Shown here one piece after another: positions 1-64,000 of a stretch of DNA of 64,000 bases. The notes below the pieces were generated by a model, which made no database searches, was not told where the DNA came from, and saw nothing but the letters and a program-made list of their open reading frames with translations. The first letter of the stretch is position 1, and each line of letters starts with the position of its first letter. Position numbers and translations under genes: made by a program. Source of the stretch: Verrucomicrobiota bacterium. Lineage in GTDB: Bacteria > Verrucomicrobiota > Verrucomicrobiia > Opitutales > Cerasicoccaceae. The stretch is taken from contig JBCBUK010000003.1 in assembly GCA_039818205.1 (NCBI GenBank), forward strand, positions 64,001-128,000. The letters are read 5' to 3'.

Positions 1-2526
1 CAAGCCCTTGAACTCAACCCTCACTGGGTCGACGTCGTCGAAGTATTGGCCGATTGCTATAGTCTGGCCGATCGCGGCGAGGACGAAAAAGAGCTGATCG
101 AGCGCACGCTGCGCCGCTTACCAAAGTCCTATACGATGCACGGTTACTTGGCCGCGTGGCACGCACGTCGAGGCAATACGCGGGCTGCGATTGAGTCCTT
201 GGAAATCGCGCTCTCCATTGAGCCAGACTATCCCTTCGCTTGGGCACGGCTCGATGAATGGGGAAGCCATGAAGAGTGCACACGCAAAGCGCGCACCTTG
301 ACGGAGGAGCGTCCGGGCGAAGCCCGCATCTGGCAGCTCTTAGCCAATACCCTGCAGCTAGAAGAAGAGCAGGAAGAACGATTGGCGGCTTTGACGAAAG
401 CGAGTGAGTTGGAACCTTGGAATATCGAACTCCTCGATGAAATTTCGATGCTTCTGGTTCAAATGGATCGGCACGACGAGGCGCTGGCGGCAGTGACTCC
501 AGAGAGCCGTCGCGATGCTATGCCGTTTCAACTTTTAGGGCGCCAAGCCTGGATTCTCTGGGAGCAAAATAAGCAAGACGAAGCGATCGCCATGATGGCT
601 GAGATCATTGAAGCGAACCCTAGTTATTGGTGGGGTTGCTCGCGTCGCTTTGAGTGGCTCATCGACTCAAAGAAGAACGAAGATGCGCATGACGCCGCGT
701 TGTCCATGACCGAGCGTTGGCCGCAAGTCTATGTCTCGTGGGGTTACCTGGGGCAGGCCCTGCATCGATTGGGTAAAGACGATGAGGCGCAGGCTGCATT
801 GAAGAAGGCCTTGAGCTTGGAACCCGATTACCCCTGGGGCTGGGATATGCTTGAATCGCTGGCCAAACGCGAGGAACTCGAAACGCTCGCATTGGAGATG
901 GCTGAACGTTGTCCAGGGCAATCACGGCCGTGGATGATTTATGCGCGGGCCATGGATGAGCAGAATCGAATTAACGATTGCCTTGAAGCCATCGACCAAG
1001 CTCTGGAACGTGATGCCCGCTTGATTGATGCGATCGACTATAAAATTATTTTGCTCACCCGTGCCGGTCGATTTGATGAGGCGCGGGAAGCCTGCCTGCC
1101 AGCCGCCTTTGAGGATGACGTTCCCTTTAATCTGTTGGGTAGACGCGCTTGGGTATTGGCGGAGGAAGGAAAGATTGCTGAGGCCGTTGAAGAATTGAAA
1201 CCAATTTGGAGCGAACACCCGGACTATTATTGGGGCGGTGAGCGCCTGTTGGAATGGCAGCGGGCATTGGAGAACTTTGGCGAGCTTGCCCAGGTGGCAA
1301 ATGAGTTCAAAGAACAGTTTCCCACTGATCCCGTGGGCTATGGTTACAGTGCGATCGCGGCGCTTGGGAAACAGAATTTCGGTGAAGCCAAACGTGAGCT
1401 ACGAGACGCATTAGAGGTTGATGAGGAGTATTTCTTTGCCGCGAATCGGTTGTTTTTTCTCTACTTCGAAGACAATGAGTTGAGCTTGGCCGAAGAGGTA
1501 GCGAATCGCTATGCCGTTACGTTGGGCGATTCAAGAGTAGCGGTGTTTAACGCGTTGCTGGCCGCTGCGCGCAACCGTTGGAAAAACCTCAAGCCCTTCC
1601 TCAAAGATCTTGCAACGCTCGAACCGATGGATGTCGCCCATTTGCGTTACCTCTGGGATTATCTCGGGCGTAGCAGTAAGAACAGTCAGTTGCTCCGCGA
1701 ATTTACTCAGCAAGCAAATCGAGGTGAGATCTCTGCGCCTGCGTTGCAGTTTCTAGTTGAGGCGCGGATTAGCCGCAAAAAATTCTCGCTCGACGGGTAT
1801 ATCAGCCAACTGAGTCCCGAGCTGCAGGGTATTGCAGTGGATACCTATTTTTATCAGGCGAGTGAAGGCTTATTGCCATTCTCGGATATTAAGCGAGCAA
1901 TTCGCCGTCACCGGAAACTGATTGTCCAGAACAGCGTTGCTTGGGGTAACGTCGCGAGTTGCTTTTACCGACACCGAAAGTACAACGACGTCATTGAATG
2001 GATGGGCGACTGGCGAACCCGCGAAGGGGTCGAACTCTGGATGCTCAATAATCTGCTGTTTGCTTATATTTCGAAGGCCGACTGGCCGGCGGCAGACGAA
2101 GTTGCCCGTGCCCAGATTGACAATCGATCGATTCAGCATGGCTCGGATCACCCATTCGGATATCTTGCATTCCGATTGGCGCAAGGTGGGCACACGGAGA
2201 AAGCAGAGGCTTTTCTGCGGTGCGTCGCATCCATGGAAGCCGATTCGATGTCGATGTTGACCACCGGTGGAACCCAGATTTTCCTCGAACTGCATGCGGA
2301 CCTTCCCAGCGATGAACTCCGACGGCGGATTCGCACCAGACTGAAAGATTTGTTTGAAAAGGCCTCGTCCGGGAAATGGTCGCGACCCGATGCACTTCAT
2401 TTGTTTCGAGTCATCCTCGCTACCATTCGTGAACGTGAGCCAGGCGCACTTTCTTTCCTCGATTCACTGCGCTTGGGCACCGTTGCGATGCGCTGCCAGT
2501 TCCGCAAAATTGGCATGGTGATCTGA
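1..2526 (+). CDS. Large tetratricopeptide-repeat protein, 5'-truncated by the window edge
   Basis: The frame is open from base 1 (QALELNPHWVDVVEVLADCY...), so the track start at 46 is not the true start. It has many TPR-like units (ALSIEPDYPFAW, ALSLEPDYPWGW, ALEVDEEYFFA). Confidence 0.85.
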   Translation, partial: QALELNPHWVDVVEVLADCYSLADRGEDEKELIERTLRRLPKSYTMHGYLAAWHARRGNTRAAIESLEIALSIEPDYPFAWARLDEWGSHEECTRKARTLTEERPGEARIWQLLANTLQLEEEQEERLAALTKASELEPWNIELLDEISMLLVQMDRHDEALAAVTPESRRDAMPFQLLGRQAWILWEQNKQDEAIAMMAEIIEANPSYWWGCSRRFEWLIDSKKNEDAHDAALSMTERWPQVYVSWGYLGQALHRLGKDDEAQAALKKALSLEPDYPWGWDMLESLAKREELETLALEMAERCPGQSRPWMIYARAMDEQNRINDCLEAIDQALERDARLIDAIDYKIILLTRAGRFDEAREACLPAAFEDDVPFNLLGRRAWVLAEEGKIAEAVEELKPIWSEHPDYYWGGERLLEWQRALENFGELAQVANEFKEQFPTDPVGYGYSAIAALGKQNFGEAKRELRDALEVDEEYFFAANRLFFLYFEDNELSLAEEVANRYAVTLGDSRVAVFNALLAAARNRWKNLKPFLKDLATLEPMDVAHLRYLWDYLGRSSKNSQLLREFTQQANRGEISAPALQFLVEARISRKKFSLDGYISQLSPELQGIAVDTYFYQASEGLLPFSDIKRAIRRHRKLIVQNSVAWGNVASCFYRHRKYNDVIEWMGDWRTREGVELWMLNNLLFAYISKADWPAADEVARAQIDNRSIQHGSDHPFGYLAFRLAQGGHTEKAEAFLRCVASMEADSMSMLTTGGTQIFLELHADLPSDELRRRIRTRLKDLFEKASSGKWSRPDALHLFRVILATIREREPGALSFLDSLRLGTVAMRCQFRKIGMVI

Positions 2527-2550
2527 GGCTCAGATTCCAATCTGGCCAAC

Positions 2551-2577
2551 AAAAAAGCGGCCCACAGTGTAGGCCGC
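2551..2577 (-). terminator. Intrinsic terminator downstream of dapL
   Basis: The minus strand reads GCGGCCTAC-ACT-GTGGGCCGC followed by TTTTTT, between convergent genes. Confidence 0.7.
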
Positions 2578-2603
2578 CGACATAAAACTAAATGGTAGTC
2601 TGC

Positions 2604-3854
2604 TTAGAATTCGAATGAGCAACCATCAAGGCGTCGCTTGATCTCGTCGACGATTGCCGCTTCAGCATCTTTGCCGCTCGCGCTGAATGTGACTGAGAAG
2701 CGCACGTAGGCACCCGCATCGTCCCAAGGGACAGTGCTGATCAGCAATTCACGAATCAAAAACTGGGAGAATTCTTCGGCCGAAGCAAAATCTACCTTGT
2801 CGCCATTGGGCGTTGTCGCGCTCTTTGGAATTGGCGCATACAGGAAGAAGCTGCCCTTGGGCTTGTTTACGGAGAATCCCGCTTCGTTCAAAGCGGCGAC
2901 CAAGAGGTCCATACGCCGGGAATATTTCGACGCAATTTCCTGAGTGATCGACGGGTTGTCCAAAGCGGTGGCAGCAGCTTTTTGGATCGCCAAAAACTGG
3001 CCCGAGTCGCTGTTGTCTTTCATGTCGCTGTAGGCCTTGACGATAAGGGGATTACCACAGACAAAACCAATCCGCCAGCCGGTCATGTTGTAGCTCTTCG
3101 ACAGAGAGTGGAGCTCAACGGCAACGTCCTTGCCACCGGGGACCTGTAGAATCGAAAGTGGCTCGACGCCTTCAAAGACTAGCGCCGAGTAAGCGGCGTC
3201 TTGGAGGATGATCAAGTTGTTAGCCTTGGCGAACGCGATGGCTTCTTCGAAGAATTCGCGAGTGGCCGAAGCGCCCGTTGGGTTGTTTGGGTAATTGATT
3301 ACCAATACCTTCGCCTTCTCAATGACGGCGGCAGGAGCACTTTTCAGGTCAGGCAAAAAGCCATTCTCCTGAGTCAGCTCATAATTGTAGACCTGCCCAC
3401 CGTAATACTTTGAGTGGGTCCCAAAGACAGGATAGCCAGGGGTTGTCATCAAGACGTAGTCGCCTGGGTTAATGAAGCAGCCGGGCAGGAGAGAGAGAGC
3501 AGCCTTGCTGCCGATGGAGTGGCAGACTTCCGTTTCAGCATCCACATCGACGCCATAGACGCTCTTCATGTGGCGGGCTGCGGCCTCCTTGAACTCGGGC
3601 CCGCCATTGTCAGCATAGCCGCGGTTCTCCGGCTTCTCGGCCTCGGTTTGCAGAGCCGATACGACTTCTGGAAAAGCCATTTCGTCCGGCTCACCCACAC
3701 CCATGTCAATCAGTTCGACATCGGGTTTATCGGCCTTCGCGGCTGCCTTAGCACGTTTGATCTTCTCAAACTTGTAAATCGCCGTGGACTTGCCGTATTG
3801 GGAGCCACCAATGCGCTCAGCAAATAAGAACTGTATGTAGGGATCGTCTGCCAT
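2604..3854 (-). CDS. dapL: LL-diaminopimelate aminotransferase (class I/II PLP aminotransferase)
   Basis: Motifs DMGVGEPD, INYPNNPTG, QDAAYS, SLSKSYNMTGWRIG (PLP lysine) and the DapL-like KDNSDSGQF. Confidence 0.85.
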   Translation of the reverse strand: MADDPYIQFLFAERIGGSQYGKSTAIYKFEKIKRAKAAAKADKPDVELIDMGVGEPDEMAFPEVVSALQTEAEKPENRGYADNGGPEFKEAAARHMKSVYGVDVDAETEVCHSIGSKAALSLLPGCFINPGDYVLMTTPGYPVFGTHSKYYGGQVYNYELTQENGFLPDLKSAPAAVIEKAKVLVINYPNNPTGASATREFFEEAIAFAKANNLIILQDAAYSALVFEGVEPLSILQVPGGKDVAVELHSLSKSYNMTGWRIGFVCGNPLIVKAYSDMKDNSDSGQFLAIQKAAATALDNPSITQEIASKYSRRMDLLVAALNEAGFSVNKPKGSFFLYAPIPKSATTPNGDKVDFASAEEFSQFLIRELLISTVPWDDAGAYVRFSVTFSASGKDAEAAIVDEIKRRLDGCSFEF

Positions 3855-4016
3855 AATTTATTTGGGAAAAGGTCCTACGAAAGCGTCGCATCGCTTCCTC
3901 GCAAGTCTAAACACGCTTTTTGCCACCGAGGCACCTCGCCGCGCGGTCCAGAGGCGAATATTCAACGGCGACGAAGCGGGCGATTCGCAACCATTCGCCC
4001 ATCACTGATCACAGAT

Positions 4017-5189
4017 TTATTGATCTCTTTGCGGCGCTTCGACCACGGCTAGGGTCAAATCATCCTCCATGGTAATTTCCTGACCAATCTGGTAAACCTT
4101 CTCCGTGATCGCATCGGCCTGCTCTTGTGGGCCGAGCTCCATCGTTGAGCAAATCAGCTCCAACAAGGTCGTTTCGTTCTTTGCGTCCAGGATTTCTGGC
4201 AGACCGTCGGTAAAGAGAAACATGCGATCGCCCGGTCCGAGTTTGCCATGGACGTTGCCCGAGGCTGCCTTGTCGAGAAGACCAATTGCAATGCTTTCCG
4301 AGAATTCCAACTTTTCGAATTCGTTCGTCTGACAGCGCCAGATAAATGCTTCGGGATGGCCCGCATTGGCCGCCGAATATTCAATCTCACCATCGCTGTT
4401 GAGTAAAAAGTGCCCACAGGTCGCCGACATAAAGCGGTTGGTGAACTGGCCCTGAAGCAATTGATTGAGCTCTATTAGAAACTCATCGGGCGAGCCTGAA
4501 TAGTGCGCCGCAATTTGATCAGTTAGGTGACGGACCAGGACCGTATACATCGCGGCTGACAAGCCATGGCCGCACACATCGCCGATCACGAAAAAAGTAA
4601 ACTTACCGGGGGTGACCGGGAAAATAATCACATCCCCACCAACGGCTTCCATCGGACGATAGGATACGCCAATCTTCAAACCATCGAAGTTCGGGACTCG
4701 TCCTGGAATCATCAGCTTCTGCACCTGGCGCGCACTTTCCAGATCGCGAGACATGATTTCGTTTTGGTGGCGAATCACCTCCTGAGCACGGTGCTGGGCA
4801 GTGATATCCCGCGAGATTCCCATGATCCCCGCAATCTTGCCGGACTCGAGGAAAAGCGGCACTTTAGTCGTGGAAACCCAGGTAATGCTACCGTCCGGCC
4901 ATACCTCACGTTCCTCTTTGTTGATGAGGGGCGTTCCGGTAAGGATAATGTTGCGCTCATCCTCGAACGCGTCTTTTGCGTGTTCGAGATTGAAAAAGTC
5001 AAAGTCGGTCTTGCCCGTTAGTTCGGCCGGGTCGCCGCAGCCTTGTTTCTGCGCCAAAGCATTACTTACCACGAGGAATCGGCTCCGCAGATCCTTGAAG
5101 TAAACGCGGTCGGGCGTCTGGTCCATCAACGCCTGGAACAACTGGCGTTCGCCGGGGACGGGGGGGCGGGCTGGCAATTCGTCGGGCAT
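4017..5189 (-). CDS. PAS/PAC sensor fused to SpoIIE/RsbU-family PP2C phosphatase
   Basis: N-terminal PAS (VYFKDLRSRF, GKTDFDFF, WVSTTKVPL, GISRDIT). C-terminal VGGD, GDVCGHG, NAGHP, FTDGL and EDDLT motifs. Confidence 0.9.
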   Translation of the reverse strand: MPDELPARPPVPGERQLFQALMDQTPDRVYFKDLRSRFLVVSNALAQKQGCGDPAELTGKTDFDFFNLEHAKDAFEDERNIILTGTPLINKEEREVWPDGSITWVSTTKVPLFLESGKIAGIMGISRDITAQHRAQEVIRHQNEIMSRDLESARQVQKLMIPGRVPNFDGLKIGVSYRPMEAVGGDVIIFPVTPGKFTFFVIGDVCGHGLSAAMYTVLVRHLTDQIAAHYSGSPDEFLIELNQLLQGQFTNRFMSATCGHFLLNSDGEIEYSAANAGHPEAFIWRCQTNEFEKLEFSESIAIGLLDKAASGNVHGKLGPGDRMFLFTDGLPEILDAKNETTLLELICSTMELGPQEQADAITEKVYQIGQEITMEDDLTLAVVEAPQRDQ

Positions 5190-5326
5190 AAATCAAAAAC
5201 GCTAAATTACATTCGTTCAAAATCAATCTATTTGCGGCGCTAAGTTGAGATGAGTTTTAGTTGCTTCGTAAGGGCAAGAATGCTTCATAATCGAAGTCTT
5301 CTAGGTCATTTTGTGAGTCGATTCCT

Positions 5327-7945
5327 ATGCATTTAACGTTCTGCCGGCTAAATATATTCACTGTTGTTGGGTGTTTGATGCTCGGTTCACTTAGCCCCGG
5401 CCTGAGTGCTCAGGACGAGGAAGGGTTCCAGCAGGATGCGATTTCCATGGTGGCAGACTGGCCGGCTTGGCGATGGAAGACCCTCGCGGGCGACGATGCC
5501 TTGCAGGCTGGCTTGCCAGGATTAGCCGAAGGTTTGTATCTCGGTGTCCTTGAGGAAAATCCTGACCTGAACGAAGACGCGAGGGCCTGGATCAATATCA
5601 AGTTGGTCTCCGCCCTGATCGCCCAGCGCAAATTTGACGAGGCTGAGGCAGCTCTGCCGCCCCAAAGTGGATCCATGGCCTATGCGGTTGCCCTTCGCCG
5701 AGCAATCTTAGCCTACAGTCGCTCTGATCTGCTGGCCTTAGAGCAATCCCTGGCGCAGATCCGGCCCGAATTCTTGAGTCAGGCGGACTTACCCTGGTAT
5801 TATTTGCTCCGCGGCATGGAGGCCCGAATGAACGACGATCTGGAGAATTCGGCGATCGCACTCGAAAAGGCACTCAACCAAGCAGTTTCTCCGGCTCAGG
5901 CCGCCCAGATTGAAGCGGTTGTTTTGAAAGGGGATGTTATCGCCGGTAAGGACGATTTGGCCGTGCTGCCCGTCCTCAAAAGTAAAGTGGCGCAAACTCG
6001 AGGCACGCGAGCTGGTTTTGATTTCGCGCGTCAGCTCGCGGTGGTGCTGGAACGCCTTGGACGTAAAGATGAGGCCATCGACCTTTTGCGGAGTCAGATG
6101 ACGATGCTCACCGAGCAGGAGACTGCCGAGGCCGGGCAGATGTTACTTCTTATCGGCTTGATTTCCGGGCGCGACTCCGGGCGTGGCCAACTGGCATTCC
6201 AAGAAATTCTCGGTGGAAAGGGCGAAGCGGATACCCAACGCCTCGCACTGTACCTCCTCGCTGCAGGTTCAATGAAGGAGGATGAATCGCGGGCCAAGTT
6301 CCTACAAACACTCGATGAATTGATTGCCCAGGCAGATCATCCCTTGCGTGACGAACTGCTTTTGTTGCGTAGCCGGATCAAACTGGAAGAGGGCGACCTT
6401 GCTGCAGCGGACGCCGATGTTGCTGAGTTGGTGGACAATTATCCAGCCTCTCCGTTGGCCGAAGATGCGTGGTGGTTGCGGGCGTATATGGCATGGACGG
6501 AGAGTCGTTATCGCAGCGCAGCGGATCATTTGGGCAAGATCCGGGACAATCTTCCCGCGGGCCAGCAACGCGCACGCATCGGTGAACTGATTGGGGATTG
6601 CTACTTTCTCAAAGGCGATTACGCCAACGCAGCCGACGTCTATTATGCGGTTTTGACTGAGAAAAGCGCCTACTGGATGGCTGAAATGGTGTTCTTTCAG
6701 ACCGTACTTTCTAGCACCTTGGCGAAGCGGTGGGATGCGGCTCGAGAATTGTTGGATCAGCCAAATAGCTACGCGGGCGAAGTGCTTTGGCGTGCAGAGT
6801 GGACCTACCTTGACGGCTTACGCAATGCGGGCGAGATCGATATTGCCCGCGAGCGGCTCAGCAAACTCTTTCAAACAGGCCGATCATTACCGCAAGAGAA
6901 TGCGATGAGGTGGCGCCTTTTATGGCTCGATGCTCGGCTTGCCTACGACGCCGGAGACGCACTGGCAGCGGCAAACAAAGCCCGCCAGCTGGCGATTGAG
7001 GTTGAGTCGTCGTTAAATGTCGAGCTGAGCGAAGTCCCCAATCTTGCGCCCGAAGTCGCGAGCCACCTTCGATTGCTTGAGGGCCAGGCGCTAATCCGTT
7101 CGGATCAGCCGGAGGAAGGGCTCGCGGTGCTGCAGGACTTGCGGACTACTTATCCGGGAAGCGATCCGGCGATTCTGTCGATCTTAGAAGAGGCACGTTA
7201 CTTTGCGGGTCAATACAGTCTCGCTGAAGCCCAGCGACGCCTGCGCGAACTGGCAGACCGCTACCGTGAAAGTCCGCACGCGCCGGCGGCCCTTTATGAG
7301 GCCGCTATTCAAGCAGATCGCCAGGGCTTGGAGTCAACCCGTCGCGAATCTCTGTCCATTTTGCGGGACCTGATCGAGCGTTACCCAGAGCATCCGCTGG
7401 TCTTTCGAGCTCGTTTGCTACAGGGTAATATCGCCCGCCAGTTGGGCGAGTTCGGTGATGCGCGGGTGGTTTACGAAACCCTGCTCCGTGACTTCGCTGA
7501 CCATCCCGAGATTTATCTCGCCGAACTCTATCGAGCAAATTCGCTCCTTGCGCGTTCAGGGGACGACCCTGCGCTCCTCGATGAAGCGGCCGATGGCCTC
7601 GAGCGCCTGCTTGATCTCGCCTCTGTCCCGGTGGATGTTCGCGTGGAAGCCGGTTACTCACTCAGCCGTATTCAGTCCCAACAGGGCCGACTTCAGCGTG
7701 CGTCCGAGACGCTCTGGTTGGTGATCGCGCGCTTTTTGCGCGATCCAAATTCAGCCCGCCAGCTCGGCGCGAATGGCAGCTATTGGATGTCTCGTTGCCT
7801 CTTTGAGCTCGGAGATATCCTCGAGCAGGACGGCAAAGTCGAAGATGCCCGCAAGGTCTATGCGCAGATTATTCAAAACGGCTTGCCGGGTAAAAACCTC
7901 GCTGCTGCCCGTCTCGAAAAACTCCGCCAGACCGGCGAGAATTAG
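5327..7945 (+). CDS. Exported TPR protein with BamD/CpoB-like repeats
   Basis: Signal-peptide-like N-terminus. Recurrent YP-x-S/H-P turns (VDNYPASPLA, RTTYPGSDPA, IERYPEHPLV). Confidence 0.75.
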   Translation: MHLTFCRLNIFTVVGCLMLGSLSPGLSAQDEEGFQQDAISMVADWPAWRWKTLAGDDALQAGLPGLAEGLYLGVLEENPDLNEDARAWINIKLVSALIAQRKFDEAEAALPPQSGSMAYAVALRRAILAYSRSDLLALEQSLAQIRPEFLSQADLPWYYLLRGMEARMNDDLENSAIALEKALNQAVSPAQAAQIEAVVLKGDVIAGKDDLAVLPVLKSKVAQTRGTRAGFDFARQLAVVLERLGRKDEAIDLLRSQMTMLTEQETAEAGQMLLLIGLISGRDSGRGQLAFQEILGGKGEADTQRLALYLLAAGSMKEDESRAKFLQTLDELIAQADHPLRDELLLLRSRIKLEEGDLAAADADVAELVDNYPASPLAEDAWWLRAYMAWTESRYRSAADHLGKIRDNLPAGQQRARIGELIGDCYFLKGDYANAADVYYAVLTEKSAYWMAEMVFFQTVLSSTLAKRWDAARELLDQPNSYAGEVLWRAEWTYLDGLRNAGEIDIARERLSKLFQTGRSLPQENAMRWRLLWLDARLAYDAGDALAAANKARQLAIEVESSLNVELSEVPNLAPEVASHLRLLEGQALIRSDQPEEGLAVLQDLRTTYPGSDPAILSILEEARYFAGQYSLAEAQRRLRELADRYRESPHAPAALYEAAIQADRQGLESTRRESLSILRDLIERYPEHPLVFRARLLQGNIARQLGEFGDARVVYETLLRDFADHPEIYLAELYRANSLLARSGDDPALLDEAADGLERLLDLASVPVDVRVEAGYSLSRIQSQQGRLQRASETLWLVIARFLRDPNSARQLGANGSYWMSRCLFELGDILEQDGKVEDARKVYAQIIQNGLPGKNLAAARLEKLRQTGEN

Positions 7946-8407
7946 GTGAGCTTGCCTCCCATCGAGTTTGTTCCAGCGAGGGCGGAAGACATTGATTCCT
8001 TGAACCGAATCGCCCAATGCTCGAAGCAATACTGGGGCTATGGTCCCGAATTGATGGCCCTTTGGGCGGATCAGTTGGCGATTGATTCAAGTCGAATTGG
8101 TACTGACCTAATCGAGATCGGGATAATTCATTCTCAGCGAATCGGCTTCTACAGCGTGGATTTGGCCAGCTGCGAGCTGGATGGCTTTTGGTTGTTGCCG
8201 GACAAAATTGGCCGGGGCTTCGGAAGGCAAATGTTTCGACGAATGGAGGAGGCGTTGAGACTTCGGGGAGTGCGAGATATTCAAATTGTATCGGATCCAA
8301 ACGCCGACAGTTTCTATCGGAGGATGGGTGCGAAGAAAACTGGAGTCACAGAGAGTATTCCGAAAGGCCGATACCTGACCGTACTCTCGTATTCGATTTC
8401 GCCTTAA
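7946..8407 (+). CDS. GNAT-family N-acetyltransferase
   Basis: Acetyl-CoA motif IGRGFGR and the C-terminal SDPNADSFYRRMGA. Confidence 0.85.
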   Translation: MSLPPIEFVPARAEDIDSLNRIAQCSKQYWGYGPELMALWADQLAIDSSRIGTDLIEIGIIHSQRIGFYSVDLASCELDGFWLLPDKIGRGFGRQMFRRMEEALRLRGVRDIQIVSDPNADSFYRRMGAKKTGVTESIPKGRYLTVLSYSISP

Positions 8408-8415
8408 ACAGGCGC

Positions 8416-8445
8416 AAAAAAAGCAGCCGTGAAATTCACGACTGC
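8416..8445 (-). terminator. Intrinsic terminator after pdhB
   Basis: The minus strand forms the hairpin GCAGTCGTGAA-T-TTCACGGCTGC followed by TTTTTTT. Confidence 0.75.
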
Positions 8446-8494
8446 CTGTTCATAAATCGGTTGTTTGGAATAGGTCGATCCAACGGGACGTTGG

Positions 8495-9469
8495 TTAGCA
8501 GATCTCGAGGACCTTCTTGATCACACGGTCAGCATCCGGAATTTGGAGCTTTTCCAATGGCATGGAGTAGATCTGCGGAGAATCGATGCTGCTTACGCGT
8601 TTAATCGGCGCATCGAGGTAGTCAAAGGCTTCCTCTTGGATGATGCTGATGATCTGGCTGCCGACACTCGCGAATGGCTTATTCTCCTCAACATAGACGA
8701 CGCGGTTAGTCTTCTTCACGGTTTCGAGAATCGCTTCGACATCGAGTGGACGGATCGAACGGAGGTCAAGAACCTCGGCGTTGATATCGTATTCTTCAGC
8801 CAGCTTCTCGGCCGCTTCCATCGCGGTAATCGCGGCGCGACCATGAGCAATCAGCGAAATGTCTTTGCCTTCCTTCAGGATGTTGGCCTTACCCATCGGA
8901 ATCAGGTATTCCTCTTCGGGAACTTCCCACTTTTGACCGTAGAGGAGGGTGTTCTCCATCACGAAAACCGGATCGTTGTCGCGAATCGCAGTCTTCATCA
9001 GGCCCTTGGCGTCAGCCGCATTGGATGGGCAGACGACCTTGATGCCGGGGTGATTGGCGCAAAGGTTTTCCGGAGTGTGGGAGTGCGTCGCGCCAACGTT
9101 GGTGCCGCCGTTGGCGGGTCCGCGCACGACGATTGGCACGTTCATCAGACCACCACTCATGTAGCGGCAGAACGAACCGTTGTTCAGCAACTGGTCAAAG
9201 GCAACGTAGCAAAAGCTCCAGAACATGAACTCCATAACGGGGCGCAGGCCCAGCATGCTGGCGCCGATGCCCAGGCCAACGAAGCCTGCTTCGCTGATTG
9301 GTGCATCCACGAGGCGCTTGTCTCCAAATTTTTCCCAGAGGCCTTCAGTGACCTTGTAGGCTCCATTATACTGGGCAACTTCTTCGCCCATGACGAAGAC
9401 GTTGGGATCGCGTTCGATCTCTTCGGCGAGCGCTTCCTTGACGGCTTGGCGGTAAGTGATTTGCGGCAT
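8495..9469 (-). CDS. pdhB: Pyruvate dehydrogenase E1 beta subunit
   Basis: Motifs MGEEVAQYNGAYKVTEGL, DAPISEAGF, DLRSIRPLD; lies directly after E1 alpha. Confidence 0.93.
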   Translation of the reverse strand: MPQITYRQAVKEALAEEIERDPNVFVMGEEVAQYNGAYKVTEGLWEKFGDKRLVDAPISEAGFVGLGIGASMLGLRPVMEFMFWSFCYVAFDQLLNNGSFCRYMSGGLMNVPIVVRGPANGGTNVGATHSHTPENLCANHPGIKVVCPSNAADAKGLMKTAIRDNDPVFVMENTLLYGQKWEVPEEEYLIPMGKANILKEGKDISLIAHGRAAITAMEAAEKLAEEYDINAEVLDLRSIRPLDVEAILETVKKTNRVVYVEENKPFASVGSQIISIIQEEAFDYLDAPIKRVSSIDSPQIYSMPLEKLQIPDADRVIKKVLEIC

Positions 9470-9489
9470 TACTGAATGAAAATTTGAGA

Positions 9490-10641
9490 TTACTTGTCGA
9501 GGATACCGCCGTCTTCAAAGATGAATCGGCCTTGGTTCAGTTCGTCGATCTGCTCGTCCTGACCCTTGTTGTCTGTGCTCCAGTAGGTGTCTTCCAGGAT
9601 GGTTTCCGCTGGAGGGAAGGGGGACTTGTCGGCAAATTCGAAGGAAGCTTCCGCTTCGTCGGTGGCGGTCTTGTTGATTTCCTTCGCTTGTTCCTCGGTG
9701 AGGACGCCTTCAGCGATGAGTTGCTTGCGCAGCAACGTGATCGGGTCCTTGTTTTCCTTGTAATCCGAGATCTCGTCCTTCGAGCGATATTTTTCCGCAT
9801 TCGCGTCGGCAACGGAGTGCCCGCGGTAGCGGTAAGTGAAAATCTCCAGCACGGTTGGGCGGGACTCTTCGTGGGCGCGCTTGATCGCCTCCGAAGTCTT
9901 TGCGCGAACGTCGTAGAGAATGTTTCCGTTTACGGTATCCCAGTCCATGCCGTAAGCCTCAGCACGCTGAGCAAGGCACTCTGGGTAGGCCGAGGACCGT
10001 GCCTGGCTGGTGCCCATTGAGTAGGCATTATTTTCGATGACAAATACGACCGGTAAATTCCACAGGCCTGCCAAATTGTAAGCCTCGTGGACGGCACCTT
10101 GGTTAACCGCACCGTCGCCCATGTAGGCGAGGCAGCAACCCTTGATATCCTTGTATTTCAGGGCAAAGGCAATGCCGGTTCCAAGTGGAATCTGTCCACC
10201 AACGATACCGTGGCCGCCCCAGTAATTTTTGTCAGGAGCGAAGAAGTGCATCGAGCCGCCCTTACCCTTGGAGCAACCAGTGTGCTTACCAAACATCTCG
10301 GCCATACACTCGTTCATGCTCATGCCAACAGCAAGCGCGTGACCGTGGTCGCGGTAGGCGGTAATGACGTGATCATCGGAGCCCAGGAGGGAAACCGTTC
10401 CGACGGCGACAGCTTCCTGCCCCTCATAGAGGTGAAGAAAACCGCCAATCTTTCCTTGCTGGTATGCTCGTAGGCTGCGGCCTTCAAAACGGCGAATGCG
10501 TACCATATCGGTAAACAGACGCACCTTTTCTTCAGCACTCAGGCGCTGATTGATCTCAAGCTTAGCGAGGTCGCTGACGTTTACGTCCTGCCAGCGCTCG
10601 GCTTTATTTGTGGTCTTTGCGGACTTTTTTTTCGCGGTCAC
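9490..10641 (-). CDS. pdhA: Pyruvate dehydrogenase E1 alpha subunit
   Basis: Motifs KIGGFLHLY, GKGGSMH, the TPP motif GDGAVNQG...ENN and YRYRGHS. Confidence 0.93.
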   Translation of the reverse strand: MTAKKKSAKTTNKAERWQDVNVSDLAKLEINQRLSAEEKVRLFTDMVRIRRFEGRSLRAYQQGKIGGFLHLYEGQEAVAVGTVSLLGSDDHVITAYRDHGHALAVGMSMNECMAEMFGKHTGCSKGKGGSMHFFAPDKNYWGGHGIVGGQIPLGTGIAFALKYKDIKGCCLAYMGDGAVNQGAVHEAYNLAGLWNLPVVFVIENNAYSMGTSQARSSAYPECLAQRAEAYGMDWDTVNGNILYDVRAKTSEAIKRAHEESRPTVLEIFTYRYRGHSVADANAEKYRSKDEISDYKENKDPITLLRKQLIAEGVLTEEQAKEINKTATDEAEASFEFADKSPFPPAETILEDTYWSTDNKGQDEQIDELNQGRFIFEDGGILDK

Positions 10642-10725
10642 GGTCGGTGATCGTTCGGTTTGATGAAACTAATGAAGTGGTTGATTTCCGGGTTATTAAG
10701 CCGGAAAGCCGCGCAGTCTCGCACA

Positions 10726-11232
10726 CTACAGGGATTGTTCAACCACAATTTCAAGTTCTCGCTCGGGATCACAATTCGCTCGCAGGGCGATGAAGCGCTC
10801 TCGGTGGGAATCAAAGTATGGCCACACCAAATGATGGTCGGTCGGTGGAATCCTGAGCGTGTTGATCTCCTCACGGGTAAAGAATTGAAAGCGTCCCTCG
10901 TCGATCTCTTCCGGGAGTCGAGCGATCGGCTTGTGGCATTCGAACAGGAACATCAGCCAGTGACCCGAGCCCTCAAACCCTTTTTCCGAGACATAACCAA
11001 ACAGATGCAGGTCATTAATCTTCAGTGGTAAGCCCACTTCCTCGTCGACCTCACGGATCGCGCATTCGAAGGGCGATTCGCCCCAGGCCATCTCGAGCTT
11101 GCCGCCAATCGGGCTCCAACAGCCCAGGTTTGGCGCTTTGCGGCGTTGAATCATCAGCAACCTCCCTTCGGTGTTGCGGACAAAAACGAGCACGCTGATT
11201 TTGAAGGGGAGGGTGGTGGTCGGTTCCTGCAC
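10726..11232 (-). CDS. NUDIX hydrolase (MutT-like)
   Basis: Nudix box GGKLE...GESPFECAIREVDEEVGL. Confidence 0.88.
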   Translation of the reverse strand: MQEPTTTLPFKISVLVFVRNTEGRLLMIQRRKAPNLGCWSPIGGKLEMAWGESPFECAIREVDEEVGLPLKINDLHLFGYVSEKGFEGSGHWLMFLFECHKPIARLPEEIDEGRFQFFTREEINTLRIPPTDHHLVWPYFDSHRERFIALRANCDPERELEIVVEQSL

Positions 11233-11406
11233 AATCTCGTTGTCTGGCGCGTTCGATCGTTAGGCAATGAAATATCGGTGATTCTACCTAATTTTTGTGT
11301 CATTGCTTGGTGAAAATTGCCCTAGAAGTCCTTGTACCTGAATTTATTGTTAAATTTATAGTTTTCTTGTTGATTAAGGTCCGCGATTCTCTTTTACCAT
11401 GCAGAG

Positions 11407-12018
11407 ATGCAGCCCCGCTTGTCCCTCTTAATCCTCCTAATTTCCACGCTTCTGGTGCCGCTTGCCGGATCTCTGCACGCGCAGAAGGACCCGGTTGACG
11501 TTCGAAATGTGAAGTTCAACAAAAACGCGGGTAACTGGAAGGACACCCTCATCGAAGTCGAATTGGTGGCTAACGGGAATCCGAATCCGGATGCTCCGAA
11601 CCCCAAGTATGTCGACAACATTGGCGTGACGCTGACCATCGGTTATGCTCACCCGAACAAAGACGGTGAGTTCATCTTCCACTCCTCTTCGGTTGTCATC
11701 ACGACCCTCGAAGTGGCGAAGTCCCGCAAGATCGGATTTTGGCTTCCTTACGATATCGTCGAGCGGGACAATGTAGCCAAGGAACCGAAGTTTTGGTACG
11801 TCGACGTTGAGATTGACGGCAGCCCAATCGCCCCAACCGGCGCGAACATCCGGGCCCGCGCCTCGAGCGATCTCCAAAACCCAACGGCTCTCAATAGCTT
11901 CCAAAACAAAGCGTCTGACGCAACCGAAGGTGTGCTACTACCCGGTTATCTCTCTGGAAACGGATACATCGAGCGCGGAAAAGATCGTCCGGCTTTTATC
12001 CGCAAAGAGGAGAATTAG
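11407..12018 (+). CDS. Amuc_1102-like exported pilus-system protein
   Basis: Signal peptide (SLHA|Q) and beta-rich body. It sits first in a PilM/N-O-P-secretin cluster, the position Amuc_1102 holds in Akkermansia. Confidence 0.6.
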   Translation: MQPRLSLLILLISTLLVPLAGSLHAQKDPVDVRNVKFNKNAGNWKDTLIEVELVANGNPNPDAPNPKYVDNIGVTLTIGYAHPNKDGEFIFHSSSVVITTLEVAKSRKIGFWLPYDIVERDNVAKEPKFWYVDVEIDGSPIAPTGANIRARASSDLQNPTALNSFQNKASDATEGVLLPGYLSGNGYIERGKDRPAFIRKEEN

Positions 12019-12122
12019 TTCACGGTTAGTGATATACCTCTGCGTGTGCGGCTGCTTCCATTAACGGAAATTATTGCTTGCACTCCTAACAATCCTTTTT
12101 CAAATGGCCTTTTACCCTGTTC

Positions 12123-13763
12123 ATGAGCGCTGCTAAGAAATTGATAATCAACTGCGGAGCTGGTCACGTAACCGCTTCGATTTTCAGCGAACGCAAAGGC
12201 GGTTTGGTACTGGAAAGTTTCGCGCACGAAGATCTCGACTACGACTTTACTGAAGAGAATGACTGGTTGCCAGCGGTGGTCGACGCCGTGGCTCAAGTCA
12301 AATCTCGGGTAAAGGGTGGGGATAAAGCGATTCTGATTCTTCCCGGTTACCAACTGCTGACCAAGCTGATTAAGGTTCCCCACGTCGAGGAGGCCAAACG
12401 CGCGCAAATCATCGCCTACGAGGCGGCGCAACAAATTCCTTATCCACTTTCGGAGGTTGTTTGGGATCACCAGGTCATCGCTGATGATGGCGTGGAGACC
12501 GAAGTCATCCTCATCGCGGTTAAGTCGGAGGTCGTCGACGATTTCTGCACCGAGTTCCGTCGCCAAGGCATTACGCCAGAAAGCGTCGAAGCAGCATCCG
12601 TCCTCGATTATAACGCTTTCCGTCTCAATTACCCGGACGTCGAAGGCGAGAGCCTGTTGGTCAATATTGGAGCGCGTTCATCCAATCTGCTTTTCATTAA
12701 TGAACTGGGTTTCTTCATCCGTAACATTACTCTGGGTGGAAATACGCTGACCCAGAATCTCGCGGATAGCCTCGGCAAGAGCTTCCCGCAGGCCGAGCAG
12801 ATCAAGATCGCATTCTTCTCCGGTCAGACCAGTTTCGATGCGGACGATCCAAGCGCGCAAGTTCTCCAGACGAATGCGCAAAGCTTTCAGAAGAAGATCA
12901 GCCAGGAAATCACCCGGTCGATCGTAAACTACCGCCGCCAGAAGGGCGGTAAGGCACCTAGCCGAATTTTGCTCACTGGTCGTGGCGCACGTCTCCCCGG
13001 GTTATCCGAGCAACTTGAGCAGAGCCAGCGTATCCCGGTTGAGTTTTTTGACCCAACCGCGGCAATCGAAATTGGCGGTGGCGTCGATGCGGCTGAGCTC
13101 GAAGACAATCGCGAAATTCTGAGCGAGGTTGTTGGTCAGGCCACCCGGATCAGCGATCCGGAAGCCGTTAGTGTCAATCTGCTGCCCCAGCAGTTGGCAG
13201 ATTCGATGCGCTTCGCCAAACAAAAGCCGTTTATCCTAATCGGTGCTGCTTGCCTCGCATTGGCAACGATTCCGCCGATTATGCACTTCATGCAGGCCAA
13301 GACCACCTATGCGGACGAAGCCAAGCAGTTGCAGCAGCGGGCTCCTGGTCTAAACACGAAGCATTCCGAGATCATGTCCCTCACGGACGAAGCGAAGAAG
13401 ATCAAGACCGATATCGCGAATCTCGAGGACCTCGTAAATTCACGCTCCAACTGGATCAACTTCTTTGCTGATCTGCAACAGCGTCTACAATCCGTACAGG
13501 ATGTTTGGTTGGAAGACTTGAAGTTGGACCGCGACTCGACTGGAAACCTTCAGATTTCCGGCCGCATGCTCATTAAGGACTGGGATGAAGAAAACCCCGG
13601 TGTCAGCAACGGGCGTGCATCGTCTCGGGTCAACCAGATGCTTACCCAGTTCGAGGCCTCCGAATTCGTAAAGAAAGTCGGGGACCGCAAGTTCGATACG
13701 AACAACCCGCGCATCCTCCAATTCCAGTTCTCTCTCGAGATCAACCCCGAACGCCCGCTCTAA
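12123..13763 (+). CDS. PilM-PilN fusion (Amuc_1101-like)
   Basis: Actin-like PilM domain (EAAQQIPYPLSEVVWD, LVNIGARSS, ILLTGRGARLPGL), then the PilN-type VNLLP motif, a TM helix, a coiled coil and a periplasmic domain. Confidence 0.85.
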   Translation: MSAAKKLIINCGAGHVTASIFSERKGGLVLESFAHEDLDYDFTEENDWLPAVVDAVAQVKSRVKGGDKAILILPGYQLLTKLIKVPHVEEAKRAQIIAYEAAQQIPYPLSEVVWDHQVIADDGVETEVILIAVKSEVVDDFCTEFRRQGITPESVEAASVLDYNAFRLNYPDVEGESLLVNIGARSSNLLFINELGFFIRNITLGGNTLTQNLADSLGKSFPQAEQIKIAFFSGQTSFDADDPSAQVLQTNAQSFQKKISQEITRSIVNYRRQKGGKAPSRILLTGRGARLPGLSEQLEQSQRIPVEFFDPTAAIEIGGGVDAAELEDNREILSEVVGQATRISDPEAVSVNLLPQQLADSMRFAKQKPFILIGAACLALATIPPIMHFMQAKTTYADEAKQLQQRAPGLNTKHSEIMSLTDEAKKIKTDIANLEDLVNSRSNWINFFADLQQRLQSVQDVWLEDLKLDRDSTGNLQISGRMLIKDWDEENPGVSNGRASSRVNQMLTQFEASEFVKKVGDRKFDTNNPRILQFQFSLEINPERPL

Positions 13764-13772
13764 TTTTCCCGT

Positions 13773-14822
13773 ATGAAATTCTTTAAACAGAACCCGGTCT
13801 TCAGCGCGATTTTATCGCTGTTTGTCGTGTTGTTCATCGCTGGTCTGGTATTCATCTTTTTGTTGAATGGTCAGGTTGCGAAAGAGCAAAAAGACGTCAA
13901 GCGGGCGGAGTCCAATTTGCGGGCAGCTCTGTCTTTACAGCCAGCCCCGACGGATGAAAACATTCAGGCTGCTGAGAAGAATATCTCTGAGCTCAAGCAA
14001 GTGCTCGAAAAGCAGATTGCCGCCACCGCCGGCAACAAACCAAACCTTCTTTCGTCCAATCCGCCGGCAACCGGCACCGATTTGTTCTTTCAGCTCCAAA
14101 GCTATCGCGATGAGTTGACTCAAGATGCCGAACGCACGGTGCCAATTAACGTCTCCGATGAAGAGCTCGAGGTCATGGAAGAGTTTGGCACTGAAGTTCC
14201 CGGAGTCGAAATCCCCGAAGGCTTCGCATTTGGCTTCAGTCGCTACATCGATTCTGGCGAGCCGCCAGCTGATTCAGCGGTCCCAGTGCTTTTTAAGCAG
14301 AAAGAAATCCTCACCTATGCCCTCCGCAAGCTCCTGAGCACGCGCCCGATTAGTATCGTTTCGGTTGATCGCAGTCCGCTCGAGCTTCCCAAGCCGAAAT
14401 CAAAGGACGAGCGCCAGCAGCTCAACGCCGACGAGTTCAATGTCGGCTCGGAATCGGCCGCAGTTAAGAGCGCAGTCGAAACCATTCCGTTCCGAATCGT
14501 ATTCACTGGATACACCGAGAATCTCCGCAGTTTCCTCAAGCAAATCGAGGAGTTTGAAATACCGCTTGTTGTTCGCTCAGTCGAAGTCACCCCGCTCGAA
14601 GATAGCGTGGTCACCGCAGACAATAGTCGCGGCGGTCGTGGTAACTCGGTCGATGATCTGTTTGGCGGATTTGGCTCTGCGACGCCTGAGTCTGATGCCG
14701 AGCCGGCCGCACCGGCCAAAGATCCTATCGTCGCAGAAAACGAATCTGAATTCACGGTCGTTATCGAATACATCACGGTCACGGTCGCGGGCAAAGACTC
14801 CAAAAAGGAGGACCTGTCGTAA
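13773..14822 (+). CDS. Amuc_1100-like PilO-type protein
   Basis: N-terminal TM helix, coiled coil, FAFGFSRY motif and a PilO-like FRIVFTGYTENLRSFL...LVVRSVEV segment; synteny supports the call. Confidence 0.75.
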   Translation: MKFFKQNPVFSAILSLFVVLFIAGLVFIFLLNGQVAKEQKDVKRAESNLRAALSLQPAPTDENIQAAEKNISELKQVLEKQIAATAGNKPNLLSSNPPATGTDLFFQLQSYRDELTQDAERTVPINVSDEELEVMEEFGTEVPGVEIPEGFAFGFSRYIDSGEPPADSAVPVLFKQKEILTYALRKLLSTRPISIVSVDRSPLELPKPKSKDERQQLNADEFNVGSESAAVKSAVETIPFRIVFTGYTENLRSFLKQIEEFEIPLVVRSVEVTPLEDSVVTADNSRGGRGNSVDDLFGGFGSATPESDAEPAAPAKDPIVAENESEFTVVIEYITVTVAGKDSKKEDLS

Positions 14823-15727
14823 TGAAAGCTTTTGTTGATAAAATTGTTCTCGCTGTTGGTGTCCTGGCATTGGCTGGCGGTGCTGGTTTCTATGTTACTC
14901 AAAAAGGGCAGGGTGGTTCCAACAATCCGTTGATCGACCAGCAGCCATCAGGCACCGCCTACGAAAACCTAAGCCCAGCAAAGCTTACGGCGGCAGGGAC
15001 CGAATGGCCCGAGCCAGTCCCACAGGACGGCGATGGCTATGAGCTCTACGACGTATTTACGCCACCAAAGATCTGGTGGGACGCCGAAAAGGGTATCTTT
15101 GTTTTTGAGCCGCCAATCGGGGGCAAGAAGAAGGTCGCCTTTGGTCTGGCTCTCTTAGGTCTCGATCGCGAACTCTATCGGATTCAAATGGAAGCGTTTT
15201 TTGGTCGCGGCCCCGATGCCATGGCTCAAATTTACGATGACGTTACTCAAAAGAGCTATCGCGGAAAGGTCGGAGAGAAGTTCGAAGAGATTGACACCGC
15301 AATTGTCGCTTTGGAGAACGAATTGGTGACCAACCCAGATGGCACGATCCGCCGGATTCCGCGTGTGACTCTACTTGATGGTGCCAGCGGTGAGGAGATT
15401 ACCCTTACCACCGACGAGCGCCTCTACGTGCCAAATAAATTTGATATCAAGATGGAAGTTGTCCGCCCATATCCATCCGAAGAGTTCCTTTGGAAGGAAA
15501 GCGATGCAACCCATTCCGTCGGTGATGTCACCTGGAAATTGCTCGAGTTTAACTTTGACAACCAATCCGTCACGGTCGAAAAGACTGTACCTGAACAAGA
15601 AATTGAAACTGAAACCCTAGTAGTTACTACTCCCTCATCCGCCTCTGAATCGGCAGAAGATACGTCTACTGAAGAAGAAAATGCCCCAGCACAGGAAATT
15701 TCTCCTGATGATGGATTATTCTTCTAA
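14822..15727 (+). CDS. Amuc_1099-like pilus-system protein
   Basis: Translationally coupled to the previous gene (TAATG overlap). N-terminal TM helix and VFTPPKIW motif; lies between the PilO-like gene and the secretin. Confidence 0.6.
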   Translation: MKAFVDKIVLAVGVLALAGGAGFYVTQKGQGGSNNPLIDQQPSGTAYENLSPAKLTAAGTEWPEPVPQDGDGYELYDVFTPPKIWWDAEKGIFVFEPPIGGKKKVAFGLALLGLDRELYRIQMEAFFGRGPDAMAQIYDDVTQKSYRGKVGEKFEEIDTAIVALENELVTNPDGTIRRIPRVTLLDGASGEEITLTTDERLYVPNKFDIKMEVVRPYPSEEFLWKESDATHSVGDVTWKLLEFNFDNQSVTVEKTVPEQEIETETLVVTTPSSASESAEDTSTEEENAPAQEISPDDGLFF

Positions 15728-15802
15728 ATTTAAGTGATACTCCTAATTGCTAATCTTTGAAGACCAACGCGTATCCCCGCGTTGCCTGCTAACTAACGAA
15801 TC

Positions 15803-18583
15803 ATGAAACGACTCCGGACCCTCCAACGCTTCGCCTCCACGTGCGCCTTTGCTGCGATTGCCGCATTGGCGTCCCTCAACGCCCCTGAGGCCCACGCTCA
15901 AAGCAGTGAAACCAAGGAAAAAATCCGCCTCATGGCGACCGCCCTGCGCGCTCGTGAATCAGGCGATCTCAACACCGCTAAGGCAAATTTGGAGGAGCTA
16001 CTCCGGATAAACCCCAACGATGCAAATGTTCAGCGCCTTCTCGATTCCGTTAATAAGGATATCGAGCGTCAAACCACTGGTCAGCCGACCATTTATGGCC
16101 AGGCCGCGACCGTAAACACTTTCGAGCCTTCTAACGCATCCGTAACCGATTCATCCACTGTTGTGGCCATGAGCAACGGTGACGGCACGGACACGCTTAC
16201 CGAGATCGAGCTCGCCGGTGCATCCGGTGATGTTGACTACTTGATGGCTTCCGTAGCGGCTGAGCAACAGCAAGCGATTGCGAATGCACAGCAAGCAATG
16301 GCTGACGCCAAGGTCCTGATCGAGAATGATCGCGGCGACGAAGCTGATGCGCTCCTTGAAGCCGCTCAAAATCAGATTCCAGAGTCGACCGCAACCGAGT
16401 TCGTGATTGCCGACGTTAAGGCAATGCGCGGCGACATCATTCTTAAAGCTGGCAAAGAAGCGCTGGCAGCAAACAACATCCCGGCCGCAGAGGCCGCTGC
16501 TGCCGCTTATGAAGAGACTTTGGGCGATGACAAGCGTTTGGCCAACTACCGCAAGGCGATTGCGAAAGTTGCTGACAACCCATGGTTGCAGGATCCGGAA
16601 GCTTTGAGCCCCGAATACGTCGAAAATCAGGAGATTGTGGAGGACCTCCTTGTTAAGGCACGCGCGATGATGCTTTATGGCGACTACAGTGGTTCGATGG
16701 AGAAGCTTCGTGAGGTTGAGGCCCGTGACCCGACCAATCGATCAGCTAAAGCACTTCAAATGGAGATCATCAAGCAGCTGGGTGACTCCGCCTGGCTCGA
16801 CCATGAAAAGACTCGTGACCAAATGCTTCAAGAGGTTGCTCGCTCCTGGCAGCGCCCACAAGTCTACGACTTTAGTGAGCCTCCGGTCGAGTCTAACGGA
16901 GCAAACCCAATCCGCGAGAAACTGAAAACCATCTTCATCCCGCGAGTCAGCTTTGCCGGTGTTCCACTTTCTCGTGTAGTTGAAACTCTATCGGAATTGT
17001 CGGTTGAATACGATCCAACACTCGAAGAAGACGAGAAAGGCGTTAATATGATCCTTCTAAGCAAGGATGGTAACGATCCAATGGTTAGCATTACATTGCG
17101 TAATCTCGACATGGAGCGCATCCTGAATTTCGTTACCGAATCCGTTTCCTACAGCTGGGACGTTGGTAGTGATGCGGTTCTTATTTCTCGTGGTTCTGAC
17201 GATGGTGGTATTCGTCTAGAAACGGAATTCTTTCCAATTTCACGTGGAACGATCATCCGCTTGACCGGTTCTGGTGACGGTGGAGGCTCCTCTGCTCCTG
17301 CCGATCCATTCGCCGCTCCGGCTGCAGTGTCTGCTGGACCTTCGGCCTCCGATACCGAAGAAAATCTGCGTAACTTCTTCCAGCGCGCTGGTGTTGATTT
17401 TAACGAGCCAGGTTCCAGCCTTGCGTTTGACGGCACCCAGTTGATCGTCACGCAGACTCCGCGTAATCTCGAGCGCATGCGTAACATCCTTCGCCGTTAC
17501 GACCAGCCAAAGCAGGTTGAGATCGAAGCGAAATTCCTCGATGTGATTCAGGGTAACCTCGATGAACTTGGCTTCAACTGGAGCGTAACCAGTGCGAGCG
17601 GTCGTAACTCCATCAGCTCGGATAACATTTCTCTCAGCGAGGCGTTCTCTTTGGCCGACCAAAGTTCCAACATTGGAATCGAGTCGACCAATCTGGTTGA
17701 GCAGGTCGTTGCAGGTCAGGTCGTCCAATCGACCGTTACCGAAAACACTCTTGTTCCTGCAGGTGCGCCCTCGATTCCGAATGCGATTGATCTTGGTCAA
17801 CTCGGAGGCGTCGCTGGCTCTTTCATGGGCGTTATTCAAGGTGTTGACGTGAATCTCACGGTTAATGCTCTGTCTCGCCAGGAGGGTAGTGACCTTCTTA
17901 GCGCTCCTAAGCTAACGGTTCTCTCCGGCCGCACCGCACAAATCGTGGTGGCTCAAGAGCTCCGTTATCCTGAGAATTACGGTGATATTGAAGCAGAAGT
18001 TTCCAACAACGGTGGTTCAGTCCTCGGTGGTGGAGGAACTTCCGTTGCGATCACCGCGGGAACTCCACAAGACTTCACTGTCCGCAATGTGGGTGTCGAA
18101 ATGGAGGTCACTCCAACGGTTGAAGAGAACGAAAACATTTCTCTCAAACTCGAGCCGCGTGTTACAGAATTCGAAGGATTCGTCGAATATGGCGGTCCTA
18201 GTATTGCGATCTCAGGTGGAACCACCGTTACGGTACCATCCGGCTTCTTCCAGCCGATCTTCTCGACTCGTGAAGTTCGCACGGAAGTCACCATTTTTGA
18301 CGGCGCGACCGTTGTAATTGGTGGATTGACCCGCGAGGAGATCAAGACAATCGAAGACAAGGTCCCAGTGCTTGGTGATATCCCATTCTTGGGCCGTCTC
18401 TTCCAGAACAAGGGGGAAACCGCTCAGAAGCGGAACCTTCTGATCTTTGTCACAGCCAATCTGATTTCACCCGGTGGTTCACCGGCTCGTCAGACTTTGG
18501 GTGACACCGAGGCTAACTCGCTTTTCCAGAATCCGATCGTCGTCACCCCAGGTGGTGGTGTAAGTCGGGAAATCTCTGAGTAG
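15803..18583 (+). CDS. Secretin (PilQ/GspD family, Amuc_1098-like) with long helical N-terminal extension
   Basis: Signal peptide and secretin C-domain motifs QVEIEAKF, DLLSAPKLTVLSG, VVIGGLTRE, KVPVLGDIPFLGRLF and NLLIFVTA. Confidence 0.92.
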   Translation: MKRLRTLQRFASTCAFAAIAALASLNAPEAHAQSSETKEKIRLMATALRARESGDLNTAKANLEELLRINPNDANVQRLLDSVNKDIERQTTGQPTIYGQAATVNTFEPSNASVTDSSTVVAMSNGDGTDTLTEIELAGASGDVDYLMASVAAEQQQAIANAQQAMADAKVLIENDRGDEADALLEAAQNQIPESTATEFVIADVKAMRGDIILKAGKEALAANNIPAAEAAAAAYEETLGDDKRLANYRKAIAKVADNPWLQDPEALSPEYVENQEIVEDLLVKARAMMLYGDYSGSMEKLREVEARDPTNRSAKALQMEIIKQLGDSAWLDHEKTRDQMLQEVARSWQRPQVYDFSEPPVESNGANPIREKLKTIFIPRVSFAGVPLSRVVETLSELSVEYDPTLEEDEKGVNMILLSKDGNDPMVSITLRNLDMERILNFVTESVSYSWDVGSDAVLISRGSDDGGIRLETEFFPISRGTIIRLTGSGDGGGSSAPADPFAAPAAVSAGPSASDTEENLRNFFQRAGVDFNEPGSSLAFDGTQLIVTQTPRNLERMRNILRRYDQPKQVEIEAKFLDVIQGNLDELGFNWSVTSASGRNSISSDNISLSEAFSLADQSSNIGIESTNLVEQVVAGQVVQSTVTENTLVPAGAPSIPNAIDLGQLGGVAGSFMGVIQGVDVNLTVNALSRQEGSDLLSAPKLTVLSGRTAQIVVAQELRYPENYGDIEAEVSNNGGSVLGGGGTSVAITAGTPQDFTVRNVGVEMEVTPTVEENENISLKLEPRVTEFEGFVEYGGPSIAISGGTTVTVPSGFFQPIFSTREVRTEVTIFDGATVVIGGLTREEIKTIEDKVPVLGDIPFLGRLFQNKGETAQKRNLLIFVTANLISPGGSPARQTLGDTEANSLFQNPIVVTPGGGVSREISE

Positions 18584-18641
18584 TATTTTCAATTACTGGA
18601 ATACAATTGCCATACGATAGCATTTAAAATAGGAGATTTTC

Positions 18642-21098
18642 ATGAAAACCCGCCTTTTACAGCGCAACCTACTCTCGAGTTTGGTTGTCGCGATCATGGG
18701 AGCGGCCAGCCTTGTGGCGCAACCAGTCATCACCAGTCCGACCGAAGCGACCGGTCAGGTTGGAGAACCCTTTGAATACGAGATCACGACCGACGTAGCT
18801 GCTTTTGGTTTCGTCAATACCGAACTGCCTGCAGGACTGTCTCGGTCAGGTGCGATCATCGCCGGAAACCCAAATGAATCAGGTGTTTTTCTGACAACGT
18901 TGAACGCATTCGATGTCAACGGCACTAGTGCCCCATTCGATCTGGTTATTATTATCAATAACGAAGACGGATCGGCGCCTACACTTGAAATTACATCGCC
19001 AACGTCTGTTTCGGGCGAAGTCGGAGGTGCATTCACCTATCAAATCGAAGCATCACCAGATCCGGTTCTCTATGAGGTCTTTGGTGTTAGCACCGATAGT
19101 TCTCTGCCTGACCTTGGTCCAGTAGATGGTGCTACTGGCCTTTTGACAGGAACATTACCGAACCTACCAGGAGCTTATGATTTCTTTATCTTTGTTACCT
19201 ACGCAGATGGCTCGGAGATCAGTGCTCAGGTTCAAATCGATGTTATCGCAAATGCGACTCCAGTGGTATCAATTGTTGAGCCGACCAGCAGCCAGTTGAT
19301 CGGTAGCGGTGAATCAGTTGATTTTGAAGTAACCGCAACCACGACAGTCGGATCAATTACCCAAGTCGATCTGTTGTCTAATGGCGAGATCATCGCCTCG
19401 GACACGCAGGCACCATTTAACTTGTCGCCGGTATTTAATGCGGTGGGCGTTTTTGAGGTGACGGCGCAGGCAACTAATACCGGCGGGTTCACCACAACTG
19501 CTTCCGAGACGATTACGGTGACGGTTGAGAGCTTTAATCCAGTCATTCGTGATTTCGATTTTGTTACGCAGACCTATCAGGACATTTACCTGCGTCCCGC
19601 CACCAACTCTGAAATCAACGACGGTCTGAGCTTCCTTGCTGCCGGGAATACACGCGGTGCTCTGATCGCACGTATCATGAGTCGCACCCTTGATCAGCTT
19701 GATATCACGACGGTTCTTCAAATCTATCGCACAATGGTAGGATTTTGGCCAGATCGTCAGGTCTTGGCCAACGAGATCACTTTCTATCAGGCTCCCATTG
19801 ACCCGCCGGTAGGGGTTGCTCCTGGTGTTGGCCGCACTAATCGCCTTTACGCATTGAGCCTTGAAGATCAGTTTCGCGTTAATAATCCTCAGGTGAACTT
19901 TCCGCTTATTTATCAGGATCCTGCCGGTGGGAGCGCGATTGATCCGGCTGAATGGAATAACGAGATTGAATATATCAATGTTCTTTATCGGAACAAATTT
20001 GGAGTTTCGTTGAGCGAATTGAACCTCAACTATACTATCGCGGTCATCGCGAATGCGTTGCTCAATACGAATCCTGTAGAAATTCAAGACGGCGGTCTAA
20101 ATGATCTTGCTGGTCAAGCGCTCGCGGATTTCGCAACCATCACCACTCTTTCGTTTCCATATAAACTCGGACCATCCGGATTCTATTTTCTATCCGTTCC
20201 TTTACCGAACAGCCAAAGTCCATCCAGTGGATCAACTCAGACATTCGGTTTCGAGATGGTAAATTTGAATTTCCCTGCTCGGGTTCAAGTTGCTCTGTTG
20301 ATCGCAAGTCTCCTTGAACGGGAGCCGACCGATGCTGAAGTTACTGCACTTGCTGGGAATGGATTCGATCTAGCGACGGTAGCTCAAGAGATCATCACTA
20401 GCCCTGAGTATATGGATCGTTTCGTTCCGGCGTTTACCGTTGCATTGAGCCAGACTGGATCAGGCGAAATAACCATTGAGCCTCTGCAAGAAGATCCGAA
20501 CAACGAATCTCAGTTCATATACAATGAAGGAACGACGATTACCCTTACGGCAACACCTGCGGCTGGATTTTTCTTCCAAGAATGGTTGGTTAACGGCCAG
20601 TCAAATACGTTGAATCCGCTGAGCTTGATTGTTACTGCTGATCTCGCGGTTGAGGCAATCTTTGCGGAGATCGTAACCACCAGCGAAGGAATTGTTGAGG
20701 ACGTTCTCGAAGAGGCAGGTGTTACCACGCCAGCACTGATCTTCCCAACGGCTGATGCTGATTTCGATGGTCACAGTAATATCGAAGAATTGGCGATGGG
20801 CACTAATCTCATCGAGAGTGGTTCGGTTCCTGAGATCACAATCAACACCGATGAAGATGCGGGAACGGTGACTCTAGTGTTCGTTCGCTTGAAGGCTTCG
20901 GAAATGCCGAGTGACCTCACGATGATTGTAGAGTGCAGCCCAGACCTTGGTGCTGACTGGAACCCAATCAACGAGCTGATGATCTCAACGAACGGTGTAT
21001 CCCAGGATGGCCTTGAGCCCGAGTATGAGCGGGTGAGTGTTGAGCTTCTCTACGAAGAGTGCCAATTCGTCCGAATTCGATTCGCGATTGATTCCTAA
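18642..21098 (+). CDS. Exported acidic multi-domain surface protein (Ig-like domains, DUF4214-like helical repeats, beta-sandwich repeat, C-terminal domain)
   Basis: Signal peptide. Ig-like units PVITSPTEATGQVGEPFEYEI and EITSPTSVSGEVGGAFTYQI, and a Big-type PVVSIVEP...DTQAPF unit. Also TITLTATPAAGFFFQEW and a DADFDGHSNIEE loop. Confidence 0.75.
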   Translation: MKTRLLQRNLLSSLVVAIMGAASLVAQPVITSPTEATGQVGEPFEYEITTDVAAFGFVNTELPAGLSRSGAIIAGNPNESGVFLTTLNAFDVNGTSAPFDLVIIINNEDGSAPTLEITSPTSVSGEVGGAFTYQIEASPDPVLYEVFGVSTDSSLPDLGPVDGATGLLTGTLPNLPGAYDFFIFVTYADGSEISAQVQIDVIANATPVVSIVEPTSSQLIGSGESVDFEVTATTTVGSITQVDLLSNGEIIASDTQAPFNLSPVFNAVGVFEVTAQATNTGGFTTTASETITVTVESFNPVIRDFDFVTQTYQDIYLRPATNSEINDGLSFLAAGNTRGALIARIMSRTLDQLDITTVLQIYRTMVGFWPDRQVLANEITFYQAPIDPPVGVAPGVGRTNRLYALSLEDQFRVNNPQVNFPLIYQDPAGGSAIDPAEWNNEIEYINVLYRNKFGVSLSELNLNYTIAVIANALLNTNPVEIQDGGLNDLAGQALADFATITTLSFPYKLGPSGFYFLSVPLPNSQSPSSGSTQTFGFEMVNLNFPARVQVALLIASLLEREPTDAEVTALAGNGFDLATVAQEIITSPEYMDRFVPAFTVALSQTGSGEITIEPLQEDPNNESQFIYNEGTTITLTATPAAGFFFQEWLVNGQSNTLNPLSLIVTADLAVEAIFAEIVTTSEGIVEDVLEEAGVTTPALIFPTADADFDGHSNIEELAMGTNLIESGSVPEITINTDEDAGTVTLVFVRLKASEMPSDLTMIVECSPDLGADWNPINELMISTNGVSQDGLEPEYERVSVELLYEECQFVRIRFAIDS

Positions 21099-21122
21099 CT
21101 CGAACGTTTTTCATTAATTTCT

Positions 21123-21151
21123 GGCGGATCGGCAACGATCCGCCTTTTTTT
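21123..21151 (+). terminator. Intrinsic terminator closing the secretin-cargo unit
   Basis: GGCGGATCG-GCAA-CGATCCGCC: a perfect 9-bp stem with a GNRA loop, followed by T7. Confidence 0.88.
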
Positions 21152-21156
21152 GATCT

Positions 21157-22035
21157 ATGTCCAAGATCCTGCTCATTGACGGTTACAATATTGCCTTTCG
21201 CAGTTACTATGCGTTACCGGATCTAACCCGTTCAGACGGGAAGCCTACGGGAGCACTTCATGGGTGGATCAAGGCAATGTGGAAGTTAGAAGACCTTGAA
21301 CAACCAGATGTTATTGCTGTCTTCTTCGATGATGGCGAGTCTGAGCGGCATATAGCGCTGCTGCCGGAGTACAAGGCAAATCGAGATGAGACACCGGAGG
21401 CCCTGATTCAACAAGTTCCTGAGATTCGGCGCCTGACCCAACTTCTTGGGTATCCGATTCATTCGAAAACGGGCGTGGAAGCGGATGACTTGATCGGGTC
21501 AGCAGCAACGAAACTAGCTGCTGAAGGGCACGAGGTTGTCATTGTCAGTGCGGATAAGGATCTGGCTCAATGCGTCGGGAGCAACGTTCAGCAGCTACTG
21601 CCAGCACCAACGGCAAATCCGCGCCTTGGTTGGCGGAAATTAGACTCAGAAGGTGTCACTCAGAAGTTTGGTGTTCCTCCGGAGCAGGTCGCCGAGTACC
21701 TGGCTCTAATTGGCGATACGTCCGACAATATTCCCGGGCTCAAGGGCTGTGGTCCGAAAACGGCCGCGAAATGGCTCCAGGAGTATGGTTCGCTGGAAGG
21801 GGCTATCTCTGGTGCCGAGGCAATCAAGCCACCCCGTTTTCGGGAGAAATTGCCCGAATTTGCGGAAGATTTGCGACGCAACCTAAAGCTAGTGACCTTG
21901 GAAACCGGCTTCGAGATCGGAGACCTTGATCCGACACCGGTTGCGTTGAATGACCTGATCGCTTATCTCGAAGATATGGAGATGAAGCAATCGGCCAATC
22001 AAGCCTATGAGCGTTACGGATTGGGCCTTGGCTGA
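21157..22035 (+). CDS. Stand-alone 5'-3' exonuclease / flap endonuclease (PolA N-terminal domain family)
   Basis: Motifs LLIDG, YKANR, EADDLIGS, VSADKDLAQ, and the H3TH motif LIGDTSDNIPGLKGCGPKTA. Confidence 0.9.
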   Translation: MSKILLIDGYNIAFRSYYALPDLTRSDGKPTGALHGWIKAMWKLEDLEQPDVIAVFFDDGESERHIALLPEYKANRDETPEALIQQVPEIRRLTQLLGYPIHSKTGVEADDLIGSAATKLAAEGHEVVIVSADKDLAQCVGSNVQQLLPAPTANPRLGWRKLDSEGVTQKFGVPPEQVAEYLALIGDTSDNIPGLKGCGPKTAAKWLQEYGSLEGAISGAEAIKPPRFREKLPEFAEDLRRNLKLVTLETGFEIGDLDPTPVALNDLIAYLEDMEMKQSANQAYERYGLGLG

Positions 22036-22036
22036 T

Positions 22037-22783
22037 TTATGATTCCGCGGCTCCGTTCTGCGGGTCGTAGATATAGCCAACGCCGTGCACGGTCCGGAAT
22101 ACGTCGGTGTTACACTCGTGGGCAGATAGCAAATTGCGAATCTTGACCACATATTGGTCAAGGGATCGGCTACGCACGTCAGCATGGACGCCCCAGACCG
22201 CATGAATCAGGCTTCGGCGAGTCAGAACCGTATTGGGGTAGGATACCAAGTAGGAAATAATTCCGAGCTCCTTGCGGCCGATCTTTTCGCTTTCACCATC
22301 GGGGAATGCAATCTCCATTCGGGTCGGATTGACGGTCGCATCACAGAATGGGAACGGCTTCTCGGTAATCTCCACATTGTTGGTGATGTGTTGATCCTTC
22401 GCGGTTTCGGTGCGTCGTAGGACGGCCTTGATTCGAGCTGTGAGCTCGGGAAGGCTGAAAGGCTTGGTTAGGTAGTCGTCGGCGCCAAGGTCGAGCCCCT
22501 TCACTTTGCTCACTTCGGAATCGTGCGCGGTGACAAAGATGATCGGTACCTGGATGTTATTGCGACGCAGTTCCTCAATCAGCTGGAATCCGGTCGTATC
22601 CGGTAGGTTGACGTCGAGCAGCATCAGGTTGGCATGGTTGCCTTTGAGATACCTGATGGCGTGCTCGCCACGATGAAACATCTGTGGCAGCATCTCCTGG
22701 GTCTCCAAGTGGTCGGAGACCATCTCAGCGATTTCTTTTTCGTCCTCGCAGATCAATATGAGGGGCTTGGCTTCTTTCGGCAT
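22037..22783 (-). CDS. OmpR/PhoB-family response regulator (no adjacent kinase)
   Basis: Receiver domain (CEDE, LLDVNLP, GADDYLTKPF) plus winged helix (VWG...RSLDQYVVKIR...TVHGVGY). Confidence 0.92.
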   Translation of the reverse strand: MPKEAKPLILICEDEKEIAEMVSDHLETQEMLPQMFHRGEHAIRYLKGNHANLMLLDVNLPDTTGFQLIEELRRNNIQVPIIFVTAHDSEVSKVKGLDLGADDYLTKPFSLPELTARIKAVLRRTETAKDQHITNNVEITEKPFPFCDATVNPTRMEIAFPDGESEKIGRKELGIISYLVSYPNTVLTRRSLIHAVWGVHADVRSRSLDQYVVKIRNLLSAHECNTDVFRTVHGVGYIYDPQNGAAES

Positions 22784-22790
22784 GATAAAA

Positions 22791-23270
22791 TTACAGCGTT
22801 GCTAGAGCATCCTCTAGAACTTGAGAGGCGTGCTGCTCTGGTTTTACTTTCGGGTAAGATTTGATAATTTTTCCGTCGGGGCCAATGAGAAATGACATCC
22901 GATGGATGCCTTCATATTCCTTGCCCATAAATTTTTTAAGTCCCCAAACACCAAATGCTTCTACGATAGAGTGATCGAGATCTGAGGCGAGTGGAAAGGG
23001 AATTTTATACTTTTTTCGAAATTTTGAGTGCGAATTCTCATCATCGCAGCTCACACCAACCACCTGAATACCTGCTTTTTCATACTCTGCGAATAGATCG
23101 CGGAAAGCGCAGGCTTCCTTCGTGCAGCCTGGGGTATCGTCCCGAGGGTAGAAATAAACGAGATAGGGCCGTCCGGACAGGTCTTTAGTATGCAATAATT
23201 CGCCTGCCGCATCCTGATAAGCAAATGTTGGTGCGGTGTCACCGTCTGATAGTGGTTTGGGCTCCTTCAT
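22791..23270 (-). CDS. bcp: Peroxiredoxin Bcp/PrxQ
   Basis: Motif YFYPRDDTPGCTKEACAFRD. Confidence 0.93.
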   Translation of the reverse strand: MKEPKPLSDGDTAPTFAYQDAAGELLHTKDLSGRPYLVYFYPRDDTPGCTKEACAFRDLFAEYEKAGIQVVGVSCDDENSHSKFRKKYKIPFPLASDLDHSIVEAFGVWGLKKFMGKEYEGIHRMSFLIGPDGKIIKSYPKVKPEQHASQVLEDALATL

Positions 23271-23395
23271 GGCGTCAGTGACAATATTGTGCGGATTTTG
23301 TATCTATTTCGATGGCAGCTTATTGCATGGATTCTCTAACGCAAAGCAAATTTAGCTTGTGTGCAAGCATCCCTGGCGTTTGTCATGCCTTTGTT

Positions 23396-24283
23396 GTGAG
23401 CACTGAAAATCCTCTCCTTATGCTCGGATTGCCCAAGGGCAGTCTGGAAGAATCAACCCTAAAGCTTTTTGCGAAAGCGGGCTACAAGATTGCCAAAAGT
23501 TCACGGTCGTACCGACCCTCTTTTGACGATCCGCAACTCGATGGTCGCTTCATCCGGGCGCAGGAAATGAGCCGTTATGTCGAGAACGGCTTCTTTGACT
23601 GTGGTTTGACCGGTTACGACTGGGTCGTTGAGAACAACTCGGATGTCATCGAGGTCTGCGATTTGATTTACAGCCGTGCTTCGAATGTGAAGAGCCGCTG
23701 GGTGCTCGTCGTGCCGGAGGATTCAACCGTTCAGTCGGTGAAGGACTTGGAAGGGAAGCGCATCGCAACTGAGGTAACGAACATCGTTGAGAAGTACCTG
23801 GAAGTGAATGAGGTCAAGGCCGACGTGGAATTCTCCTGGGGCGCGACTGAAGTGAAGGTGCCGGACATGGTCGATGCGATTGTCGATTTGACTGAGACTG
23901 GCAACTCGATCCGCGCCAACAAGTTACGTATTGTTGACGTTCTCCTGGAGACCAATACGAAACTGGTCGCTAACAAGGAATCCTGGGCGAATCCCGAGAA
24001 GCGCGCCAAGATTGAAAGCATCGCATTGTTGCTCACGTCAGCTTTGGAAGCCAACAAGAAGGTGGGCTTAAAGCTGAATATCAAGAAGAACAAAGTGCCG
24101 GAAATCCTCAGTGAGCTACCAGCCCTGCGCAACCCGACGGTATCGACCCTGAGTTGCAACGAGTATGCGGCGCTCGAAGTCGTATTGGACGAGAAAATCG
24201 TTCGGGAGATTATCCCAAGTCTCAAAGCCCACGGCGCTGAGGGCATTATCGAATACCCGCTCAACAAGGTCGTTCCGGATTAA
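23396..24283 (+). CDS. hisG: ATP phosphoribosyltransferase (long form)
   Basis: Motifs LGLPKGSL, GATEVK, DAIVDLTETG and a C-terminal PTVSTL regulatory domain. I placed the start at GTG 23396 rather than 23312. Confidence 0.92.
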   Translation: MSTENPLLMLGLPKGSLEESTLKLFAKAGYKIAKSSRSYRPSFDDPQLDGRFIRAQEMSRYVENGFFDCGLTGYDWVVENNSDVIEVCDLIYSRASNVKSRWVLVVPEDSTVQSVKDLEGKRIATEVTNIVEKYLEVNEVKADVEFSWGATEVKVPDMVDAIVDLTETGNSIRANKLRIVDVLLETNTKLVANKESWANPEKRAKIESIALLLTSALEANKKVGLKLNIKKNKVPEILSELPALRNPTVSTLSCNEYAALEVVLDEKIVREIIPSLKAHGAEGIIEYPLNKVVPD

Positions 24284-24305
24284 TCCCGGAACCTCTGTGC
24301 TGGAT

Positions 24306-25445
24306 TCAGGCTTTCAAGAAGGACTGAACCAGTGCTTCTAGCTCTGGGGCCTCGACTAGGAAAGAGTCGTGGCCCAATGCGCTATCGATCTCGGCGTAGG
24401 TGGCGTGCTTGCCACAACGCAGCAGTGCCAGCGCGATTTCGCGGTTTTGCTGCGGTGGAAAGAGCCAGTCGGAGGTAAACCCAATCACCAAAACACGCGC
24501 GGTTACCTTACTTAGCTGTTCTTCAAGGCGCCCGCTTTCTCCAAACAGATCGAAGCGGTCGAGTGCCTTGGTGAAATACAGGTAGGTGTTCGCGTCGAAT
24601 CGGTTGACGAAACTCTGCCCCTGGTAGCGCAGATAGCTCTCCACTTCGAACTCGATATCGAAGACCTCACGAGCGGCCCAGTTGGCTTGTCGGTTTCGGC
24701 CAAATTTATCCTCCATACCCTTGTCGGAAAGGTAGGTGATGTGCGCCATCATCCGAGCGATCGCCAGGCCAACGCGAGGGCCTTTTGCGTTCTCGAAATC
24801 ACCATTGTTCCAGTCCGGGTCTTGCATGATGGCGGACCGGCCGACTTCGTTGAAGGCGATTGCTTGGGCGTTTTGCCGCGCCGTCGTTGCCATGGGGAGG
24901 GCACGGGCGACGGCGTCCGGATACTCGATAATCCATTGCAGGACTTGCATCCCACCCATGGATCCGCCCACGACCGCGAGCAGTTTTTCAATGCCCAGGT
25001 GCTCAATCAACAGCTTCTGCGCCCGGACCATGTCTCGAATCGTGACGACTGGGAAATCCAGGTTGTAGTTGTGCCCGGTGCTTGGATTTGGGCTGGCCGG
25101 ACCGGTCGAGCCCTGGCATCCGCCCAAGCAGTTTGAGCAGATAACGAAATACTCGTTGGTGTCGATTGGCTTGCCGGGGCCAATCATGTTGTTCCACCAA
25201 CCGGTTTTGCGGTCGGTGATGGTGTAGGCGCCAGCTGCGTGATGATCGCCGCTGAGGGCATGGCAGATCAGGATGGCGTTGTCCTTGCGCTCATTCAGGC
25301 GTCCGTAGCTTTCGTAGCGTAGCGTAAAGCCTGGCAGGATGGTGCCGTCATCGCAGGTGAACGACTCATCGTGCACAAAATCATTCCATGCAACGAGCCC
25401 GACCTCGCCGCGTTCGTCATGGGTCAATGTCGAGGCGTCATTCAC
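24306..25445 (-). CDS. metX: Homoserine O-acetyltransferase
   Basis: Motifs ICHALSGDHH, GGSMGGMQ, ARMMAHITYLS, RFDANTY, SDWLFP and GHDSFL. Confidence 0.92.
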   Translation of the reverse strand: MNDASTLTHDERGEVGLVAWNDFVHDESFTCDDGTILPGFTLRYESYGRLNERKDNAILICHALSGDHHAAGAYTITDRKTGWWNNMIGPGKPIDTNEYFVICSNCLGGCQGSTGPASPNPSTGHNYNLDFPVVTIRDMVRAQKLLIEHLGIEKLLAVVGGSMGGMQVLQWIIEYPDAVARALPMATTARQNAQAIAFNEVGRSAIMQDPDWNNGDFENAKGPRVGLAIARMMAHITYLSDKGMEDKFGRNRQANWAAREVFDIEFEVESYLRYQGQSFVNRFDANTYLYFTKALDRFDLFGESGRLEEQLSKVTARVLVIGFTSDWLFPPQQNREIALALLRCGKHATYAEIDSALGHDSFLVEAPELEALVQSFLKA

Positions 25446-25526
25446 AAACAGTTAGCTAAAGCATATGTCCCGCCGGAATAAAGCGGAAAAATACGCATAT
25501 GCCAATCGTGGCCAGTGGCTCCCAAA

Positions 25527-26435
25527 CTAGCGTTCGCCCTGGTTCGGAGTCACGCGTGGAGTTTGTGGTGGCGCTGGCCCGGGAATAAAATCTATCGTGC
25601 CTCCGAAGATTCCCGGTTGCAGTGGGTTAAAGTCCGATCCAGTGAACAGTTCAAACAGCTGCTTGGCGGTGCTGGCACTCAAGTTGATCCGGGTTGCGTT
25701 GGCTTGCGACATGGTATTCGCTTGCAGGCTAGTAATCGTAACCGTGCCATTTGGATTCACCCGACCGGTGAACGTGATTTCTTCTAAACCATTAACCACA
25801 TCCGGATCACGCCCGAGCGGAATGAAAATACCGTTTCCAACGGCGATGCCAAACCGTCCGCGCTTCTCTTGGACACCTTCAGATTTAACGCTGAACTCGT
25901 AGTTGGTGCCCCGGATCCCCGCGGTTCCAACCGGCGAATCAATTTCGTAGGTGGATCCTTCTTCGGAGTTCAATTTTTTGACCGATCCAACAATGTCACC
26001 CTCAAGGAGGCGAAGTTTCGTTTTCGAGGTCGTTGGTTCGCGATCGAGGGCATCCAGCGCCGGGGCTGATTCCGGAACGGGTGCTTGCAAATACTCTTCA
26101 ATCGAAATCGTGGTGCTTGGCTTAATGGTCAACGAGGAGCCATTGGAAAAGAGCAGGATCACCATGCCATCGGGCCCGGTGTTGATCGTCACCCCTTGTT
26201 TAAATTTCATCTTCGGCTCCACGCGGCCTTCTTCGCCTAGAGCAAAATCCGTGAAGGTGGCAACACCGGTGACACGGGCGACAAGCGCAACCGCTGGCTT
26301 CATTTCAGGGCCTTTGGGCGACGGCGGACTTGACGATTCTTGAGCCCAAACTAGGGAAAGAAGCATCAGCCCCAATGAAACAATCACAGTGGATCGAAGG
26401 AAAGCGTAGCGGCGTAGTCGGACGTTCACAGGCAA
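25527..26435 (-). CDS. Exported FecR-domain protein
   Basis: Signal/TM segment and FecR-like TGPDGMVILLFSNGS...SPVGTAGIRGT. No ECF sigma factor is adjacent. Confidence 0.75.
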   Translation of the reverse strand: MPVNVRLRRYAFLRSTVIVSLGLMLLSLVWAQESSSPPSPKGPEMKPAVALVARVTGVATFTDFALGEEGRVEPKMKFKQGVTINTGPDGMVILLFSNGSSLTIKPSTTISIEEYLQAPVPESAPALDALDREPTTSKTKLRLLEGDIVGSVKKLNSEEGSTYEIDSPVGTAGIRGTNYEFSVKSEGVQEKRGRFGIAVGNGIFIPLGRDPDVVNGLEEITFTGRVNPNGTVTITSLQANTMSQANATRINLSASTAKQLFELFTGSDFNPLQPGIFGGTIDFIPGPAPPQTPRVTPNQGER

Positions 26436-26449
26436 AGAATTTCCCGATA

Positions 26450-26478
26450 ACCCTACTTTTTTAATGGCGATGGGTCAA
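26450..26478 (-). promoter_or_regulatory. Putative sigma70 promoter for the FecR-domain gene
   Basis: The minus strand reads TTGACC-N17-TAGGGT, 15 nt upstream of the ORF. Confidence 0.5.
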
Positions 26479-26530
26479 GCGAAGACAGGCCCAGTTTCCT
26501 GGACCGCGATTTTACCATTTTTACAACGGA

Positions 26531-27010
26531 CTAGGCAGCGGAGGCAACTGGCTTTGCCTCGACACCGAGGCATTCCGGGATGACTTGGTTTCGATACTCA
26601 AAGATGCCTTCGATCTGCCGCTTTATCAGTGGGTAGGCGAGGTCTCCCAGTGGAGTCAACGGCAGTTCGTAGCGCACATAGTCAGTGATGAGCGTATTCT
26701 TGTCATCGATTGCCGTGAAGCTATGCCGGTGGATCCAGGTTTTGTAGGGTCCCTTGATTTGTTCGTCGACAAATTCATGCGGCGGATTCCAAACGGGGAT
26801 AAGTGTCCGCCAGCGCATGGGGATGCCGTGCAGGCGGATCTGGTAGTCGATCACGCTGTCCTGCGCCATTTCGATGGGCAGCGGCGTAGTGATTTTGAAT
26901 CCAAGCTCTGGTGGAGTGATGCGTTCCAGGTTTTCCGCCTTGGAGAAAAAAGCGAATACCTCTTCGAGTGGTAAGGGGAGCTCTAGCTCGGTCCGAATTG
27001 AATGCCACAT
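26531..27010 (-). CDS. SRPBCC (START-like) family protein
   Basis: Motifs VFAFFSKAENLERITPP, FVDEQIKGPY..W.H.H.F and IFEYR. Confidence 0.85.
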   Translation of the reverse strand: MWHSIRTELELPLPLEEVFAFFSKAENLERITPPELGFKITTPLPIEMAQDSVIDYQIRLHGIPMRWRTLIPVWNPPHEFVDEQIKGPYKTWIHRHSFTAIDDKNTLITDYVRYELPLTPLGDLAYPLIKRQIEGIFEYRNQVIPECLGVEAKPVASAA

Positions 27011-27054
27011 CGTTTAAATAAAGCCAGGAAGGCCTCATTTTCAACTGCGGTCGT

Positions 27055-28020
27055 TCAACTGAATCGGCCCCAGGCGAGAAAAACGCCATAAAGGATAACC
27101 AAGGCTAGACCGCTGAGTCGATGGAGTCGGCGGAATAGCGCGAGACTCATGACGTGAAAGGCAGCGACCCCGGTAATTAAAATCATCGCGGTGGGAAAGT
27201 CCGCTGGTAGCGGCATCGGCTGAATGACGGCGTAAACACCCACGCACAAGGGAATGCAAACGTGGGCATCACCGGCCTGTGCACTGTAAACGACATCGGC
27301 TTCTTTGCGTGAGCCGTAAAAAAATGCCAGGAGCGCATTTGGAAGCGCCATGAGGAGCCCACTTAGGAGGCCCAGGTTCTCTCGACTGAAGAAACCGGTT
27401 TCGATGGCGGACATCCAATCCACTAAGCCAGAGATGCTCCAGAACATGCCATAACCGCCCAGCGCTAGTAAGACGCCCTCGACAATGAGCATGGGATTAA
27501 AACGGCCGGCGCTCCGAACGTTTTCTTTGAGTAGCTCGTAGACGTGAAACAATTGCCAGAGTAGAAACAATCCGATCAAGGCTAGCCCATCGCCTTTGTC
27601 GAGGACACCATCGCGGCCCAATGACCAGGTGATCCCACCAAAAAAGAAGATCGCCAGCAGCGTAAAGAGCAGGGCAAGCCGATGGAGCGCAGCTTGCTGC
27701 TTCGCCTTTTTGGCTTTGCCACGGGGCTCGAGGCTCAGACCCCAAATGAGCGCGGGCAGGCCGAGGAGTATGGTCAGGTTGGTCGCGTTATTGATCAGAC
27801 AATTCGTCATGACCTCGGACCCAGGCTGCTGGTTTTTCAGAATCACGAAAACGAACAGGAGATTCCCCAGCCCGGAGAGGTAGGGCATCACCAGGTTGCC
27901 CAGCACGGTACCTTCGACTCCACTGTCGGACAGCGTTTCCAGGCGCCAAATCATTAAGGTCGAGGCGACCAGGAATAAGCTGAGCAGGAAGGCTGGGTGC
28001 GTTGTTATGTAGTCTGGCAC
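27055..28020 (-). CDS. Sodium:calcium antiporter-like (CaCA) membrane protein
   Basis: About 10 TM helices in two halves, with degenerate alpha-repeat-like segments (MPYLSGLGNL, LMALPNAL) and a DGLALIGLF motif. Confidence 0.65.
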   Translation of the reverse strand: MPDYITTHPAFLLSLFLVASTLMIWRLETLSDSGVEGTVLGNLVMPYLSGLGNLLFVFVILKNQQPGSEVMTNCLINNATNLTILLGLPALIWGLSLEPRGKAKKAKQQAALHRLALLFTLLAIFFFGGITWSLGRDGVLDKGDGLALIGLFLLWQLFHVYELLKENVRSAGRFNPMLIVEGVLLALGGYGMFWSISGLVDWMSAIETGFFSRENLGLLSGLLMALPNALLAFFYGSRKEADVVYSAQAGDAHVCIPLCVGVYAVIQPMPLPADFPTAMILITGVAAFHVMSLALFRRLHRLSGLALVILYGVFLAWGRFS

Positions 28021-28162
28021 TTAAGACATATAAGCAAAATGCCTTATTCGATTGGCGAAAGGAAAAAGATCCCTTAAATCGCGCTTCACGAAATGTTCAC
28101 ATTGATCAAACGGTTCCGACGGGCTTGCCTCTCGGGCGGAATCTGCTTTTGCTACCTGGTTC

Positions 28163-30154
28163 ATGTCCGATCCCAACCAGCCAGCTGCTTGTTGCCACGC
28201 CGACTCCGACCCCGGATTGACGGCGGATGAACGTGCTTGGACCATGACTTGGCTCAAGGTTGGAATTGCCGCCGTGATGGCCGGGCAGGGGATGATTTTT
28301 GGCCTGGGGCTTAACACTGCCGACACCCCATTGACTCCGGATCAACCGATTTACTGGGTCTTGCATGGGGGGTTGTTGATCTCGGCGATCGTCGTGATTG
28401 CTTTGCTCGGCCCGCCGCTCCTGGCCAACACTTGGCAAGCCCTGCGCGCGCGTCGCATTACGGTTGAAGCCTTGTTCGTAATCAGCGCGGTTGGGGCACT
28501 GGGCGCTTCATTGACTTCATCACTGAGTGGAAGCGGGTCTGTTTACTACGAAGTGGTGGCCATTGTGTTGGCGATCTATACGGTTGGCAAAACGCTTGGA
28601 GCCCGGTCTCGTTCCCGAGCCCTGGCGGCGGTTCAGGAATTGCGAGAGAGTTTTGACTTCGCCTACTTGGAAACCTGTTGCGGGCAGCGGCGCCGAATAC
28701 CCGTGGATGAGCTCGCAATGGACTCATTGGTGTCCGTGGCTCCAGGGGAACCCTTTGCGGTCGATGGAGTGATTAAGCGAGGCGTGGGCGATGTAACCGA
28801 TACGGCGATGACGGGCGAGCTGGCACCGCATCGGTTGCAGCCAGGAGATGCCGTGTGGGCTGGATCTTATTCGGTCGACGGAACATTCATCGTAGAGCCA
28901 CGCGCGTTGCGCGGCGAACGAAAGATCGATGTCGTGCTCGATACAGTGGAGCAGGGGCGCTTGAAGCCGTCGGAACTGCAGCAGCAGGCCGACCAGTTGA
29001 TGCGGTGGTTTGTTCCCGTCGTGTTGGCCATCGCAATGATCACATTTTTGGCCTGGGGTGCCTCCGGTCATTGGACGCAGGCATTGTTCAACGCCATGGC
29101 GGTATTGCTCGTTGCCTGCCCGTGCGCGCTTGGGCTGGCCACGCCGATTGCGGTTTGGAGCCAGCTGCTTCACTTTTCTCGCATTGGGTTGACGGCCCGC
29201 ACCGGAGATTTTGGAGACCAACTGGCGCAGGCCGATCGAATCGTTTTCGACAAGACCGGTACGCTCAGTTTTGAAGCCTTGGAAGTGAACAACATCGACT
29301 TCGACCCGGCATTCGAACCGCGACGAACGGAATTGCTTGCCGCCGTGCGAGCGGTGGAGGGACTAAGTGCGCACCCTGTGGCTCGTGCCTTAGCTAAGAT
29401 CGAGGCCGACCCGGCAGTTTCTGTTGAACCTTTATCAATCACCCAGCATCCGGGACGCGGAGTCGAAGCGCTCGTTCGGTTGCCTGCGGGCACGGAATCC
29501 GTCTTGCGCATTGGTGCTCGAGATTTTGTTCAGGATACCGGTTCCGGAACGGTCAGTGTTGAGACTCGAACGGCTAAGCGAGAGGTTCTGTTTTCGCTCG
29601 ATGGCGCATACTGTGGGCGTTTCCTGTTGAGCGAGGAATTGCGGCCAGATTTGGAGCCGTCTCTAGAGCAGCTGCGTCATGCCGGAGTGGCGGTTTCGAT
29701 TCTAACGGGAGACCCCGCACCGATCCACACCGAGCTCGCGGGAGTCGTGGTCGAATCCGGTTTAGCGCCTGAGGACAAGCTTGAGCGAGTGCGAAGGTGG
29801 CAAGCTGCGGGTGAGCGCGTTGTATTTGTTGGCGATGGGCTCAATGATGCCGCCGCAATGAGCCATGCGGACGCGGCCATTGCGATGGGCCAAGGAGCCG
29901 ATCTAAGCCGGGCAACCGCGCCTGCGGTTTTGATGGGCGAGTCGCTTTCTCCCATTCCGCGAGCATTGGCGATCGCTCAACGAGTGCGCCGAGCCGTGCA
30001 GGGTAATTTGATGTTTGCCGGTTTTTATAATTTCGTCGGGATGGGTCTCGCGGCAGGAGGCATCCTGCATCCGGTTGTGGCTGCGTTGTTGATGCTTTTT
30101 TCGAGTGTTGGCGTATCGGTGCGTGCCGCTCGCAGTGCCCGCGCACTGGATTAA
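28163..30154 (+). CDS. P1B-type heavy-metal ATPase, Cu(I)-type signature
   Basis: Motifs TGE, CPC, DKTGT, HP and GDGLND, plus YN and MxxSS in the last helices. Confidence 0.9.
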   Translation: MSDPNQPAACCHADSDPGLTADERAWTMTWLKVGIAAVMAGQGMIFGLGLNTADTPLTPDQPIYWVLHGGLLISAIVVIALLGPPLLANTWQALRARRITVEALFVISAVGALGASLTSSLSGSGSVYYEVVAIVLAIYTVGKTLGARSRSRALAAVQELRESFDFAYLETCCGQRRRIPVDELAMDSLVSVAPGEPFAVDGVIKRGVGDVTDTAMTGELAPHRLQPGDAVWAGSYSVDGTFIVEPRALRGERKIDVVLDTVEQGRLKPSELQQQADQLMRWFVPVVLAIAMITFLAWGASGHWTQALFNAMAVLLVACPCALGLATPIAVWSQLLHFSRIGLTARTGDFGDQLAQADRIVFDKTGTLSFEALEVNNIDFDPAFEPRRTELLAAVRAVEGLSAHPVARALAKIEADPAVSVEPLSITQHPGRGVEALVRLPAGTESVLRIGARDFVQDTGSGTVSVETRTAKREVLFSLDGAYCGRFLLSEELRPDLEPSLEQLRHAGVAVSILTGDPAPIHTELAGVVVESGLAPEDKLERVRRWQAAGERVVFVGDGLNDAAAMSHADAAIAMGQGADLSRATAPAVLMGESLSPIPRALAIAQRVRRAVQGNLMFAGFYNFVGMGLAAGGILHPVVAALLMLFSSVGVSVRAARSARALD

Positions 30155-30227
30155 GCGAACCGCAACCGCTGGAATAAATAGTTTTGCTCGTTCAGCTGGA
30201 ATCGATAGGATTGGCGGTTTAAATCAT

Positions 30228-30692
30228 ATGAGTGATCTGAGTTCGAACCCCGCTGAAGATGTCGCCACGCCAGAAACGCCCAAAGAGATCGATCCAACGC
30301 CTTGGATCGGTGTAGATTTGGACGGGACCTTGGCCAAGTTTTCTTCCTGGCACGGGATCAATCATATTGGAAAGCCGATTCCGGATATGATGAAACGTGT
30401 CCGTCGCTGGCGTACGGAAGGCCGTAAGGTGAAGATCTTCACGGCCCGTGCAGCCCACGAAGAGTATTTGCCGCCTATTCGCAAGTGGTTGAAGAAGCAC
30501 AAGCTGGAGGACATGGAAATTACCAACGAACTCGATCCCTACGTAGTCGAAATCTGGGACGATCGGGCCATTCAGGTGATTACGAATTCGGCTCGTATCA
30601 TCCGCCACCCGTCGGTCACCGCGCGCCCAAAGGCGCCGCTGCTCGAAGAAGCGTTTCCGCACGAAGGTCGCCCCTCCTTAAGCGACCGATAG
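30228..30692 (+). CDS. Small capless HAD-superfamily protein
   Basis: WIGVDLDGTLA (motif I), IFTAR (motif II) and WDDRA (motif IV). I placed the start at ATG 30228. Confidence 0.7.
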   Translation: MSDLSSNPAEDVATPETPKEIDPTPWIGVDLDGTLAKFSSWHGINHIGKPIPDMMKRVRRWRTEGRKVKIFTARAAHEEYLPPIRKWLKKHKLEDMEITNELDPYVVEIWDDRAIQVITNSARIIRHPSVTARPKAPLLEEAFPHEGRPSLSDR

Positions 30693-30705
30693 AACTGCCC
30701 AAGCG

Positions 30706-31710
30706 TTAGGCTTTGGGCAGGTAGTCGTCCTTGGTTTCGGCAATAACCGCGATGACTGCGTCGTGCACGTGGGAATTGGACGCAACGACTCCCTGATTGC
30801 CCGCCAAGGTCTTGCCTTGGGAGAAATCCAGTGGCTTGCCGTGGATGTCCGTCACGCGTCCGCCGGCTTCAACGACTGCCAGCATGCCCGCAGCGTGATC
30901 CCAAATCTTTTCCTGATAACCGGGGCGCGTTGGCAAGCGCAAGTAGATGGAGGCATCGCCTCGTCCAACGGCGGCGTATTTGCACTGGCTGTCCATGCGG
31001 ACGGATTCTCCGGTGATACCAAGTCTTTCGGCGATTGCAGCCGACCAATCGTGTTTGGAGTGTCCGCTTTCGACGGACTCACAAAGGCGGGCGAGGGCCG
31101 GGTTCACGGTGTCATCAACGGATGCTCCGGCGAGCATCTTGCCGTCCATGTCAAAAATTTCCGTTCCATGATTGTGTTGCGAAACGATCAGGCAACCAAT
31201 TGGGCTACCGGGAACATCGTGCTGTTGCGGTAGCGCCGGGCACCCGAGAATACCAAGAACGACTTCCCCGTTCTCGATCAAGGCAAGTGCAACTGCGTAT
31301 TGATCTTTGCGCAAAAAGCCTTTGGTGCCATCGATTGGATCTAGGGTCCAGAAACGACCATCTTTGCCGCCAAGGGCATTCCCTCGATCAATGGATGCGA
31401 GGACCTCCTGTTCCGTAGTGTCTGGAAGGATTGCCTGAACTTCTGTGGTAACGCGGCTCCGGAGTTCGGCATTGGCATCGCCGACAAGGTCCGCGGCATC
31501 TTCTTCTGCGACAACGGTATCGTCGGGATACGCGTCTTTCAGCTTGGACAAAATAACGGCCTGGGCTCCAAAGTCTGCAATGGTGACCGGCGAGCGGTCG
31601 TCCTTTTGCTTGTGGTCTCCCTCGCCAAGGCGTTGGCGGACGTTTTCACAGAGTTGACTCGCGGCGATCACAGCTGCGATCGCAGTTTCTTGTTCAGCAT
31701 TCCAATTCAT
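30706..31710 (-). CDS. 3'(2'),5'-bisphosphate nucleotidase, HAL2/SAL1 type
   Basis: Motifs SPVTIADFGAQA, LDPIDGTKGFLR..QYAVALAL, CESVESGHS, DSQCKY and EKIWDHAAG. Confidence 0.9.
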   Translation of the reverse strand: MNWNAEQETAIAAVIAASQLCENVRQRLGEGDHKQKDDRSPVTIADFGAQAVILSKLKDAYPDDTVVAEEDAADLVGDANAELRSRVTTEVQAILPDTTEQEVLASIDRGNALGGKDGRFWTLDPIDGTKGFLRKDQYAVALALIENGEVVLGILGCPALPQQHDVPGSPIGCLIVSQHNHGTEIFDMDGKMLAGASVDDTVNPALARLCESVESGHSKHDWSAAIAERLGITGESVRMDSQCKYAAVGRGDASIYLRLPTRPGYQEKIWDHAAGMLAVVEAGGRVTDIHGKPLDFSQGKTLAGNQGVVASNSHVHDAVIAVIAETKDDYLPKA

Positions 31711-31786
31711 AGTAGGGTCTTCTATAAGGACACTTGCAAGAAATGCCGCTAGTGAAAACCCCTAAATGCAAAGGGAATCCAATCAG

Positions 31787-33310
31787 CTATTTCGCTGTCT
31801 CAACGAAGCGCTGTTCACGCACCACGGTGACCTTGATCGAACCTGGATAGCTTAGCTCTTCCTCGATACGTCGGCGCAGGTGACGGGCGAGGCGACGAGC
31901 CTCCGAATCGTCCATGCGATCGGGCTCGACGATTACGCGAATCTCCCGCCCCGCCTGCACGGCGTAGGCCTCGGACACGCCGATTATTTCTCGGGCCAAA
32001 TCTTCTAAACTACGCACACGCTGGAGGTAGCCGTCGAGTGCATCAGCCCGCGCCCCAGGACGGCTCGCAGACACCGCATCGGCCACGCGCAGAAGCCCGG
32101 CATAGACGCTTGATGGCGCGACCTCATCGTGGGATGCCGCAACGGCATTCACCACGCGCTCATCTTCACCGTAGCGCTTGAGGAGCATCGCAGCGCTGGC
32201 GGCGTGGCTTCCTTCGTAGTCATGGTCGATTGCCTTGCCTAAGTCATGGAACAATCCACAGCGTTTGGCGAGGTCGGGGTCGAGCCCCAGCTCGGAGGCA
32301 ATGAGCGAACAGAAAAACGCGACCTCGATGGAATGTTCGAGAGTGTTTTGATTGTTCGACAAGCGATAGTGAAGCTTACCAAGCAGCGTGACGATTTCGG
32401 GATGAACGTTGTGCAACCGCAGCTTCAGCAAGGCGCGTTCTCCGAGTTCGATAACGTTGTCTTTAAATTCGTCGCGGACACTGGTGACCGTTTCTTCGAT
32501 CGATACCGGGTGAATCCGGCCATCGCGAATCAATCGATCCAGAGCAATGCGGGCGATCTCGCGGCGCACGGGATCAAAGGATGAAACGAGAAGCGAGTTG
32601 GGCGTTTCATCGATCATCAAGGTCACACCGGTGGCGGATTCGATGGCCCGGATGTTGCGACCTTCCCGTCCGATAATCCTCCCCTTCATATCCTCATTCG
32701 GGATTTGCACCATGGTGGCGCTAATCTCGTTGGGCGGGGTTGCCGTGATGCGCTGCATCGTGTCAATCAGGATGCGTTGCGCTTCCTTGCGGTAGGCGCG
32801 CTCGCTTTCGAGCAGCACGTCGCGTTTGATCTCTTGGATGGATTCGTCTTCATTGATGCGAACCTCGTCCTTCCAGCAATCAATGGCCTCCTCTTTGGTG
32901 AGCCCCGTCATTTTGCGCAAGCGGCTGCGATAGGTGTCGCGGTATCGTTTTACGCGGCGCATCTCCTGGGCCAGTCGGGAAACCGATTTTGTCCGCCGCT
33001 CTTCGCGGTCAATCAGTTCGGCTTCGCGATCGGCGAGAACTGATTCTCGTTTACGGATATCCGTTTCGCGCTGATGGAGGATTTCGTTGCGACTGCTGAG
33101 ATCCTCTTCGGTCTTCTTGTATTTCTCCTGCTGCTCTTCAACGACGTCGACTCGGATTTGTCGCGCCGCCTGTTCTTGTTCTTCCAGCTCTTCTTGATGC
33201 CTTGCTTTCAAGCGGGATGCGGAGAACGTCCAAAACACCCAAATTAGCCCAGCACCAATGAGCGCACCTATTAGGAGCGCGGTGAGGATCTGAGAGTTAA
33301 TTTCAATCAT
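31787..33310 (-). CDS. rny: Ribonuclease Y
   Basis: N-terminal TM helix, coiled coil, KH domain (KGRIIGREGRNIR), HD domain (HDLGKA), SRPGAR and YPGSIKVTVVRE. I placed the start at ATG 33310. Confidence 0.93.
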   Translation of the reverse strand: MIEINSQILTALLIGALIGAGLIWVFWTFSASRLKARHQEELEEQEQAARQIRVDVVEEQQEKYKKTEEDLSSRNEILHQRETDIRKRESVLADREAELIDREERRTKSVSRLAQEMRRVKRYRDTYRSRLRKMTGLTKEEAIDCWKDEVRINEDESIQEIKRDVLLESERAYRKEAQRILIDTMQRITATPPNEISATMVQIPNEDMKGRIIGREGRNIRAIESATGVTLMIDETPNSLLVSSFDPVRREIARIALDRLIRDGRIHPVSIEETVTSVRDEFKDNVIELGERALLKLRLHNVHPEIVTLLGKLHYRLSNNQNTLEHSIEVAFFCSLIASELGLDPDLAKRCGLFHDLGKAIDHDYEGSHAASAAMLLKRYGEDERVVNAVAASHDEVAPSSVYAGLLRVADAVSASRPGARADALDGYLQRVRSLEDLAREIIGVSEAYAVQAGREIRVIVEPDRMDDSEARRLARHLRRRIEEELSYPGSIKVTVVREQRFVETAK

Positions 33311-33406
33311 CGAGGCTTGCGAACAAACCTGCGAGGATGGGGAAATGCACGAGGGGGTAAACAACAAACATAGATATCAACCGCCCACAATGGCAAGCCA
33401 CTTATG

Positions 33407-35059
33407 TTACTCGCTCCCGCGCTCGATTCTTGCGGTTTGGATCTCCGGGACGACTTGCGCTATGACCGTTTGCAGGCGTTCAAGCGCCGGTTCAGTCCCA
33501 TCCAGGCTATCCGTTTGGGCAAAGAGGTAGGCCCAGCGGTGGCTCTGGAGGCGTGTAAGTCGGTCCCAGGCAAACCACGCCAGCCGTTCCGAGTTCGTAG
33601 CCGCAATGCGGTTCTGGCCCACAAACCAGTATGCAAATAGCCCGGGAATGCGTTGCTCCGTTCCATCGGGTAGTTGCTGAGTACGCTCAATCTCGAGGAC
33701 AGTGGCTTTGAGCCCACCGGTCATCCCGGGGATTGAAAACTCATGGAAAAACTTTCCCTCGATGGTCCACCCCTGGCCAACGAGGCAGATTTCCGGGCGA
33801 TGGATTGCAGCCCGGCCTCCGCCACTGAGCACGATCGAGAAGTATACGTAGTCCCCGGGTTTCTCGAGGCTTAGGTAGTGGCTGCGAGAATAGCCTGTGT
33901 CTGGGGGCAGAACCTTGCGCTCGATTTCAGAAACGGGCGCAGAACGGCCGACCCAGTCGATGCCCAACATCGCAGGGAGGGCCACGGGCTGGCTCTTGTC
34001 CCGAGCCAGGCGGACGCCGGCCTTGGCGCTATGGCCCAGGCTATCGATTTTAGAAGCAAGCGCGATCGACAGTCCGATTCCGAGAATGACCAGACTCGCG
34101 ATCGCAATGAGTCCTGACCGTTTGAGTGCCGGGATAGGCTTTTTTTCGCCCTGAGGTGTTACTTTCTCGGGCAGCCATTTTTCCAGGGCCGAAACCGTGG
34201 CGAGTGCAAAGCCCAAAACGATCACGAATACCAGGAAGCCAAACCATTCGTGGACGACCAGTCCGGCGTCTTGACCGAACCATTCTGCGGCGATGATGAT
34301 GGCAAAAATTCGAATTACGTTTCCGACGTAGGCGAACGGAAAGGCCAGGAAGAAAAGGAGGCCGCGGCGCCACCAGGACCGGAAACAACAGTAGCCGACC
34401 AAGAGTGACAACGCGGCGAGTGCAACCAGCGAACGGATCCCGGAGCAGGCAGGTTCCACGTCGTAGTTGAATGACCCATCCGGCGATACCAGATGGGTGC
34501 CGTTGCGGATCACCTCAATTCCGAGTAGGTGGGCGATTGCCGTCGCGCTCTGGATGACGGCTAGACGCAGGAAGAATCCAAATTCGTCAAAAAGAAACTC
34601 CAGGGGCAGGGCAAAGAGCATGAAGGCGAGGGGGAAGGCGGTTGCCCTTCCAGCCCGTGTCCCGCCAGCAAGCCAGGCGAGACCGTTGATGAAAACCAGC
34701 AGGCCGATAATTGATAAGCGCGCCTGCTCGACAATGAGTCCACCGGCGTGAAGGCCCAACCCGCTCATCAGGAGGATGCCAGCCGGGATGATTCGCGGCT
34801 GGACCGATACCTCGGGCGAGCGGCGCCAGTTCCAGATAGATAGACCGATGGCGGCAAGCAGCACCACGGGACCATACTCTGTTTGGCTTCGAGGATTGGT
34901 CCATTGGTGAGTCCACCAAACAAAAATTGAGCTGGTGTCGACGTAGGTTCGGACATTGTTGCCGAAGAACTGCCAAAGGACAAAACCGGCTAGACCCAGG
35001 AAAGCGGTCAAAATCCATGCTTGTTGGCGCGACGCCTCGACTGTCAGGGGTTTAGCCAT
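33407..35059 (-). CDS. Exosortase fused to EpsI-like domain
   Basis: Multi-TM protein with the catalytic triad context VEPACSGIRSL / NVIRI / VHEWFG, and an EpsI-like HRPEICLVGQGW and YWFVG. Confidence 0.9.
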   Translation of the reverse strand: MAKPLTVEASRQQAWILTAFLGLAGFVLWQFFGNNVRTYVDTSSIFVWWTHQWTNPRSQTEYGPVVLLAAIGLSIWNWRRSPEVSVQPRIIPAGILLMSGLGLHAGGLIVEQARLSIIGLLVFINGLAWLAGGTRAGRATAFPLAFMLFALPLEFLFDEFGFFLRLAVIQSATAIAHLLGIEVIRNGTHLVSPDGSFNYDVEPACSGIRSLVALAALSLLVGYCCFRSWWRRGLLFFLAFPFAYVGNVIRIFAIIIAAEWFGQDAGLVVHEWFGFLVFVIVLGFALATVSALEKWLPEKVTPQGEKKPIPALKRSGLIAIASLVILGIGLSIALASKIDSLGHSAKAGVRLARDKSQPVALPAMLGIDWVGRSAPVSEIERKVLPPDTGYSRSHYLSLEKPGDYVYFSIVLSGGGRAAIHRPEICLVGQGWTIEGKFFHEFSIPGMTGGLKATVLEIERTQQLPDGTEQRIPGLFAYWFVGQNRIAATNSERLAWFAWDRLTRLQSHRWAYLFAQTDSLDGTEPALERLQTVIAQVVPEIQTARIERGSE

Positions 35060-36125
35060 TCTCGGATGAGTCTCTCTCGGTTATCGTGCAATCTGGCAAG
35101 TTCTTCTTTAGCCATGGGACCAAGCTCGCACGGATGCGATCTGGGCTTAGGCGTGTCATGCACTGCGGTTCCTCGAAGCGACAATAGTCCCGGCAGGGGA
35201 AGAAGGGACATTGGGGGTCGTGGACGATGGTGGCATCGGGGTGCAAGGGCCGGAACCAGCGAGGTTCGGTGGGCCCAAAAACCGCGAACACGGGCGTATC
35301 AACCGCGGCAGCCAGGTGTGCCGGCCCGGAATCATGACCGAGCATGGCGTCCGCCTGCGCCAAGGTTGCCGCGAGTGCTTGAACGGATAGGTTATCGAGG
35401 AAGGCGTCAGCGATCCCGTCGAGCGATTTCCCATGTCCTATTGGATCGGGGATGACAATCAGGCTAAAATTGAAATTCTGGCGGAGCGCTTCGACTACGG
35501 TCCGCCAGGAGGCTTCTGGCCAAAGGCGGGCTGGCTTGCCGGCACCAGTGTGCAGGACGATCCAGGGGCGAGGAAGTTCGGCTAGTTGGGTGGGTATGGC
35601 CTTGCAATACGCATCGCCAGGTAATGACGGCTGAGATTCGTTGGACGTAAGGCCAGCGTGCTCGATGAGCGCATTCCAGTCCTCCCAGCGATGCCTCGGA
35701 GTTTCTGACCAGTCGATAGCTTGGTTGAGAAACGCAGCGCTCCAGGAGTGGCGAAAACTATAGCGTTTTCTGACGCCAGCTAAGGAAAGCAATAGATGAT
35801 CGCGCGGATCGCGACGGGGTGAGAATCCGCATTCAAACTTTTGTTGGCGAAGCCCGCTAATGACTTTCAGTAGCGATTTCCAGTCCCATCGCCACAGGTG
35901 ATACTTGCCACGAAATGCCGTCCACGGTGCGGTCCACTCAATCCAGCTAACCTGGGGGAACGCGGGCGAAAGCAAGGCTATCGTCGCTGGTTTGGTGACC
36001 ACCGTAACCGATTTCCCGGAGTCGATGGCGGCCCTCAACGCAGAGCTCATGAGGATGGCATCGCCAAGGCCCCATAGCTCAAGAAAGAGCCACTTCTCGG
36101 GGATGCTCGCGTCTTGCCTTGTCAT
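35052..36125 (-). CDS. Glycosyltransferase family 9 (heptosyltransferase-like)
   Basis: Motifs GLGDAIL, LHTGAG..R.WP and GHDSGPAHLAAA...FGPT, with a Cys-rich tail. I placed the start at ATG 36125; the gene overlaps the exosortase start. Confidence 0.88.
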   Translation of the reverse strand: MTRQDASIPEKWLFLELWGLGDAILMSSALRAAIDSGKSVTVVTKPATIALLSPAFPQVSWIEWTAPWTAFRGKYHLWRWDWKSLLKVISGLRQQKFECGFSPRRDPRDHLLLSLAGVRKRYSFRHSWSAAFLNQAIDWSETPRHRWEDWNALIEHAGLTSNESQPSLPGDAYCKAIPTQLAELPRPWIVLHTGAGKPARLWPEASWRTVVEALRQNFNFSLIVIPDPIGHGKSLDGIADAFLDNLSVQALAATLAQADAMLGHDSGPAHLAAAVDTPVFAVFGPTEPRWFRPLHPDATIVHDPQCPFFPCRDYCRFEEPQCMTRLSPDRIRASLVPWLKKNLPDCTITERDSSENG

Positions 36126-36215
36126 GATTGAATGCCGTGACGCTGTCGTAAGCGCGGGCAGATGGCCAAGCAAAAATGGTTCGCCTGGTCGCTGGGTATC
36201 AACATGCTACGGGCC

Positions 36216-37691
36216 ATGTATCTAGCTCCGGCAGTGGTGCGACCGATGGTGACGGTGGGCGGCATGCTCGCCGCAGTTGCTCTGGGTTTGCAGTTTGGCT
36301 GGGGTAGCATCATCGAGATGGTGGTAATCTGCGCAGCGCTTGCCTATGGGCTCCTCGCCGCGGTGTTCCGCTGCCGCTGGGAATCCCTCTTCATTGGTTT
36401 GCTGGTCTTTGGCTATTTGGTCGGAAATCGGGGATTCGCTCAGTTTATGCCAATTGGTCTGCCCTTACTTCCAGGGGAGGCCGGGGTGCTGATTGTCGCA
36501 GTCGCGTTGGTAGTCCGGGTACCGCTTGAGCGTGATTTCCCCTTTCGCTTAACCGCGTTGACGGTTCTGATTGGATTCTGGATCGCGACCTCGGCGGTCC
36601 ATATGTTGTTTGACCTGCCATCTTCGGGATTTTTGGCGATCCGCGATTTCGCCATGGTCTACTACGCGTTGTTTTATTTTGCCGGGGTTTCATTGGCGGA
36701 TCATCGAAACTCAATCTTGGTCATCGAGTGGGCGCTCGGCATCGGCTATTTCTTGATGAGCCTAGGCTGGATGTTGTCATCGTTGTGGCCGACCATTTTT
36801 GACTGGCTCACCTGGAAGGGGATTCCGCTGATCTTTTACAAAGGTGACTTGGTTGGCATGTTCGCCGCGACCGGTGTACTCTTCTACTATGGCTTGATTG
36901 AGCGAAGCCGCGACCGGATAGAGCGCATTGGTTTGACGATATTGATGGGTGTCTCGGCTGGGACATTGGCTTTATCGATGTCGCGCGCGGCGATGCTGGG
37001 TCTCGCCTTTGCGATTTTGGTTCTGCTCATCGCGGGACGCTGGCAGATTTTGGTTCGCTTAGCAGTTGTTGGTTTGGTCGGTTCCTGTCTGGTGATCGCG
37101 TCGGACATGCTGCAAGGCCGGGACCTAAATGAATCGCCGCTTTACGGGATGTTCGAGCACTCAGTTTCGTTGATCGATTTCTCCGGCACCTACCAATACC
37201 AGAACCCCGATTCCATTGATACGGGGGACAATAACCGCTTCCGCATCGTTTGGTGGGAATCGCTGTTTGATCACGTTATGGAGAAGGCTCCGATCCAGGG
37301 GTTAGGATTTGGATACGACCTCGCGAACCCGTTTATCCAGGAGTATTATCCATTGGGTAATGAGACATTCCAAACACGGAGCCCGCACAATTTTCTCCTC
37401 AGCGTTTTTGGCCGAACGGGATTTATTGGCGTAATTTTCTGGGCGCTTATTTTGATCGTTTGGATCTCACAAACTTGGTCCAAGACTCGCAATGCCTGGC
37501 TGGAGAAACATGCGGGACGCGCGCTGATTTACAACCTCATGGCGTGGGCAATATTTATTGGCGCGATCTTCCAAGTGGTGCTGGAAGGACCGATGGGAGC
37601 GGTGCTTTTCTGGTTGTTCTTGGGGCTTTCTCAAACCACACGGTTGGCCAACACCCAAACTCCGAAACCAGCCGAGGAATCGACAGCCTAG
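36216..37691 (+). CDS. O-antigen ligase / Wzy_C family membrane protein
   Basis: About 12 TM helices with SMSRAAMLG, FRIVWW, GLGFG and SPHNFLL...TGFIG. The start is uncertain (36162, 36204 or 36216). Confidence 0.85.
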   Translation: MYLAPAVVRPMVTVGGMLAAVALGLQFGWGSIIEMVVICAALAYGLLAAVFRCRWESLFIGLLVFGYLVGNRGFAQFMPIGLPLLPGEAGVLIVAVALVVRVPLERDFPFRLTALTVLIGFWIATSAVHMLFDLPSSGFLAIRDFAMVYYALFYFAGVSLADHRNSILVIEWALGIGYFLMSLGWMLSSLWPTIFDWLTWKGIPLIFYKGDLVGMFAATGVLFYYGLIERSRDRIERIGLTILMGVSAGTLALSMSRAAMLGLAFAILVLLIAGRWQILVRLAVVGLVGSCLVIASDMLQGRDLNESPLYGMFEHSVSLIDFSGTYQYQNPDSIDTGDNNRFRIVWWESLFDHVMEKAPIQGLGFGYDLANPFIQEYYPLGNETFQTRSPHNFLLSVFGRTGFIGVIFWALILIVWISQTWSKTRNAWLEKHAGRALIYNLMAWAIFIGAIFQVVLEGPMGAVLFWLFLGLSQTTRLANTQTPKPAEESTA

Positions 37692-38332
37692 AAACCGTTG
37701 AGGCTGTTCGGCGCCTCTTCCATTTCTTTCTCGTGTTTGGTTCGGCTCAGATAGGCGTCAAAATCGACGTCAAACAGGACCAAATATGAACCATTTTGCT
37801 GGGCGAGCAGCTGATTGTCTGAGCGAAACAGGTTGTGCTTGAGAAGGGGTTTGTAGTCCTTGCTTGGGTAAGCGTCGGTGGGCAGGGTTCCACGATTCCA
37901 AGTGCCGTCGCCTCGATTTAGGAGAAGGAGCCCATTGCTCTCGGCCTCTGTTAGTCCAGAGCTGCGCTTATAGGCTTCAAAGACTGATTGTCCACGAGCA
38001 TAGACAACGAAAATCAACCACCCGTCGGGGTTGGCGACCGGGCGTTCGCGGTCGTCGAGGACGCGACTACTATAAGCTTTGCCGCCGTCTGCAGTCTTAT
38101 AGTAAAGCACCATTTCGTAGGTATCACTTTCTGGATCCAGGGTGTCTTTGAACGGTGATTTTTTGAAGTGCTGCTCAAAAACTTCGTCATCCAGTAGCTT
38201 TACTGCGCCGCCTTCGGTCAGCAAGCGACGTTCGAGCGTTGAACGGCTATCGCCGACGCGGGCGTTGGCTAGTTGAATACCCAAGCAACAGGCTAGGGCG
38301 ATGACGGATAGACGAGGCAACAAGGATTTCAT
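37688..38332 (-). CDS. Exported hypothetical protein
   Basis: Signal peptide MKSLLPRLSVIALACCLGIQLANA from ATG 38332. No recognisable motif. Confidence 0.7.
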   Translation of the reverse strand: MKSLLPRLSVIALACCLGIQLANARVGDSRSTLERRLLTEGGAVKLLDDEVFEQHFKKSPFKDTLDPESDTYEMVLYYKTADGGKAYSSRVLDDRERPVANPDGWLIFVVYARGQSVFEAYKRSSGLTEAESNGLLLLNRGDGTWNRGTLPTDAYPSKDYKPLLKHNLFRSDNQLLAQQNGSYLVLFDVDFDAYLSRTKHEKEMEEAPNSLNGF

Positions 38333-38401
38333 CCTAAAATCGTAGGTTGAGGATTTGGTGGGAGCAAGCATGCATCCCACGATATTGGGAAGCGCATACC
38401 A

Positions 38402-38430
38402 TTGACTTAATATCACTTCGGGGCTATGTT
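38402..38430 (+). promoter_or_regulatory. Putative sigma70 promoter, probably giving a leaderless mRNA
   Basis: TTGACT-N17-TATGTT, with only 6 nt between the -10 hexamer and ATG 38437. Confidence 0.6.
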
Positions 38431-38436
38431 TACTCC

Positions 38437-38718
38437 ATGCAACCAGCCAAGCATTCACTCGTTCGACTGTGCTTCGGTTATGTGTTGATTGCGCTTTCGA
38501 CGACCTTGTGGTTGATCGCTCCCTGGCCATGGTGGATCCCGGGTCTCGACATCCTGACGCGTGCCCTCGCGGGTTTGTCGCTGATCGCTTCGGCAGAACT
38601 GAGTTTTTACCTCGGCCTATGGGTTCTGGGACCGGGCGAAGCTGAGCATTTTTATCGCTGGGCGCGGTTTAAGCGCGGCTTCCGACGCCTGATGGATTAT
38701 TTGGCGCTCAAATGGTGA
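38437..38718 (+). CDS. Small two-TM membrane protein (resembles 'transporter suffix domain' proteins)
   Basis: 93 aa with two hydrophobic helices, AELSFYLGLWVLG and a basic tail; preceded by a good promoter. Confidence 0.55.
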   Translation: MQPAKHSLVRLCFGYVLIALSTTLWLIAPWPWWIPGLDILTRALAGLSLIASAELSFYLGLWVLGPGEAEHFYRWARFKRGFRRLMDYLALKW

Positions 38719-39317
38719 CGTTGGCGCTGCCAGGAATCCAGATCATCGACGTCTTCGAGCGTGCTCAGCGACATCCCGTGCCAACCCGCTTGGTTGGCTC
38801 GGGTAATTGTTTCATCAAAGACTTTCTCTGTGCTCCAAGGCATGTCCTCGAATAGACTCGGCAGCGTGGCTTTGAGCCCGAGCAAGGTGTAGCCGCCGTC
38901 ACGGGCCGGTCCGATGACGAAGTCTTTCGAATCGAGAAAACGGTCGGCTTCCTGCAGGTACGGCGTGACCAAGCCGGGGCAGTCCGCGCCCATGAGAAAT
39001 ACTTTATGGGCTCCTTGATCCAACGCTCTTTGGGCGGCAGCTATTAGTCGGGCGCCGAGGTCGCCAGCGGGCTGTGCCTGATAGCTATCGGCACCCGGAA
39101 GCCAGGCGCGAAATTCCGCTTCGGCATCGGCCGGTGCATAGTGGATGTTGCGAAGCCAGGATGGGGGCAACTGAGCCCACTGATGTTCGACTAACCGTCG
39201 GTAGATAGCAACGGCTTCATCATTACCGCCTTCTAAATCTGCCGCCAAGCGGGTTTTGACGAGTCCCGGTCGCGGCGCCTTGAGCATCAATGCAACGTGG
39301 GTGGCGGGCTCACTCAA
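38697..39317 (-). CDS. TIGR04282/DUF2064-family arsenosugar-associated transferase
   Basis: Motifs KAPRPGLVKTRL, Q..GDLGARL, GADCP, VIGPARDGGYTLLG, MPWST and DVDD. The likely TTG start at 39317 overlaps the upstream stop codon. Confidence 0.88.
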   Translation of the reverse strand: MSEPATHVALMLKAPRPGLVKTRLAADLEGGNDEAVAIYRRLVEHQWAQLPPSWLRNIHYAPADAEAEFRAWLPGADSYQAQPAGDLGARLIAAAQRALDQGAHKVFLMGADCPGLVTPYLQEADRFLDSKDFVIGPARDGGYTLLGLKATLPSLFEDMPWSTEKVFDETITRANQAGWHGMSLSTLEDVDDLDSWQRQRHHLSAK

Positions 39318-40083
39318 AACGATAGACAAAGTTTGAGAACGGATAGCCACCTTCGGGTTCAGCTAAACCCAGCACCAGGTGGTCAAAGAATGATTTGCTC
39401 GCGGCAAGGTTGCCCTGCAGCTCTTCAATGGGAGTTGGGGTCGTTTGAACGCCATTGGCGTAGTCGACACCAAAACACACGAGCGAGTAGGGGAGCTCCA
39501 ATTCATTGGCGAGAACCGCTTCTGGTCCGCAGGTTTGCGAGATGAAGTCAACGCCGGCCGCTTGAAGCGCTTTGATTTCCGATTTCGTGTTAAACCGTGG
39601 GCCATTTACATGGCCGTATACGCCCTCGGAAGCTGCCTGCATGGATTGCCCTTCGGCCAGGGATTGGATCGCCGCATTGAGCGAATGGTTCACCAGGCTT
39701 TCAGCGAGAAGGTGGCCACGAGCGGGATCACCCGCTTGGTCGAAAATGGTGCAAATCTCGCCGCTCGACAATCGATTGTCGGGAAAATGGATGTCTTTAG
39801 CCACTAGTGGCTGCCCCAGGGGGAGGTTTGGGTCCAGAATCCCAACCACGGAAAGCGAAACGATGGCAGTGGCTCCGGCTTGCTTCAGGGCAACAAGGTT
39901 AGCCTGGTGGTTGATGTGGTTCGGAAGATTTGTATGCTGTGCGCCATGACGGGGAAGCAACAGGGCTTTCCGGTCACCGATCGTGCCCGCCAGGAATTGC
40001 GCCTCACCAAAAGGCGTTTCCACATACTGAACATCCAAACCGGCAAAATCGTAGAAGCCGGATCCCGTAATGAATGCGATCAT
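39310..40083 (-). CDS. MTAP-family purine nucleoside phosphorylase
   Basis: Motifs ITGSG, ETPFG, PRHG..H..P..INHQAN, GPRFNTKSE, T..PEA.LA.EL and VDY. Confidence 0.88.
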   Translation of the reverse strand: MIAFITGSGFYDFAGLDVQYVETPFGEAQFLAGTIGDRKALLLPRHGAQHTNLPNHINHQANLVALKQAGATAIVSLSVVGILDPNLPLGQPLVAKDIHFPDNRLSSGEICTIFDQAGDPARGHLLAESLVNHSLNAAIQSLAEGQSMQAASEGVYGHVNGPRFNTKSEIKALQAAGVDFISQTCGPEAVLANELELPYSLVCFGVDYANGVQTTPTPIEELQGNLAASKSFFDHLVLGLAEPEGGYPFSNFVYRFE

Positions 40084-40086
40084 GGC

Positions 40087-41244
40087 CTAGCAGCAAGATC
40101 CGCCACCACCTTCGCAGCAGCTGGATGCATCATTGGTCGCCTGGTAATCTCGGCCCTTGGTTTCCCGAGGATCGCGTCGCTGATCCGGCGCAGAATCAAA
40201 TGGTTTCGCTACCTGAGGATCAATGATCTGCCGTGGCTCAATAAATTCGAAATTACCGGCATAGGGAGATTGTTGGAGAAGCTGAAAGGTTTTGTCGCAG
40301 ACTGCTTGGCGGACGCCGCGCAGGTAGCAATGGTTGTCATCGTCGTAGACCTCACTAAAAGGCCCCTTGTAGATTACTGCTTGATTGCAGTCCCAGCACT
40401 CACCCTGTTTGCCCTTGAATGCACGCAGGGTCATGGAGCGGAATTCGATCCCCTGCACCGTGCGCCAGGGTTCTTGGTCGAGCTTGAGGATCTCGATCCC
40501 GTAAAAGCCAGCGTCTTCAAATGCCTGGATAAAATCTTCTTCAGTCATGGCTCCCGAAATGCAGCCACTCCACAGATCGGGGTCTTGCTGCATCTCTTCC
40601 GGGACGGGCTCATCGGCAACGATGTCAGAAATCACCGCCCGGCCACCAAGCTTTAGGACTCGGAAAATCTCTTCAAATAGCTGTCGCTTCTCGCGGCCTT
40701 CGACAAGGTTGAGTACGCAATTGGAAACCACGACATCGACCGAATCGTCTTCGATCAGCGGCTGCTTCGTGCGAATGCTTTCCGCTACCTCGTTGAGTGC
40801 CTCGTATTGGGACAAGCTGGTGATGGGGCGCTCCTTGAGCTCTTGATCAAGTGTCTTGAGGTCCAACTTAAGGTCCTGGATGCGGCCCTTGCGAAACTCA
40901 ACGTTTGCGTATCCGAGCTTCTCAGCGATGACTGGAGCATTACGGTTGGCAACCTCGAGCATGTCGTCGGTCATGTCGACGCCGATTACTCGGCCCTCTG
41001 GCCCGACTACTTGAGAGGCAATGAAACAGATCTTTCCGGCGCCGGATCCCAGATCGAGCACGGTTTCTCCAGGCTGCACGTAGCGGGACGGATCGCCGCA
41101 GCCGTAGTCCTTAGCGATCACTTCTTCGGGGATAATCTCCAAATACTTCGGATCATAGTTTACTGGGCAGCAGAGCGCTTGCTCGCGCTCTTTGGCGGCC
41201 TCAGCGTAGCGGTTCATTACAGATGTTTGAGTATTCATTGCCAT
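40087..41244 (-). CDS. arsM: Arsenite S-adenosylmethionine methyltransferase (long AS3MT/ArsM type)
   Basis: Motifs LCCP, YGCG, VLDLGSGAG, SNCVLNL, WSGCISGA and a C-terminal CC...CC tail. The start is ATG 41244 or 41238. Confidence 0.88.
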   Translation of the reverse strand: MAMNTQTSVMNRYAEAAKEREQALCCPVNYDPKYLEIIPEEVIAKDYGCGDPSRYVQPGETVLDLGSGAGKICFIASQVVGPEGRVIGVDMTDDMLEVANRNAPVIAEKLGYANVEFRKGRIQDLKLDLKTLDQELKERPITSLSQYEALNEVAESIRTKQPLIEDDSVDVVVSNCVLNLVEGREKRQLFEEIFRVLKLGGRAVISDIVADEPVPEEMQQDPDLWSGCISGAMTEEDFIQAFEDAGFYGIEILKLDQEPWRTVQGIEFRSMTLRAFKGKQGECWDCNQAVIYKGPFSEVYDDDNHCYLRGVRQAVCDKTFQLLQQSPYAGNFEFIEPRQIIDPQVAKPFDSAPDQRRDPRETKGRDYQATNDASSCCEGGGGSCC

Positions 41245-41251
41245 GTCTAAA

Positions 41252-42238
41252 CTAGTTGAGTGCTCCGCCACACGACGAACCGGCTCCAGCCGTGCAGCCG
41301 AAGCAGTGGGGGCCCGTTGCAATGGGACGCGAGAAGTCTTTTTCGGTGATGTCCCAAACGCGCGGCGGTGAGTCTCCAGCCCAGATCATGCCAAGCTGTT
41401 GATTAAAGTCACAATCGTAAACATATCCCTGCCAATCAATGCTTAATGTATCGCGGCACATGAGGTGGTTTACCGAGCCCGGGTTAAAATTATCCACCAG
41501 GAGCTTCATATAGTCCGCGAGTTGTCCCTGCCGCTTTAGCCAGGAGGCAAATCGGGCAATTGGCATATTGGTGATGGTGTAGAGCTGGTGAAACTCGATC
41601 CCGAAGTGTTTTTTCAATTCCGTTTTGTAGTCGGCTTCGAGTTCGGCCTGATCGGGTGGTAGGGACGCGCCCACGGGATTGTAGACCAGATTCAGGGGCA
41701 GAGCATCATCGATTCCGTAGCCCAAGGAGTTCAAGAGCTGAAGGGCTTTGATGCTGCCGTCGAAGACGCCATCGCCGCGCTGGGCGTTAACATTGTCCGG
41801 AGAATAACAGGGCATTGAAGCGGTGATCTCGACGCGGTTTTGCGCCATAAATTCCGCAAGTCCCTCATAGCCAGGCTCCAACAGGATCGTTAAATTGCAG
41901 CGATCGATAATGCGGCGTTGGGCATCCTGAGCCCTAAGCGTTTCGATCAGGTAGCGGAAATCCGGGATCATCTCGGGGGCACCTCCCGTGAGGTCGACGA
42001 TTGGTAGGGGAAACTTTTCCAGCCATCCCAATAGGCCGTCAACCGTTTCCCGAGTCATAATTTCTTTCCGACTGGGGCCCGCATTCACATGGCAATGGAT
42101 GCAGGTGAGATTGCACAATCGGCCAACGTTAACCTGTAAGGTAGTTGGCTGGGAGCGGACGAGCTCCTGACCCGCGGCTCTCAGCGCCGCAAGGAAATTT
42201 GGCGCCGGTCTTTCGGCTATCTTCGTGTCATTTAGCAT
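41252..42238 (-). CDS. arsS: Arsenosugar biosynthesis radical SAM protein (TIGR04167 type)
   Basis: LQVNVGRLCNLTCIHCHVNAGP (CxxxCxxC), DLTGGAPE, LMCR, YDCDFNQ and the C-terminal HCFGCTAGAGSSCGG. Confidence 0.93.
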   Translation of the reverse strand: MLNDTKIAERPAPNFLAALRAAGQELVRSQPTTLQVNVGRLCNLTCIHCHVNAGPSRKEIMTRETVDGLLGWLEKFPLPIVDLTGGAPEMIPDFRYLIETLRAQDAQRRIIDRCNLTILLEPGYEGLAEFMAQNRVEITASMPCYSPDNVNAQRGDGVFDGSIKALQLLNSLGYGIDDALPLNLVYNPVGASLPPDQAELEADYKTELKKHFGIEFHQLYTITNMPIARFASWLKRQGQLADYMKLLVDNFNPGSVNHLMCRDTLSIDWQGYVYDCDFNQQLGMIWAGDSPPRVWDITEKDFSRPIATGPHCFGCTAGAGSSCGGALN

Positions 42239-42255
42239 GAGTGGGCAATCTCTTT

Positions 42256-42283
42256 AGCATGTGTGCGTCGCGTTGAAGGTCAA
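42256..42283 (-). promoter_or_regulatory. Putative sigma70 promoter of the arsS-arsM operon
   Basis: The minus strand reads TTGACC-N16-CATGCT, ending 17 nt before the arsS ATG. Confidence 0.4.
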
Positions 42284-42351
42284 TTCCTTGCAAAGTATCT
42301 CCGAACCTGATTTACCTGTAATGAAACCAACGGTGTCGCGACCAATTGGGA

Positions 42352-43083
42352 ATGAAACGCTTCTTAGCATTGCTATTCTTTGCCGCATGGACCTCGCTGA
42401 ACGCCGGGACCCATTCGGACTTGTATAACTCCTATGGTGAGTTGCTGTCCAAATACGTTAAACCATCAGGAGTAGATTATCAATCCTGGGTGGTCAATGA
42501 CGAGGATGTGGACGCGCTTTACGATTTGCTCATGGCGATGTCCATTGTCGACGTCGACTCACTGTCTGATGACGAGCAGCAGGCGTTTTACATCAATTTA
42601 TACAATGCGGCAATGATCCAAGCAGTCTTGGAGAATTATCCGCTTAAGACGGTCACGACGATATTGCCGGGTTTTGGGATTTTCGAAAAGAAATACATCC
42701 AGCTGGGCGACCGCGTATTGTCGCTGAACGAAGTTGAAAAATCGATTTTGTTGGAGCGGTGGGACGAGCCTCGGATTCATTTTGCGGTCAATTGCGCCAG
42801 TGCTAGTTGCCCGCCTTTGCGCAACGAGCCCTTTACCGGCGAAAAGCTGGAAACCCAGCTACAAGAGCAGACCGAACAGTTTGCTGAAACCAAGCATGCT
42901 CTTCGACTCGACCGCAAAAACCGCACTGCCTATGTCAGCTCATTGTTTGATTGGTATGCTGACGACTTTCCCGGTGATTCACCGCTACACTACCTGAACC
43001 GCTACCGTCAGAAATCGATTCCAACTCGCTACAAGGTGAAGTTCATCAACTATGACTGGTCGCTCAACGAAGCCAAAAACTAG
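42352..43083 (+). CDS. Exported DUF547 protein
   Basis: Signal peptide and motifs AFYINLYNA, EPRIHFAVNCASASCPPL, FDWYADDF and YDWSLN. Confidence 0.9.
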   Translation: MKRFLALLFFAAWTSLNAGTHSDLYNSYGELLSKYVKPSGVDYQSWVVNDEDVDALYDLLMAMSIVDVDSLSDDEQQAFYINLYNAAMIQAVLENYPLKTVTTILPGFGIFEKKYIQLGDRVLSLNEVEKSILLERWDEPRIHFAVNCASASCPPLRNEPFTGEKLETQLQEQTEQFAETKHALRLDRKNRTAYVSSLFDWYADDFPGDSPLHYLNRYRQKSIPTRYKVKFINYDWSLNEAKN

Positions 43084-43114
43084 TCTCACGAACCCAAACT
43101 TTTTGTAAGGTCTT

Positions 43115-45418
43115 ATGGCTGCTATTTCTCGCTACTATCACTGGCTCCACGGCAAATGGCCGTCGGGTGCCACCGAAAAAATGCCCAAGATCGCTGAAGA
43201 TGGGCAAACCGACATTCCCGGCGTTCGCGTCGTGGGTGACTTGACCGGTGTTCCTTTGCTCAAGTTCTCCGCCGACACCGGGGCAAAGGCCATCGATGGC
43301 ATCCTCGCCGAAAACGATTTCAAGCCAGGAGACGATCCCGAAGTCTTGGACGTCGCGATCATTGGAGCAGGGGTGTCGGGTATCTCTGCCGCGATCCAAG
43401 CCAAGAAGGCAGGCCTGCGCTACGAGGTGTTTGAATCTCAGGAAAGCTTTTCGACGATCCGGAATTTTCCGCGTCGCAAGCCAATTTACACCTATCCGAC
43501 CAACATGGAGCCGGCGGGCGAAATGCGGTTTCGCGCTGATGTGAAGGAAGATTTGCTCGTTGAGCTCGAAGCGCAGCGCGTTGAGCACGGTATTGAAACA
43601 ACCGTTGGAGAGGTCGACCACGTCGAACACGGTGGAAGCGGCCTTAAGGTCGTTTTCAAGGAGAAGTCAGGCCGTGACCCACAGCGGGCGCAGCGCGTCA
43701 TTGTGGCAATTGGCCGGACGGGTAATTTCCGGAAGCTGAATGTCCCCGGCGAGAATTTGGACAAGGTGTCGAATCGCCTGATTGATGCCCGCGAGTTCAA
43801 GGGGCAAAAGGTGCTCGTCGTTGGCGGTGGAGACTCGGCTTTGGAAGCTGCCATCTCTTTGGCGGAAGAAGGTGCCGAGGTAACGCTCAGCTATCGCAGC
43901 GCCGAGTTCAAACGCCCGAAGCCAGACAATATCGATCGTATTCAGCAGATGGCGAAAGACGGGGAGTTGGCCCTGATGATGCGCTCGAACGTTCAGGATA
44001 TTGGTGAGGAATCAGTCACGATCTGCGATGAGAATGATCAGGACGTTACCAAATCCATTGACCAGGTCTTTATTTTGATTGGCCGTGAGCCACCCTTGGA
44101 TTTTTTCCGGAAGTCGAAAGTTTCCATTATCGGAGAGCTGACGACGAAGAGCATCATTGGGTTGGTCGCCTTCCTGGCGGTGATGACTTTTCTCTACCAC
44201 CTGAAGGCCTACAAGCCATTCCTGGGAATTCCGGGAACGAATCTCTGGCAGGTCTTTTCCGCCAACAAATGGTTCCCATTCAATCTGCCGATTGCAGGGG
44301 GTGATAGCAGTTTCCTGCATGTGATCACCAAGAATGCTGCCAGCGATCCAGGCTTCCTCTTCGCCTTCCTGTACACGATGGTGATCGTCATTTTTGGGGC
44401 AAAGCGGATCAAGCGGCGTAAAACACCGTACGTAACCCGACAGACGCTCACCCTGATGGCGTTTCAGGTGATTCCGTTGTTCATTCTTCCTTACGTGGTG
44501 TTGCCTTGGATGGGGGCGAACGGCTGGTTTACCAGCGGCGGAATTGGTGAGTGGTTTGGCATGACTTTCTTGTCGAACGGCCCCGGAACCACGCCGGACC
44601 AGTATTGGCGGGCCTTCGGGTTTATTCTGGCCTGGCCCTTGTTCATTTACAACGTGTTCACCCCGGGTCCGCTTTGGGGGTGGCTCGTGTTGAGCCTGAT
44701 CCAGACTTTCATCATTATCCCGCTGATTGTTCGTCGCTGGGGGAAGGGTGCCTATTGCGGATGGATTTGCTCCTGCGGCGCGATGGCTGAAACCTTGGGC
44801 GACCAGCATCGACACAAGATGCCCCATGGCCCCAAGGTCAATCGCCTGAACATGATCGGGCAGGCTATCTTGGCGATCGCTTTCCTGCTACTGGCGTTGA
44901 GAGTCGTCGGCTGGGTCGTCCCCAACAACGGATTCAACCAGTTTGTTTCGGGGTTAATCGGGGACAACAGTTTCTTCAGCTACAAGGTCATCATCGACCT
45001 GTGGCTCGCCGGTGCGATTGGCTATGGATTGTATTTTCATTATTCCGGTCGGGTCTGGTGCCGCTTTGCGTGTCCTCTGGCCGCATTGATGCACATTTAC
45101 GCCCGTTTCTCGAAATTCCGCATTTTCGCCGACAAGAAGAAGTGCATCTCGTGTAACGCCTGCACGTCGATTTGCCACCAGGGCATCGATATCATGAATT
45201 TCGCGAACAAGGGGCTTCCCCTGGAGGATCCCGAGTGCGTCCGCTGTTCAGCTTGTGTGCAGGTTTGCCCGACCGGCGTGCTGAATTTCGGACGCTTCGA
45301 CAAGAACGACAAAGCAGTCCTCGAACGCCTTTGGGCCTCGCCGGTGCAGATGCGTGAAGCGGAGATCAGTGCGACGCCGATTGACGATTATTTGTCCCAG
45401 GCAACGAAAAAAGTCTGA
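43115..45418 (+). CDS. Fusion of a TrxB/YpdA-like FAD/NAD(P)H oxidoreductase with a NapH/RdxA-like membrane polyferredoxin
   Basis: GAGVSG (FAD) and GGGDSALE (NAD(P)H), several TM helices, CGWICSCG, WCRFACP, and two 4Fe-4S motifs (CISCNACTSICH, CVRCSACVQVCP). Confidence 0.85.
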   Translation: MAAISRYYHWLHGKWPSGATEKMPKIAEDGQTDIPGVRVVGDLTGVPLLKFSADTGAKAIDGILAENDFKPGDDPEVLDVAIIGAGVSGISAAIQAKKAGLRYEVFESQESFSTIRNFPRRKPIYTYPTNMEPAGEMRFRADVKEDLLVELEAQRVEHGIETTVGEVDHVEHGGSGLKVVFKEKSGRDPQRAQRVIVAIGRTGNFRKLNVPGENLDKVSNRLIDAREFKGQKVLVVGGGDSALEAAISLAEEGAEVTLSYRSAEFKRPKPDNIDRIQQMAKDGELALMMRSNVQDIGEESVTICDENDQDVTKSIDQVFILIGREPPLDFFRKSKVSIIGELTTKSIIGLVAFLAVMTFLYHLKAYKPFLGIPGTNLWQVFSANKWFPFNLPIAGGDSSFLHVITKNAASDPGFLFAFLYTMVIVIFGAKRIKRRKTPYVTRQTLTLMAFQVIPLFILPYVVLPWMGANGWFTSGGIGEWFGMTFLSNGPGTTPDQYWRAFGFILAWPLFIYNVFTPGPLWGWLVLSLIQTFIIIPLIVRRWGKGAYCGWICSCGAMAETLGDQHRHKMPHGPKVNRLNMIGQAILAIAFLLLALRVVGWVVPNNGFNQFVSGLIGDNSFFSYKVIIDLWLAGAIGYGLYFHYSGRVWCRFACPLAALMHIYARFSKFRIFADKKKCISCNACTSICHQGIDIMNFANKGLPLEDPECVRCSACVQVCPTGVLNFGRFDKNDKAVLERLWASPVQMREAEISATPIDDYLSQATKKV

Positions 45419-45494
45419 TTACTAACCCAGCATTGCCGGTGCTTTGATCTTGCTAGGATGGTCGGAAGCCATTCTCTGGACGAATCTTTTCTAA

Positions 45495-46976
45495 ATGGTG
45501 CTATTCTCTCACTTAATCTGGTGGACCTACGGACTGATGTGCTTTTTGCTTTTCGCATACGGCATCAACAGCTACGTCCTGATCGCATTGTTCGGGCGCC
45601 GCAAGCGGTTAGCCCTCGAAGATAATAAGCACCGCGCGGAGCAGTTTACTCAGAAGCTGGACAAAGGCGACGCTCAATGGCCACGGGTCTTGACGCAGTT
45701 GCCGGTCTACAACGAGCTGAATGTCGCTGAGCGTGTAATCCGAGCTGCGGTCGCCATGGAATACCCGGAAGGCTTGCATGAGGTCCAGGTCCTGGACGAC
45801 TCGACCGACGAAACTTGCGGAATGATCGATAAGGTCGTTGAGGAGTTGCAGGCCGAAGGCAAAAACGTGCGGGTGGTTCGTCGGGAGGATCGAGTCGGCT
45901 TTAAGGCAGGCGCATTAAATGAGGGGATGCACCAAAGCGATGCGCCACTGATTGCAATCTTTGACAGCGACTTCGTGCCTAATCCCGACTTTTTGTTGCG
46001 CAGCGTGCCGCAGATTGTTGAGCAGCCGGAAGTTGCTTTGGTGCAAGCGCGGTGGGGTCATCTAAACGATGACGAGTCCTGGTTGACCCGTTCGCTATCG
46101 ATTGGTATCGACGGTCACTTTGCCATCGAGCAACCCGCGCGGGCCTGGAACCAGCTCTACTTGAATTTTAATGGAACCGCCGGGGTGTGGCGCCGTGAAG
46201 CGATCGTTGATGCCGGTGGCTGGGAGGCTGATACGCTTACCGAAGACATGGACTTGTCCTACCGGGCTCAAATGAAAGGCTGGCGGATCCACTATTTGTT
46301 CGACGTCGCAGTACCGGCTGAGTTGCCGAATACCTTCGCCGCGTTCAAGAGCCAGCAGTTTCGTTGGGCCAAGGGATCTATCCAAACGGCGATCAAGCAC
46401 CTGCCTCGGGTGATCAAATCGAACGTGGGCACATTTAAGAAGGTGCAATCGATCTTCCACCTGACGCATTATTACATCCATATTTGCATGCTCTCGCTGG
46501 CTTTGCTGGCTTTGCCACTCCTATTTGCGCAGAACGCCGCACCGAGCCCCTGGGTCTGGATCGTGATCTCCTTACCGATTCTCCTGTCGACCGTTGGGCC
46601 GAGCCTGTTATATGTCGTCAGCCAGTTTGCCATCGATCCGCGGGTCGCCTGGCGGAAGCTTCGTTATTTGCCGGGTCTTATCCTGATTGGTTTTGGCATC
46701 TCGCTTTCAAATGCCCGGGCGGTTGTCGAGGCGCTTATTGGCCGCAAGACGGAGTTCGTGCGAACGCCCAAATGCGGTGTTTCCTCGCTGAAAAAATATA
46801 AGCTACCGAAGAACAGCCTACCTTGGTTTGAGATCCTTTTGGGTGCATACTGCCTTTTCACTTTGGTGTTGGCCTTGAAACTGGATCGTCCGGCATTGGG
46901 ACCGTTCATTCTGGTCTACATTATTGGATACTTGACGGTGGGCGGCTGTAGTTTGATGGAAACCCGGCGTCAGTAA
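45495..46976 (+). CDS. Processive-type GT2 (cellulose-synthase-like, CslA/CslC-like)
   Basis: Motifs QLPVYNE, DDSTD, FKAGAL, FDSDF, FNGTAG, TEDMD and QQFRW (D,D,D,QxxRW), with C-terminal TM helices. Confidence 0.9.
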   Translation: MVLFSHLIWWTYGLMCFLLFAYGINSYVLIALFGRRKRLALEDNKHRAEQFTQKLDKGDAQWPRVLTQLPVYNELNVAERVIRAAVAMEYPEGLHEVQVLDDSTDETCGMIDKVVEELQAEGKNVRVVRREDRVGFKAGALNEGMHQSDAPLIAIFDSDFVPNPDFLLRSVPQIVEQPEVALVQARWGHLNDDESWLTRSLSIGIDGHFAIEQPARAWNQLYLNFNGTAGVWRREAIVDAGGWEADTLTEDMDLSYRAQMKGWRIHYLFDVAVPAELPNTFAAFKSQQFRWAKGSIQTAIKHLPRVIKSNVGTFKKVQSIFHLTHYYIHICMLSLALLALPLLFAQNAAPSPWVWIVISLPILLSTVGPSLLYVVSQFAIDPRVAWRKLRYLPGLILIGFGISLSNARAVVEALIGRKTEFVRTPKCGVSSLKKYKLPKNSLPWFEILLGAYCLFTLVLALKLDRPALGPFILVYIIGYLTVGGCSLMETRRQ

Positions 46977-48979
46977 TGACGCCCGTTGACCAATTGCGTA
47001 ATTGGGTGTTTTGCCTCCTGGCGATTCTGCTCGTTGCGGTCGCATTGGTCTACGGGGAGATTGTGACAGCGTTCGATGCCGAGGGTGTTGCTCGGGTTTG
47101 GATTTATTTCTTGTTGGGGTTGAGCGGGTTTGCGCTGGTGTTCTGTTGGCCGCGACTGACGCCGAAGCGAGAGGTGGCTTTGCTACTCCTTTTGGGCGCT
47201 GTGGTGCGCTTGGCTCTTTTGCCAACAGCACCCTCAGACGACATCCATCGCTACCTATGGGAGGGTAAACTTGTTGCCGATGGCGTGAGCCCGTATGCGG
47301 CCACGGCCGATGACCCCATCTTCGCTGCCTATTTCGATGACCAGTGGGAGCGGATGAACCATCGGGACAAATGGACGGCCTATCCGCCTGGATCGGAACT
47401 CGTGTTCGCGCTGCTGGCAAAAATCAGTTACAGCACAACGGCGTTTAAGTTGGCGTTTATCGGGTTAGACCTGGTGGTTGTCGCCTTGGTGGCTGGCTTG
47501 CTGCACTTTCGATCGCTACCACTTCGCTGGGCTGGCTTCTATGCGTTTAACCCGATTGTGCTCATCTCATTTGCCGGGGAAGGACACTTCGATGTGCTGA
47601 TGATTGCACCCATGGTGGCCGCAGTTCTCGCCTCGGAACATAAGCGGTATTGGTTGGCTTTTGTCCTGTTGGGGATTGCGGTTCAGATGAAGATTTTCGC
47701 GCTCCTGGCGTTACCGTTTCTGATACGCGAGTGCGGATGGAAATACCTCGGTGCATTTATTCTCACGGTGGTGGTCATCTCGATTCCCTTCGCGGCGGAT
47801 ATTGGTAACATGGTCAATGGGCTTTTCCTTTTCGGCTCGGGGCGTAGTTTCAATGGCTTCGTGTATGATACCTGGCTGCGATGGTTTGATTCCCGGACCG
47901 TCGCGAACATCATTACGGCTGTTTTATTTTTGGGCCTCTGCGCATGGCGTTATTTTTCCAAAGCGCGATCCCATTGGGAAGGGGATTGGTATTTCGTTAT
48001 TGGAGCGCTGTTGATTCTTAGTCCGACGGTTCACTTTTGGTACCTGACATGGTTATTGCCCTTTGTCGCGCTACGCCCATCGATCGCGTGGCTTTGCTTT
48101 AGTTTAACCATGGGCGTCTATTTCCTGGTTTGGTCCAACGCCGAGTCGGGAGCGTGGGGCCTTACTCGCTTTGAATCAGGATTAATCTGGGTTCCGTTCT
48201 TGGCACTAGGGATTTATGAATGGACCCACTTTCATCGCAAGAAGGTGGAACGCCGTCGTGATTTTCCTGAAGGCTTGTCGGTTATCATACCGACCTTCAA
48301 TGCGGCCGATCATTTGCCTGACTGCTTGCAGTCGGTTGAAGCATCGAGCACGCCCGCTGAGGAGATCATTGTCGCGGACGGCGGCTCAACCGATAACACT
48401 TTGAACGTGGCTTCGCGAAACGAATGCCAGGTGGTGACGAGCCCGCTCGGGCGGGGAGAGCAGATTGCTGCTGGCTTGGAGCAGGCTAAGTATCGCTATG
48501 TGTTGATCTTGCACGCTGATTGCGTTCTGGGAACGCATGCCATCAAGCGCCTTCATCGACTCCTGAAAGATTCTCCGTTTGTGGTCGGCGGTTCCCTCGG
48601 ACAGCGCTTTAATCGGGCGAGCCCGATGTTGTTGTTTATTGAGGTGCTGAACGAGATTCGGGCAACGGTAGGCAGCGTGTCATTTGGAGATCAGGCGCAG
48701 TTTTTTGACCGTCGCTATCTTTCCAATGAGGCCTACCCGGCGCAGCCTTTGATGGAGGACGTAGAGCTGAGCCTGCGACTTCGTGAGCGGGGCCAGTGTG
48801 CTTATCTGGGTGAGGAGTTGGTCTCGGAAAGCGCGAAATGGCAACGCGTTGGCAGTTGGCAACGGATTGCCTTGGTATTTCGCTTTGTCGCCGTGTACCG
48901 TTGGACGCGGATCTGGTTTCCGGGGAAGGTCGGTGAGCTTAGCCGACGCCTTTACCGTGAGTATTATAGGCAGTCTTGA
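46976..48979 (+). CDS. Fusion of a GT87/DUF2029-like GT-C membrane domain with a TIGR04283-type GT2 domain
   Basis: N-part has SDDIHRYLWEG, YPP, AFNP, GHFD and PTVHFWY. C-part has SVIIPTFN, DGGSTD, GRGEQ, LHAD, FGDQ and PLMEDVE. Coupled to the previous gene by a TAATG overlap. Confidence 0.85.
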   Translation: MTPVDQLRNWVFCLLAILLVAVALVYGEIVTAFDAEGVARVWIYFLLGLSGFALVFCWPRLTPKREVALLLLLGAVVRLALLPTAPSDDIHRYLWEGKLVADGVSPYAATADDPIFAAYFDDQWERMNHRDKWTAYPPGSELVFALLAKISYSTTAFKLAFIGLDLVVVALVAGLLHFRSLPLRWAGFYAFNPIVLISFAGEGHFDVLMIAPMVAAVLASEHKRYWLAFVLLGIAVQMKIFALLALPFLIRECGWKYLGAFILTVVVISIPFAADIGNMVNGLFLFGSGRSFNGFVYDTWLRWFDSRTVANIITAVLFLGLCAWRYFSKARSHWEGDWYFVIGALLILSPTVHFWYLTWLLPFVALRPSIAWLCFSLTMGVYFLVWSNAESGAWGLTRFESGLIWVPFLALGIYEWTHFHRKKVERRRDFPEGLSVIIPTFNAADHLPDCLQSVEASSTPAEEIIVADGGSTDNTLNVASRNECQVVTSPLGRGEQIAAGLEQAKYRYVLILHADCVLGTHAIKRLHRLLKDSPFVVGGSLGQRFNRASPMLLFIEVLNEIRATVGSVSFGDQAQFFDRRYLSNEAYPAQPLMEDVELSLRLRERGQCAYLGEELVSESAKWQRVGSWQRIALVFRFVAVYRWTRIWFPGKVGELSRRLYREYYRQS

Positions 48980-49147
48980 GCTGATTCGGAATCTCGATTC
49001 GCGATCGATATGCCTAAATGATTCCAATTGAGGTATTTGTGATTGTCGGCCGGGGAGGGGAATGACTGGACTTTTTGCTTGTCAATAGGGGGTCCAAACG
49101 ACACTTTTAACGGTTTTCCCTGATTTTCATCCAAATTGGAACCGCAT

Positions 49148-49363
49148 ATGCGCGACGAATACTTAATCGAAGCCCAAAAAAAAATCGAAGATCCCAACAT
49201 CCTCATCAACCTGGTGAGCCGCCGCGTTAAGCAGCTGAAATATGGGATGAAGCCACTCGTCGAGTCATTAGAAAAACTCGAGCCAGAAGACATCGCCCTG
49301 CGCGAGGTGATCGAAGGCAAGATCGACTACGAGTTATATCATTCCTCAGACTCGGCCCTTTAA
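49148..49363 (+). CDS. rpoZ: RNA polymerase omega subunit
   Basis: LINLVSRRVKQL...PLV...IALREVIEGKI; 71 aa. Confidence 0.85.
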   Translation: MRDEYLIEAQKKIEDPNILINLVSRRVKQLKYGMKPLVESLEKLEPEDIALREVIEGKIDYELYHSSDSAL

Positions 49364-49387
49364 TAAGAGCCGGCTAGAAAATTTCAG

Positions 49388-49418
49388 CGGATTGGCTCGA
49401 CGGGCCAGTCCGTTTTTT
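49388..49418 (+). terminator. Terminator-like hairpin between rpoZ and smpB
   Basis: CGGATTGGCTC-GAC-GGGCCAGTCCG (two G-U pairs) followed by T6. Confidence 0.6.
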
Positions 49419-49431
49419 GTTTCCCACTATC

Positions 49432-49902
49432 ATGGCCAAGAAAAAGAAAGATCAAATTCGCGAGGTGCGCAATGCGAAGGCGTTCCACAACTACTTCGTG
49501 GGCGATCGTTTCGAGGCGGGCATCAAGCTCACCGGGCCAGAGGTTAAGTCGATCCGCGCTGGTAAGGGGCAGATCTCTGAGTCCTTCGTCCGGATTGATA
49601 GCGATGGAGTGCCGACGCTTTATCACGCCTATATTGATGAGTTTCGGTTCGATAATACGGGGAAGCACAATCCGACCCGCCCGCGGAAGCTCCTCCTGCA
49701 CAAGAAGGAGATCGACCGGCTGAAGAAGGAAATGGAAGCCGGTGGCCAGGCACTCGTCCCGATCCGCCTTTATTTTAAGCAAGCGCTCATCAAGGTCGAG
49801 ATCGCTCTTTGCAAAGGAAAGAAGCTCCAGGATAAGCGCGAGTCTCTGAAAAAGAAGCAGCAGATGCGTGAGGCCGATCGCGTGGTCGCCAACCGGCGAT
49901 AA
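49432..49902 (+). CDS. smpB: SsrA-binding protein
   Basis: Motifs NAKAFHNY, EAGIKL.G.EVKSIR, RKLLLHKKEI and GKKLQDKRE. Confidence 0.95.
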   Translation: MAKKKKDQIREVRNAKAFHNYFVGDRFEAGIKLTGPEVKSIRAGKGQISESFVRIDSDGVPTLYHAYIDEFRFDNTGKHNPTRPRKLLLHKKEIDRLKKEMEAGGQALVPIRLYFKQALIKVEIALCKGKKLQDKRESLKKKQQMREADRVVANRR

Positions 49903-49905
49903 ACA

Positions 49906-50379
49906 CTATTTCACGGAAAGGATTTGCCCGGGAGCTCCGTTGGGAAAAGTGAAGTCGCTGCCCGCAGCGTGTCCAACCAAGGTATGAGCTAGCGGCGAGT
50001 CAGGCGTGATTACGGTGACTTCAGTTTCGTCAACCGTGAGTGTTTCGCCGCCCCCAACTGGGGCGAAGAAAAACCACTCGCGGCTCCGACCAAGGCGGCA
50101 TTCGATGAGGGCTCCATTTTTAACACTTTCGCAAGGCACCGTGAGCTCGGGCCGCTGGCCCTTTAGTTGGTTGAGCGCCTCGATTAGCTCTTTGGCGTGC
50201 GAGGCTTGGCCCGCAGCGAGGTAGGAGGCTTCAAGACCCTGAGTATCCCATTTGCTTTCCGCGCGCGACTCTTCGTTAGTCGCATAATCCGCGGCATCGC
50301 GAGAGGCATGCTCAGCGGTTTGCAGTTCTTCTTCGAGGGCGTCAATGAGGGCAGAAATTACGTCAGATTTGTCCAACAT
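49906..50379 (-). CDS. GreA/GreB-family protein
   Basis: N-terminal coiled coil (AESKWDTQGLEASYLAAGQ) and C-terminal VITPDSPLAHTLVG. I placed the start at ATG 50379. Confidence 0.8.
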   Translation of the reverse strand: MLDKSDVISALIDALEEELQTAEHASRDAADYATNEESRAESKWDTQGLEASYLAAGQASHAKELIEALNQLKGQRPELTVPCESVKNGALIECRLGRSREWFFFAPVGGGETLTVDETEVTVITPDSPLAHTLVGHAAGSDFTFPNGAPGQILSVK

Positions 50380-50425
50380 GTTAGAGTCTATAGATGTGCC
50401 AATGGCCGTTGCCAAGCCTAAGCAA

Positions 50426-51601
50426 CTACCCCAAGTAGGTGAGGACTTTATCCACCGGCGCGGTGATTAGACAGACGGATTCAAGGGATTGCTCCTCCGT
50501 CGTTTGCTTGAGGGTATCGACGATTTTCTGGGCAGATTCTTGGGGAAGGATCATTTGAATCGCACCGAGTTCGCGGTTGAGTCGAAGACCGGAGCCCGTG
50601 ACGTCGCATTCGCTTTCGACGAACTTACCAAAGATCGTGGTGGCGCCCGGGGCACCGGCGGCCAGTGCGGCCTCCATCAGGGTGTCGACTTGGCGGCGTT
50701 TGGTGACGCAGCTAACTCGGACCAGATTGTGGAGGTATTGTCGATTGCGGACGGTACCAAAGCCGAGAAAACTGAGGGCGCCTCCTGATTTGGGTTCGTT
50801 ATCAATCAGGTTGCTCGTAGCTCGCCAGTCCGCCGACCCTTTCATGTCATCAATGGCATGGATGATCTGCGGGATGCTGGCAGCATGCCGAGTGGGCTCG
50901 GTTACTCCAGGAAGCTTAATGATGCCGCGGTGGACCTCCGTCGAATAGATGATGCCGCGGCCCGGTTCGTCGAGTCGACCCGCCGCTGCCATTGCCTCAA
51001 AAACGGCCTCGGCATCCATTTCATCCACGATGACCTGAATGGTTTCTTTGTCCGGGTTCTGGGTGAATCGGAAAATGCCTAGTCGGTCGCGGACTCCTCG
51101 CCCCTCGCAGTAATAGATCGTTGGGCCGTGGGCGCCCGCTTTGATCGCGGCCCGCGCGACCGCTTCGGAAATTGCGGACTGAACGGTGGCCGTAATCCCG
51201 ATCAAATTCCGCTTAAAGCGTATCGTGACATCGCGATGCGGGTAGGTGAGTGCGCCGTTCTGCCAGGTTGGAAAATCGTCAGTTTTGTAGAGGCTCTTGC
51301 AGGGGCTTGTGAAAACCGCGCCCGCACCAGTGAGCCGTAATTGCCCCAATGCCACGACCTTCTCCATGAGGATATCGACTTCATCGCTTGGTAGGAGGAA
51401 CTGGAGAATCTCCTGCTCGGGGCTGATAATCGGAATGAGCGCTTGATACCAGCGATCCTTGATGACAGTGCCTCGCGCGTTCAAAGCCAACAGGAAACGT
51501 GCCGGGCAATCCATCAGGAAGTCGGCGACCTCACTGCTGGTTCTTCGCGGCAAAATTACGGTGACCAGATTCTGATCTTCCTGGGCAATCCACCTAGTCA
51601 T
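50426..51601 (-). CDS. Protein with three tandem P-II/GlnB-like domains
   Basis: Three ~100-aa units, each starting NL(V/I). Examples are AAIKAGAHGPTI...PDKETIQVIV...PGRGIIYST, AALAAGAPGATTI and ARGT...PEQEILQFLL...GAGAVFTSP. Confidence 0.75.
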   Translation of the reverse strand: MTRWIAQEDQNLVTVILPRRTSSEVADFLMDCPARFLLALNARGTVIKDRWYQALIPIISPEQEILQFLLPSDEVDILMEKVVALGQLRLTGAGAVFTSPCKSLYKTDDFPTWQNGALTYPHRDVTIRFKRNLIGITATVQSAISEAVARAAIKAGAHGPTIYYCEGRGVRDRLGIFRFTQNPDKETIQVIVDEMDAEAVFEAMAAAGRLDEPGRGIIYSTEVHRGIIKLPGVTEPTRHAASIPQIIHAIDDMKGSADWRATSNLIDNEPKSGGALSFLGFGTVRNRQYLHNLVRVSCVTKRRQVDTLMEAALAAGAPGATTIFGKFVESECDVTGSGLRLNRELGAIQMILPQESAQKIVDTLKQTTEEQSLESVCLITAPVDKVLTYLG

Positions 51602-53534
51602 CGATCAATCCTCCTTCCACAATTTCGCCGGCCTCAGAAGTTCGTCGAACAATAAGACCAACGGTTAGGACGGTTATAATTGGCCCGACCGAGGCGAGGG
51701 CCAAGACGCCAAAGCCATCGATGACGCCGGGAATGTTCGCTCCAATGCCGAGCCCCATCGAAAGCACGAGGGGGACGGTGATTGGCCCGGTTGTCACGCC
51801 CGCACTATCCCAACCGAAATTCACAAACTCTTCGGTGGAAATCTGGGTTAGGAAAACCAGCATGATGTACGGTGGAATCAGTAGCCATGCGAGTGGGAGG
51901 TTATAGGCGATTTTCAATACGCCCATGGCGATTCCCATGCCGACTCCGATCGCGACCGATTGCATAAGCAGATTCTTACGGAAGGCCCCGGCGGTGATCT
52001 TTTGCACGGTCTCACCTAAGGCATTCAAGGCGGGCTCGGCGAGTGTTGCCCCATAGCCGAGGAAGAATCCAAATCCGACCGCCAGGAGTTTGCCAATATC
52101 TTCGCGAGGAACCAAGGGGCCAAAGGTTGCTTCAATGCCCCAGGGCGAAATCTCGGCAAACGTCGAGGGGATGTTGCTACCCAGTTGCGTCCCCAATGGC
52201 GTGAGACCCATGTTGATTCCGAGGCCAAACAGAGCCATCCCGATCAAGGCAAAGACGACACCGACGAGCATTTCATCCCAATCGCGAATGGGTTCTTTCA
52301 CGAGGAGCTTTAAAATCAGGAAAAGGAAGAGCACCAAGGGCACGATTGCGCGCAAGGCGCCAAAAAGAGCATTGGTGAATTCGTTGGGAAAATCTGCTTT
52401 GGGATCCCACTCTTCAACGTCCTTAGCCCAAAGGGATTCGTCGACCTCACGTTCGTAGACGATTTGAGCCCCAGTTTGGACGAGCCTTCCATTTTCAAGC
52501 CGAGTCTGGCCGCCCTCGAACCGGATGGTTACATCGGGTGGCATACGACCGGTTAGTATAAACTGTTCGTATTCTTTATCGGTGATAGGAGCCCGCGCCT
52601 CAACCGGGGAATGTTGGACTTCCTGACGCAACGCCAAGGGAGTGTCGATTGCTTCGACATTCTCTTCGGGCAGGACTTCCATGGTCGCAGGCGCCTGGTA
52701 GTTGGGTGCGCCCACGTAGTCCTTCGCAATGTAGTGGATGATGCCAAGGCACAGCACTGCCAGGATCGGAAAGAGCGAGGCCAGGGTTACGATTCCGAAG
52801 CCAGCGTTGCTGGAATCCTCATCTCCAACAATTCGGCAGACACCGATTCCCAATGCCAGGACCAAGGGCACTGTAACCGGTCCGGTGGTGACCGCTCCAC
52901 AGTCCCACGCCAGACCAATGATCGGGGCTAAGATCGGATTCCCCTGGGCGACGATCGTTAAGGCACAAATGATGGCTAGCAGCGGGAATATGAAAAACTT
53001 GAGCGGCCAACCATGGAAAAAACGCAAGACACCGAGAAGGACCGCAATGCCAACTCCGACGGCCACGCTGAAAACCAGCTGGCCAGCAAAGTCATTGAGC
53101 AAACTATACAGCAGCGGAGCGTCGGTCGGTTTGACGCCAGCGCCGGCTGCGCGCAACACCGCGATCGCGGGTTCGGCAAAGGTCGCGAGCCCACCGAGCA
53201 CAAAGGCAAAACCAAGGATGGCCGGGAGTTTGGCGTTTCGCGGAAGGATTGCGCCAATGATTTCTCCCAAGGGCATCAAGCCGAGCCGAAGCCCTTCCAT
53301 AAAAAACATCAGGCCGAGGGCGACGATAAATACCCCCACGCCAATCATGGCCGCAAAAACCAGCGGCACGCCCAGAATCAAAATCTGGAAGGCCGCCAGG
53401 TAGAAGATGATGAACCAGATGCTTTTGACCTGCTCAAGAAACTTCGTCTTGAAATAGGGAAGCAACAATCGAGCTATCGCCGAAACGCCCAGTTTCGGTC
53501 GCTGCCAACCCGCGCTGTGGCTTTCCCCTGACAT
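51594..53534 (-). CDS. Membrane protein with two fused DUF1538 domains
   Basis: Duplicated motifs TFAEPA/TLAEPA, DCGAVTTGPVTVP/DSAGVTTGPITVP and GFGIVTLAS/GFGVLALAS, joined by a hydrophilic linker. Confidence 0.88.
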   Translation of the reverse strand: MSGESHSAGWQRPKLGVSAIARLLLPYFKTKFLEQVKSIWFIIFYLAAFQILILGVPLVFAAMIGVGVFIVALGLMFFMEGLRLGLMPLGEIIGAILPRNAKLPAILGFAFVLGGLATFAEPAIAVLRAAGAGVKPTDAPLLYSLLNDFAGQLVFSVAVGVGIAVLLGVLRFFHGWPLKFFIFPLLAIICALTIVAQGNPILAPIIGLAWDCGAVTTGPVTVPLVLALGIGVCRIVGDEDSSNAGFGIVTLASLFPILAVLCLGIIHYIAKDYVGAPNYQAPATMEVLPEENVEAIDTPLALRQEVQHSPVEARAPITDKEYEQFILTGRMPPDVTIRFEGGQTRLENGRLVQTGAQIVYEREVDESLWAKDVEEWDPKADFPNEFTNALFGALRAIVPLVLFLFLILKLLVKEPIRDWDEMLVGVVFALIGMALFGLGINMGLTPLGTQLGSNIPSTFAEISPWGIEATFGPLVPREDIGKLLAVGFGFFLGYGATLAEPALNALGETVQKITAGAFRKNLLMQSVAIGVGMGIAMGVLKIAYNLPLAWLLIPPYIMLVFLTQISTEEFVNFGWDSAGVTTGPITVPLVLSMGLGIGANIPGVIDGFGVLALASVGPIITVLTVGLIVRRTSEAGEIVEGGLIDD

Positions 53535-53602
53535 CGTCAGGTAGACAACAGCTGGAAAACGGGACTAGGCCAAGCGCAAAAACGCTTGATTATGAAGACT
53601 TA

Positions 53603-55459
53603 CTATTTCGAAACCTTTTCAAGCAAGGCATTTAAGCGGTTGACCATGCTGCGCGGGTCTTCCAACAAGCCGGCACCGATCAAGGCGTTGTCCAGTAGTT
53701 GCTCGGTGACCAGCTTAGCGGTGTCTTCATTGGAGGTTCGGATCGCTGCCAGGTGCTTGATCAAGCCGTGGCGGGGGTTGATCTCCAAATTTACGGAAAT
53801 GATTTCTTCCGAGTCATCGTCGCTGCGGCCCATGGAGCGCATGATGCGGCGCATGGAAGCGCTCATCATGGCATCGGCATTCATCGCGACAATCGGGCTG
53901 TCAACGAGGCGCTTGCCAGGTGCCACTGCTTTTACGCGTTCTTCGCCGAGGGTCGACTTAATCCACTCGCACAGGGCGTCGACTTCTTCCTTGGGTAGCT
54001 CTTCTCCTTCGACCGCAGTGTCTTCCAGCTCGATATCGTTCGAGTCGGCGGCGGTGAGTTTCTTCTCTTTGAACTCGCGGAGGTTGGTCATTACGAATTC
54101 GTCGATCGGCTCATAGCAGAAGAGGACTTCCAACCCGCGCGCCTTAAAGGCTTCGAGGTAGGGGCCGTTTTCGATCGCATTGCGGTTGGGCCCGATCAGG
54201 AAGTAAATCTCCTTTTGATCGTCCTTAGCACGGTCCAGATACTCGTTGAGCGAAGTCAATTGTCCCTTCTCAAGCATCGAGGATTCGAAGCGCAAGAGAT
54301 TGGAGAGCTGCTCGCGATAGGCGAAGTCGCTCGTTGCACCTTCTTTGATGAAGATGCCAAAGCTATCCCAGAACGTACGGTATTTCTCGGCATTCTTCTT
54401 GGCGATACCATCAATGTGCTTCAGGAAGCGCTTGGTAATGACGTTGCCGATCTTGTTGAGCAAGGCACTGTCTTGCATCGATTCGCGGGAGATGTTCAAA
54501 GGAAGGTCCGCCGAGTCGACAACCCCCTTTGCGAAGCGCAGCCAATCGGGCAGCAGCTTCTTTGGCTCTGGATCGATCAGTACCTTGCGGCAGTGCAGGG
54601 CTACTCCAGGCTCAATACGGCCGAATCCGGGCATCTCGGGGTTGGTGCCTGGAATATAGATCAAGGCGTGGATGTCGAGTGGTGCATCTGCCTGGAAATG
54701 CATCCAGCTGAGTGGTTCATCAAATGCTTTGGCCTGATATTTATAAAATTCCTTGTAGTCCTCTTCGGTGATGCTGCTTTTGTCCTGCAGCCAGATTGCT
54801 TGCTGAGTGTTTACCTTCTCGCCGTTGAGATTGAGTGGAAACTCGATGTAGGCTGAATACCGTTCGAGGATACCCTTGATTTGGGAATCCTTCGCGAAGT
54901 CTTTTGATTCATCGTTAAGCGAAATGACGATCTTGGTTCCACGGCGGACGCCCTCGGCTTCCTCTATAGTGTAGCTTCCGGAGCCATCGCTCGACCAGCA
55001 CCAGCCAGTGCCTTCGCTTTGCCAACTACGGGTGTACACTTTTACCTCTTTCGCGGCCATGAAGACCGAATAGAAGCCCACACCGAATTGTCCGATCAAC
55101 GCCTCGTTGGCGCCGCCAGACTCTTTGACTGCTTGGAGAAATGCTTTCGTTCCGGAATGGGCGATTGTTCCCAGGTTCTCGACGAGGTCATCCCGCGTCA
55201 TCCCGATTCCAAAGTCCTGGATCGTAATCGTACCGGCTTCGTCGTCCGAAGTAATGTTGATCTCGAGGCCGAGGGTATCGTCGTGAACGGTTTTCTCCGT
55301 CAGCTGGAGGTGACGCAATTTCTCAAGGGCGTCGGATGCGTTGGAGACCAACTCGCGAATAAAAATTTCCTTATCGGTGTAGAGCGAGTGGATAACAATA
55401 TCCAGGACCTGCTTTACTTCAGCTTGGAATTCATGGCTCTCGGGCGCGGCTGTGCTCAT
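53603..55459 (-). CDS. htpG: Chaperone HtpG (Hsp90)
   Basis: Motifs HSLYTDKEIFIRELVSNASDA, LGTIAHSGT, IGQFGVGFYS and DLPLNISRE. Confidence 0.96.
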   Translation of the reverse strand: MSTAAPESHEFQAEVKQVLDIVIHSLYTDKEIFIRELVSNASDALEKLRHLQLTEKTVHDDTLGLEINITSDDEAGTITIQDFGIGMTRDDLVENLGTIAHSGTKAFLQAVKESGGANEALIGQFGVGFYSVFMAAKEVKVYTRSWQSEGTGWCWSSDGSGSYTIEEAEGVRRGTKIVISLNDESKDFAKDSQIKGILERYSAYIEFPLNLNGEKVNTQQAIWLQDKSSITEEDYKEFYKYQAKAFDEPLSWMHFQADAPLDIHALIYIPGTNPEMPGFGRIEPGVALHCRKVLIDPEPKKLLPDWLRFAKGVVDSADLPLNISRESMQDSALLNKIGNVITKRFLKHIDGIAKKNAEKYRTFWDSFGIFIKEGATSDFAYREQLSNLLRFESSMLEKGQLTSLNEYLDRAKDDQKEIYFLIGPNRNAIENGPYLEAFKARGLEVLFCYEPIDEFVMTNLREFKEKKLTAADSNDIELEDTAVEGEELPKEEVDALCEWIKSTLGEERVKAVAPGKRLVDSPIVAMNADAMMSASMRRIMRSMGRSDDDSEEIISVNLEINPRHGLIKHLAAIRTSNEDTAKLVTEQLLDNALIGAGLLEDPRSMVNRLNALLEKVSK

Positions 55460-55575
55460 AATGATTGGACTCGGTTTTGTGGGTTTTCGATCGGCTAAAC
55501 CCTGTTAGTGAGCAAATCCCCGCGCGAGATTCAAGCCGTTTGTGCGGGAAATGTTTCTGGGCTGAGACTGCGGTA

Positions 55576-57699
55576 TCAGTTGCCGCTACTATCGAGAGAC
55601 ACTTTCTCGGGCTGCATTTCCCGATGAAACTCCTTTTCGGCCGGAAGGTAGATGTCCTCAATATCCGGCAGAAACTTGGTGTCTCCGGTGACCAACGCGT
55701 AGGCCATGCGCACGTAGGTGTCCAACTGATCGGGTTCGTAGGTCATGGGCAGCGACTCCAGGAATTCGCGAGCAAATTCCGGTTCGCCTGACTGGGCGTA
55801 TGCGAGGGCGAGGACCGCGTAGAAGGAAAAATTCTCCGGGAAATCACTGATCAATTTTTCTCCGTAGTAACGACAGGCAGCCAAGTTGGTTCCAAGCAGG
55901 GACTGGAGGTAAATCGCGAGGCTCATGGCCTTGGGATCGTTCCGGAATTGATCGAGTTCAATGCGGTCAAGGCAGATGCGCAATTCAGTGTCGAGCGCCA
56001 GTCGATACAGGAGCATAATGTAGCGTCGCGTCACAAACGGATTGCTCTCGGTTTTGCCAAAAAGTTCGCGAAAAAATACGACCTGTTGTTCGGGACCCGT
56101 GTTGCTGCGGAGGATTTCATCGTAGCCATCCCAATCCTGAGGGTCGGCCTTGTGCAGGCCTTGGATCAAATCGACGGTAAATAGCTCGGGGAGATCGTTT
56201 CGATAGTGAATCAGGGCCTGCCAGAAGTGCTGGTCTGACTCCGTGAGCGCGCTGCGTTGTCGCTTGGCCGCGATCAGCTCCTCAGCTAATTCGAAGTTAC
56301 TTGGGTTTCCGAGGACGAGTGAGAATAGGAACTCGCGGCTGTGATCACGATTTGTCGGCAGATCATCGAAATCGATAAAGCTATCCGCAACGCCGCCAAG
56401 ACGGAAAAAATTGAGGGATTCCAAGGCTTCGTGCCGTTCTTCAAAATCGGTGAGGTCGTATTCAGATAGAATCGCATCGATAGCCTCTTCGCGGGAGATC
56501 TGGTTCGCTTCCATGGCGCGCCCGGCGGCGAGGACACGGTGGTCTCGGGTAGCATCAGGATGTTGGCTTAGATGATCGTAGATTGCCATGAAGTCGATGG
56601 CCGGATAAGACCCATCAACGTAGCTGGCGTCACCGAGCGCCAGTTCGGACATGTGGATCCCAATGTCATCATTGCGAAAGATGCCATCCAGGAGGTGTTG
56701 GTGGACGGATTCCCGAACAACTGGATCAGGGCTGCCTTTGTTGAGTCGGACAATGGTTTCGAAAATAAGGGGTGTCTCCAGACCCTTTCGCAATGACTCA
56801 TAGGATCGGTTGAGCGCTTGGTTGAAGCGACCACTGGACAATAGGATACGTATCTCCGAATCTGCGGCGGCTGCCGAGTCGGGGTCCATCGATTGCAGCA
56901 TGGAAAGGAAGCGAGAACTGTGGGCCAGGTGGTTATAGTTTACGCCATTCTCCACGATCTGAGCGATATCGTCTGGCTGAAAGCCGCGGACCTTTGCCAG
57001 TTGCTCGCTCCACCAGATTGCTTCCGGATTGTTGATTTGATTCGCATACTCGAGCGCGGCGCTCAAGGTCTCTTCATTCGGGTCCAGGAGCGCTGCGGTT
57101 CTCGCCGTAATGAAGGCATCTACTTTGCGTTCTGATTCGTTTAACTCCTTGGCCGTCGCGTAAATGTTTTCTGCGCGATAGGCGCGGATCTCACGAACCC
57201 ACCAAGGAGCGGTAACGCCAGCCACAATCAACATGACCGTGAGTATGCCGAGGATTCCTCGATAGATGAGTGGAAGCGCAATGAAACGCTGGACGCAGCT
57301 TTCAACAAAATCAATGAAACCGACAACCAGGATAACGTAATTGCGCCAAGTCACGGCGATGAAATCCTTGATCGAAAAAGATCCAATACGATCAATGAAA
57401 TCGAGCCAGTGTTCCTTAATCTGACCAGGGGACCGAAAAATCGACCACGCGAAACTGGCTAAGCTGTAAGGGACGATCGTTAGCTTTTCCCAAAGATCGA
57501 TCAATGCCTGCTTACGCTCTTCTGCCAGATTCTTTCGGATAGCTGGCAAGCTTTCGCGCCAGATTTCAAGATGCAGTGATAGGTCGGAAACACCTTGGAA
57601 CAGGGCCCTGAATCGATCACGAATTCCGAAGCGCACGAACGATGTGAAATCGGCCCAGCGCTCCGAAAAGAAGTGCATAATGGAATGATATAGGTTCAT
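55576..57699 (-). CDS. Membrane-anchored TPR-like protein (paralog of 61036..63174)
   Basis: Amphipathic N-terminus, one TM helix and a helical repeat body. Shares RTAALLDP, IWWSE and HxDAxRxxRV-like segments with 61036..63174. Confidence 0.7.
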   Translation of the reverse strand: MNLYHSIMHFFSERWADFTSFVRFGIRDRFRALFQGVSDLSLHLEIWRESLPAIRKNLAEERKQALIDLWEKLTIVPYSLASFAWSIFRSPGQIKEHWLDFIDRIGSFSIKDFIAVTWRNYVILVVGFIDFVESCVQRFIALPLIYRGILGILTVMLIVAGVTAPWWVREIRAYRAENIYATAKELNESERKVDAFITARTAALLDPNEETLSAALEYANQINNPEAIWWSEQLAKVRGFQPDDIAQIVENGVNYNHLAHSSRFLSMLQSMDPDSAAAADSEIRILLSSGRFNQALNRSYESLRKGLETPLIFETIVRLNKGSPDPVVRESVHQHLLDGIFRNDDIGIHMSELALGDASYVDGSYPAIDFMAIYDHLSQHPDATRDHRVLAAGRAMEANQISREEAIDAILSEYDLTDFEERHEALESLNFFRLGGVADSFIDFDDLPTNRDHSREFLFSLVLGNPSNFELAEELIAAKRQRSALTESDQHFWQALIHYRNDLPELFTVDLIQGLHKADPQDWDGYDEILRSNTGPEQQVVFFRELFGKTESNPFVTRRYIMLLYRLALDTELRICLDRIELDQFRNDPKAMSLAIYLQSLLGTNLAACRYYGEKLISDFPENFSFYAVLALAYAQSGEPEFAREFLESLPMTYEPDQLDTYVRMAYALVTGDTKFLPDIEDIYLPAEKEFHREMQPEKVSLDSSGN

Positions 57700-57717
57700 G
57701 GCCTTCTTATGCTGAAG

Positions 57718-59277
57718 CTATAGGGTTTCACGGCTCAACGATTCAGTGATGAAATCTTCAACGGAGAAAGGTTGATTTTGACCTCCGGGTTGAGTGACAC
57801 CGATCAGTACCATTTGCCGGGTGATCAAACTGTCTTCATCGACGCGTTTCCAAAAATTCTCCCACACGAGCTTCCATTTGTCGCCCCACGAAGCTTGGGC
57901 TCGGGTATAGAACTGGTAGTAGTCCTGAGTGCTGGTTGGCAGTAGCATACTCCGAAAGACCGTAATCCGTTTGTAGCGGATTGGATCTTCGAACTCGTAT
58001 ACCTCCATCTCCAGCTCCCCGCCATTGGGATCCTCCATAATGAAGGTTTCACGCTGGCCGATTTGCCGTAGTCCGTTCACCTGCTTGATGCAGACTTCTG
58101 GGTTGTGCGCGTTGGCCCGCATCACTGGGTGGCCATCGGGCCATTCCACGACGTGGTAATTTACCGAATTACCGTTCCAAAGGTATTGTCCTGAGTAGAC
58201 GTCCTCGGTTTCGAGAATCTCCTTCGTTAGGTCGTCCACCTCGATCACACGATGAATGGGTAGGTCGCGGACATTTTCATGCTGGAGAGACCAACGATAG
58301 TCTTCAATCGCATCCGGTAGTCGGTACCAATAGGCGTGAAACGCCTCCAAGGCCGCGAGAAACCCAATTAGAAGTATGGTTATCGTGGTGCAAAGTCCCG
58401 GAAGGGGCCCTGCTGGTTCGACCGGGTTGTCGGGTTTCTCGTCGGGCTTCTTCTTTTCTAAGATGATGAAGCCAATCAGCACCACACTAAGGCCGAGGAC
58501 GAAGGTGATCCCGCCAGCGTTGTCGTGCCAGCGATCGTAGGCTTCCTGGCCTTCGATGCCCGTCACCCAGCCAAGAAAGAGTGCACGGATCGCGTTCTGA
58601 ACGAATGAGGCCACGAGCCCAATGATCACCAGGATGATGCGACGGGGGACACTCAGGCTGCCGAACTCGCCGAGGAAAATCGAGCTTACGACCAGAAACT
58701 GAAGTGATCGAATACCGCTACAGGCTTCAGCAACCTCGATGACGGCGGATCCAATTGAGATCTCGATGCCTTGCAACAGTGCTGGAATCCCCAGTAGCTG
58801 AAGCGATAAGGTCACAAAGTGGGCAATCTTATCCGTTAGCCAATCGCTCAATGCGCGTTCGATGCTGCCAGGCCACGGGATGGCGGTTAGCATCATCGCG
58901 AAGGGCAGGGCAAAGTGCTTGGCCCATTTGATACCGCCCCAGGCGATCAACCAGGAAAGCGCGAATGCGACCAGGAGAAATCCTTGAATCCAGCTGAGCA
59001 TCAACCAGGTGCTCATGGTATCCCACACCAGGCGGATAACGCTGTAGCCAAGTCCGAATGCCAGGGCGATAAACAGCCACGGTATCTGCGGAGCGCCTCG
59101 TTTGAGACCTTTCGCGCTAGCTTCCCAGATCAAATAGAGAGAAAGTACCGGGACTCCCCAGCCATAGAAATAGTGCGAGTCTGGATTCCAAAACCCATGC
59201 ATTTGCCACGCGAATGCCAATAGCATAAGGCATGGCAGAATAAGAATACGGAGACTGTCTGAACTTTCCTTCGACAT
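57718..59277 (-). CDS. Exosortase with C-terminal EpsI-like domain
   Basis: Multi-TM protein with VAEACSGIRSL / NAIRA / WHDNAG and a C-terminal AHNPEVCI. Confidence 0.88.
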   Translation of the reverse strand: MSKESSDSLRILILPCLMLLAFAWQMHGFWNPDSHYFYGWGVPVLSLYLIWEASAKGLKRGAPQIPWLFIALAFGLGYSVIRLVWDTMSTWLMLSWIQGFLLVAFALSWLIAWGGIKWAKHFALPFAMMLTAIPWPGSIERALSDWLTDKIAHFVTLSLQLLGIPALLQGIEISIGSAVIEVAEACSGIRSLQFLVVSSIFLGEFGSLSVPRRIILVIIGLVASFVQNAIRALFLGWVTGIEGQEAYDRWHDNAGGITFVLGLSVVLIGFIILEKKKPDEKPDNPVEPAGPLPGLCTTITILLIGFLAALEAFHAYWYRLPDAIEDYRWSLQHENVRDLPIHRVIEVDDLTKEILETEDVYSGQYLWNGNSVNYHVVEWPDGHPVMRANAHNPEVCIKQVNGLRQIGQRETFIMEDPNGGELEMEVYEFEDPIRYKRITVFRSMLLPTSTQDYYQFYTRAQASWGDKWKLVWENFWKRVDEDSLITRQMVLIGVTQPGGQNQPFSVEDFITESLSRETL

Positions 59278-59304
59278 TATCGATTAAATGACCGCAAGGG
59301 TCGG

Positions 59305-61011
59305 CTATTGTTGCCCAATTTTTGTTTGGGCCTTTAACAGCAGGTTCTGTTCTTCTGGTAGCAGGGATTCCGGTTCGATGCGCTGGAATTGCTGCCGGGC
59401 GTCTTCGAGATTATTTTGTTCAACGGCTAGCAGACCCGAGAGCAGGATGGTCGAAGGTTGCTCGCGAAAATCGTTGGGAATGCGCGACAATGCCTTTTCG
59501 GCCAAATCAAGCTGTCCATTCTGCATCAATGCGAAGCTATAGGTTGGCCAGGCAAAGGATCCTGATTCCTTAGCGGTGATTCGCTGGAGGGTTGCGAGAT
59601 CGGGCGCATCGCCAAGCAAAACGTTCAGGTATTGGAGATTGTTCAACATGATATCATGCTGAGGGAAGATGGTGATATACTCCGCGATGAGATCTCGCGC
59701 TTCTGCCGTCTTGTTCGTTTGTAGGAGCACCGTAACTAATCGTTCCTGAAAGTGAGCTTTGGATTGCATCGACTGAGGCAGTTCGACCGCCGCGCGATAG
59801 GCCGTCTCGGCTGCAGACCAGTGTCCTGATTCTGCAGCGGCGGCTGCAAGGATTCCTAGAGATTCCAAATCATCGGTCTTGATCGAGGTGTCGATTGCCG
59901 GATCCAGTGCTGCCTTAGCGTCCGGTGAGTGCGTTGTTTCTAGATTCAAAAGCAGGGCTTCGGCATTTAGCGCCTGCAGACGACTTTCGGCTAACTGCAG
60001 GTTCTCCGCGTTTTGACTAATCATTTGGATGACCTTCGGCCAGTCGCGATCAATGCGAGCCATTGCGAGGGCAAAGCGACTCTTCTGTTCATCACTGAGG
60101 GTATCGGGTTCCTGAATGAGCCCCTTCAATTGGTCGTAGGCTTCGCTGGCAAGTAGCCACTCAGCAAGGAGTTGTGCATTCTGCTTCTTCGTTTTTGCAA
60201 CCACCCGCGCGAGGATCTCATCGCGTTTTTCAGGATAAAGGCGTAGTTCGAAATTGGCTGCCAAGAGTTGGCCCTCGGCGCCGCCCCGTGGATGCTCTTG
60301 GAGCCGGCTAACGAGCCAACGGCGGTCGCTATCAAACAAAACGATGTTAGGATTCTTGGCCAGGTTCTGCAGAGACTGCCAGGCGAATTCGCCGTTCTTC
60401 TTGCCGGATTCGCGAAAATTGACTTTGGCGCGCTGCAGGTTCGTCGGATCGCCCAAGCTTGAGAAAACCAAGCCTTTCAGCAGGAGGGCTTCGGTATGGA
60501 GCTCGTCGATCGAAAGCAGGCGATCCAGCTGCATCAAAGCGCTGGCGATATCTCCCGACGCCAGGTGATACTTTGCGGTCAGGAGTTGGTATCGTTGATT
60601 ACTACCCGCTTCCGAATGGATTTCGGCTAGCCCTTTTTCCGCTTCATCGAGCCGTCCCGATGCGATCGCGAGTTCACAATACAACAGAACGTTATCGATT
60701 CGATTCTCTTCGGAATCGGGCGCCGCCTTCAATTGGCTTACAAGAGTCCACGCCGCATCTTGGTCCACGGATCCCAATGCCTTAACGCGCATTCTTAAAA
60801 TGTCATCGCTCGGACTCGACACTCGCATTAGTGCATCTGTGAGATCGACAACCGCAGCGGCGTCTTTTCGGAGATGCGCTGCCTGGATCTCGCCTCCTTG
60901 GTATTTTGTCCAAATAAACCAAGTCCCATAGGAACCGGCGAGGAGCAGTAACACAATGAAAGCAAGCGGTAGGAATCGCCACTTACCCAGGTCTTCAGGA
61001 AATATTCGCAT
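59305..61011 (-). CDS. Membrane-anchored TPR protein
   Basis: N-terminal TM helix, TPR-like helices and a C-terminal LLPEE motif. Confidence 0.75.
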   Translation of the reverse strand: MRIFPEDLGKWRFLPLAFIVLLLLAGSYGTWFIWTKYQGGEIQAAHLRKDAAAVVDLTDALMRVSSPSDDILRMRVKALGSVDQDAAWTLVSQLKAAPDSEENRIDNVLLYCELAIASGRLDEAEKGLAEIHSEAGSNQRYQLLTAKYHLASGDIASALMQLDRLLSIDELHTEALLLKGLVFSSLGDPTNLQRAKVNFRESGKKNGEFAWQSLQNLAKNPNIVLFDSDRRWLVSRLQEHPRGGAEGQLLAANFELRLYPEKRDEILARVVAKTKKQNAQLLAEWLLASEAYDQLKGLIQEPDTLSDEQKSRFALAMARIDRDWPKVIQMISQNAENLQLAESRLQALNAEALLLNLETTHSPDAKAALDPAIDTSIKTDDLESLGILAAAAAESGHWSAAETAYRAAVELPQSMQSKAHFQERLVTVLLQTNKTAEARDLIAEYITIFPQHDIMLNNLQYLNVLLGDAPDLATLQRITAKESGSFAWPTYSFALMQNGQLDLAEKALSRIPNDFREQPSTILLSGLLAVEQNNLEDARQQFQRIEPESLLPEEQNLLLKAQTKIGQQ

Positions 61012-61035
61012 GGTAGTTCAATGACCTGATTGTCC

Positions 61036-63174
61036 TTACATCTCCAAGGATGAGGACATGGTGGTCAAATTACGGGCCAATTGTTTTTCGACCTCCAGAT
61101 AGAGCCGGTCTTCTGAGGGAAGTTGACTTTGCGAGCCCAGGATGAGCGCATTCATCAGGTGGAGGTAGCCGGGCGAGCCGGGACCGAGCTCAGGCAGTTC
61201 GGCTAAGAGGGCCTGCGCGAGTTGGGTTTCCCCGGTACGATAGTAAATGAATGCGAGTGTTCGTCGCAGAGGCGCACTCAATGGATACTTACTTACGAGC
61301 TCTTCTGCCTGAAAGCGGGATAGTTCCAAATCGATATCGTAGAGGCTTTTTAGATACAACAGGAAGTTGGCGGACGCTGGTTGATCGTAGAAGCGTTCGG
61401 ATTGGAGCTGCTTGATCAATCCGGTCAATTCGTCTTCTTGGCCCAAGAAGTAGCAATTGGTCAGGTAATGGCTCGAAGCGATGCGAGGGGCATCACCGCG
61501 ACCGTAAATTTCTCGGTAGAAGGCCAGCCGTTGCTCGGGGTTGACGTGTTTCATCAACAGAACGTGCATATAGTCCCAGTCTTCAATCGTCGACTTCTCG
61601 AGTGATTGGAGTAAATAGACCTGAAAGCGTTCGCTTTCTTCCCGTTCGTTGGCGATGATCGCCCGCCAAAAGCGTCGGTGAGTCTCGGTTAACGCCAGCT
61701 GGTCATCCGTTTTGCCATCAATAATAGCCTCGGCGCGATCGAGATCTGGGCTTTCGGAAAATACGATCCCTTCAATATAGGCGCTGGCCAGTTTGGGGTT
61801 GATCTTACGATAGGCTTTGGGAATGAAGTCGTCTCGTCCCTCATAGATGCCACAGGTGCTCAGGGCGCTTAGGGCCTCTTCGTAGGATTTGTCATCGGAA
61901 AGATCGAATTCTGCTATGATAGCGGTCTGAGCATCCTCAGGCGTGATTGCTCCTTCAAGCAATGCCCGCGAAATCGAGCTTACCCGGTCCTCGCGGTCTG
62001 CGTGAGGATTTTCCGACACCAGCTGATAGATTTTTTGATAATCCAGTTGCGCGAGCTCCACGAGCTCGGGCTCAAGCAAGAGGGCAATTCGAGCCATAAG
62101 CATTGCCGTTTCATCGCCGCGCTGGAGGCATTTCTCCAGGTGGTTGACTGCTTGAGTCTGGATCGCTGGATCGCTCGAAGTAAGGGCAAGCTCAACGTAG
62201 GTTTGGTGGACTGCCGGGCTGTCAACCCCGTCGTCAATGGACTCCATCGCTTTGGCTAGCGCCTGTTCATGATAGCCTTTTTCCCGGAGCATTCGGAGCT
62301 CGGAATCAACAATTGATTCGGATTCGGGGAACTTGTTCTTGAGAACGGCGAGATACTGTGCGCCCTTGTTGAATTGCCGATAGTCGAGGGAGTAGTCGAT
62401 GACATCAGTAACGGATTCGATATCGAGGTTGTTCTTCTCGGCTACTTTTTCGCTCCACCAAATCGTCTCACCAGTTCGAACATCGTTGGCCAGCTTCAGA
62501 GTTTCTTCCAGGACACCCTTTTCATCGGGATCGAGCAGAGCGGCCGTTCGTGATTTCAGGTAGGCCTGCATTTTCCTCTCTTGATCGGCCAATTCCTTGG
62601 CCTCGGAAATAAGCTGTTGGGAACGCCACTCTTTAACCGAACCCCAAAGAAAGGCACTGCTGGCTAAAAGTGCGACTGCGGCAACCAGTGCGACGGCGGA
62701 TACGGTTCGCTCAAGTGGTTTTAATCGCTTCCAACTGCGGTAGATTCTCGAGGGAATTGATAAAACAAATGCGATCAGCTGAAGGTATAGCTTCCAGCAA
62801 ATCGCGATGTTTTCGCGCCAAGAAAGCTTTCTGAGATGTTTATACTCTTTGATCGAATTCCGAATCGACTTACGGATAGCGAAGCGCATTCGGGTGATAC
62901 TGCGCGATACGGCTGTTCGGAACTTCTTAGGACTCGATTTGATCTTCTTATTTAGACGCTTGGAAGCCTTCGCGCGCTCAGCCTCCCGCACTCGCTTCAT
63001 GGCGGGACGATCACGCTTCCAGCGCTTGATGTCTTTACGTTGGCGCGCCCACCAGGACTTCAGCTTCTTGCGCCTTGCTGGGATCTTGTGGAAAACAAAA
63101 ATTTTCCAGGCGGCTTTCCAGTCCTGGAGTTTCTTTTGAAGTGGTTTCCGTTTGTTCCTGCGCCGTTTAGCCAT
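61036..63174 (-). CDS. Membrane-anchored TPR-like protein with very basic N-terminal extension
   Basis: K/R-rich ~150-aa N-terminus, a TM helix, and a helical body alignable by eye with 55576..57699. Confidence 0.7.
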   Translation of the reverse strand: MAKRRRNKRKPLQKKLQDWKAAWKIFVFHKIPARRKKLKSWWARQRKDIKRWKRDRPAMKRVREAERAKASKRLNKKIKSSPKKFRTAVSRSITRMRFAIRKSIRNSIKEYKHLRKLSWRENIAICWKLYLQLIAFVLSIPSRIYRSWKRLKPLERTVSAVALVAAVALLASSAFLWGSVKEWRSQQLISEAKELADQERKMQAYLKSRTAALLDPDEKGVLEETLKLANDVRTGETIWWSEKVAEKNNLDIESVTDVIDYSLDYRQFNKGAQYLAVLKNKFPESESIVDSELRMLREKGYHEQALAKAMESIDDGVDSPAVHQTYVELALTSSDPAIQTQAVNHLEKCLQRGDETAMLMARIALLLEPELVELAQLDYQKIYQLVSENPHADREDRVSSISRALLEGAITPEDAQTAIIAEFDLSDDKSYEEALSALSTCGIYEGRDDFIPKAYRKINPKLASAYIEGIVFSESPDLDRAEAIIDGKTDDQLALTETHRRFWRAIIANEREESERFQVYLLQSLEKSTIEDWDYMHVLLMKHVNPEQRLAFYREIYGRGDAPRIASSHYLTNCYFLGQEDELTGLIKQLQSERFYDQPASANFLLYLKSLYDIDLELSRFQAEELVSKYPLSAPLRRTLAFIYYRTGETQLAQALLAELPELGPGSPGYLHLMNALILGSQSQLPSEDRLYLEVEKQLARNLTTMSSSLEM

Positions 63175-63245
63175 GCGAGGTCAGTGTGGTAGGGAATTGA
63201 GGCAATACAAAAGGAGACTACTATGGACGAATTCTTTGACATAGT

Positions 63246-63277
63246 AAAGCCCGTGTCTGCGAGCAGACACGGGCTTT
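63246..63277 (-). terminator. Strong hairpin after the PEP-CTERM gene
   Basis: Perfect 15-bp inverted repeat AAAGCCCGTGTCTGC-GA-GCAGACACGGGCTTT with a short U tract. Confidence 0.75.
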
Positions 63278-63302
63278 GATCAAATAAATTCGGGACTAAT
63301 AA

Positions 63303-64000
63303 TTAGCCTTCTTGCTTTGCAGTCTTCTTGTTGAAGCGGCGGTAGCTGATATAGCCACCCAAGAGAACAGCGGAAGCAATCATCATGTAGGTTGATGGCT
63401 CTGGAACTGCAGTAACGGTTCCTTCGAGTTGAACATCATCGCCTGCGCCGTTAGAAAAACCAACGTTACCTGGAGCACCATTAGTGACAACCCAAAGAGT
63501 GAAGGTTTCTGGCGCTTTGATTGTTAGTCCGGTCAAATCGAAGCTGATGTCGAAAGGAGCGTTCAATGGTACGGCTTGACCGATCGAAATAGTGTTTCCA
63601 ACCAAGTGAAGTTCAGTGACGTTGGTTGAAGCTCCGGAAAAGCTTAGGCTTTCGGCTGCGATGCGCCATCCGAGGTCAGCGCTGAAGCCTACTTGAGTAA
63701 TGAAAGCGCCGGTTGCGAACGCAAGCGGCAGGCTGGTTGGCGTCGCGTTGGTGGTGCCAGAGTAAGAATCTGGTGCCATGCCTGGAGTCATACCGAATCC
63801 GAGAAGATTTGGAGCGATCGTCATCGGAGTCGAGACGTTGACATTTGGGTCAAGGACGGCACCGGGGGAGACCCAGCCAGCTTGTTCGTTGATATCCATG
63901 CCTCCGTTATTGAAGTCGATATCAACCAAGAGGGCGCCTTGCGCAGTGATTGCAAAGCCGAGAGCTGCGCTTGCAGCAGAAAGTGTGCGGTAGCAGTTAC
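63303..64000 (-). CDS. PEP-CTERM sorting-domain protein, 5'-truncated by the window edge
   Basis: C-terminal VPEPSTYMMIASAVLLGGYISYRRFNKK (PEP, TM helix, basic tail). The frame stays open to the window end through a signal-peptide-like stretch (SAASAALGFAITAQG|ALL). Confidence 0.92.
   Translation of the reverse strand, partial: NCYRTLSAASAALGFAITAQGALLVDIDFNNGGMDINEQAGWVSPGAVLDPNVNVSTPMTIAPNLLGFGMTPGMAPDSYSGTTNATPTSLPLAFATGAFITQVGFSADLGWRIAAESLSFSGASTNVTELHLVGNTISIGQAVPLNAPFDISFDLTGLTIKAPETFTLWVVTNGAPGNVGFSNGAGDDVQLEGTVTAVPEPSTYMMIASAVLLGGYISYRRFNKKTAKQEG

Follow-up and report, generated by a model that had tools for sequence, protein, structure and literature searches.

Enzymes of the ArsS family convert dimethylarsenite, DMAs(III), into DDMAA, a demonstrated activity (PMC13598754). 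In the arsenosugars known so far, arsenoribose is beta-linked to a glycerol derivative; it also occurs on natural lipids, as arsenosugar phospholipids and phytyl arsenoriboside (PMC10456119). TIGR04282 and TIGR04283 are partner families that NCBIfam assigns to 'arsenosugar biosynthesis'. In the literature that we searched, no functional test was found for TIGR04282, TIGR04283, the GT-C, DUF547 or flavo-FeS proteins, or for any step after DDMAA. As an analogy, the closest known logic is the methylthioxylose capping of mycobacterial lipoarabinomannan: the M. tuberculosis enzyme MtxS (Rv0539) produces a 5-methylthio-pentose linked to decaprenyl phosphate, which MtxT (Rv0541c) then moves to the lipoarabinomannan caps (PMC8780516, PMC12088412).

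Here we analyze eight genes of a marine verrucomicrobial genome, located in a window that comprises the whole 64,000-nucleotide stretch of DNA studied. The cluster is a genuine, well-supported variant, from Verrucomicrobiota, of the arsenosugar-type gene set built around arsS and arsM, with a hypothetical end product, and its later genes look like the missing late steps of arsenic-sugar synthesis.

Layout of the locus and family assignments

All eight ORFs of the original prediction were found, and the families, spacing and divergent arrangement claimed for them hold (Table 1). On the minus strand, the arsM ATG follows the arsS stop after 7 nt (read from the DNA) and the ATG of the MTAP-like gene follows the arsM stop after 3 nt (from the coordinates), both as claimed. 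The 8-nt overlap proposed between the MTAP-like and TIGR04282 genes stands if TIGR04282 starts at TTG 39317, while the DNA shows two other open starts (GTG 39350 and TTG 39329). According to the coordinates, the plus-strand junctions consist of gaps of 31 nt and 76 nt followed by a 1-nt overlap. The 113-nt spacer between the operons was likewise confirmed in the DNA and is the presumed site of both putative promoters. A motif search found no sigma-70-like site inside it; an ECF-type motif with 1 mismatch lies at 42244-42269, such matches being no commoner in the window than chance. On one side the cluster borders an ORF of 280 aa that is not conserved, along with genes for Wzy_C, GT9 and exosortase, and on the opposite side smpB.

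Table 1. Features of the cluster, with positions in the window and the basis of each assignment.
Feature	Position	Strand	Basis
TIGR04282 (DUF2064)	38697..39317	-	TIGR04282 profile
MTAP-like phosphorylase	39310..40083	-	TIGR01694 profile, below cut-off
ArsM-type methyltransferase	40087..41244	-	NF040538 best model, below cut-off
ArsS radical SAM enzyme	41252..42238	-	TIGR04167
Divergent intergenic spacer, 113 nt	42239..42351		DNA read
DUF547 protein	42352..43083	+	PF04784
Flavo-FeS membrane protein	43115..45418	+	Pyr_redox_3, YpdA-like, NapH-like, Fer4
BcsA-like membrane GT2	45495..46976	+	PF13641, TIGR03030
GT87 + TIGR04283 fusion gene	46976..48979	+	PF09594, TIGR04283
GT-C (GT87-like) N-terminal domain of fusion	46976..48250	+	PF09594, AF2 model
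TIGR04283-type GT2 C-terminal domain of fusion	48275..48901	+	TIGR04283, Glycos_transf_2

Some family calls had to be corrected: the MTAP, ArsM and TIGR04283 scores are all under the curated equivalog cut-offs and GT87 barely passes that of Pfam. ArsS reaches 435.1 bits with TIGR04167 (cut-off 300) and 185.6 bits with DUF3641, and Radical_SAM is matched as well. It carries the motif CNLTCIHC (residue 42) and, in its C-terminal part, cysteines 312, 315 and 323, and is the Cys form, with no selenocysteine. For ArsM the best model is NF040538 (338.8 bits, under 500); further matches are to NF008823 (218.1 bits, also sub-cut-off), Methyltransf_31 (108.6 bits) and the 'arsenosugar ArsM' model NF038099 (133.1 bits, under its cut-off of 400). 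Cysteines are present at 25, 26, 49, 176 and 228 and in a Cys-rich C-terminal tail (CC at 376-377 and 384-385).

The TIGR04282 protein scores 172.1 bits (cut-off 134), with a weak match to the CofC model TIGR03552 (21 bits), PDB matches to 3cgx (E 6.6e-27) and FbiD/CofC 6bwg (E 0.017), and the motifs KAPRPGLVKTRL (residue 13) and DCP (residue 112). With its CofC/MobA-like fold, it is proposed as the candidate nucleotide-activating enzyme for a sugar 1-phosphate. The separate GT2 matches PF13641 (99 bits), TIGR03030 (131.2 bits, under the cut-off of 699) and BcsA structures (E 3.7e-25); it has the processive-type motifs DDS 101, DSD 157, TED 249 and QQFRW 287, and hydrophobic segments at the N-terminus and between residues 327 and 485.

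In the fusion protein, the N-terminal domain scores 27.2 bits with PF09594 (cut-off 25). Its AF2 model (pLDDT 89.4, pTM 0.90) has PimE 9dm7 as top Foldseek match (E 5.4e-5, TM 0.54/0.61), followed by ALG3, GPI mannosyltransferase I and ALG6. The GT87 domain thus models as a PimE-like GT-C of the polyprenyl-phosphate-sugar-using kind, in agreement with its predicted role as a membrane sugar transferase. Within the SDD motif at residue 87, D89 is invariant among 12 orthologues and S87 and D88 are nearly so. The C-terminal domain matches TIGR04283 over residues 434-642 (163.8 bits, just under the cut-off of 182) and Glycos_transf_2 (67.8 bits), and is preceded by a basic linker, RKK...RRR, at residues 421-428. 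The window has no evident flippase that would serve a lipid-linked sugar. Fusions of GT-C with TIGR04283 are found in the window and in Opitutae loci, and fusions of TIGR04282 with TIGR04283 in several lineages (L068, L096, L158-L160, L162 and L170); together, the two fusion types link the three transferases. Genome G071 has TIGR04283 twice, once fused to TIGR04282 and once to GT-C, which suggests two distinct transfer steps.

The remaining plus-strand genes form the tightest pair of the syntenic clusters, in which DUF547 adjoins the flavo-FeS gene, although the earlier scheme gave them no role. The DUF547 protein (PF04784, 97.1 bits) has a hydrophobic, signal-peptide-like N-terminus in 18/18 aligned orthologues, as judged by eye, and a motif H-x4-C-x4-C-P of which H143, C148, C153 and P154 are invariant in these 18. 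A structure search with its model (pLDDT 92.5) gave no informative PDB match. The flavo-FeS protein combines a TrxR/YpdA-like flavoprotein (residues ~79-340) with a NapH-like membrane polyferredoxin (~345-767). It matches Pyr_redox_3 (115.9 bits), a YpdA-like model (136.8 bits), a NapH-like model (67 bits) and Fer4 domains; its motifs are GAGVSG at 84, CX3CP at 649 and CX2CX2CX3C at 677 and 708, and its hydrophobic segments lie between residues 336 and 602. The putatively secreted DUF547 protein is probably its periplasmic partner. Orthologues of the flavo-FeS protein also occur in unrelated contexts (G213, G180, G222 and G174).

The phosphorylase subfamily and distribution across Verrucomicrobiota

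The MTAP-like protein reaches 148.9 bits with TIGR01694 (cut-off 274.85) and stays under every NCBIfam MTAP cut-off. Within a fixed set of 251 genomes from the phylum, used for all phyletic counts, orthologues (296-333 bits, 54-62% identity) are confined to three other genomes, G035, G242 and G249, all of them ArsS-positive; in the other 71 genomes with a match, identity does not exceed 41% and the score 105.5 bits. In 4/4 genomes (that of the window and these three) TIGR04282 is preceded directly by this gene. In a metagenome scan, at least one cluster gene adjoins the phosphorylase in 10 of 13 subfamily loci (independent loci are fewer, since L109 and L110 encode identical proteins, as do L112 and L101), against 0/35 loci with a canonical MTAP (257 kb covered). 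The subfamily is a single separate clade (SH-aLRT 99) on a long stem. It retains the residues aligned to the phosphate site (S8, R45, H46, S/T78 and T184) and ends in a conserved (Y/F)RF C-terminus, but has Q, N and A at the positions aligned with human M196, S178 and D222, which belong to the substrate site in MTAP structures. This signature is seen in 27 of 105 aligned representatives (225-300 aa, drawn from the best 150). The phosphorylase is not a stray housekeeping MTAP; its subfamily is a distinct one that goes with ArsS-positive genomes and with TIGR04282. It is, nonetheless, the sole MTAP-family gene in its genome, where a search did not find MtnN, and could do housekeeping work. None of 80 surveyed arsS loci has a match to it, and in three genomes with the full cluster (G141, G150 and G096) neither an MTAP-type enzyme nor MtnN was found, each having one other PNP_UDP_1 member distant from the cluster. 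The general route therefore cannot depend on phosphorolysis by enzymes of this subfamily.

The expected co-occurrence of the plus-strand genes with arsS elsewhere is seen in syntenic clusters of Opitutae and Chthoniobacterales MAGs, and other Verrucomicrobiota share a syntenic cluster of seven of the eight genes. Counted at a query coverage of at least 60%, the 80 arsS loci contain DUF547 (17), TIGR04282 (12), the GT87 domain (12), the FeS half (12), the flavin half (10) and GT2 (7); a TIGR04283-like match is present in 32 of the 80. Five loci (L054, L055, L056, L068 and L082) hold all seven genes besides the phosphorylase. The order is arsS-DUF547-flavoFeS-GT2-GT87::T283-arsM in L054, L055 and L056, and the same with GT2 shifted upstream in L082; TIGR04282 follows convergently. 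In single operons of varying order, arsS and arsM stand interleaved among the module genes. ArsS is present in 13 of the 251 genomes, each of which has TIGR04282, and TIGR04282 in 26. GT87-domain homologues occur in 18 genomes, all TIGR04282-positive, and in 10 of the 13 with ArsS; flavo-FeS homologues occur in 15, all GT87-positive.

The claim of a 'complete' and arsenic-specific system is not borne out by these distributions, as 13 of the 26 TIGR04282-positive genomes are without TIGR04167 ArsS. In five of the latter (G001, G165, G180, G213 and G048; 99-100% complete), a search for ArsM found nothing down to E 1e-10, and one for a variant radical SAM enzyme found only weak generic matches (at most 30.4 bits, in three of the five). 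G001 (100% complete) keeps DUF547-flavoFeS beside GT2-GT87::T283 in one locus without arsS or arsM, and G165, also without both, has DUF547, flavo-FeS, GT2 and GT-C::TIGR04283 spread over two contigs. At least four other 'ArsS-negative' genomes (G071, G104, G176 and G140) carry, within the same cluster, an ArsM-like methyltransferase together with another radical SAM enzyme. Among the controls, the genome of Synechococcus elongatus matches ArsS and TIGR04282 but has no GT87 match, so that the basic gene set can do without GT-C. The TIGR04283 cut-off is passed by 1 of 14 control genomes. On our reading, the activation-and-transfer module would be older and broader than its arsenic use, and where relatives lack ArsS and ArsM it would presumably act on another sugar.

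Proposed pathway and alternatives

Our tentative reading, which we put somewhat short of an even chance, is an arsenosugar-type variant with its own candidate enzymes after DDMAA, ending in a membrane-bound arsenoriboside. By the reactions established for their families, ArsM would methylate As(III) to dimethylarsenite and ArsS would add the 5'-deoxyadenosyl moiety of SAM to give DDMAA. The diverged MTAP-type phosphorylase would then use phosphate to remove adenine, yielding 5-deoxy-5-dimethylarsinoyl-ribose 1-phosphate, and the CofC/MobA-like TIGR04282 would couple this arsenic sugar phosphate to a nucleotide. The TIGR04283 GT2 domain, kept at the cytoplasmic face through its fusion with the membrane domain, would transfer the sugar to polyprenyl phosphate, from which the PimE-like GT-C would move it to a lipid or glycan acceptor at the periplasmic face. 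The BcsA-like GT2 may make this acceptor, and the likely product would be of the arsenosugar-lipid type. The secreted DUF547 protein, with its two invariant cysteines, would form a conserved accessory redox pair with the flavo-FeS membrane protein. ArsS, ArsM and the special phosphorylase would in this way feed an arsenic-bearing ribose into a broader transfer module. Of the ordered pathway originally predicted, the sequence of phosphorylase, activation, lipid loading and transfer outside the membrane fits the gene families, synteny, phosphorylase subfamily, fusions and GT-C model; its completeness and arsenic specificity are not supported.

It might also be argued, though we consider it somewhat unlikely, that the cluster is an arsenic-independent envelope glycosylation and redox module, which stands beside arsS and arsM in some lineages and takes arsenic at most as an occasional substrate. 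Such a module might display 5-methylthioribose or 5-deoxyribose (from MTA or 5'-deoxyadenosine), or an ordinary sugar. The genomes without ArsS, the five without ArsM or a variant radical SAM enzyme and the G001 locus point this way, as do the exosortase, GT9 and Wzy_C envelope genes next to the cluster and the closer tracking of GT87 with TIGR04282 (18/18) than with ArsS (10/13). The mycobacterial precedent sugar, too, carries sulfur and not arsenic. These points are countered by the presence of TIGR04282 in 13/13 ArsS-positive genomes, the interleaved operons, the alternative radical SAM and ArsM-like enzymes in four genomes, and the restriction of the special phosphorylase to ArsS-positive genomes. 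That the true substrate is another metalloid, such as selenium or antimony, is very improbable: the name of the TIGR04167 model records selenoprotein forms of ArsS, but ArsS in the window is of the Cys form, its operon also encodes an ArsM-type methyltransferase that has the usual cysteines, and the demonstrated ArsS activity is on dimethylarsenite.

An unlikely alternative is that ordinary small arsenosugars are made, as in cyanobacteria, with TIGR04283 acting directly on a glycerol, glycerophosphoglycerol or phosphatidylglycerol-type acceptor and the GT-C and BcsA-like GT2 serving an unrelated polysaccharide. The covalent fusion of GT-C to TIGR04283 in the window and Opitutae loci, the restriction of GT-C homologues to TIGR04282-positive genomes and the two TIGR04283 copies of G071 argue against it, even though it agrees with the glycerol ribosides and phospholipid forms already known, with the cyanobacterial control lacking GT87 and with stand-alone TIGR04283 without GT-C being commoner (32/80 against 12/80 arsS loci). 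It is doubtful, finally, that the MTAP-like gene serves only housekeeping salvage of MTA and of 5'-deoxyadenosine (released when ArsS or another radical SAM enzyme cleaves SAM abortively) and does not act on DDMAA. Its sole status in a genome where MtnN was not found, its conserved phosphate-binding residues and the 0/80 arsS loci with a phosphorylase would suit such a role, whereas its distance from canonical MTAPs, the altered substrate-site positions throughout the subfamily, its confinement to ArsS-positive genomes, its coupling to TIGR04282 rather than arsS and the 0/35 result for canonical loci speak against it.

Comparison with known systems

The cyanobacterial ArsM-ArsS pathway is resembled in that the window likewise has ArsS and TIGR04282 above their cut-offs, ArsM and a TIGR04283-type domain. 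In the window, however, ArsM is not of the 'arsenosugar ArsM' type, TIGR04283 is fused to GT-C, and a dedicated phosphorylase, a BcsA-like GT2 and a flavo-FeS membrane protein are added. The phosphorylase has the fold family of human MTAP (1cb0) and P. aeruginosa MTIP (3ozb) (E 7e-23 to 5e-21); compared with the human enzyme, it keeps the phosphate-site residues and differs at the positions of M196, S178 and D222. With PimE, ALG3, ALG6 and GPI mannosyltransferase I the membrane domain has the GT-C fold in common, with a conserved acidic SDD motif after the third N-terminal helix, but it shares only 14-20% identity with them, has two additional N-terminal helices ahead of the motif and is fused to a cytoplasmic GT2. 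As in NapH/NosR polyferredoxins, the flavo-FeS protein has CX3CP, two 4Fe-4S ferredoxin motifs and several membrane helices, and as in YpdA (TrxR-type) it has an FAD/NAD(P)H domain, here without CxxC. In contrast to both, it fuses the two parts, scores far under their cut-offs (67 against 213 and 136.8 against 339.9), and has in window-type clusters a secreted DUF547 protein, not a known reductase, as constant neighbour.

Like the proposed pathway, the MtxS/MtxT system uses a GT2 that loads a 5-substituted 5-deoxy-pentose on polyprenyl phosphate and a membrane transferase that passes it to an envelope glycolipid. Its heteroatom is sulfur instead of arsenic, its sugar is xylo- and not ribo-configured, and it has no radical SAM or ArsM step. 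As Angala et al. reportedly described in 2017, a SAM by-product nucleoside is the source of the mycobacterial methylthio-sugar, an MTAP gene is located close by, and MtxT is a GT-C. The likeness proposed here is one of mechanism, not of membership.

Gene content of the cluster and its ArsM/ArsS front end

Reading the DNA confirmed all eight open reading frames of the cluster, as well as the spacing that had been reported for them: along the minus-strand operon, gaps of 7 nt and 3 nt and then an overlap of 8 nt (given TTG at 39317 as the start of TIGR04282), and a 113-nt spacer between the divergent operons. The family labels of the original prediction were recovered with Pfam and NCBIfam, but the matches for MTAP, ArsM and TIGR04283 lie below their curated cut-offs and that for GT87 passes narrowly. 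It is an example of the arsS/arsM 'arsenosugar-type' gene set, which already carries NCBIfam labels. The genome assembly measures 4.85 Mb and is 99.97% complete, and the labels of its closest ArsS relatives place it in the Verrucomicrobiota. The single sequencing run listed for the stretch is a DNA run, possibly its source, labelled as a marine metagenome; no RNA run is listed for the cluster.

Features of the window and of the compared loci (L, fetched loci; G, coded genomes of the phylum sample)
Locus	Position	Strand	Feature
window	33407-37691		first exosortase (EpsH) region, with DUF3485
window	37688-38530		280-aa ORF, rejected as ninth gene
window	38697-39317	-	TIGR04282
window	39310-40083	-	MTAP-like phosphorylase
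window	40087-41244	-	ArsM
window	40087-40140	-	Cys-rich tail of ArsM
window	41252-42238	-	ArsS
window	42244-42269	+	ECF-like site GGCAAT-N16-CGTC
window	42352-43083	+	DUF547
window	43115-45418	+	flavo-FeS
window	45495-46976	+	BcsA-like GT2
window	46976-48979	+	GT87 (GT-C)::TIGR04283 fusion
window	49386-49414	+	hairpin plus T-run
window	57718-59277		second exosortase (EpsH)
L054	3631-4074		PEMT/ICMT-family membrane methyltransferase
L088 (G165)	3001-4554		DUF6503 fused to DUF547
L104 (G141)	13711-14514		weak DUF6503 protein
L110	8592-8975		DoxX membrane protein
L110	10632-11885		Amidohydro_3 protein
L158 (G071)	1468-2400		variant radical SAM protein
L159 (G104)	2474-3472		variant radical SAM protein
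L160 (G140)	10088-13234	-	radical SAM + ArsM-like methyltransferase + DUF5714
L162 (G176)	1565-2497		variant radical SAM protein
L170 (G080)	13716-14573	-	canonical-type MTAP

The neighbours of the cluster are, on one side, a 280-aa ORF that is not conserved together with the envelope genes Wzy_C, GT9 and exosortase, and on the other side smpB. The 280-aa ORF was rejected as a ninth gene, having no Pfam family and no tblastn match in the loci searched. Two exosortase genes are present in the window, the first of which, immediately preceding the cluster, neighbours GT9 and an O-antigen-ligase-like gene with Wzy_C. An ECF-type motif (GGGAAT-N16-CGTC, one mismatch allowed) matched three times in the window against 5.7 expected, which is not significant; one of the three, with a single mismatch, falls within the divergent spacer at a distance of about 80 nt upstream of DUF547. 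Scans for sigma-70 promoters and terminators across the cluster performed no better than on shuffled sequence. The strongest hairpin followed by a T-run in the region scanned has 13 pairs, of which 7 are G-C. Positioned after the plus-strand operon and before smpB, it is a possible terminator of that operon, with terminator-like sites overall not exceeding shuffled sequence.

ArsS clears the curated TIGR04167 cut-off over the whole protein (435.1 bits against 300) and carries a CX3CX2C radical SAM motif (CNLTCIHC at residue 42), a DUF3641 C-terminal domain (185.6 bits) and cysteines 312, 315 and 323 near the C-terminus. ArsM passes none of the NCBIfam equivalog cut-offs (338.8 bits against 500 for NF040538, 218.1 against 263 for NF008823), and the 'arsenosugar ArsM' model NF038099 yields 133.1 bits against a cut-off of 400; judged by its best matches it is a predicted ArsM-family member outside every curated subtype. 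Its cysteines 25/26, 49, 176 and 228 lie within the motifs LCC, YGCG, SNCV and SGCI and are putative counterparts of the As-binding cysteines of characterised ArsM. At its C-terminus the protein has a Cys-rich tail (CC at residues 376-377 and 384-385); methyltransferases do not usually have one, and a metalloid might bind there. For the ArsS family, adenosylation of dimethylarsenite to 5'-deoxy-5'-dimethylarsinoyl-adenosine (DDMAA) has been described (PMC13598754), and the ArsM/ArsS enzymology leading to this product is published (PMC13598754; work cited in PMC12159101). By family enzymology, the best-supported reading is that ArsS and ArsM of the window would form a front end making DDMAA.

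The 80 top-ranking arsS loci of species-representative genomes (nearly all labelled Verrucomicrobiota, three labelled otherwise) were searched with all eight window proteins, counting matches at a query coverage of at least 60%. Many of these loci are short, and counts for the 35 flanked by 8 kb or more in both directions are given in brackets: ArsM was found in 35 loci (16), TIGR04283-like in 32 (17), DUF547 in 17 (8), TIGR04282 in 12 (7), the GT87 domain in 12 (5), the FeS half in 12 (7) and the flavin half of the flavo-FeS protein in 10 (6), GT2 in 7 (4) and the MTAP-like protein in none (0). All seven non-phosphorylase genes are present in five loci (L054, L055, L056, L068 and L082). The first three, of Opitutae/Puniceicoccaceae type, have the order arsS-DUF547-flavoFeS-GT2-GT87::T283-arsM in common (T283, TIGR04283; ::, fusion); L082 has the same gene set with GT2 moved upstream of arsS, and TIGR04282 follows convergently in all four. 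The plus-strand genes do co-occur with arsS elsewhere, as had been anticipated, and they do so in conserved syntenic clusters. Consequently, the window contains a rearranged copy of a conserved cluster plus one extra gene. In L054, from a Coraliomargarita-labelled MAG, a small membrane methyltransferase is located between arsS and DUF547; it is notable in that algae are known to contain a 2-O-methyl arsenoriboside lipid (PMC10456119).

A phosphorylase subfamily coupled to TIGR04282

The extra gene encodes the MTAP-like protein, which scores below the curated TIGR01694 cut-off (148.9 against 274.85 bits) and likewise below those of the other MTAP/MTIP models. It is the only MTAP-family gene in the window's genome, and MtnN was not found there. 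Within a fixed sample of 251 genomes, drawn evenly from the phylum, hits occur in 75, of which only G035, G242 and G249 are of orthologue grade (296-333 bits, 54-62% identity); all other genomes with hits stay at or below 41% identity and 105.5 bits. These three are all among the 13 ArsS-positive genomes of the sample. In each of them and in the window's own genome (4/4) the MTAP-like gene is placed immediately upstream of TIGR04282, the operon order in G249 being DUF547-arsS-arsM-flavoFeS-MTAP-like-TIGR04282.

A metagenome scan with a four-sequence profile of the subfamily points in the same direction: at least one cluster gene (TIGR04282, TIGR04283-like, DUF547, flavo-FeS, arsS or arsM) sits beside the phosphorylase in 10 of the 13 subfamily loci (48-67% identity), against none of 35 control loci with canonical MTAP (257 kb), where the independent subfamily loci number fewer than 13 owing to identical proteins in L109/L110 and in L112 and the G249 gene. 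In a quick maximum-likelihood tree the subfamily, with 13 rows, comes out as a single clade on a long stem (SH-aLRT 99), a cohesion that is partly built in, as the subfamily was chosen by identity to the query.

Alignment to MTAP structures in the PDB places S8, R45, H46, S78 and T184 at the phosphate-site positions (T18, R60, H61, T93 and T197 in the human enzyme), and these are kept across the subfamily; D207, at the position of human D220, is kept as well. Human M196, S178 and D222 are replaced by Q183, N165 and A209, on which the four orthologues agree. The functional roles of the human phosphate- and substrate-site residues follow the MTAP structure literature. A search of 1.84 billion representatives returned 38 proteins at an E-value of 1e-30 or better. 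Among 105 aligned representatives of 225-300 aa, drawn from the best 150 matches, Q occupies the M196 position in 27 and M in 73, and the Q carriers mostly show all of the signature (F-N, S-Q-T, D-x-A-N, and (Y/F)RF at the C-terminus). We consider this subfamily the strongest new support for the first putative step after DDMAA, its phosphorolysis.

In the ArsS-positive genome G080 a gene row opens with a canonical-type MTAP, which is 32% identical to the window's and falls outside the special clade, and continues with DUF547, VTT, a flavoprotein and TIGR04282::TIGR04283; here the module would have recruited an MTAP-family gene a second time, independently. In the metagenome cluster L110 a DoxX membrane protein is inserted between flavo-FeS and the MTAP-like gene, and the Amidohydro_3 protein that comes after TIGR04282 could be a candidate nucleoside or base deaminase. 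Three genomes with a full arsS cluster (G141, G150 and G096) yielded neither an MTAP-type enzyme nor MtnN; each has a single other PNP_UDP_1 member, on a different contig from the cluster. The phosphorylase step is not universal among arsS clusters.

Glycosyltransferases, DUF547 and the membrane flavin reductase

TIGR04282 of the window scores above its curated cut-off (172.1 against 134 bits) and matches PDB entry 3cgx at E 6.6e-27. Its likeness to CofC/MobA is remote (21 bits to TIGR03552; E 0.017 to FbiD, 6bwg), and its homologue in G189 has NTP_transf_3 and CofC matches. The TIGR04283 domain reaches 163.8-167.1 bits, below the cut-off of 182, and is the best TIGR04283 match in the genome, as a diverged domain within a fusion. 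TRANSFERASES linked by fusion: TIGR04282::TIGR04283 proteins occur in L068, L096 (genome G189), L158, L159, L160, L162 and L170, TIGR04283::GT-C proteins in the window and in Opitutae loci, and G071 has both kinds of fusion within one cluster. Together with the coupling of the phosphorylase to TIGR04282, these fusions give exactly the order (phosphorylase, TIGR04282, TIGR04283, GT87) that had been proposed for the pathway.

The GT87 Pfam match of the GT-C domain passes narrowly (27.2-35.2 bits against a cut-off of 25). A sequence search of the PDB with the fusion protein matched the GT2 half alone, so that assignment of the GT-C half needed a route through its fold. The first 425 residues, modelled with 12 orthologues, gave a multi-helix GT-C fold (pLDDT 89.4, pTM 0.90), for which Foldseek ranked PimE at the top, followed by ALG3, GPI mannosyltransferase I and ALG6. 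These are GT-C enzymes with polyprenyl or dolichyl phosphate sugar donors, and we infer from these fold neighbours that the window's domain would use a polyprenyl-phosphate sugar donor. An SDD motif (residues 87-89) after the third helix has D89 invariant and S87 and D88 nearly so among the 12 orthologues; it would lie in an early loop on the predicted extracytoplasmic side. The linker from GT-C to the GT2 domain is strongly basic, which fits a cytoplasmic location of the latter. The separate BcsA-like GT2 has the motifs DDS (101), DSD (157), TED (249) and QQFRW (287) and hydrophobic segments over residues 327-485. BcsA structures match it at E 3.7e-25, with every curated model below its cut-off; it could make a polymer or glycolipid acceptor.

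DUF547 (97.1 bits) has a hydrophobic, signal-peptide-like N-terminus in all 18 aligned orthologues, as read by eye from the alignment, in which C148 and C153 are invariant. Its constant neighbour is a membrane flavin reductase, either the flavo-FeS protein, in which a flavoprotein and a NapH-like polyferredoxin are fused, or VTT/DedA combined with a flavoprotein of the disulfide-reductase type. The DUF547 model is confident (pLDDT 92.5); Foldseek found nothing better than E 1.3 in the PDB, among 48,161 chains compared by VIA-align the best Z was 6.1, to generic helical proteins, and the protein atlas returned DUF547 clusters only, so that the structure gave no clue to function. Orthologues of flavo-FeS are found in unrelated gene contexts as well. 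DUF547 and the membrane flavin reductase would constitute a redox pair acting across the membrane. DUF6503, which has no counterpart in the window, is seen as a weak match between DUF547 and arsS in G141 and as a fusion to DUF547 in one 517-aa protein of G165.

Arsenic specificity, proposed pathway and known systems

In the phylum sample the gene families form nested sets, which are to be read as patterns and not as statistics because kin are not independent: ArsS is found in 13 of the 251 genomes, all TIGR04282-positive; TIGR04282 in 26, half of which (13/26) have TIGR04167 ArsS; GT87-domain homologues in 18, all with TIGR04282; and flavo-FeS homologues in 15, all with a GT87-domain homologue. 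Going by this nesting, ArsS depends on the module, whereas the module can do without ArsS. Four of the 13 TIGR04167-negative carriers (G071, G104, G176 and G140) combine a different radical SAM enzyme with an ArsM-like methyltransferase and probably are functional equivalents. In the first three the radical SAM protein (310-332 aa) is located between DUF547 and the ArsM-like gene (L158, L162) or just upstream of the latter (L159), with no DUF3641 in the two scanned (L158 and L159), and may represent an uncatalogued ArsS-equivalent family; their clusters also contain DUF547, VTT/DedA, a TIGR04282::TIGR04283 fusion and a flavoprotein of about 510 aa, which is a pyridine-nucleotide disulfide oxidoreductase. 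G140 has radical SAM, ArsM-like methyltransferase and DUF5714 domains in one ORF of 1,048 aa, directly beside a TIGR04282::TIGR04283 protein.

Five further carriers (G001, G165, G180, G213 and G048; 99-100% complete) have no match to ArsM, and the variant radical SAM enzyme gave generic hits of at most 30.4 bits in three of them and none in two. Even so, DUF547-flavoFeS adjoins GT2-GT87::T283 in G001 despite the missing ArsS and ArsM matches; in G165 the same genes are split over two contigs, and in G180 and G213 a GT87-domain protein adjoins TIGR04282. The downstream module is not arsenic-exclusive. Among the controls, Synechococcus elongatus is positive for ArsS and TIGR04282 and negative for GT87, and the TIGR04283 cut-off is passed by 1 of 14 genomes. 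As half of the TIGR04282 carriers in the phylum sample are without ArsS, the database label 'arsenosugar biosynthesis glycosyltransferase' on TIGR04282 and TIGR04283 overstates what is known, and we regard this negative result on arsenic specificity as no less important than the positive one.

The ordered pathway of the original prediction gains several independent genomic links, but has to accommodate a module that serves more than arsenic and a phosphorylase that some clusters do without. With its downstream steps derived from the genes, it is the best available reading: DDMAA made by the ArsM/ArsS front end would be converted to an activated arsenoribose by the dedicated phosphorylase and TIGR04282, loaded onto a lipid carrier by TIGR04283, and handed by GT-C to an acceptor at the inner membrane's outer face. 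Its end product could be a surface glycan, as was suggested at first, or a membrane-bound arsenoriboside. PimE, the nearest fold of the GT-C domain, glycosylates a membrane glycolipid. Natural arsenoribose has been found on phospholipids and on phytol (PMC10456119). On these two grounds we favour the membrane-bound arsenoriboside. A more complete version of the pathway is put forward tentatively, and we think it rather doubtful as a whole: in marine heterotrophic Verrucomicrobiota, a Q-type MTAP phosphorylase and the CofC-like TIGR04282 would turn DDMAA into polyprenyl-phosphate-linked 5-dimethylarsinoyl-ribose, which a PimE-like GT-C would pass on to an outer-face lipid or glycan to give an arsenic-decorated envelope, while DUF547 and flavo-FeS, as a trans-membrane redox pair, would tend an arsenic/thio centre outside the cytoplasm.

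In marine food webs organic arsenic is present mainly as arsenosugars and arsenosugar lipids, and to our knowledge only the first two enzymes of their synthesis, ArsM and ArsS, have assigned functions. A full-text literature search, with most subscription journals outside its reach, found no enzyme assignment for any step after DDMAA. The window locus and its relatives provide concrete candidates for each later step, so that these long-open parts of arsenosugar and arsenolipid synthesis become directly testable. The sharpest candidate is the small phosphorylase subfamily, with its altered substrate-site residues and its restriction to ArsS-positive genomes in the phylum sample. The fusion of a GT2, predicted to be of polyprenyl-phosphate type, to GT-C suggests that heterotrophic marine bacteria, which as far as we know are not usually counted as arsenosugar producers, carry arsenic linked to lipids or bound to the envelope. 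If the complete version were true, all steps after DDMAA would be enzymatically assigned for the first time.

The closest known mechanism is the mycobacterial capping with methylthioxylose (MTX), to which the cluster would be analogous in mechanism. The MTX sugar is said, by Angala et al. in 2017, to be derived from methylthioadenosine, with an MTAP gene reportedly nearby. MtxS (Rv0539) forms a decaprenyl-phosphate-linked 5-methylthio-pentose, which MtxT (Rv0541c) transfers to lipoarabinomannan caps (PMC8780516; PMC12088412). If our tentative reading is true, the cluster described here would be the arsenic counterpart of this capping system.

Follow-up and report, generated by a model that had tools for sequence, protein, structure and literature searches.

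Which enzyme removes adenine from DDMAA on the way to the arsenosugars? Among the organic arsenic compounds of marine algae, arsenosugars are major species according to a review, and PMC10456119 lists them as β-ribosides. ArsS joins a 5′-deoxyadenosyl radical to DMA(III) to produce DDMAA, as stated in PMC13598754 and in bioRxiv 2026.04.29.721666, and in the papers accessible to us enzymes are assigned only up to this compound. Published passages refer to the removal of adenine without an enzyme name, or suggest, as a hypothesis, an ‘adenosyl nucleosidase’ of algae. No nucleoside phosphorylase was named for this step in the titles and abstract beginnings searched; primary papers and most subscription journals lay outside this search, and a prior mention is possible. 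Phosphorolysis by NP-I enzymes yields the free base and the α-1-phosphate of the ribose part; DDMAA would give adenine and 5-dimethylarsinoyl-ribose α-1-phosphate.

A gene that may catalyze this reaction lies in the 64-kb window (the whole stretch of DNA analyzed here, 64,000 nucleotides) at positions 40083-39310 of the minus strand. It starts with ATG and encodes a 257-aa nucleoside phosphorylase of MTAP fold (PF01048), which belongs to a group that we call the SQ clade. The gene order on the minus strand is arsS (41252..42238), an arsM-type gene (40087..41322), the phosphorylase gene and a TIGR04282/DUF2064 gene (38697..39350). The original prediction placed the phosphorylase between arsM and TIGR04282, and this is borne out: the gene begins 3 nt past the stop of the arsM-type gene (end at 40087), and whichever start codon the TIGR04282 gene uses (GTG 39350 or TTG 39317), its start overlaps the 3′ end of the phosphorylase gene. 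The longest arsM-type ORF opens at TTG 41322; translation probably starts at ATG 41244, which leaves a gap of 7 nt to the arsS stop. ArsS, the radical SAM As-adenosyltransferase, and the TIGR04282 protein both score above their curated cut-offs in the window (TIGR04167, 435 bits for a cut-off of 300; TIGR04282, 172 for 134). The best matches of the arsM-type product, an ArsM-type arsenite methyltransferase, are ArsM models, both below cut-off (NF040538, 339 bits for 500; PRK11873, 218 for 263).

A divergent operon on the plus strand comprises a DUF547 gene (42346-43083), a FAD/4Fe-4S oxidoreductase gene (43115-45418) and a GT2 gene (45495-46976), all assigned with Pfam and all recurrent in related cassettes at other loci. 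Its last gene (46976..48979) encodes a GT87-like membrane domain (PF09594, E 4e-6) fused to a TIGR04283-like GT2 domain scoring 164 bits, below the cut-off of 182. Of the known ArsM/ArsS pathway and the NCBIfam set TIGR04167, 04169, 04282 and 04283, the window thus contains arsS and TIGR04282, together with an arsM-type gene and a TIGR04283-like domain. The TIGR04282 protein resembles, from its sequence profile, a CofC/FbiD-like nucleotidyltransferase: a profile of 19 homologs matches the guanylyltransferase structures 3CGX, 7P97 (E 6e-10) and 6BWG (E 7e-9). The CofC/FbiD phospho(enol)acid guanylyltransferases (7P97, 6BWG) that are its profile relatives act in the F420 pathway. GC content across the window gave no island signal, the scan for sigma-70 promoters and terminators stayed at chance level, and an ECF-type promoter motif was not enriched in the window (12 matches for 18 expected). 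One copy of this motif, with one mismatch, is located in the arsS/DUF547 gap (42244-42269, plus strand). P-II-like domains (PF00543) occur elsewhere in the window, in a 391-aa protein (50426-51601, minus strand) that is followed by a 646-aa membrane protein; both are unrelated to the phosphorylase finding.

The protein is assigned to the nucleoside phosphorylase I superfamily by its PF01048 score (77.5 bits, cut-off 25.1). It falls below the cut-offs of both TIGR01694, the MTAP/MtnP equivalog model (148.9 bits for 274.85), and PRK09136, the MTI phosphorylase model (123.5 bits for 223). No NCBIfam model scored above its cut-off, and none tied to the arsenosugar gene set matched; relatives are labelled ‘MTAP family purine nucleoside phosphorylase’ in the sources. 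The AlphaFold model (pLDDT 92.9) superimposes on human MTAP with a Z of 30.8 and an rmsd of 2.1 Å over 246 residues, compared to a Z of about 22 for PNP-I, and Foldseek gave a TM of about 0.8 for the MTAP-like NP-I fold. With the MTAP structures (human 1CB0/3OZE, Schistosoma 4L5A) the protein shares the fold (Z about 29-31), the phosphate site, His124, the first base-binding Asp and the absence of a Glu at position 165. However, it is about 24-29% identical to them, carries Gln in place of Met and Ala in place of the second Asp, contains an insertion with a conserved Asn-Arg-Leu and a Cys, ends with Tyr-Arg-Phe and belongs to a separate clade. The best phmmer match in the PDB is the MTI phosphorylase of Pseudomonas (3OZB, E 7e-23), which likewise has the GPR motif and, behind the base residue, an x-Y-A-x-G loop, but in the window protein an Asn/Asp pair replaces Glu/Asn and Gln again replaces Met.

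The phosphate-site residues S8, R45, H46, S78 and T184 are all present, their roles being taken from MTAP as given in PMC5147791. Among the 120 best homologs, conservation is nearly complete (S8, 118/120; R45 and H46, 120/120; Ser or Thr at 78, 120/120; T184, 120/120), and it extends to S182 (120/120), Q183 (119/120) and D207 (120/120).

At the base site, the pair is N165 and D207, and the protein thus lacks the Glu and Asn that set base specificity in 6-oxopurine PNPs. In an alignment of 333 rows, 195 of the 213 SQ rows combine Asp207 with a residue other than Glu at 165, 61 Met-type rows carry the Glu and Asn pair, and Glu paired with Asp occurs in no row. The double substitution Glu201Gln:Asn243Asp switches human PNP to adenosine substrates (PMC2799393). 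We infer from the alignment that these two PNP positions are equivalent to 165 and 207, and an adenine-type base pocket is supported at the sequence level. The original prediction had aligned the Asp of VDY with the TDYD of MTAP. V206-D207-Y208 indeed aligns with human T219-D220-Y221 (numbers counted from the alignment), so the first Asp is kept, but the second, human D222, is Ala209 here. Ala is also found at this position in 51 of 57 members of the 6-oxopurine group.

At the ribose site, S182-Q183-T184 aligns with human N195-M196-T197 (numbers again counted from the alignment). The SQT motif had been correctly noted; the family motif, given as GMT, is more exactly GMT or NMT, with an invariant Met found in all MTAP-type (34/34) and all MTIP-type rows (57/57). 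The Ser-Gln pair is found in 187/187 Asp-type SQ rows, at the site where Met stands in 34/34 MTAP-type rows. In MTAP, the ribose site is mainly hydrophobic; the Asn-Met pair lines it together with a His and a C-terminal residue contributed by the next subunit (PMC5147791). Residues specific to the clade are R122, S182, Q183, N210, T217 and R255, as well as the Tyr-Arg-Phe that ends the chain. Position 122, two residues before His124, is Arg or Lys in 183/187 Asp-type SQ rows and mostly Val in MTAP-type rows (22/34); R255 is present in 177/187 Asp-type SQ rows. We assume, from alignments only, that the residue at 122 lines the 5′ pocket. In human MTAP, the structural alignment extends as far as residue 280, the neighbour of L279 in the pocket, as judged from its range only. 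Polar residues (Q183, S182, R122 and R255) thus appear, on alignment, to replace hydrophobic ones at the ribose and 5′ pocket, and such a pocket would suit an As=O group.

The basic residues near the putative 5′ pocket could also be read differently. The enzyme might act on the pathway but on a substrate other than neutral DDMAA, either an anionic 5′-substituted adenosine (for example a monomethylarsinate analogue or a 5′-phosphate) or an arsenic-free compound made by an ArsS-like enzyme. The specific Arg/Lys122 and R255, the divergent ArsS-like radical SAM proteins of some loci and the sub-threshold score of the window arsM all point this way. However, the window has a full-score ArsS with an adjacent arsM, Arg can also bind As=O, and the pocket assignment is an alignment-based one in which HMMER pairs R122 with human R133 and not with V135. 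We therefore consider such a substrate improbable and retain DDMAA as the preferred one.

To place the protein within the family, 584 homologs were collected and the best 120 (49-63% identical) examined. Among 401 genomes of the phylum, six SQ genes stand out at 294-441 bits, all other matches scoring at most 132. The trees omit fragments as well as five representatives that are partial or frameshifted, and close homologs were subsampled. FastTree (178 rows) separated SQ from canonical MTAP with a support of 95-99, and a quick IQ-TREE run (60 rows) gave supports of 81 for SQ, 99 for SQ with its sister group and 99 for MTAP. The AU test (30 rows) rejected nesting of the window protein with canonical MTAP (p=0.00017), as well as a single origin grouping all Asp-type enzymes (p=0.00002). 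The expectation that arsS-linked SQT homologs form their own clade is supported by the trees and by the first of these tests; the same p value of 0.00017 speaks against nesting among housekeeping orthologs, which had been named as part of an outcome that would refute the proposal. SQ enzymes form a real, well-conserved and apparently unnamed subfamily.

The sister clade of SQ retains the Met but carries a Lys at each of the two base-specificity positions (GPRTK, GHK; L137:9570-10358 and L138:9586-10380, from G006 and G035; P0199, P0173). It is accompanied by a TonB receptor, a PRK11622-type ABC transporter and an APH-type kinase, the last being fused in P0199, and G035 adds a DUF2064 gene; the cluster looks like one for uptake or processing of an unknown nucleoside-like compound. 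Within SQ, an Asn-type subclade (mostly Glu/Asn; L083, L087, L088, L097, L098 and related loci) is rarely ars-linked and adjoins YfhO, NAD epimerase, a Rv1679-like acyl-CoA dehydrogenase with a phosphonate-binding protein, MtnA, SelD and sometimes TIGR04282. No fusion to a pathway enzyme was found at 1e-20 among longer proteins, which is a weak test. One representative (P0129) is an SQ phosphorylase fused to a C-GCAxxG-C-C domain, and C-GCAxxG-C-C redox, rhodanese-like, VTT-domain and DUF547 genes recur in cassettes (P0129; L030, L053, L164).

Is the association with arsenosugar genes general? Linkage was scored in 86 SQ loci. Of 140 metagenomic loci, selected by SQ-type patterns, the best 80 were used; one further locus came from a genome scan and five from the set of 401 genomes. 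A locus was counted as linked when a BLAST match of at least 50 bits to arsS, TIGR04282, TIGR04283 or TIGR04169 lay within about 8 kb; most of the candidate ORFs scanned exceed the NCBIfam cut-offs, and a few fall just below. Among these 86 loci, Asp-type SQ genes were linked in 31/70 loci, in 22/41 loci of at least 10 kb and in 24/28 clusters at 70% identity, and Asn-type genes in 3/15 loci. By the same rule, canonical MTAP was linked in 1/20 control loci (17 top-scoring, and three picked for ArsS in the genome). The one linked control (G135) is itself a cassette-borne canonical MTAP, and in G450 a canonical MTAP adjoins an ArsS-like radical SAM gene, DUF547 and arsM, while another MTAP is retained next to mtnA. 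The cassette MTAPs of G135 and G450 are sisters (support 99), and both score above the TIGR01694 cut-off. A second lineage, canonical MTAP, has thus been separately recruited into the same cassette slot. In the arsM/TIGR04282 cassettes L136 and L164, a divergent radical SAM protein takes the place of arsS (L136:8687-9601, L164:8890-9831); the two are 31% identical to each other, have an ArsS-like Cys-rich C-terminus and are missed by TIGR04167.

The largest SQ branch, 32 loci at more than 70% identity, is ars-linked in one locus only. Most of its members (L032-L086 group, e.g. L041, L078) adjoin PGI, Rpe, RpiB, ROK kinase and glucosylglycerate-hydrolase-like genes. This context, together with the fact that the window gene is the sole MTAP/PNP-type gene of its genome, would be expected of a general purine-salvage phosphorylase, a stand-in housekeeping enzyme whose operon position is incidental. 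Ars-linked loci flank the branch in the trees, so the pentose-phosphate context looks derived, perhaps reflecting a shift to general ribose salvage. Moreover, the enzyme was not found in 5/5 congeners, and genomes G091, G295 and G427 have a separate PNP-I. Because of the ars linkage, seen in 24 of the 28 clusters and in whole genomes of two phyla, we regard a salvage role as very unlikely for the window enzyme.

The window genome is 99.97% complete, and tblastn found no second MTAP or PNP in it. The PF01048 profile retrieved three genes, of which the other two are HpnG/MTAN-like and below their cut-offs. The word ‘paralog’ in the original prediction must therefore be dropped, and derivation from a housekeeping mtnP of the same genome was rejected; that the gene is the genome's only MTAP is one half of the joint outcome named in advance as refuting the proposal, the other half, nesting among housekeeping orthologs, not being seen. 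SAH hydrolase is present in this genome, and MtnA, the methionine-salvage partner of MTAP, was not detected. Among congeners, the phosphorylase was matched in 0/5, TIGR04282 in 0/5 and ArsS in 0/4 tested; the block therefore appears to be gained or lost as a unit. Related genomes are not independent, and the counts that follow carry no p value.

ArsS is found in 18/401 genomes of the phylum, including 5/6 SQ genomes (three families); the sixth has an ArsS-like radical SAM gene, arsM and TIGR04282/04283 beside its SQ gene. TIGR04282 is present in all 18. Five of them have SQ, five a canonical-type MTAP (motif seen in three) and eight neither; in the window's own order, 8/10 ArsS genomes have TIGR04282 and no Asp-type MTAP-fold gene. 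Six of these eight exceptions belong to one family, in which a Glu/Asn-type PNP-I is the sole purine phosphorylase; a further, unrelated PF01048 domain occurs in one of the six. An IU-type nucleoside hydrolase is encoded in 5/8 exceptions and MTAN-like genes in one. In BLAST searches with PNP, MTAP, MTAN and DeoD-like proteins as queries, no match lay near TIGR04282 in nine ArsS genomes without SQ or in G521, or near arsS in 20/20 loci of a second phylum. FAMIN/YfiH, considered as another route, occurs in 0/8 exception genomes. G196 and G360 hold a near-complete cassette without the phosphorylase; their extra gene, considered as a replacement nucleosidase, has no Pfam or NCBIfam match and resembles hypothetical/DUF6503 clusters. 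This DUF6503-like gene lies between arsS and DUF547 in the two cassettes (L139:8414-9214, L142:8568-9500). In the eight genomes the step is thus done another way or is dispensable. The original prediction of a ‘dedicated’ DDMAA phosphorylase as ‘the’ missing step was too strong, given these genomes and the canonical MTAPs that seem to occupy this slot elsewhere.

Cassettes without the phosphorylase, and the occurrence of SQ where housekeeping MTAP is missing, would also fit an accessory clean-up enzyme. In that case a broad adenine-nucleoside phosphorylase, accompanying a cassette with a high demand for SAM, would remove inhibitory SAM by-products (abortive 5′-deoxyadenosine, MTA, adenosine from SAH) and recover adenine off the path to the sugar, and the polar ribose pocket would accommodate plain adenosine, like Q289 of Schistosoma MTAP. 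Yet ArsS consumes the deoxyadenosyl radical, SAH hydrolase is available, no MtnA is there to use the sugar phosphate, and the congeners live without any such enzyme. In split cassettes (G091, G295, G135), moreover, the phosphorylase stays with TIGR04282 and not with arsS/arsM. Clean-up thus seems unlikely to us. The narrower alternative of the original prediction, salvage of 5′-deoxyadenosine released by ArsS, is weak: since ArsS builds the radical into DDMAA, free 5′-deoxyadenosine would be at most an abortive product. Phosphorolysis of DDMAA itself is our preferred reading.

MtnA was found in 0/6 SQ genomes of the window's phylum, compared to 14/20 canonical-MTAP genomes. G451, a Sericytochromatia record, belongs to what we take to be the GTDB phylum holding cyanobacteria, and in this phylum ArsS is present in 45/121 genomes. 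Of these, 42 have a single MTAP-scoring gene, canonical by score (motifs checked in four, all TDYD), and no SQ, two have only SQ and one has neither. SQ and canonical MTAP are thus complementary in this phylum. In G491, SQ, TIGR04169, arsS, TIGR04282 and TIGR04283 lie on one strand. Both G451 and G491 have MtnA and SQ as the only MTAP-like gene, so SQ could serve salvage there.

Taken together, the intact phosphate site, the Asn/Asp base pair, the separate clade, the ars linkage and the distribution make the SQ family a strong candidate for the phosphorolysis of DDMAA in organisms lacking a housekeeping MTAP. In the route that we propose, ArsM makes DMA(III) and ArsS joins it to the 5′-deoxyadenosyl radical, as known for other ArsM/ArsS pairs. 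The phosphorylase would then cleave DDMAA with phosphate to adenine and α-5-dimethylarsinoyl-ribose-1-phosphate, and in genomes that lack a housekeeping MTAP the cassette enzyme would thereby supply the de-adenylation that follows ArsS. The TIGR04282 protein would activate this 1-phosphate with an NTP or, in a variant, activate a glycerol-phosphate acceptor instead. Finally, the TIGR04283 GT2 domain would transfer the arseno-ribose with inversion, to the β configuration. We think it probable that the SQ enzyme phosphorolyses DDMAA to supply arseno-ribose-1-phosphate to the CofC-like and GT2 transferases, a reading favoured by the likeness of TIGR04282 to guanylyltransferases of phosphorylated substrates. 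Several observations count against it: eight of the 18 ArsS genomes have no Asp-type MTAP-fold gene, the 32-locus branch is rarely ars-linked, the second adenine-binding Asp is lost, arsM and TIGR04283 score below cut-offs, and MtnA is present in G451 and G491. Moreover, should canonical MTAPs of the Met type catalyze this reaction too, DDMAA cleavage would not require Q183.

A more far-reaching version can be put forward tentatively, and we hold it to be somewhat doubtful. The SQ clade would be a so far undescribed family of phosphorylases with an organoarsenic nucleoside as its special substrate, and Gln183, Arg122 and Arg255 would read the As=O group. With TIGR04282 and TIGR04283 it would complete the route from DDMAA through arseno-ribose-1-phosphate and nucleotide-activated arseno-ribose to the β-arsenoriboside, ordinary MTAP performing the first step as a side activity where SQ is lacking.

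If the proposal is true, the complementary distribution predicts that a housekeeping MTAP carries out de-adenylation in cyanobacteria. Two so far unassigned transferases would be ordered behind the phosphorylase step, and the SQ clade would mark arsenosugar capacity in uncultured lineages.
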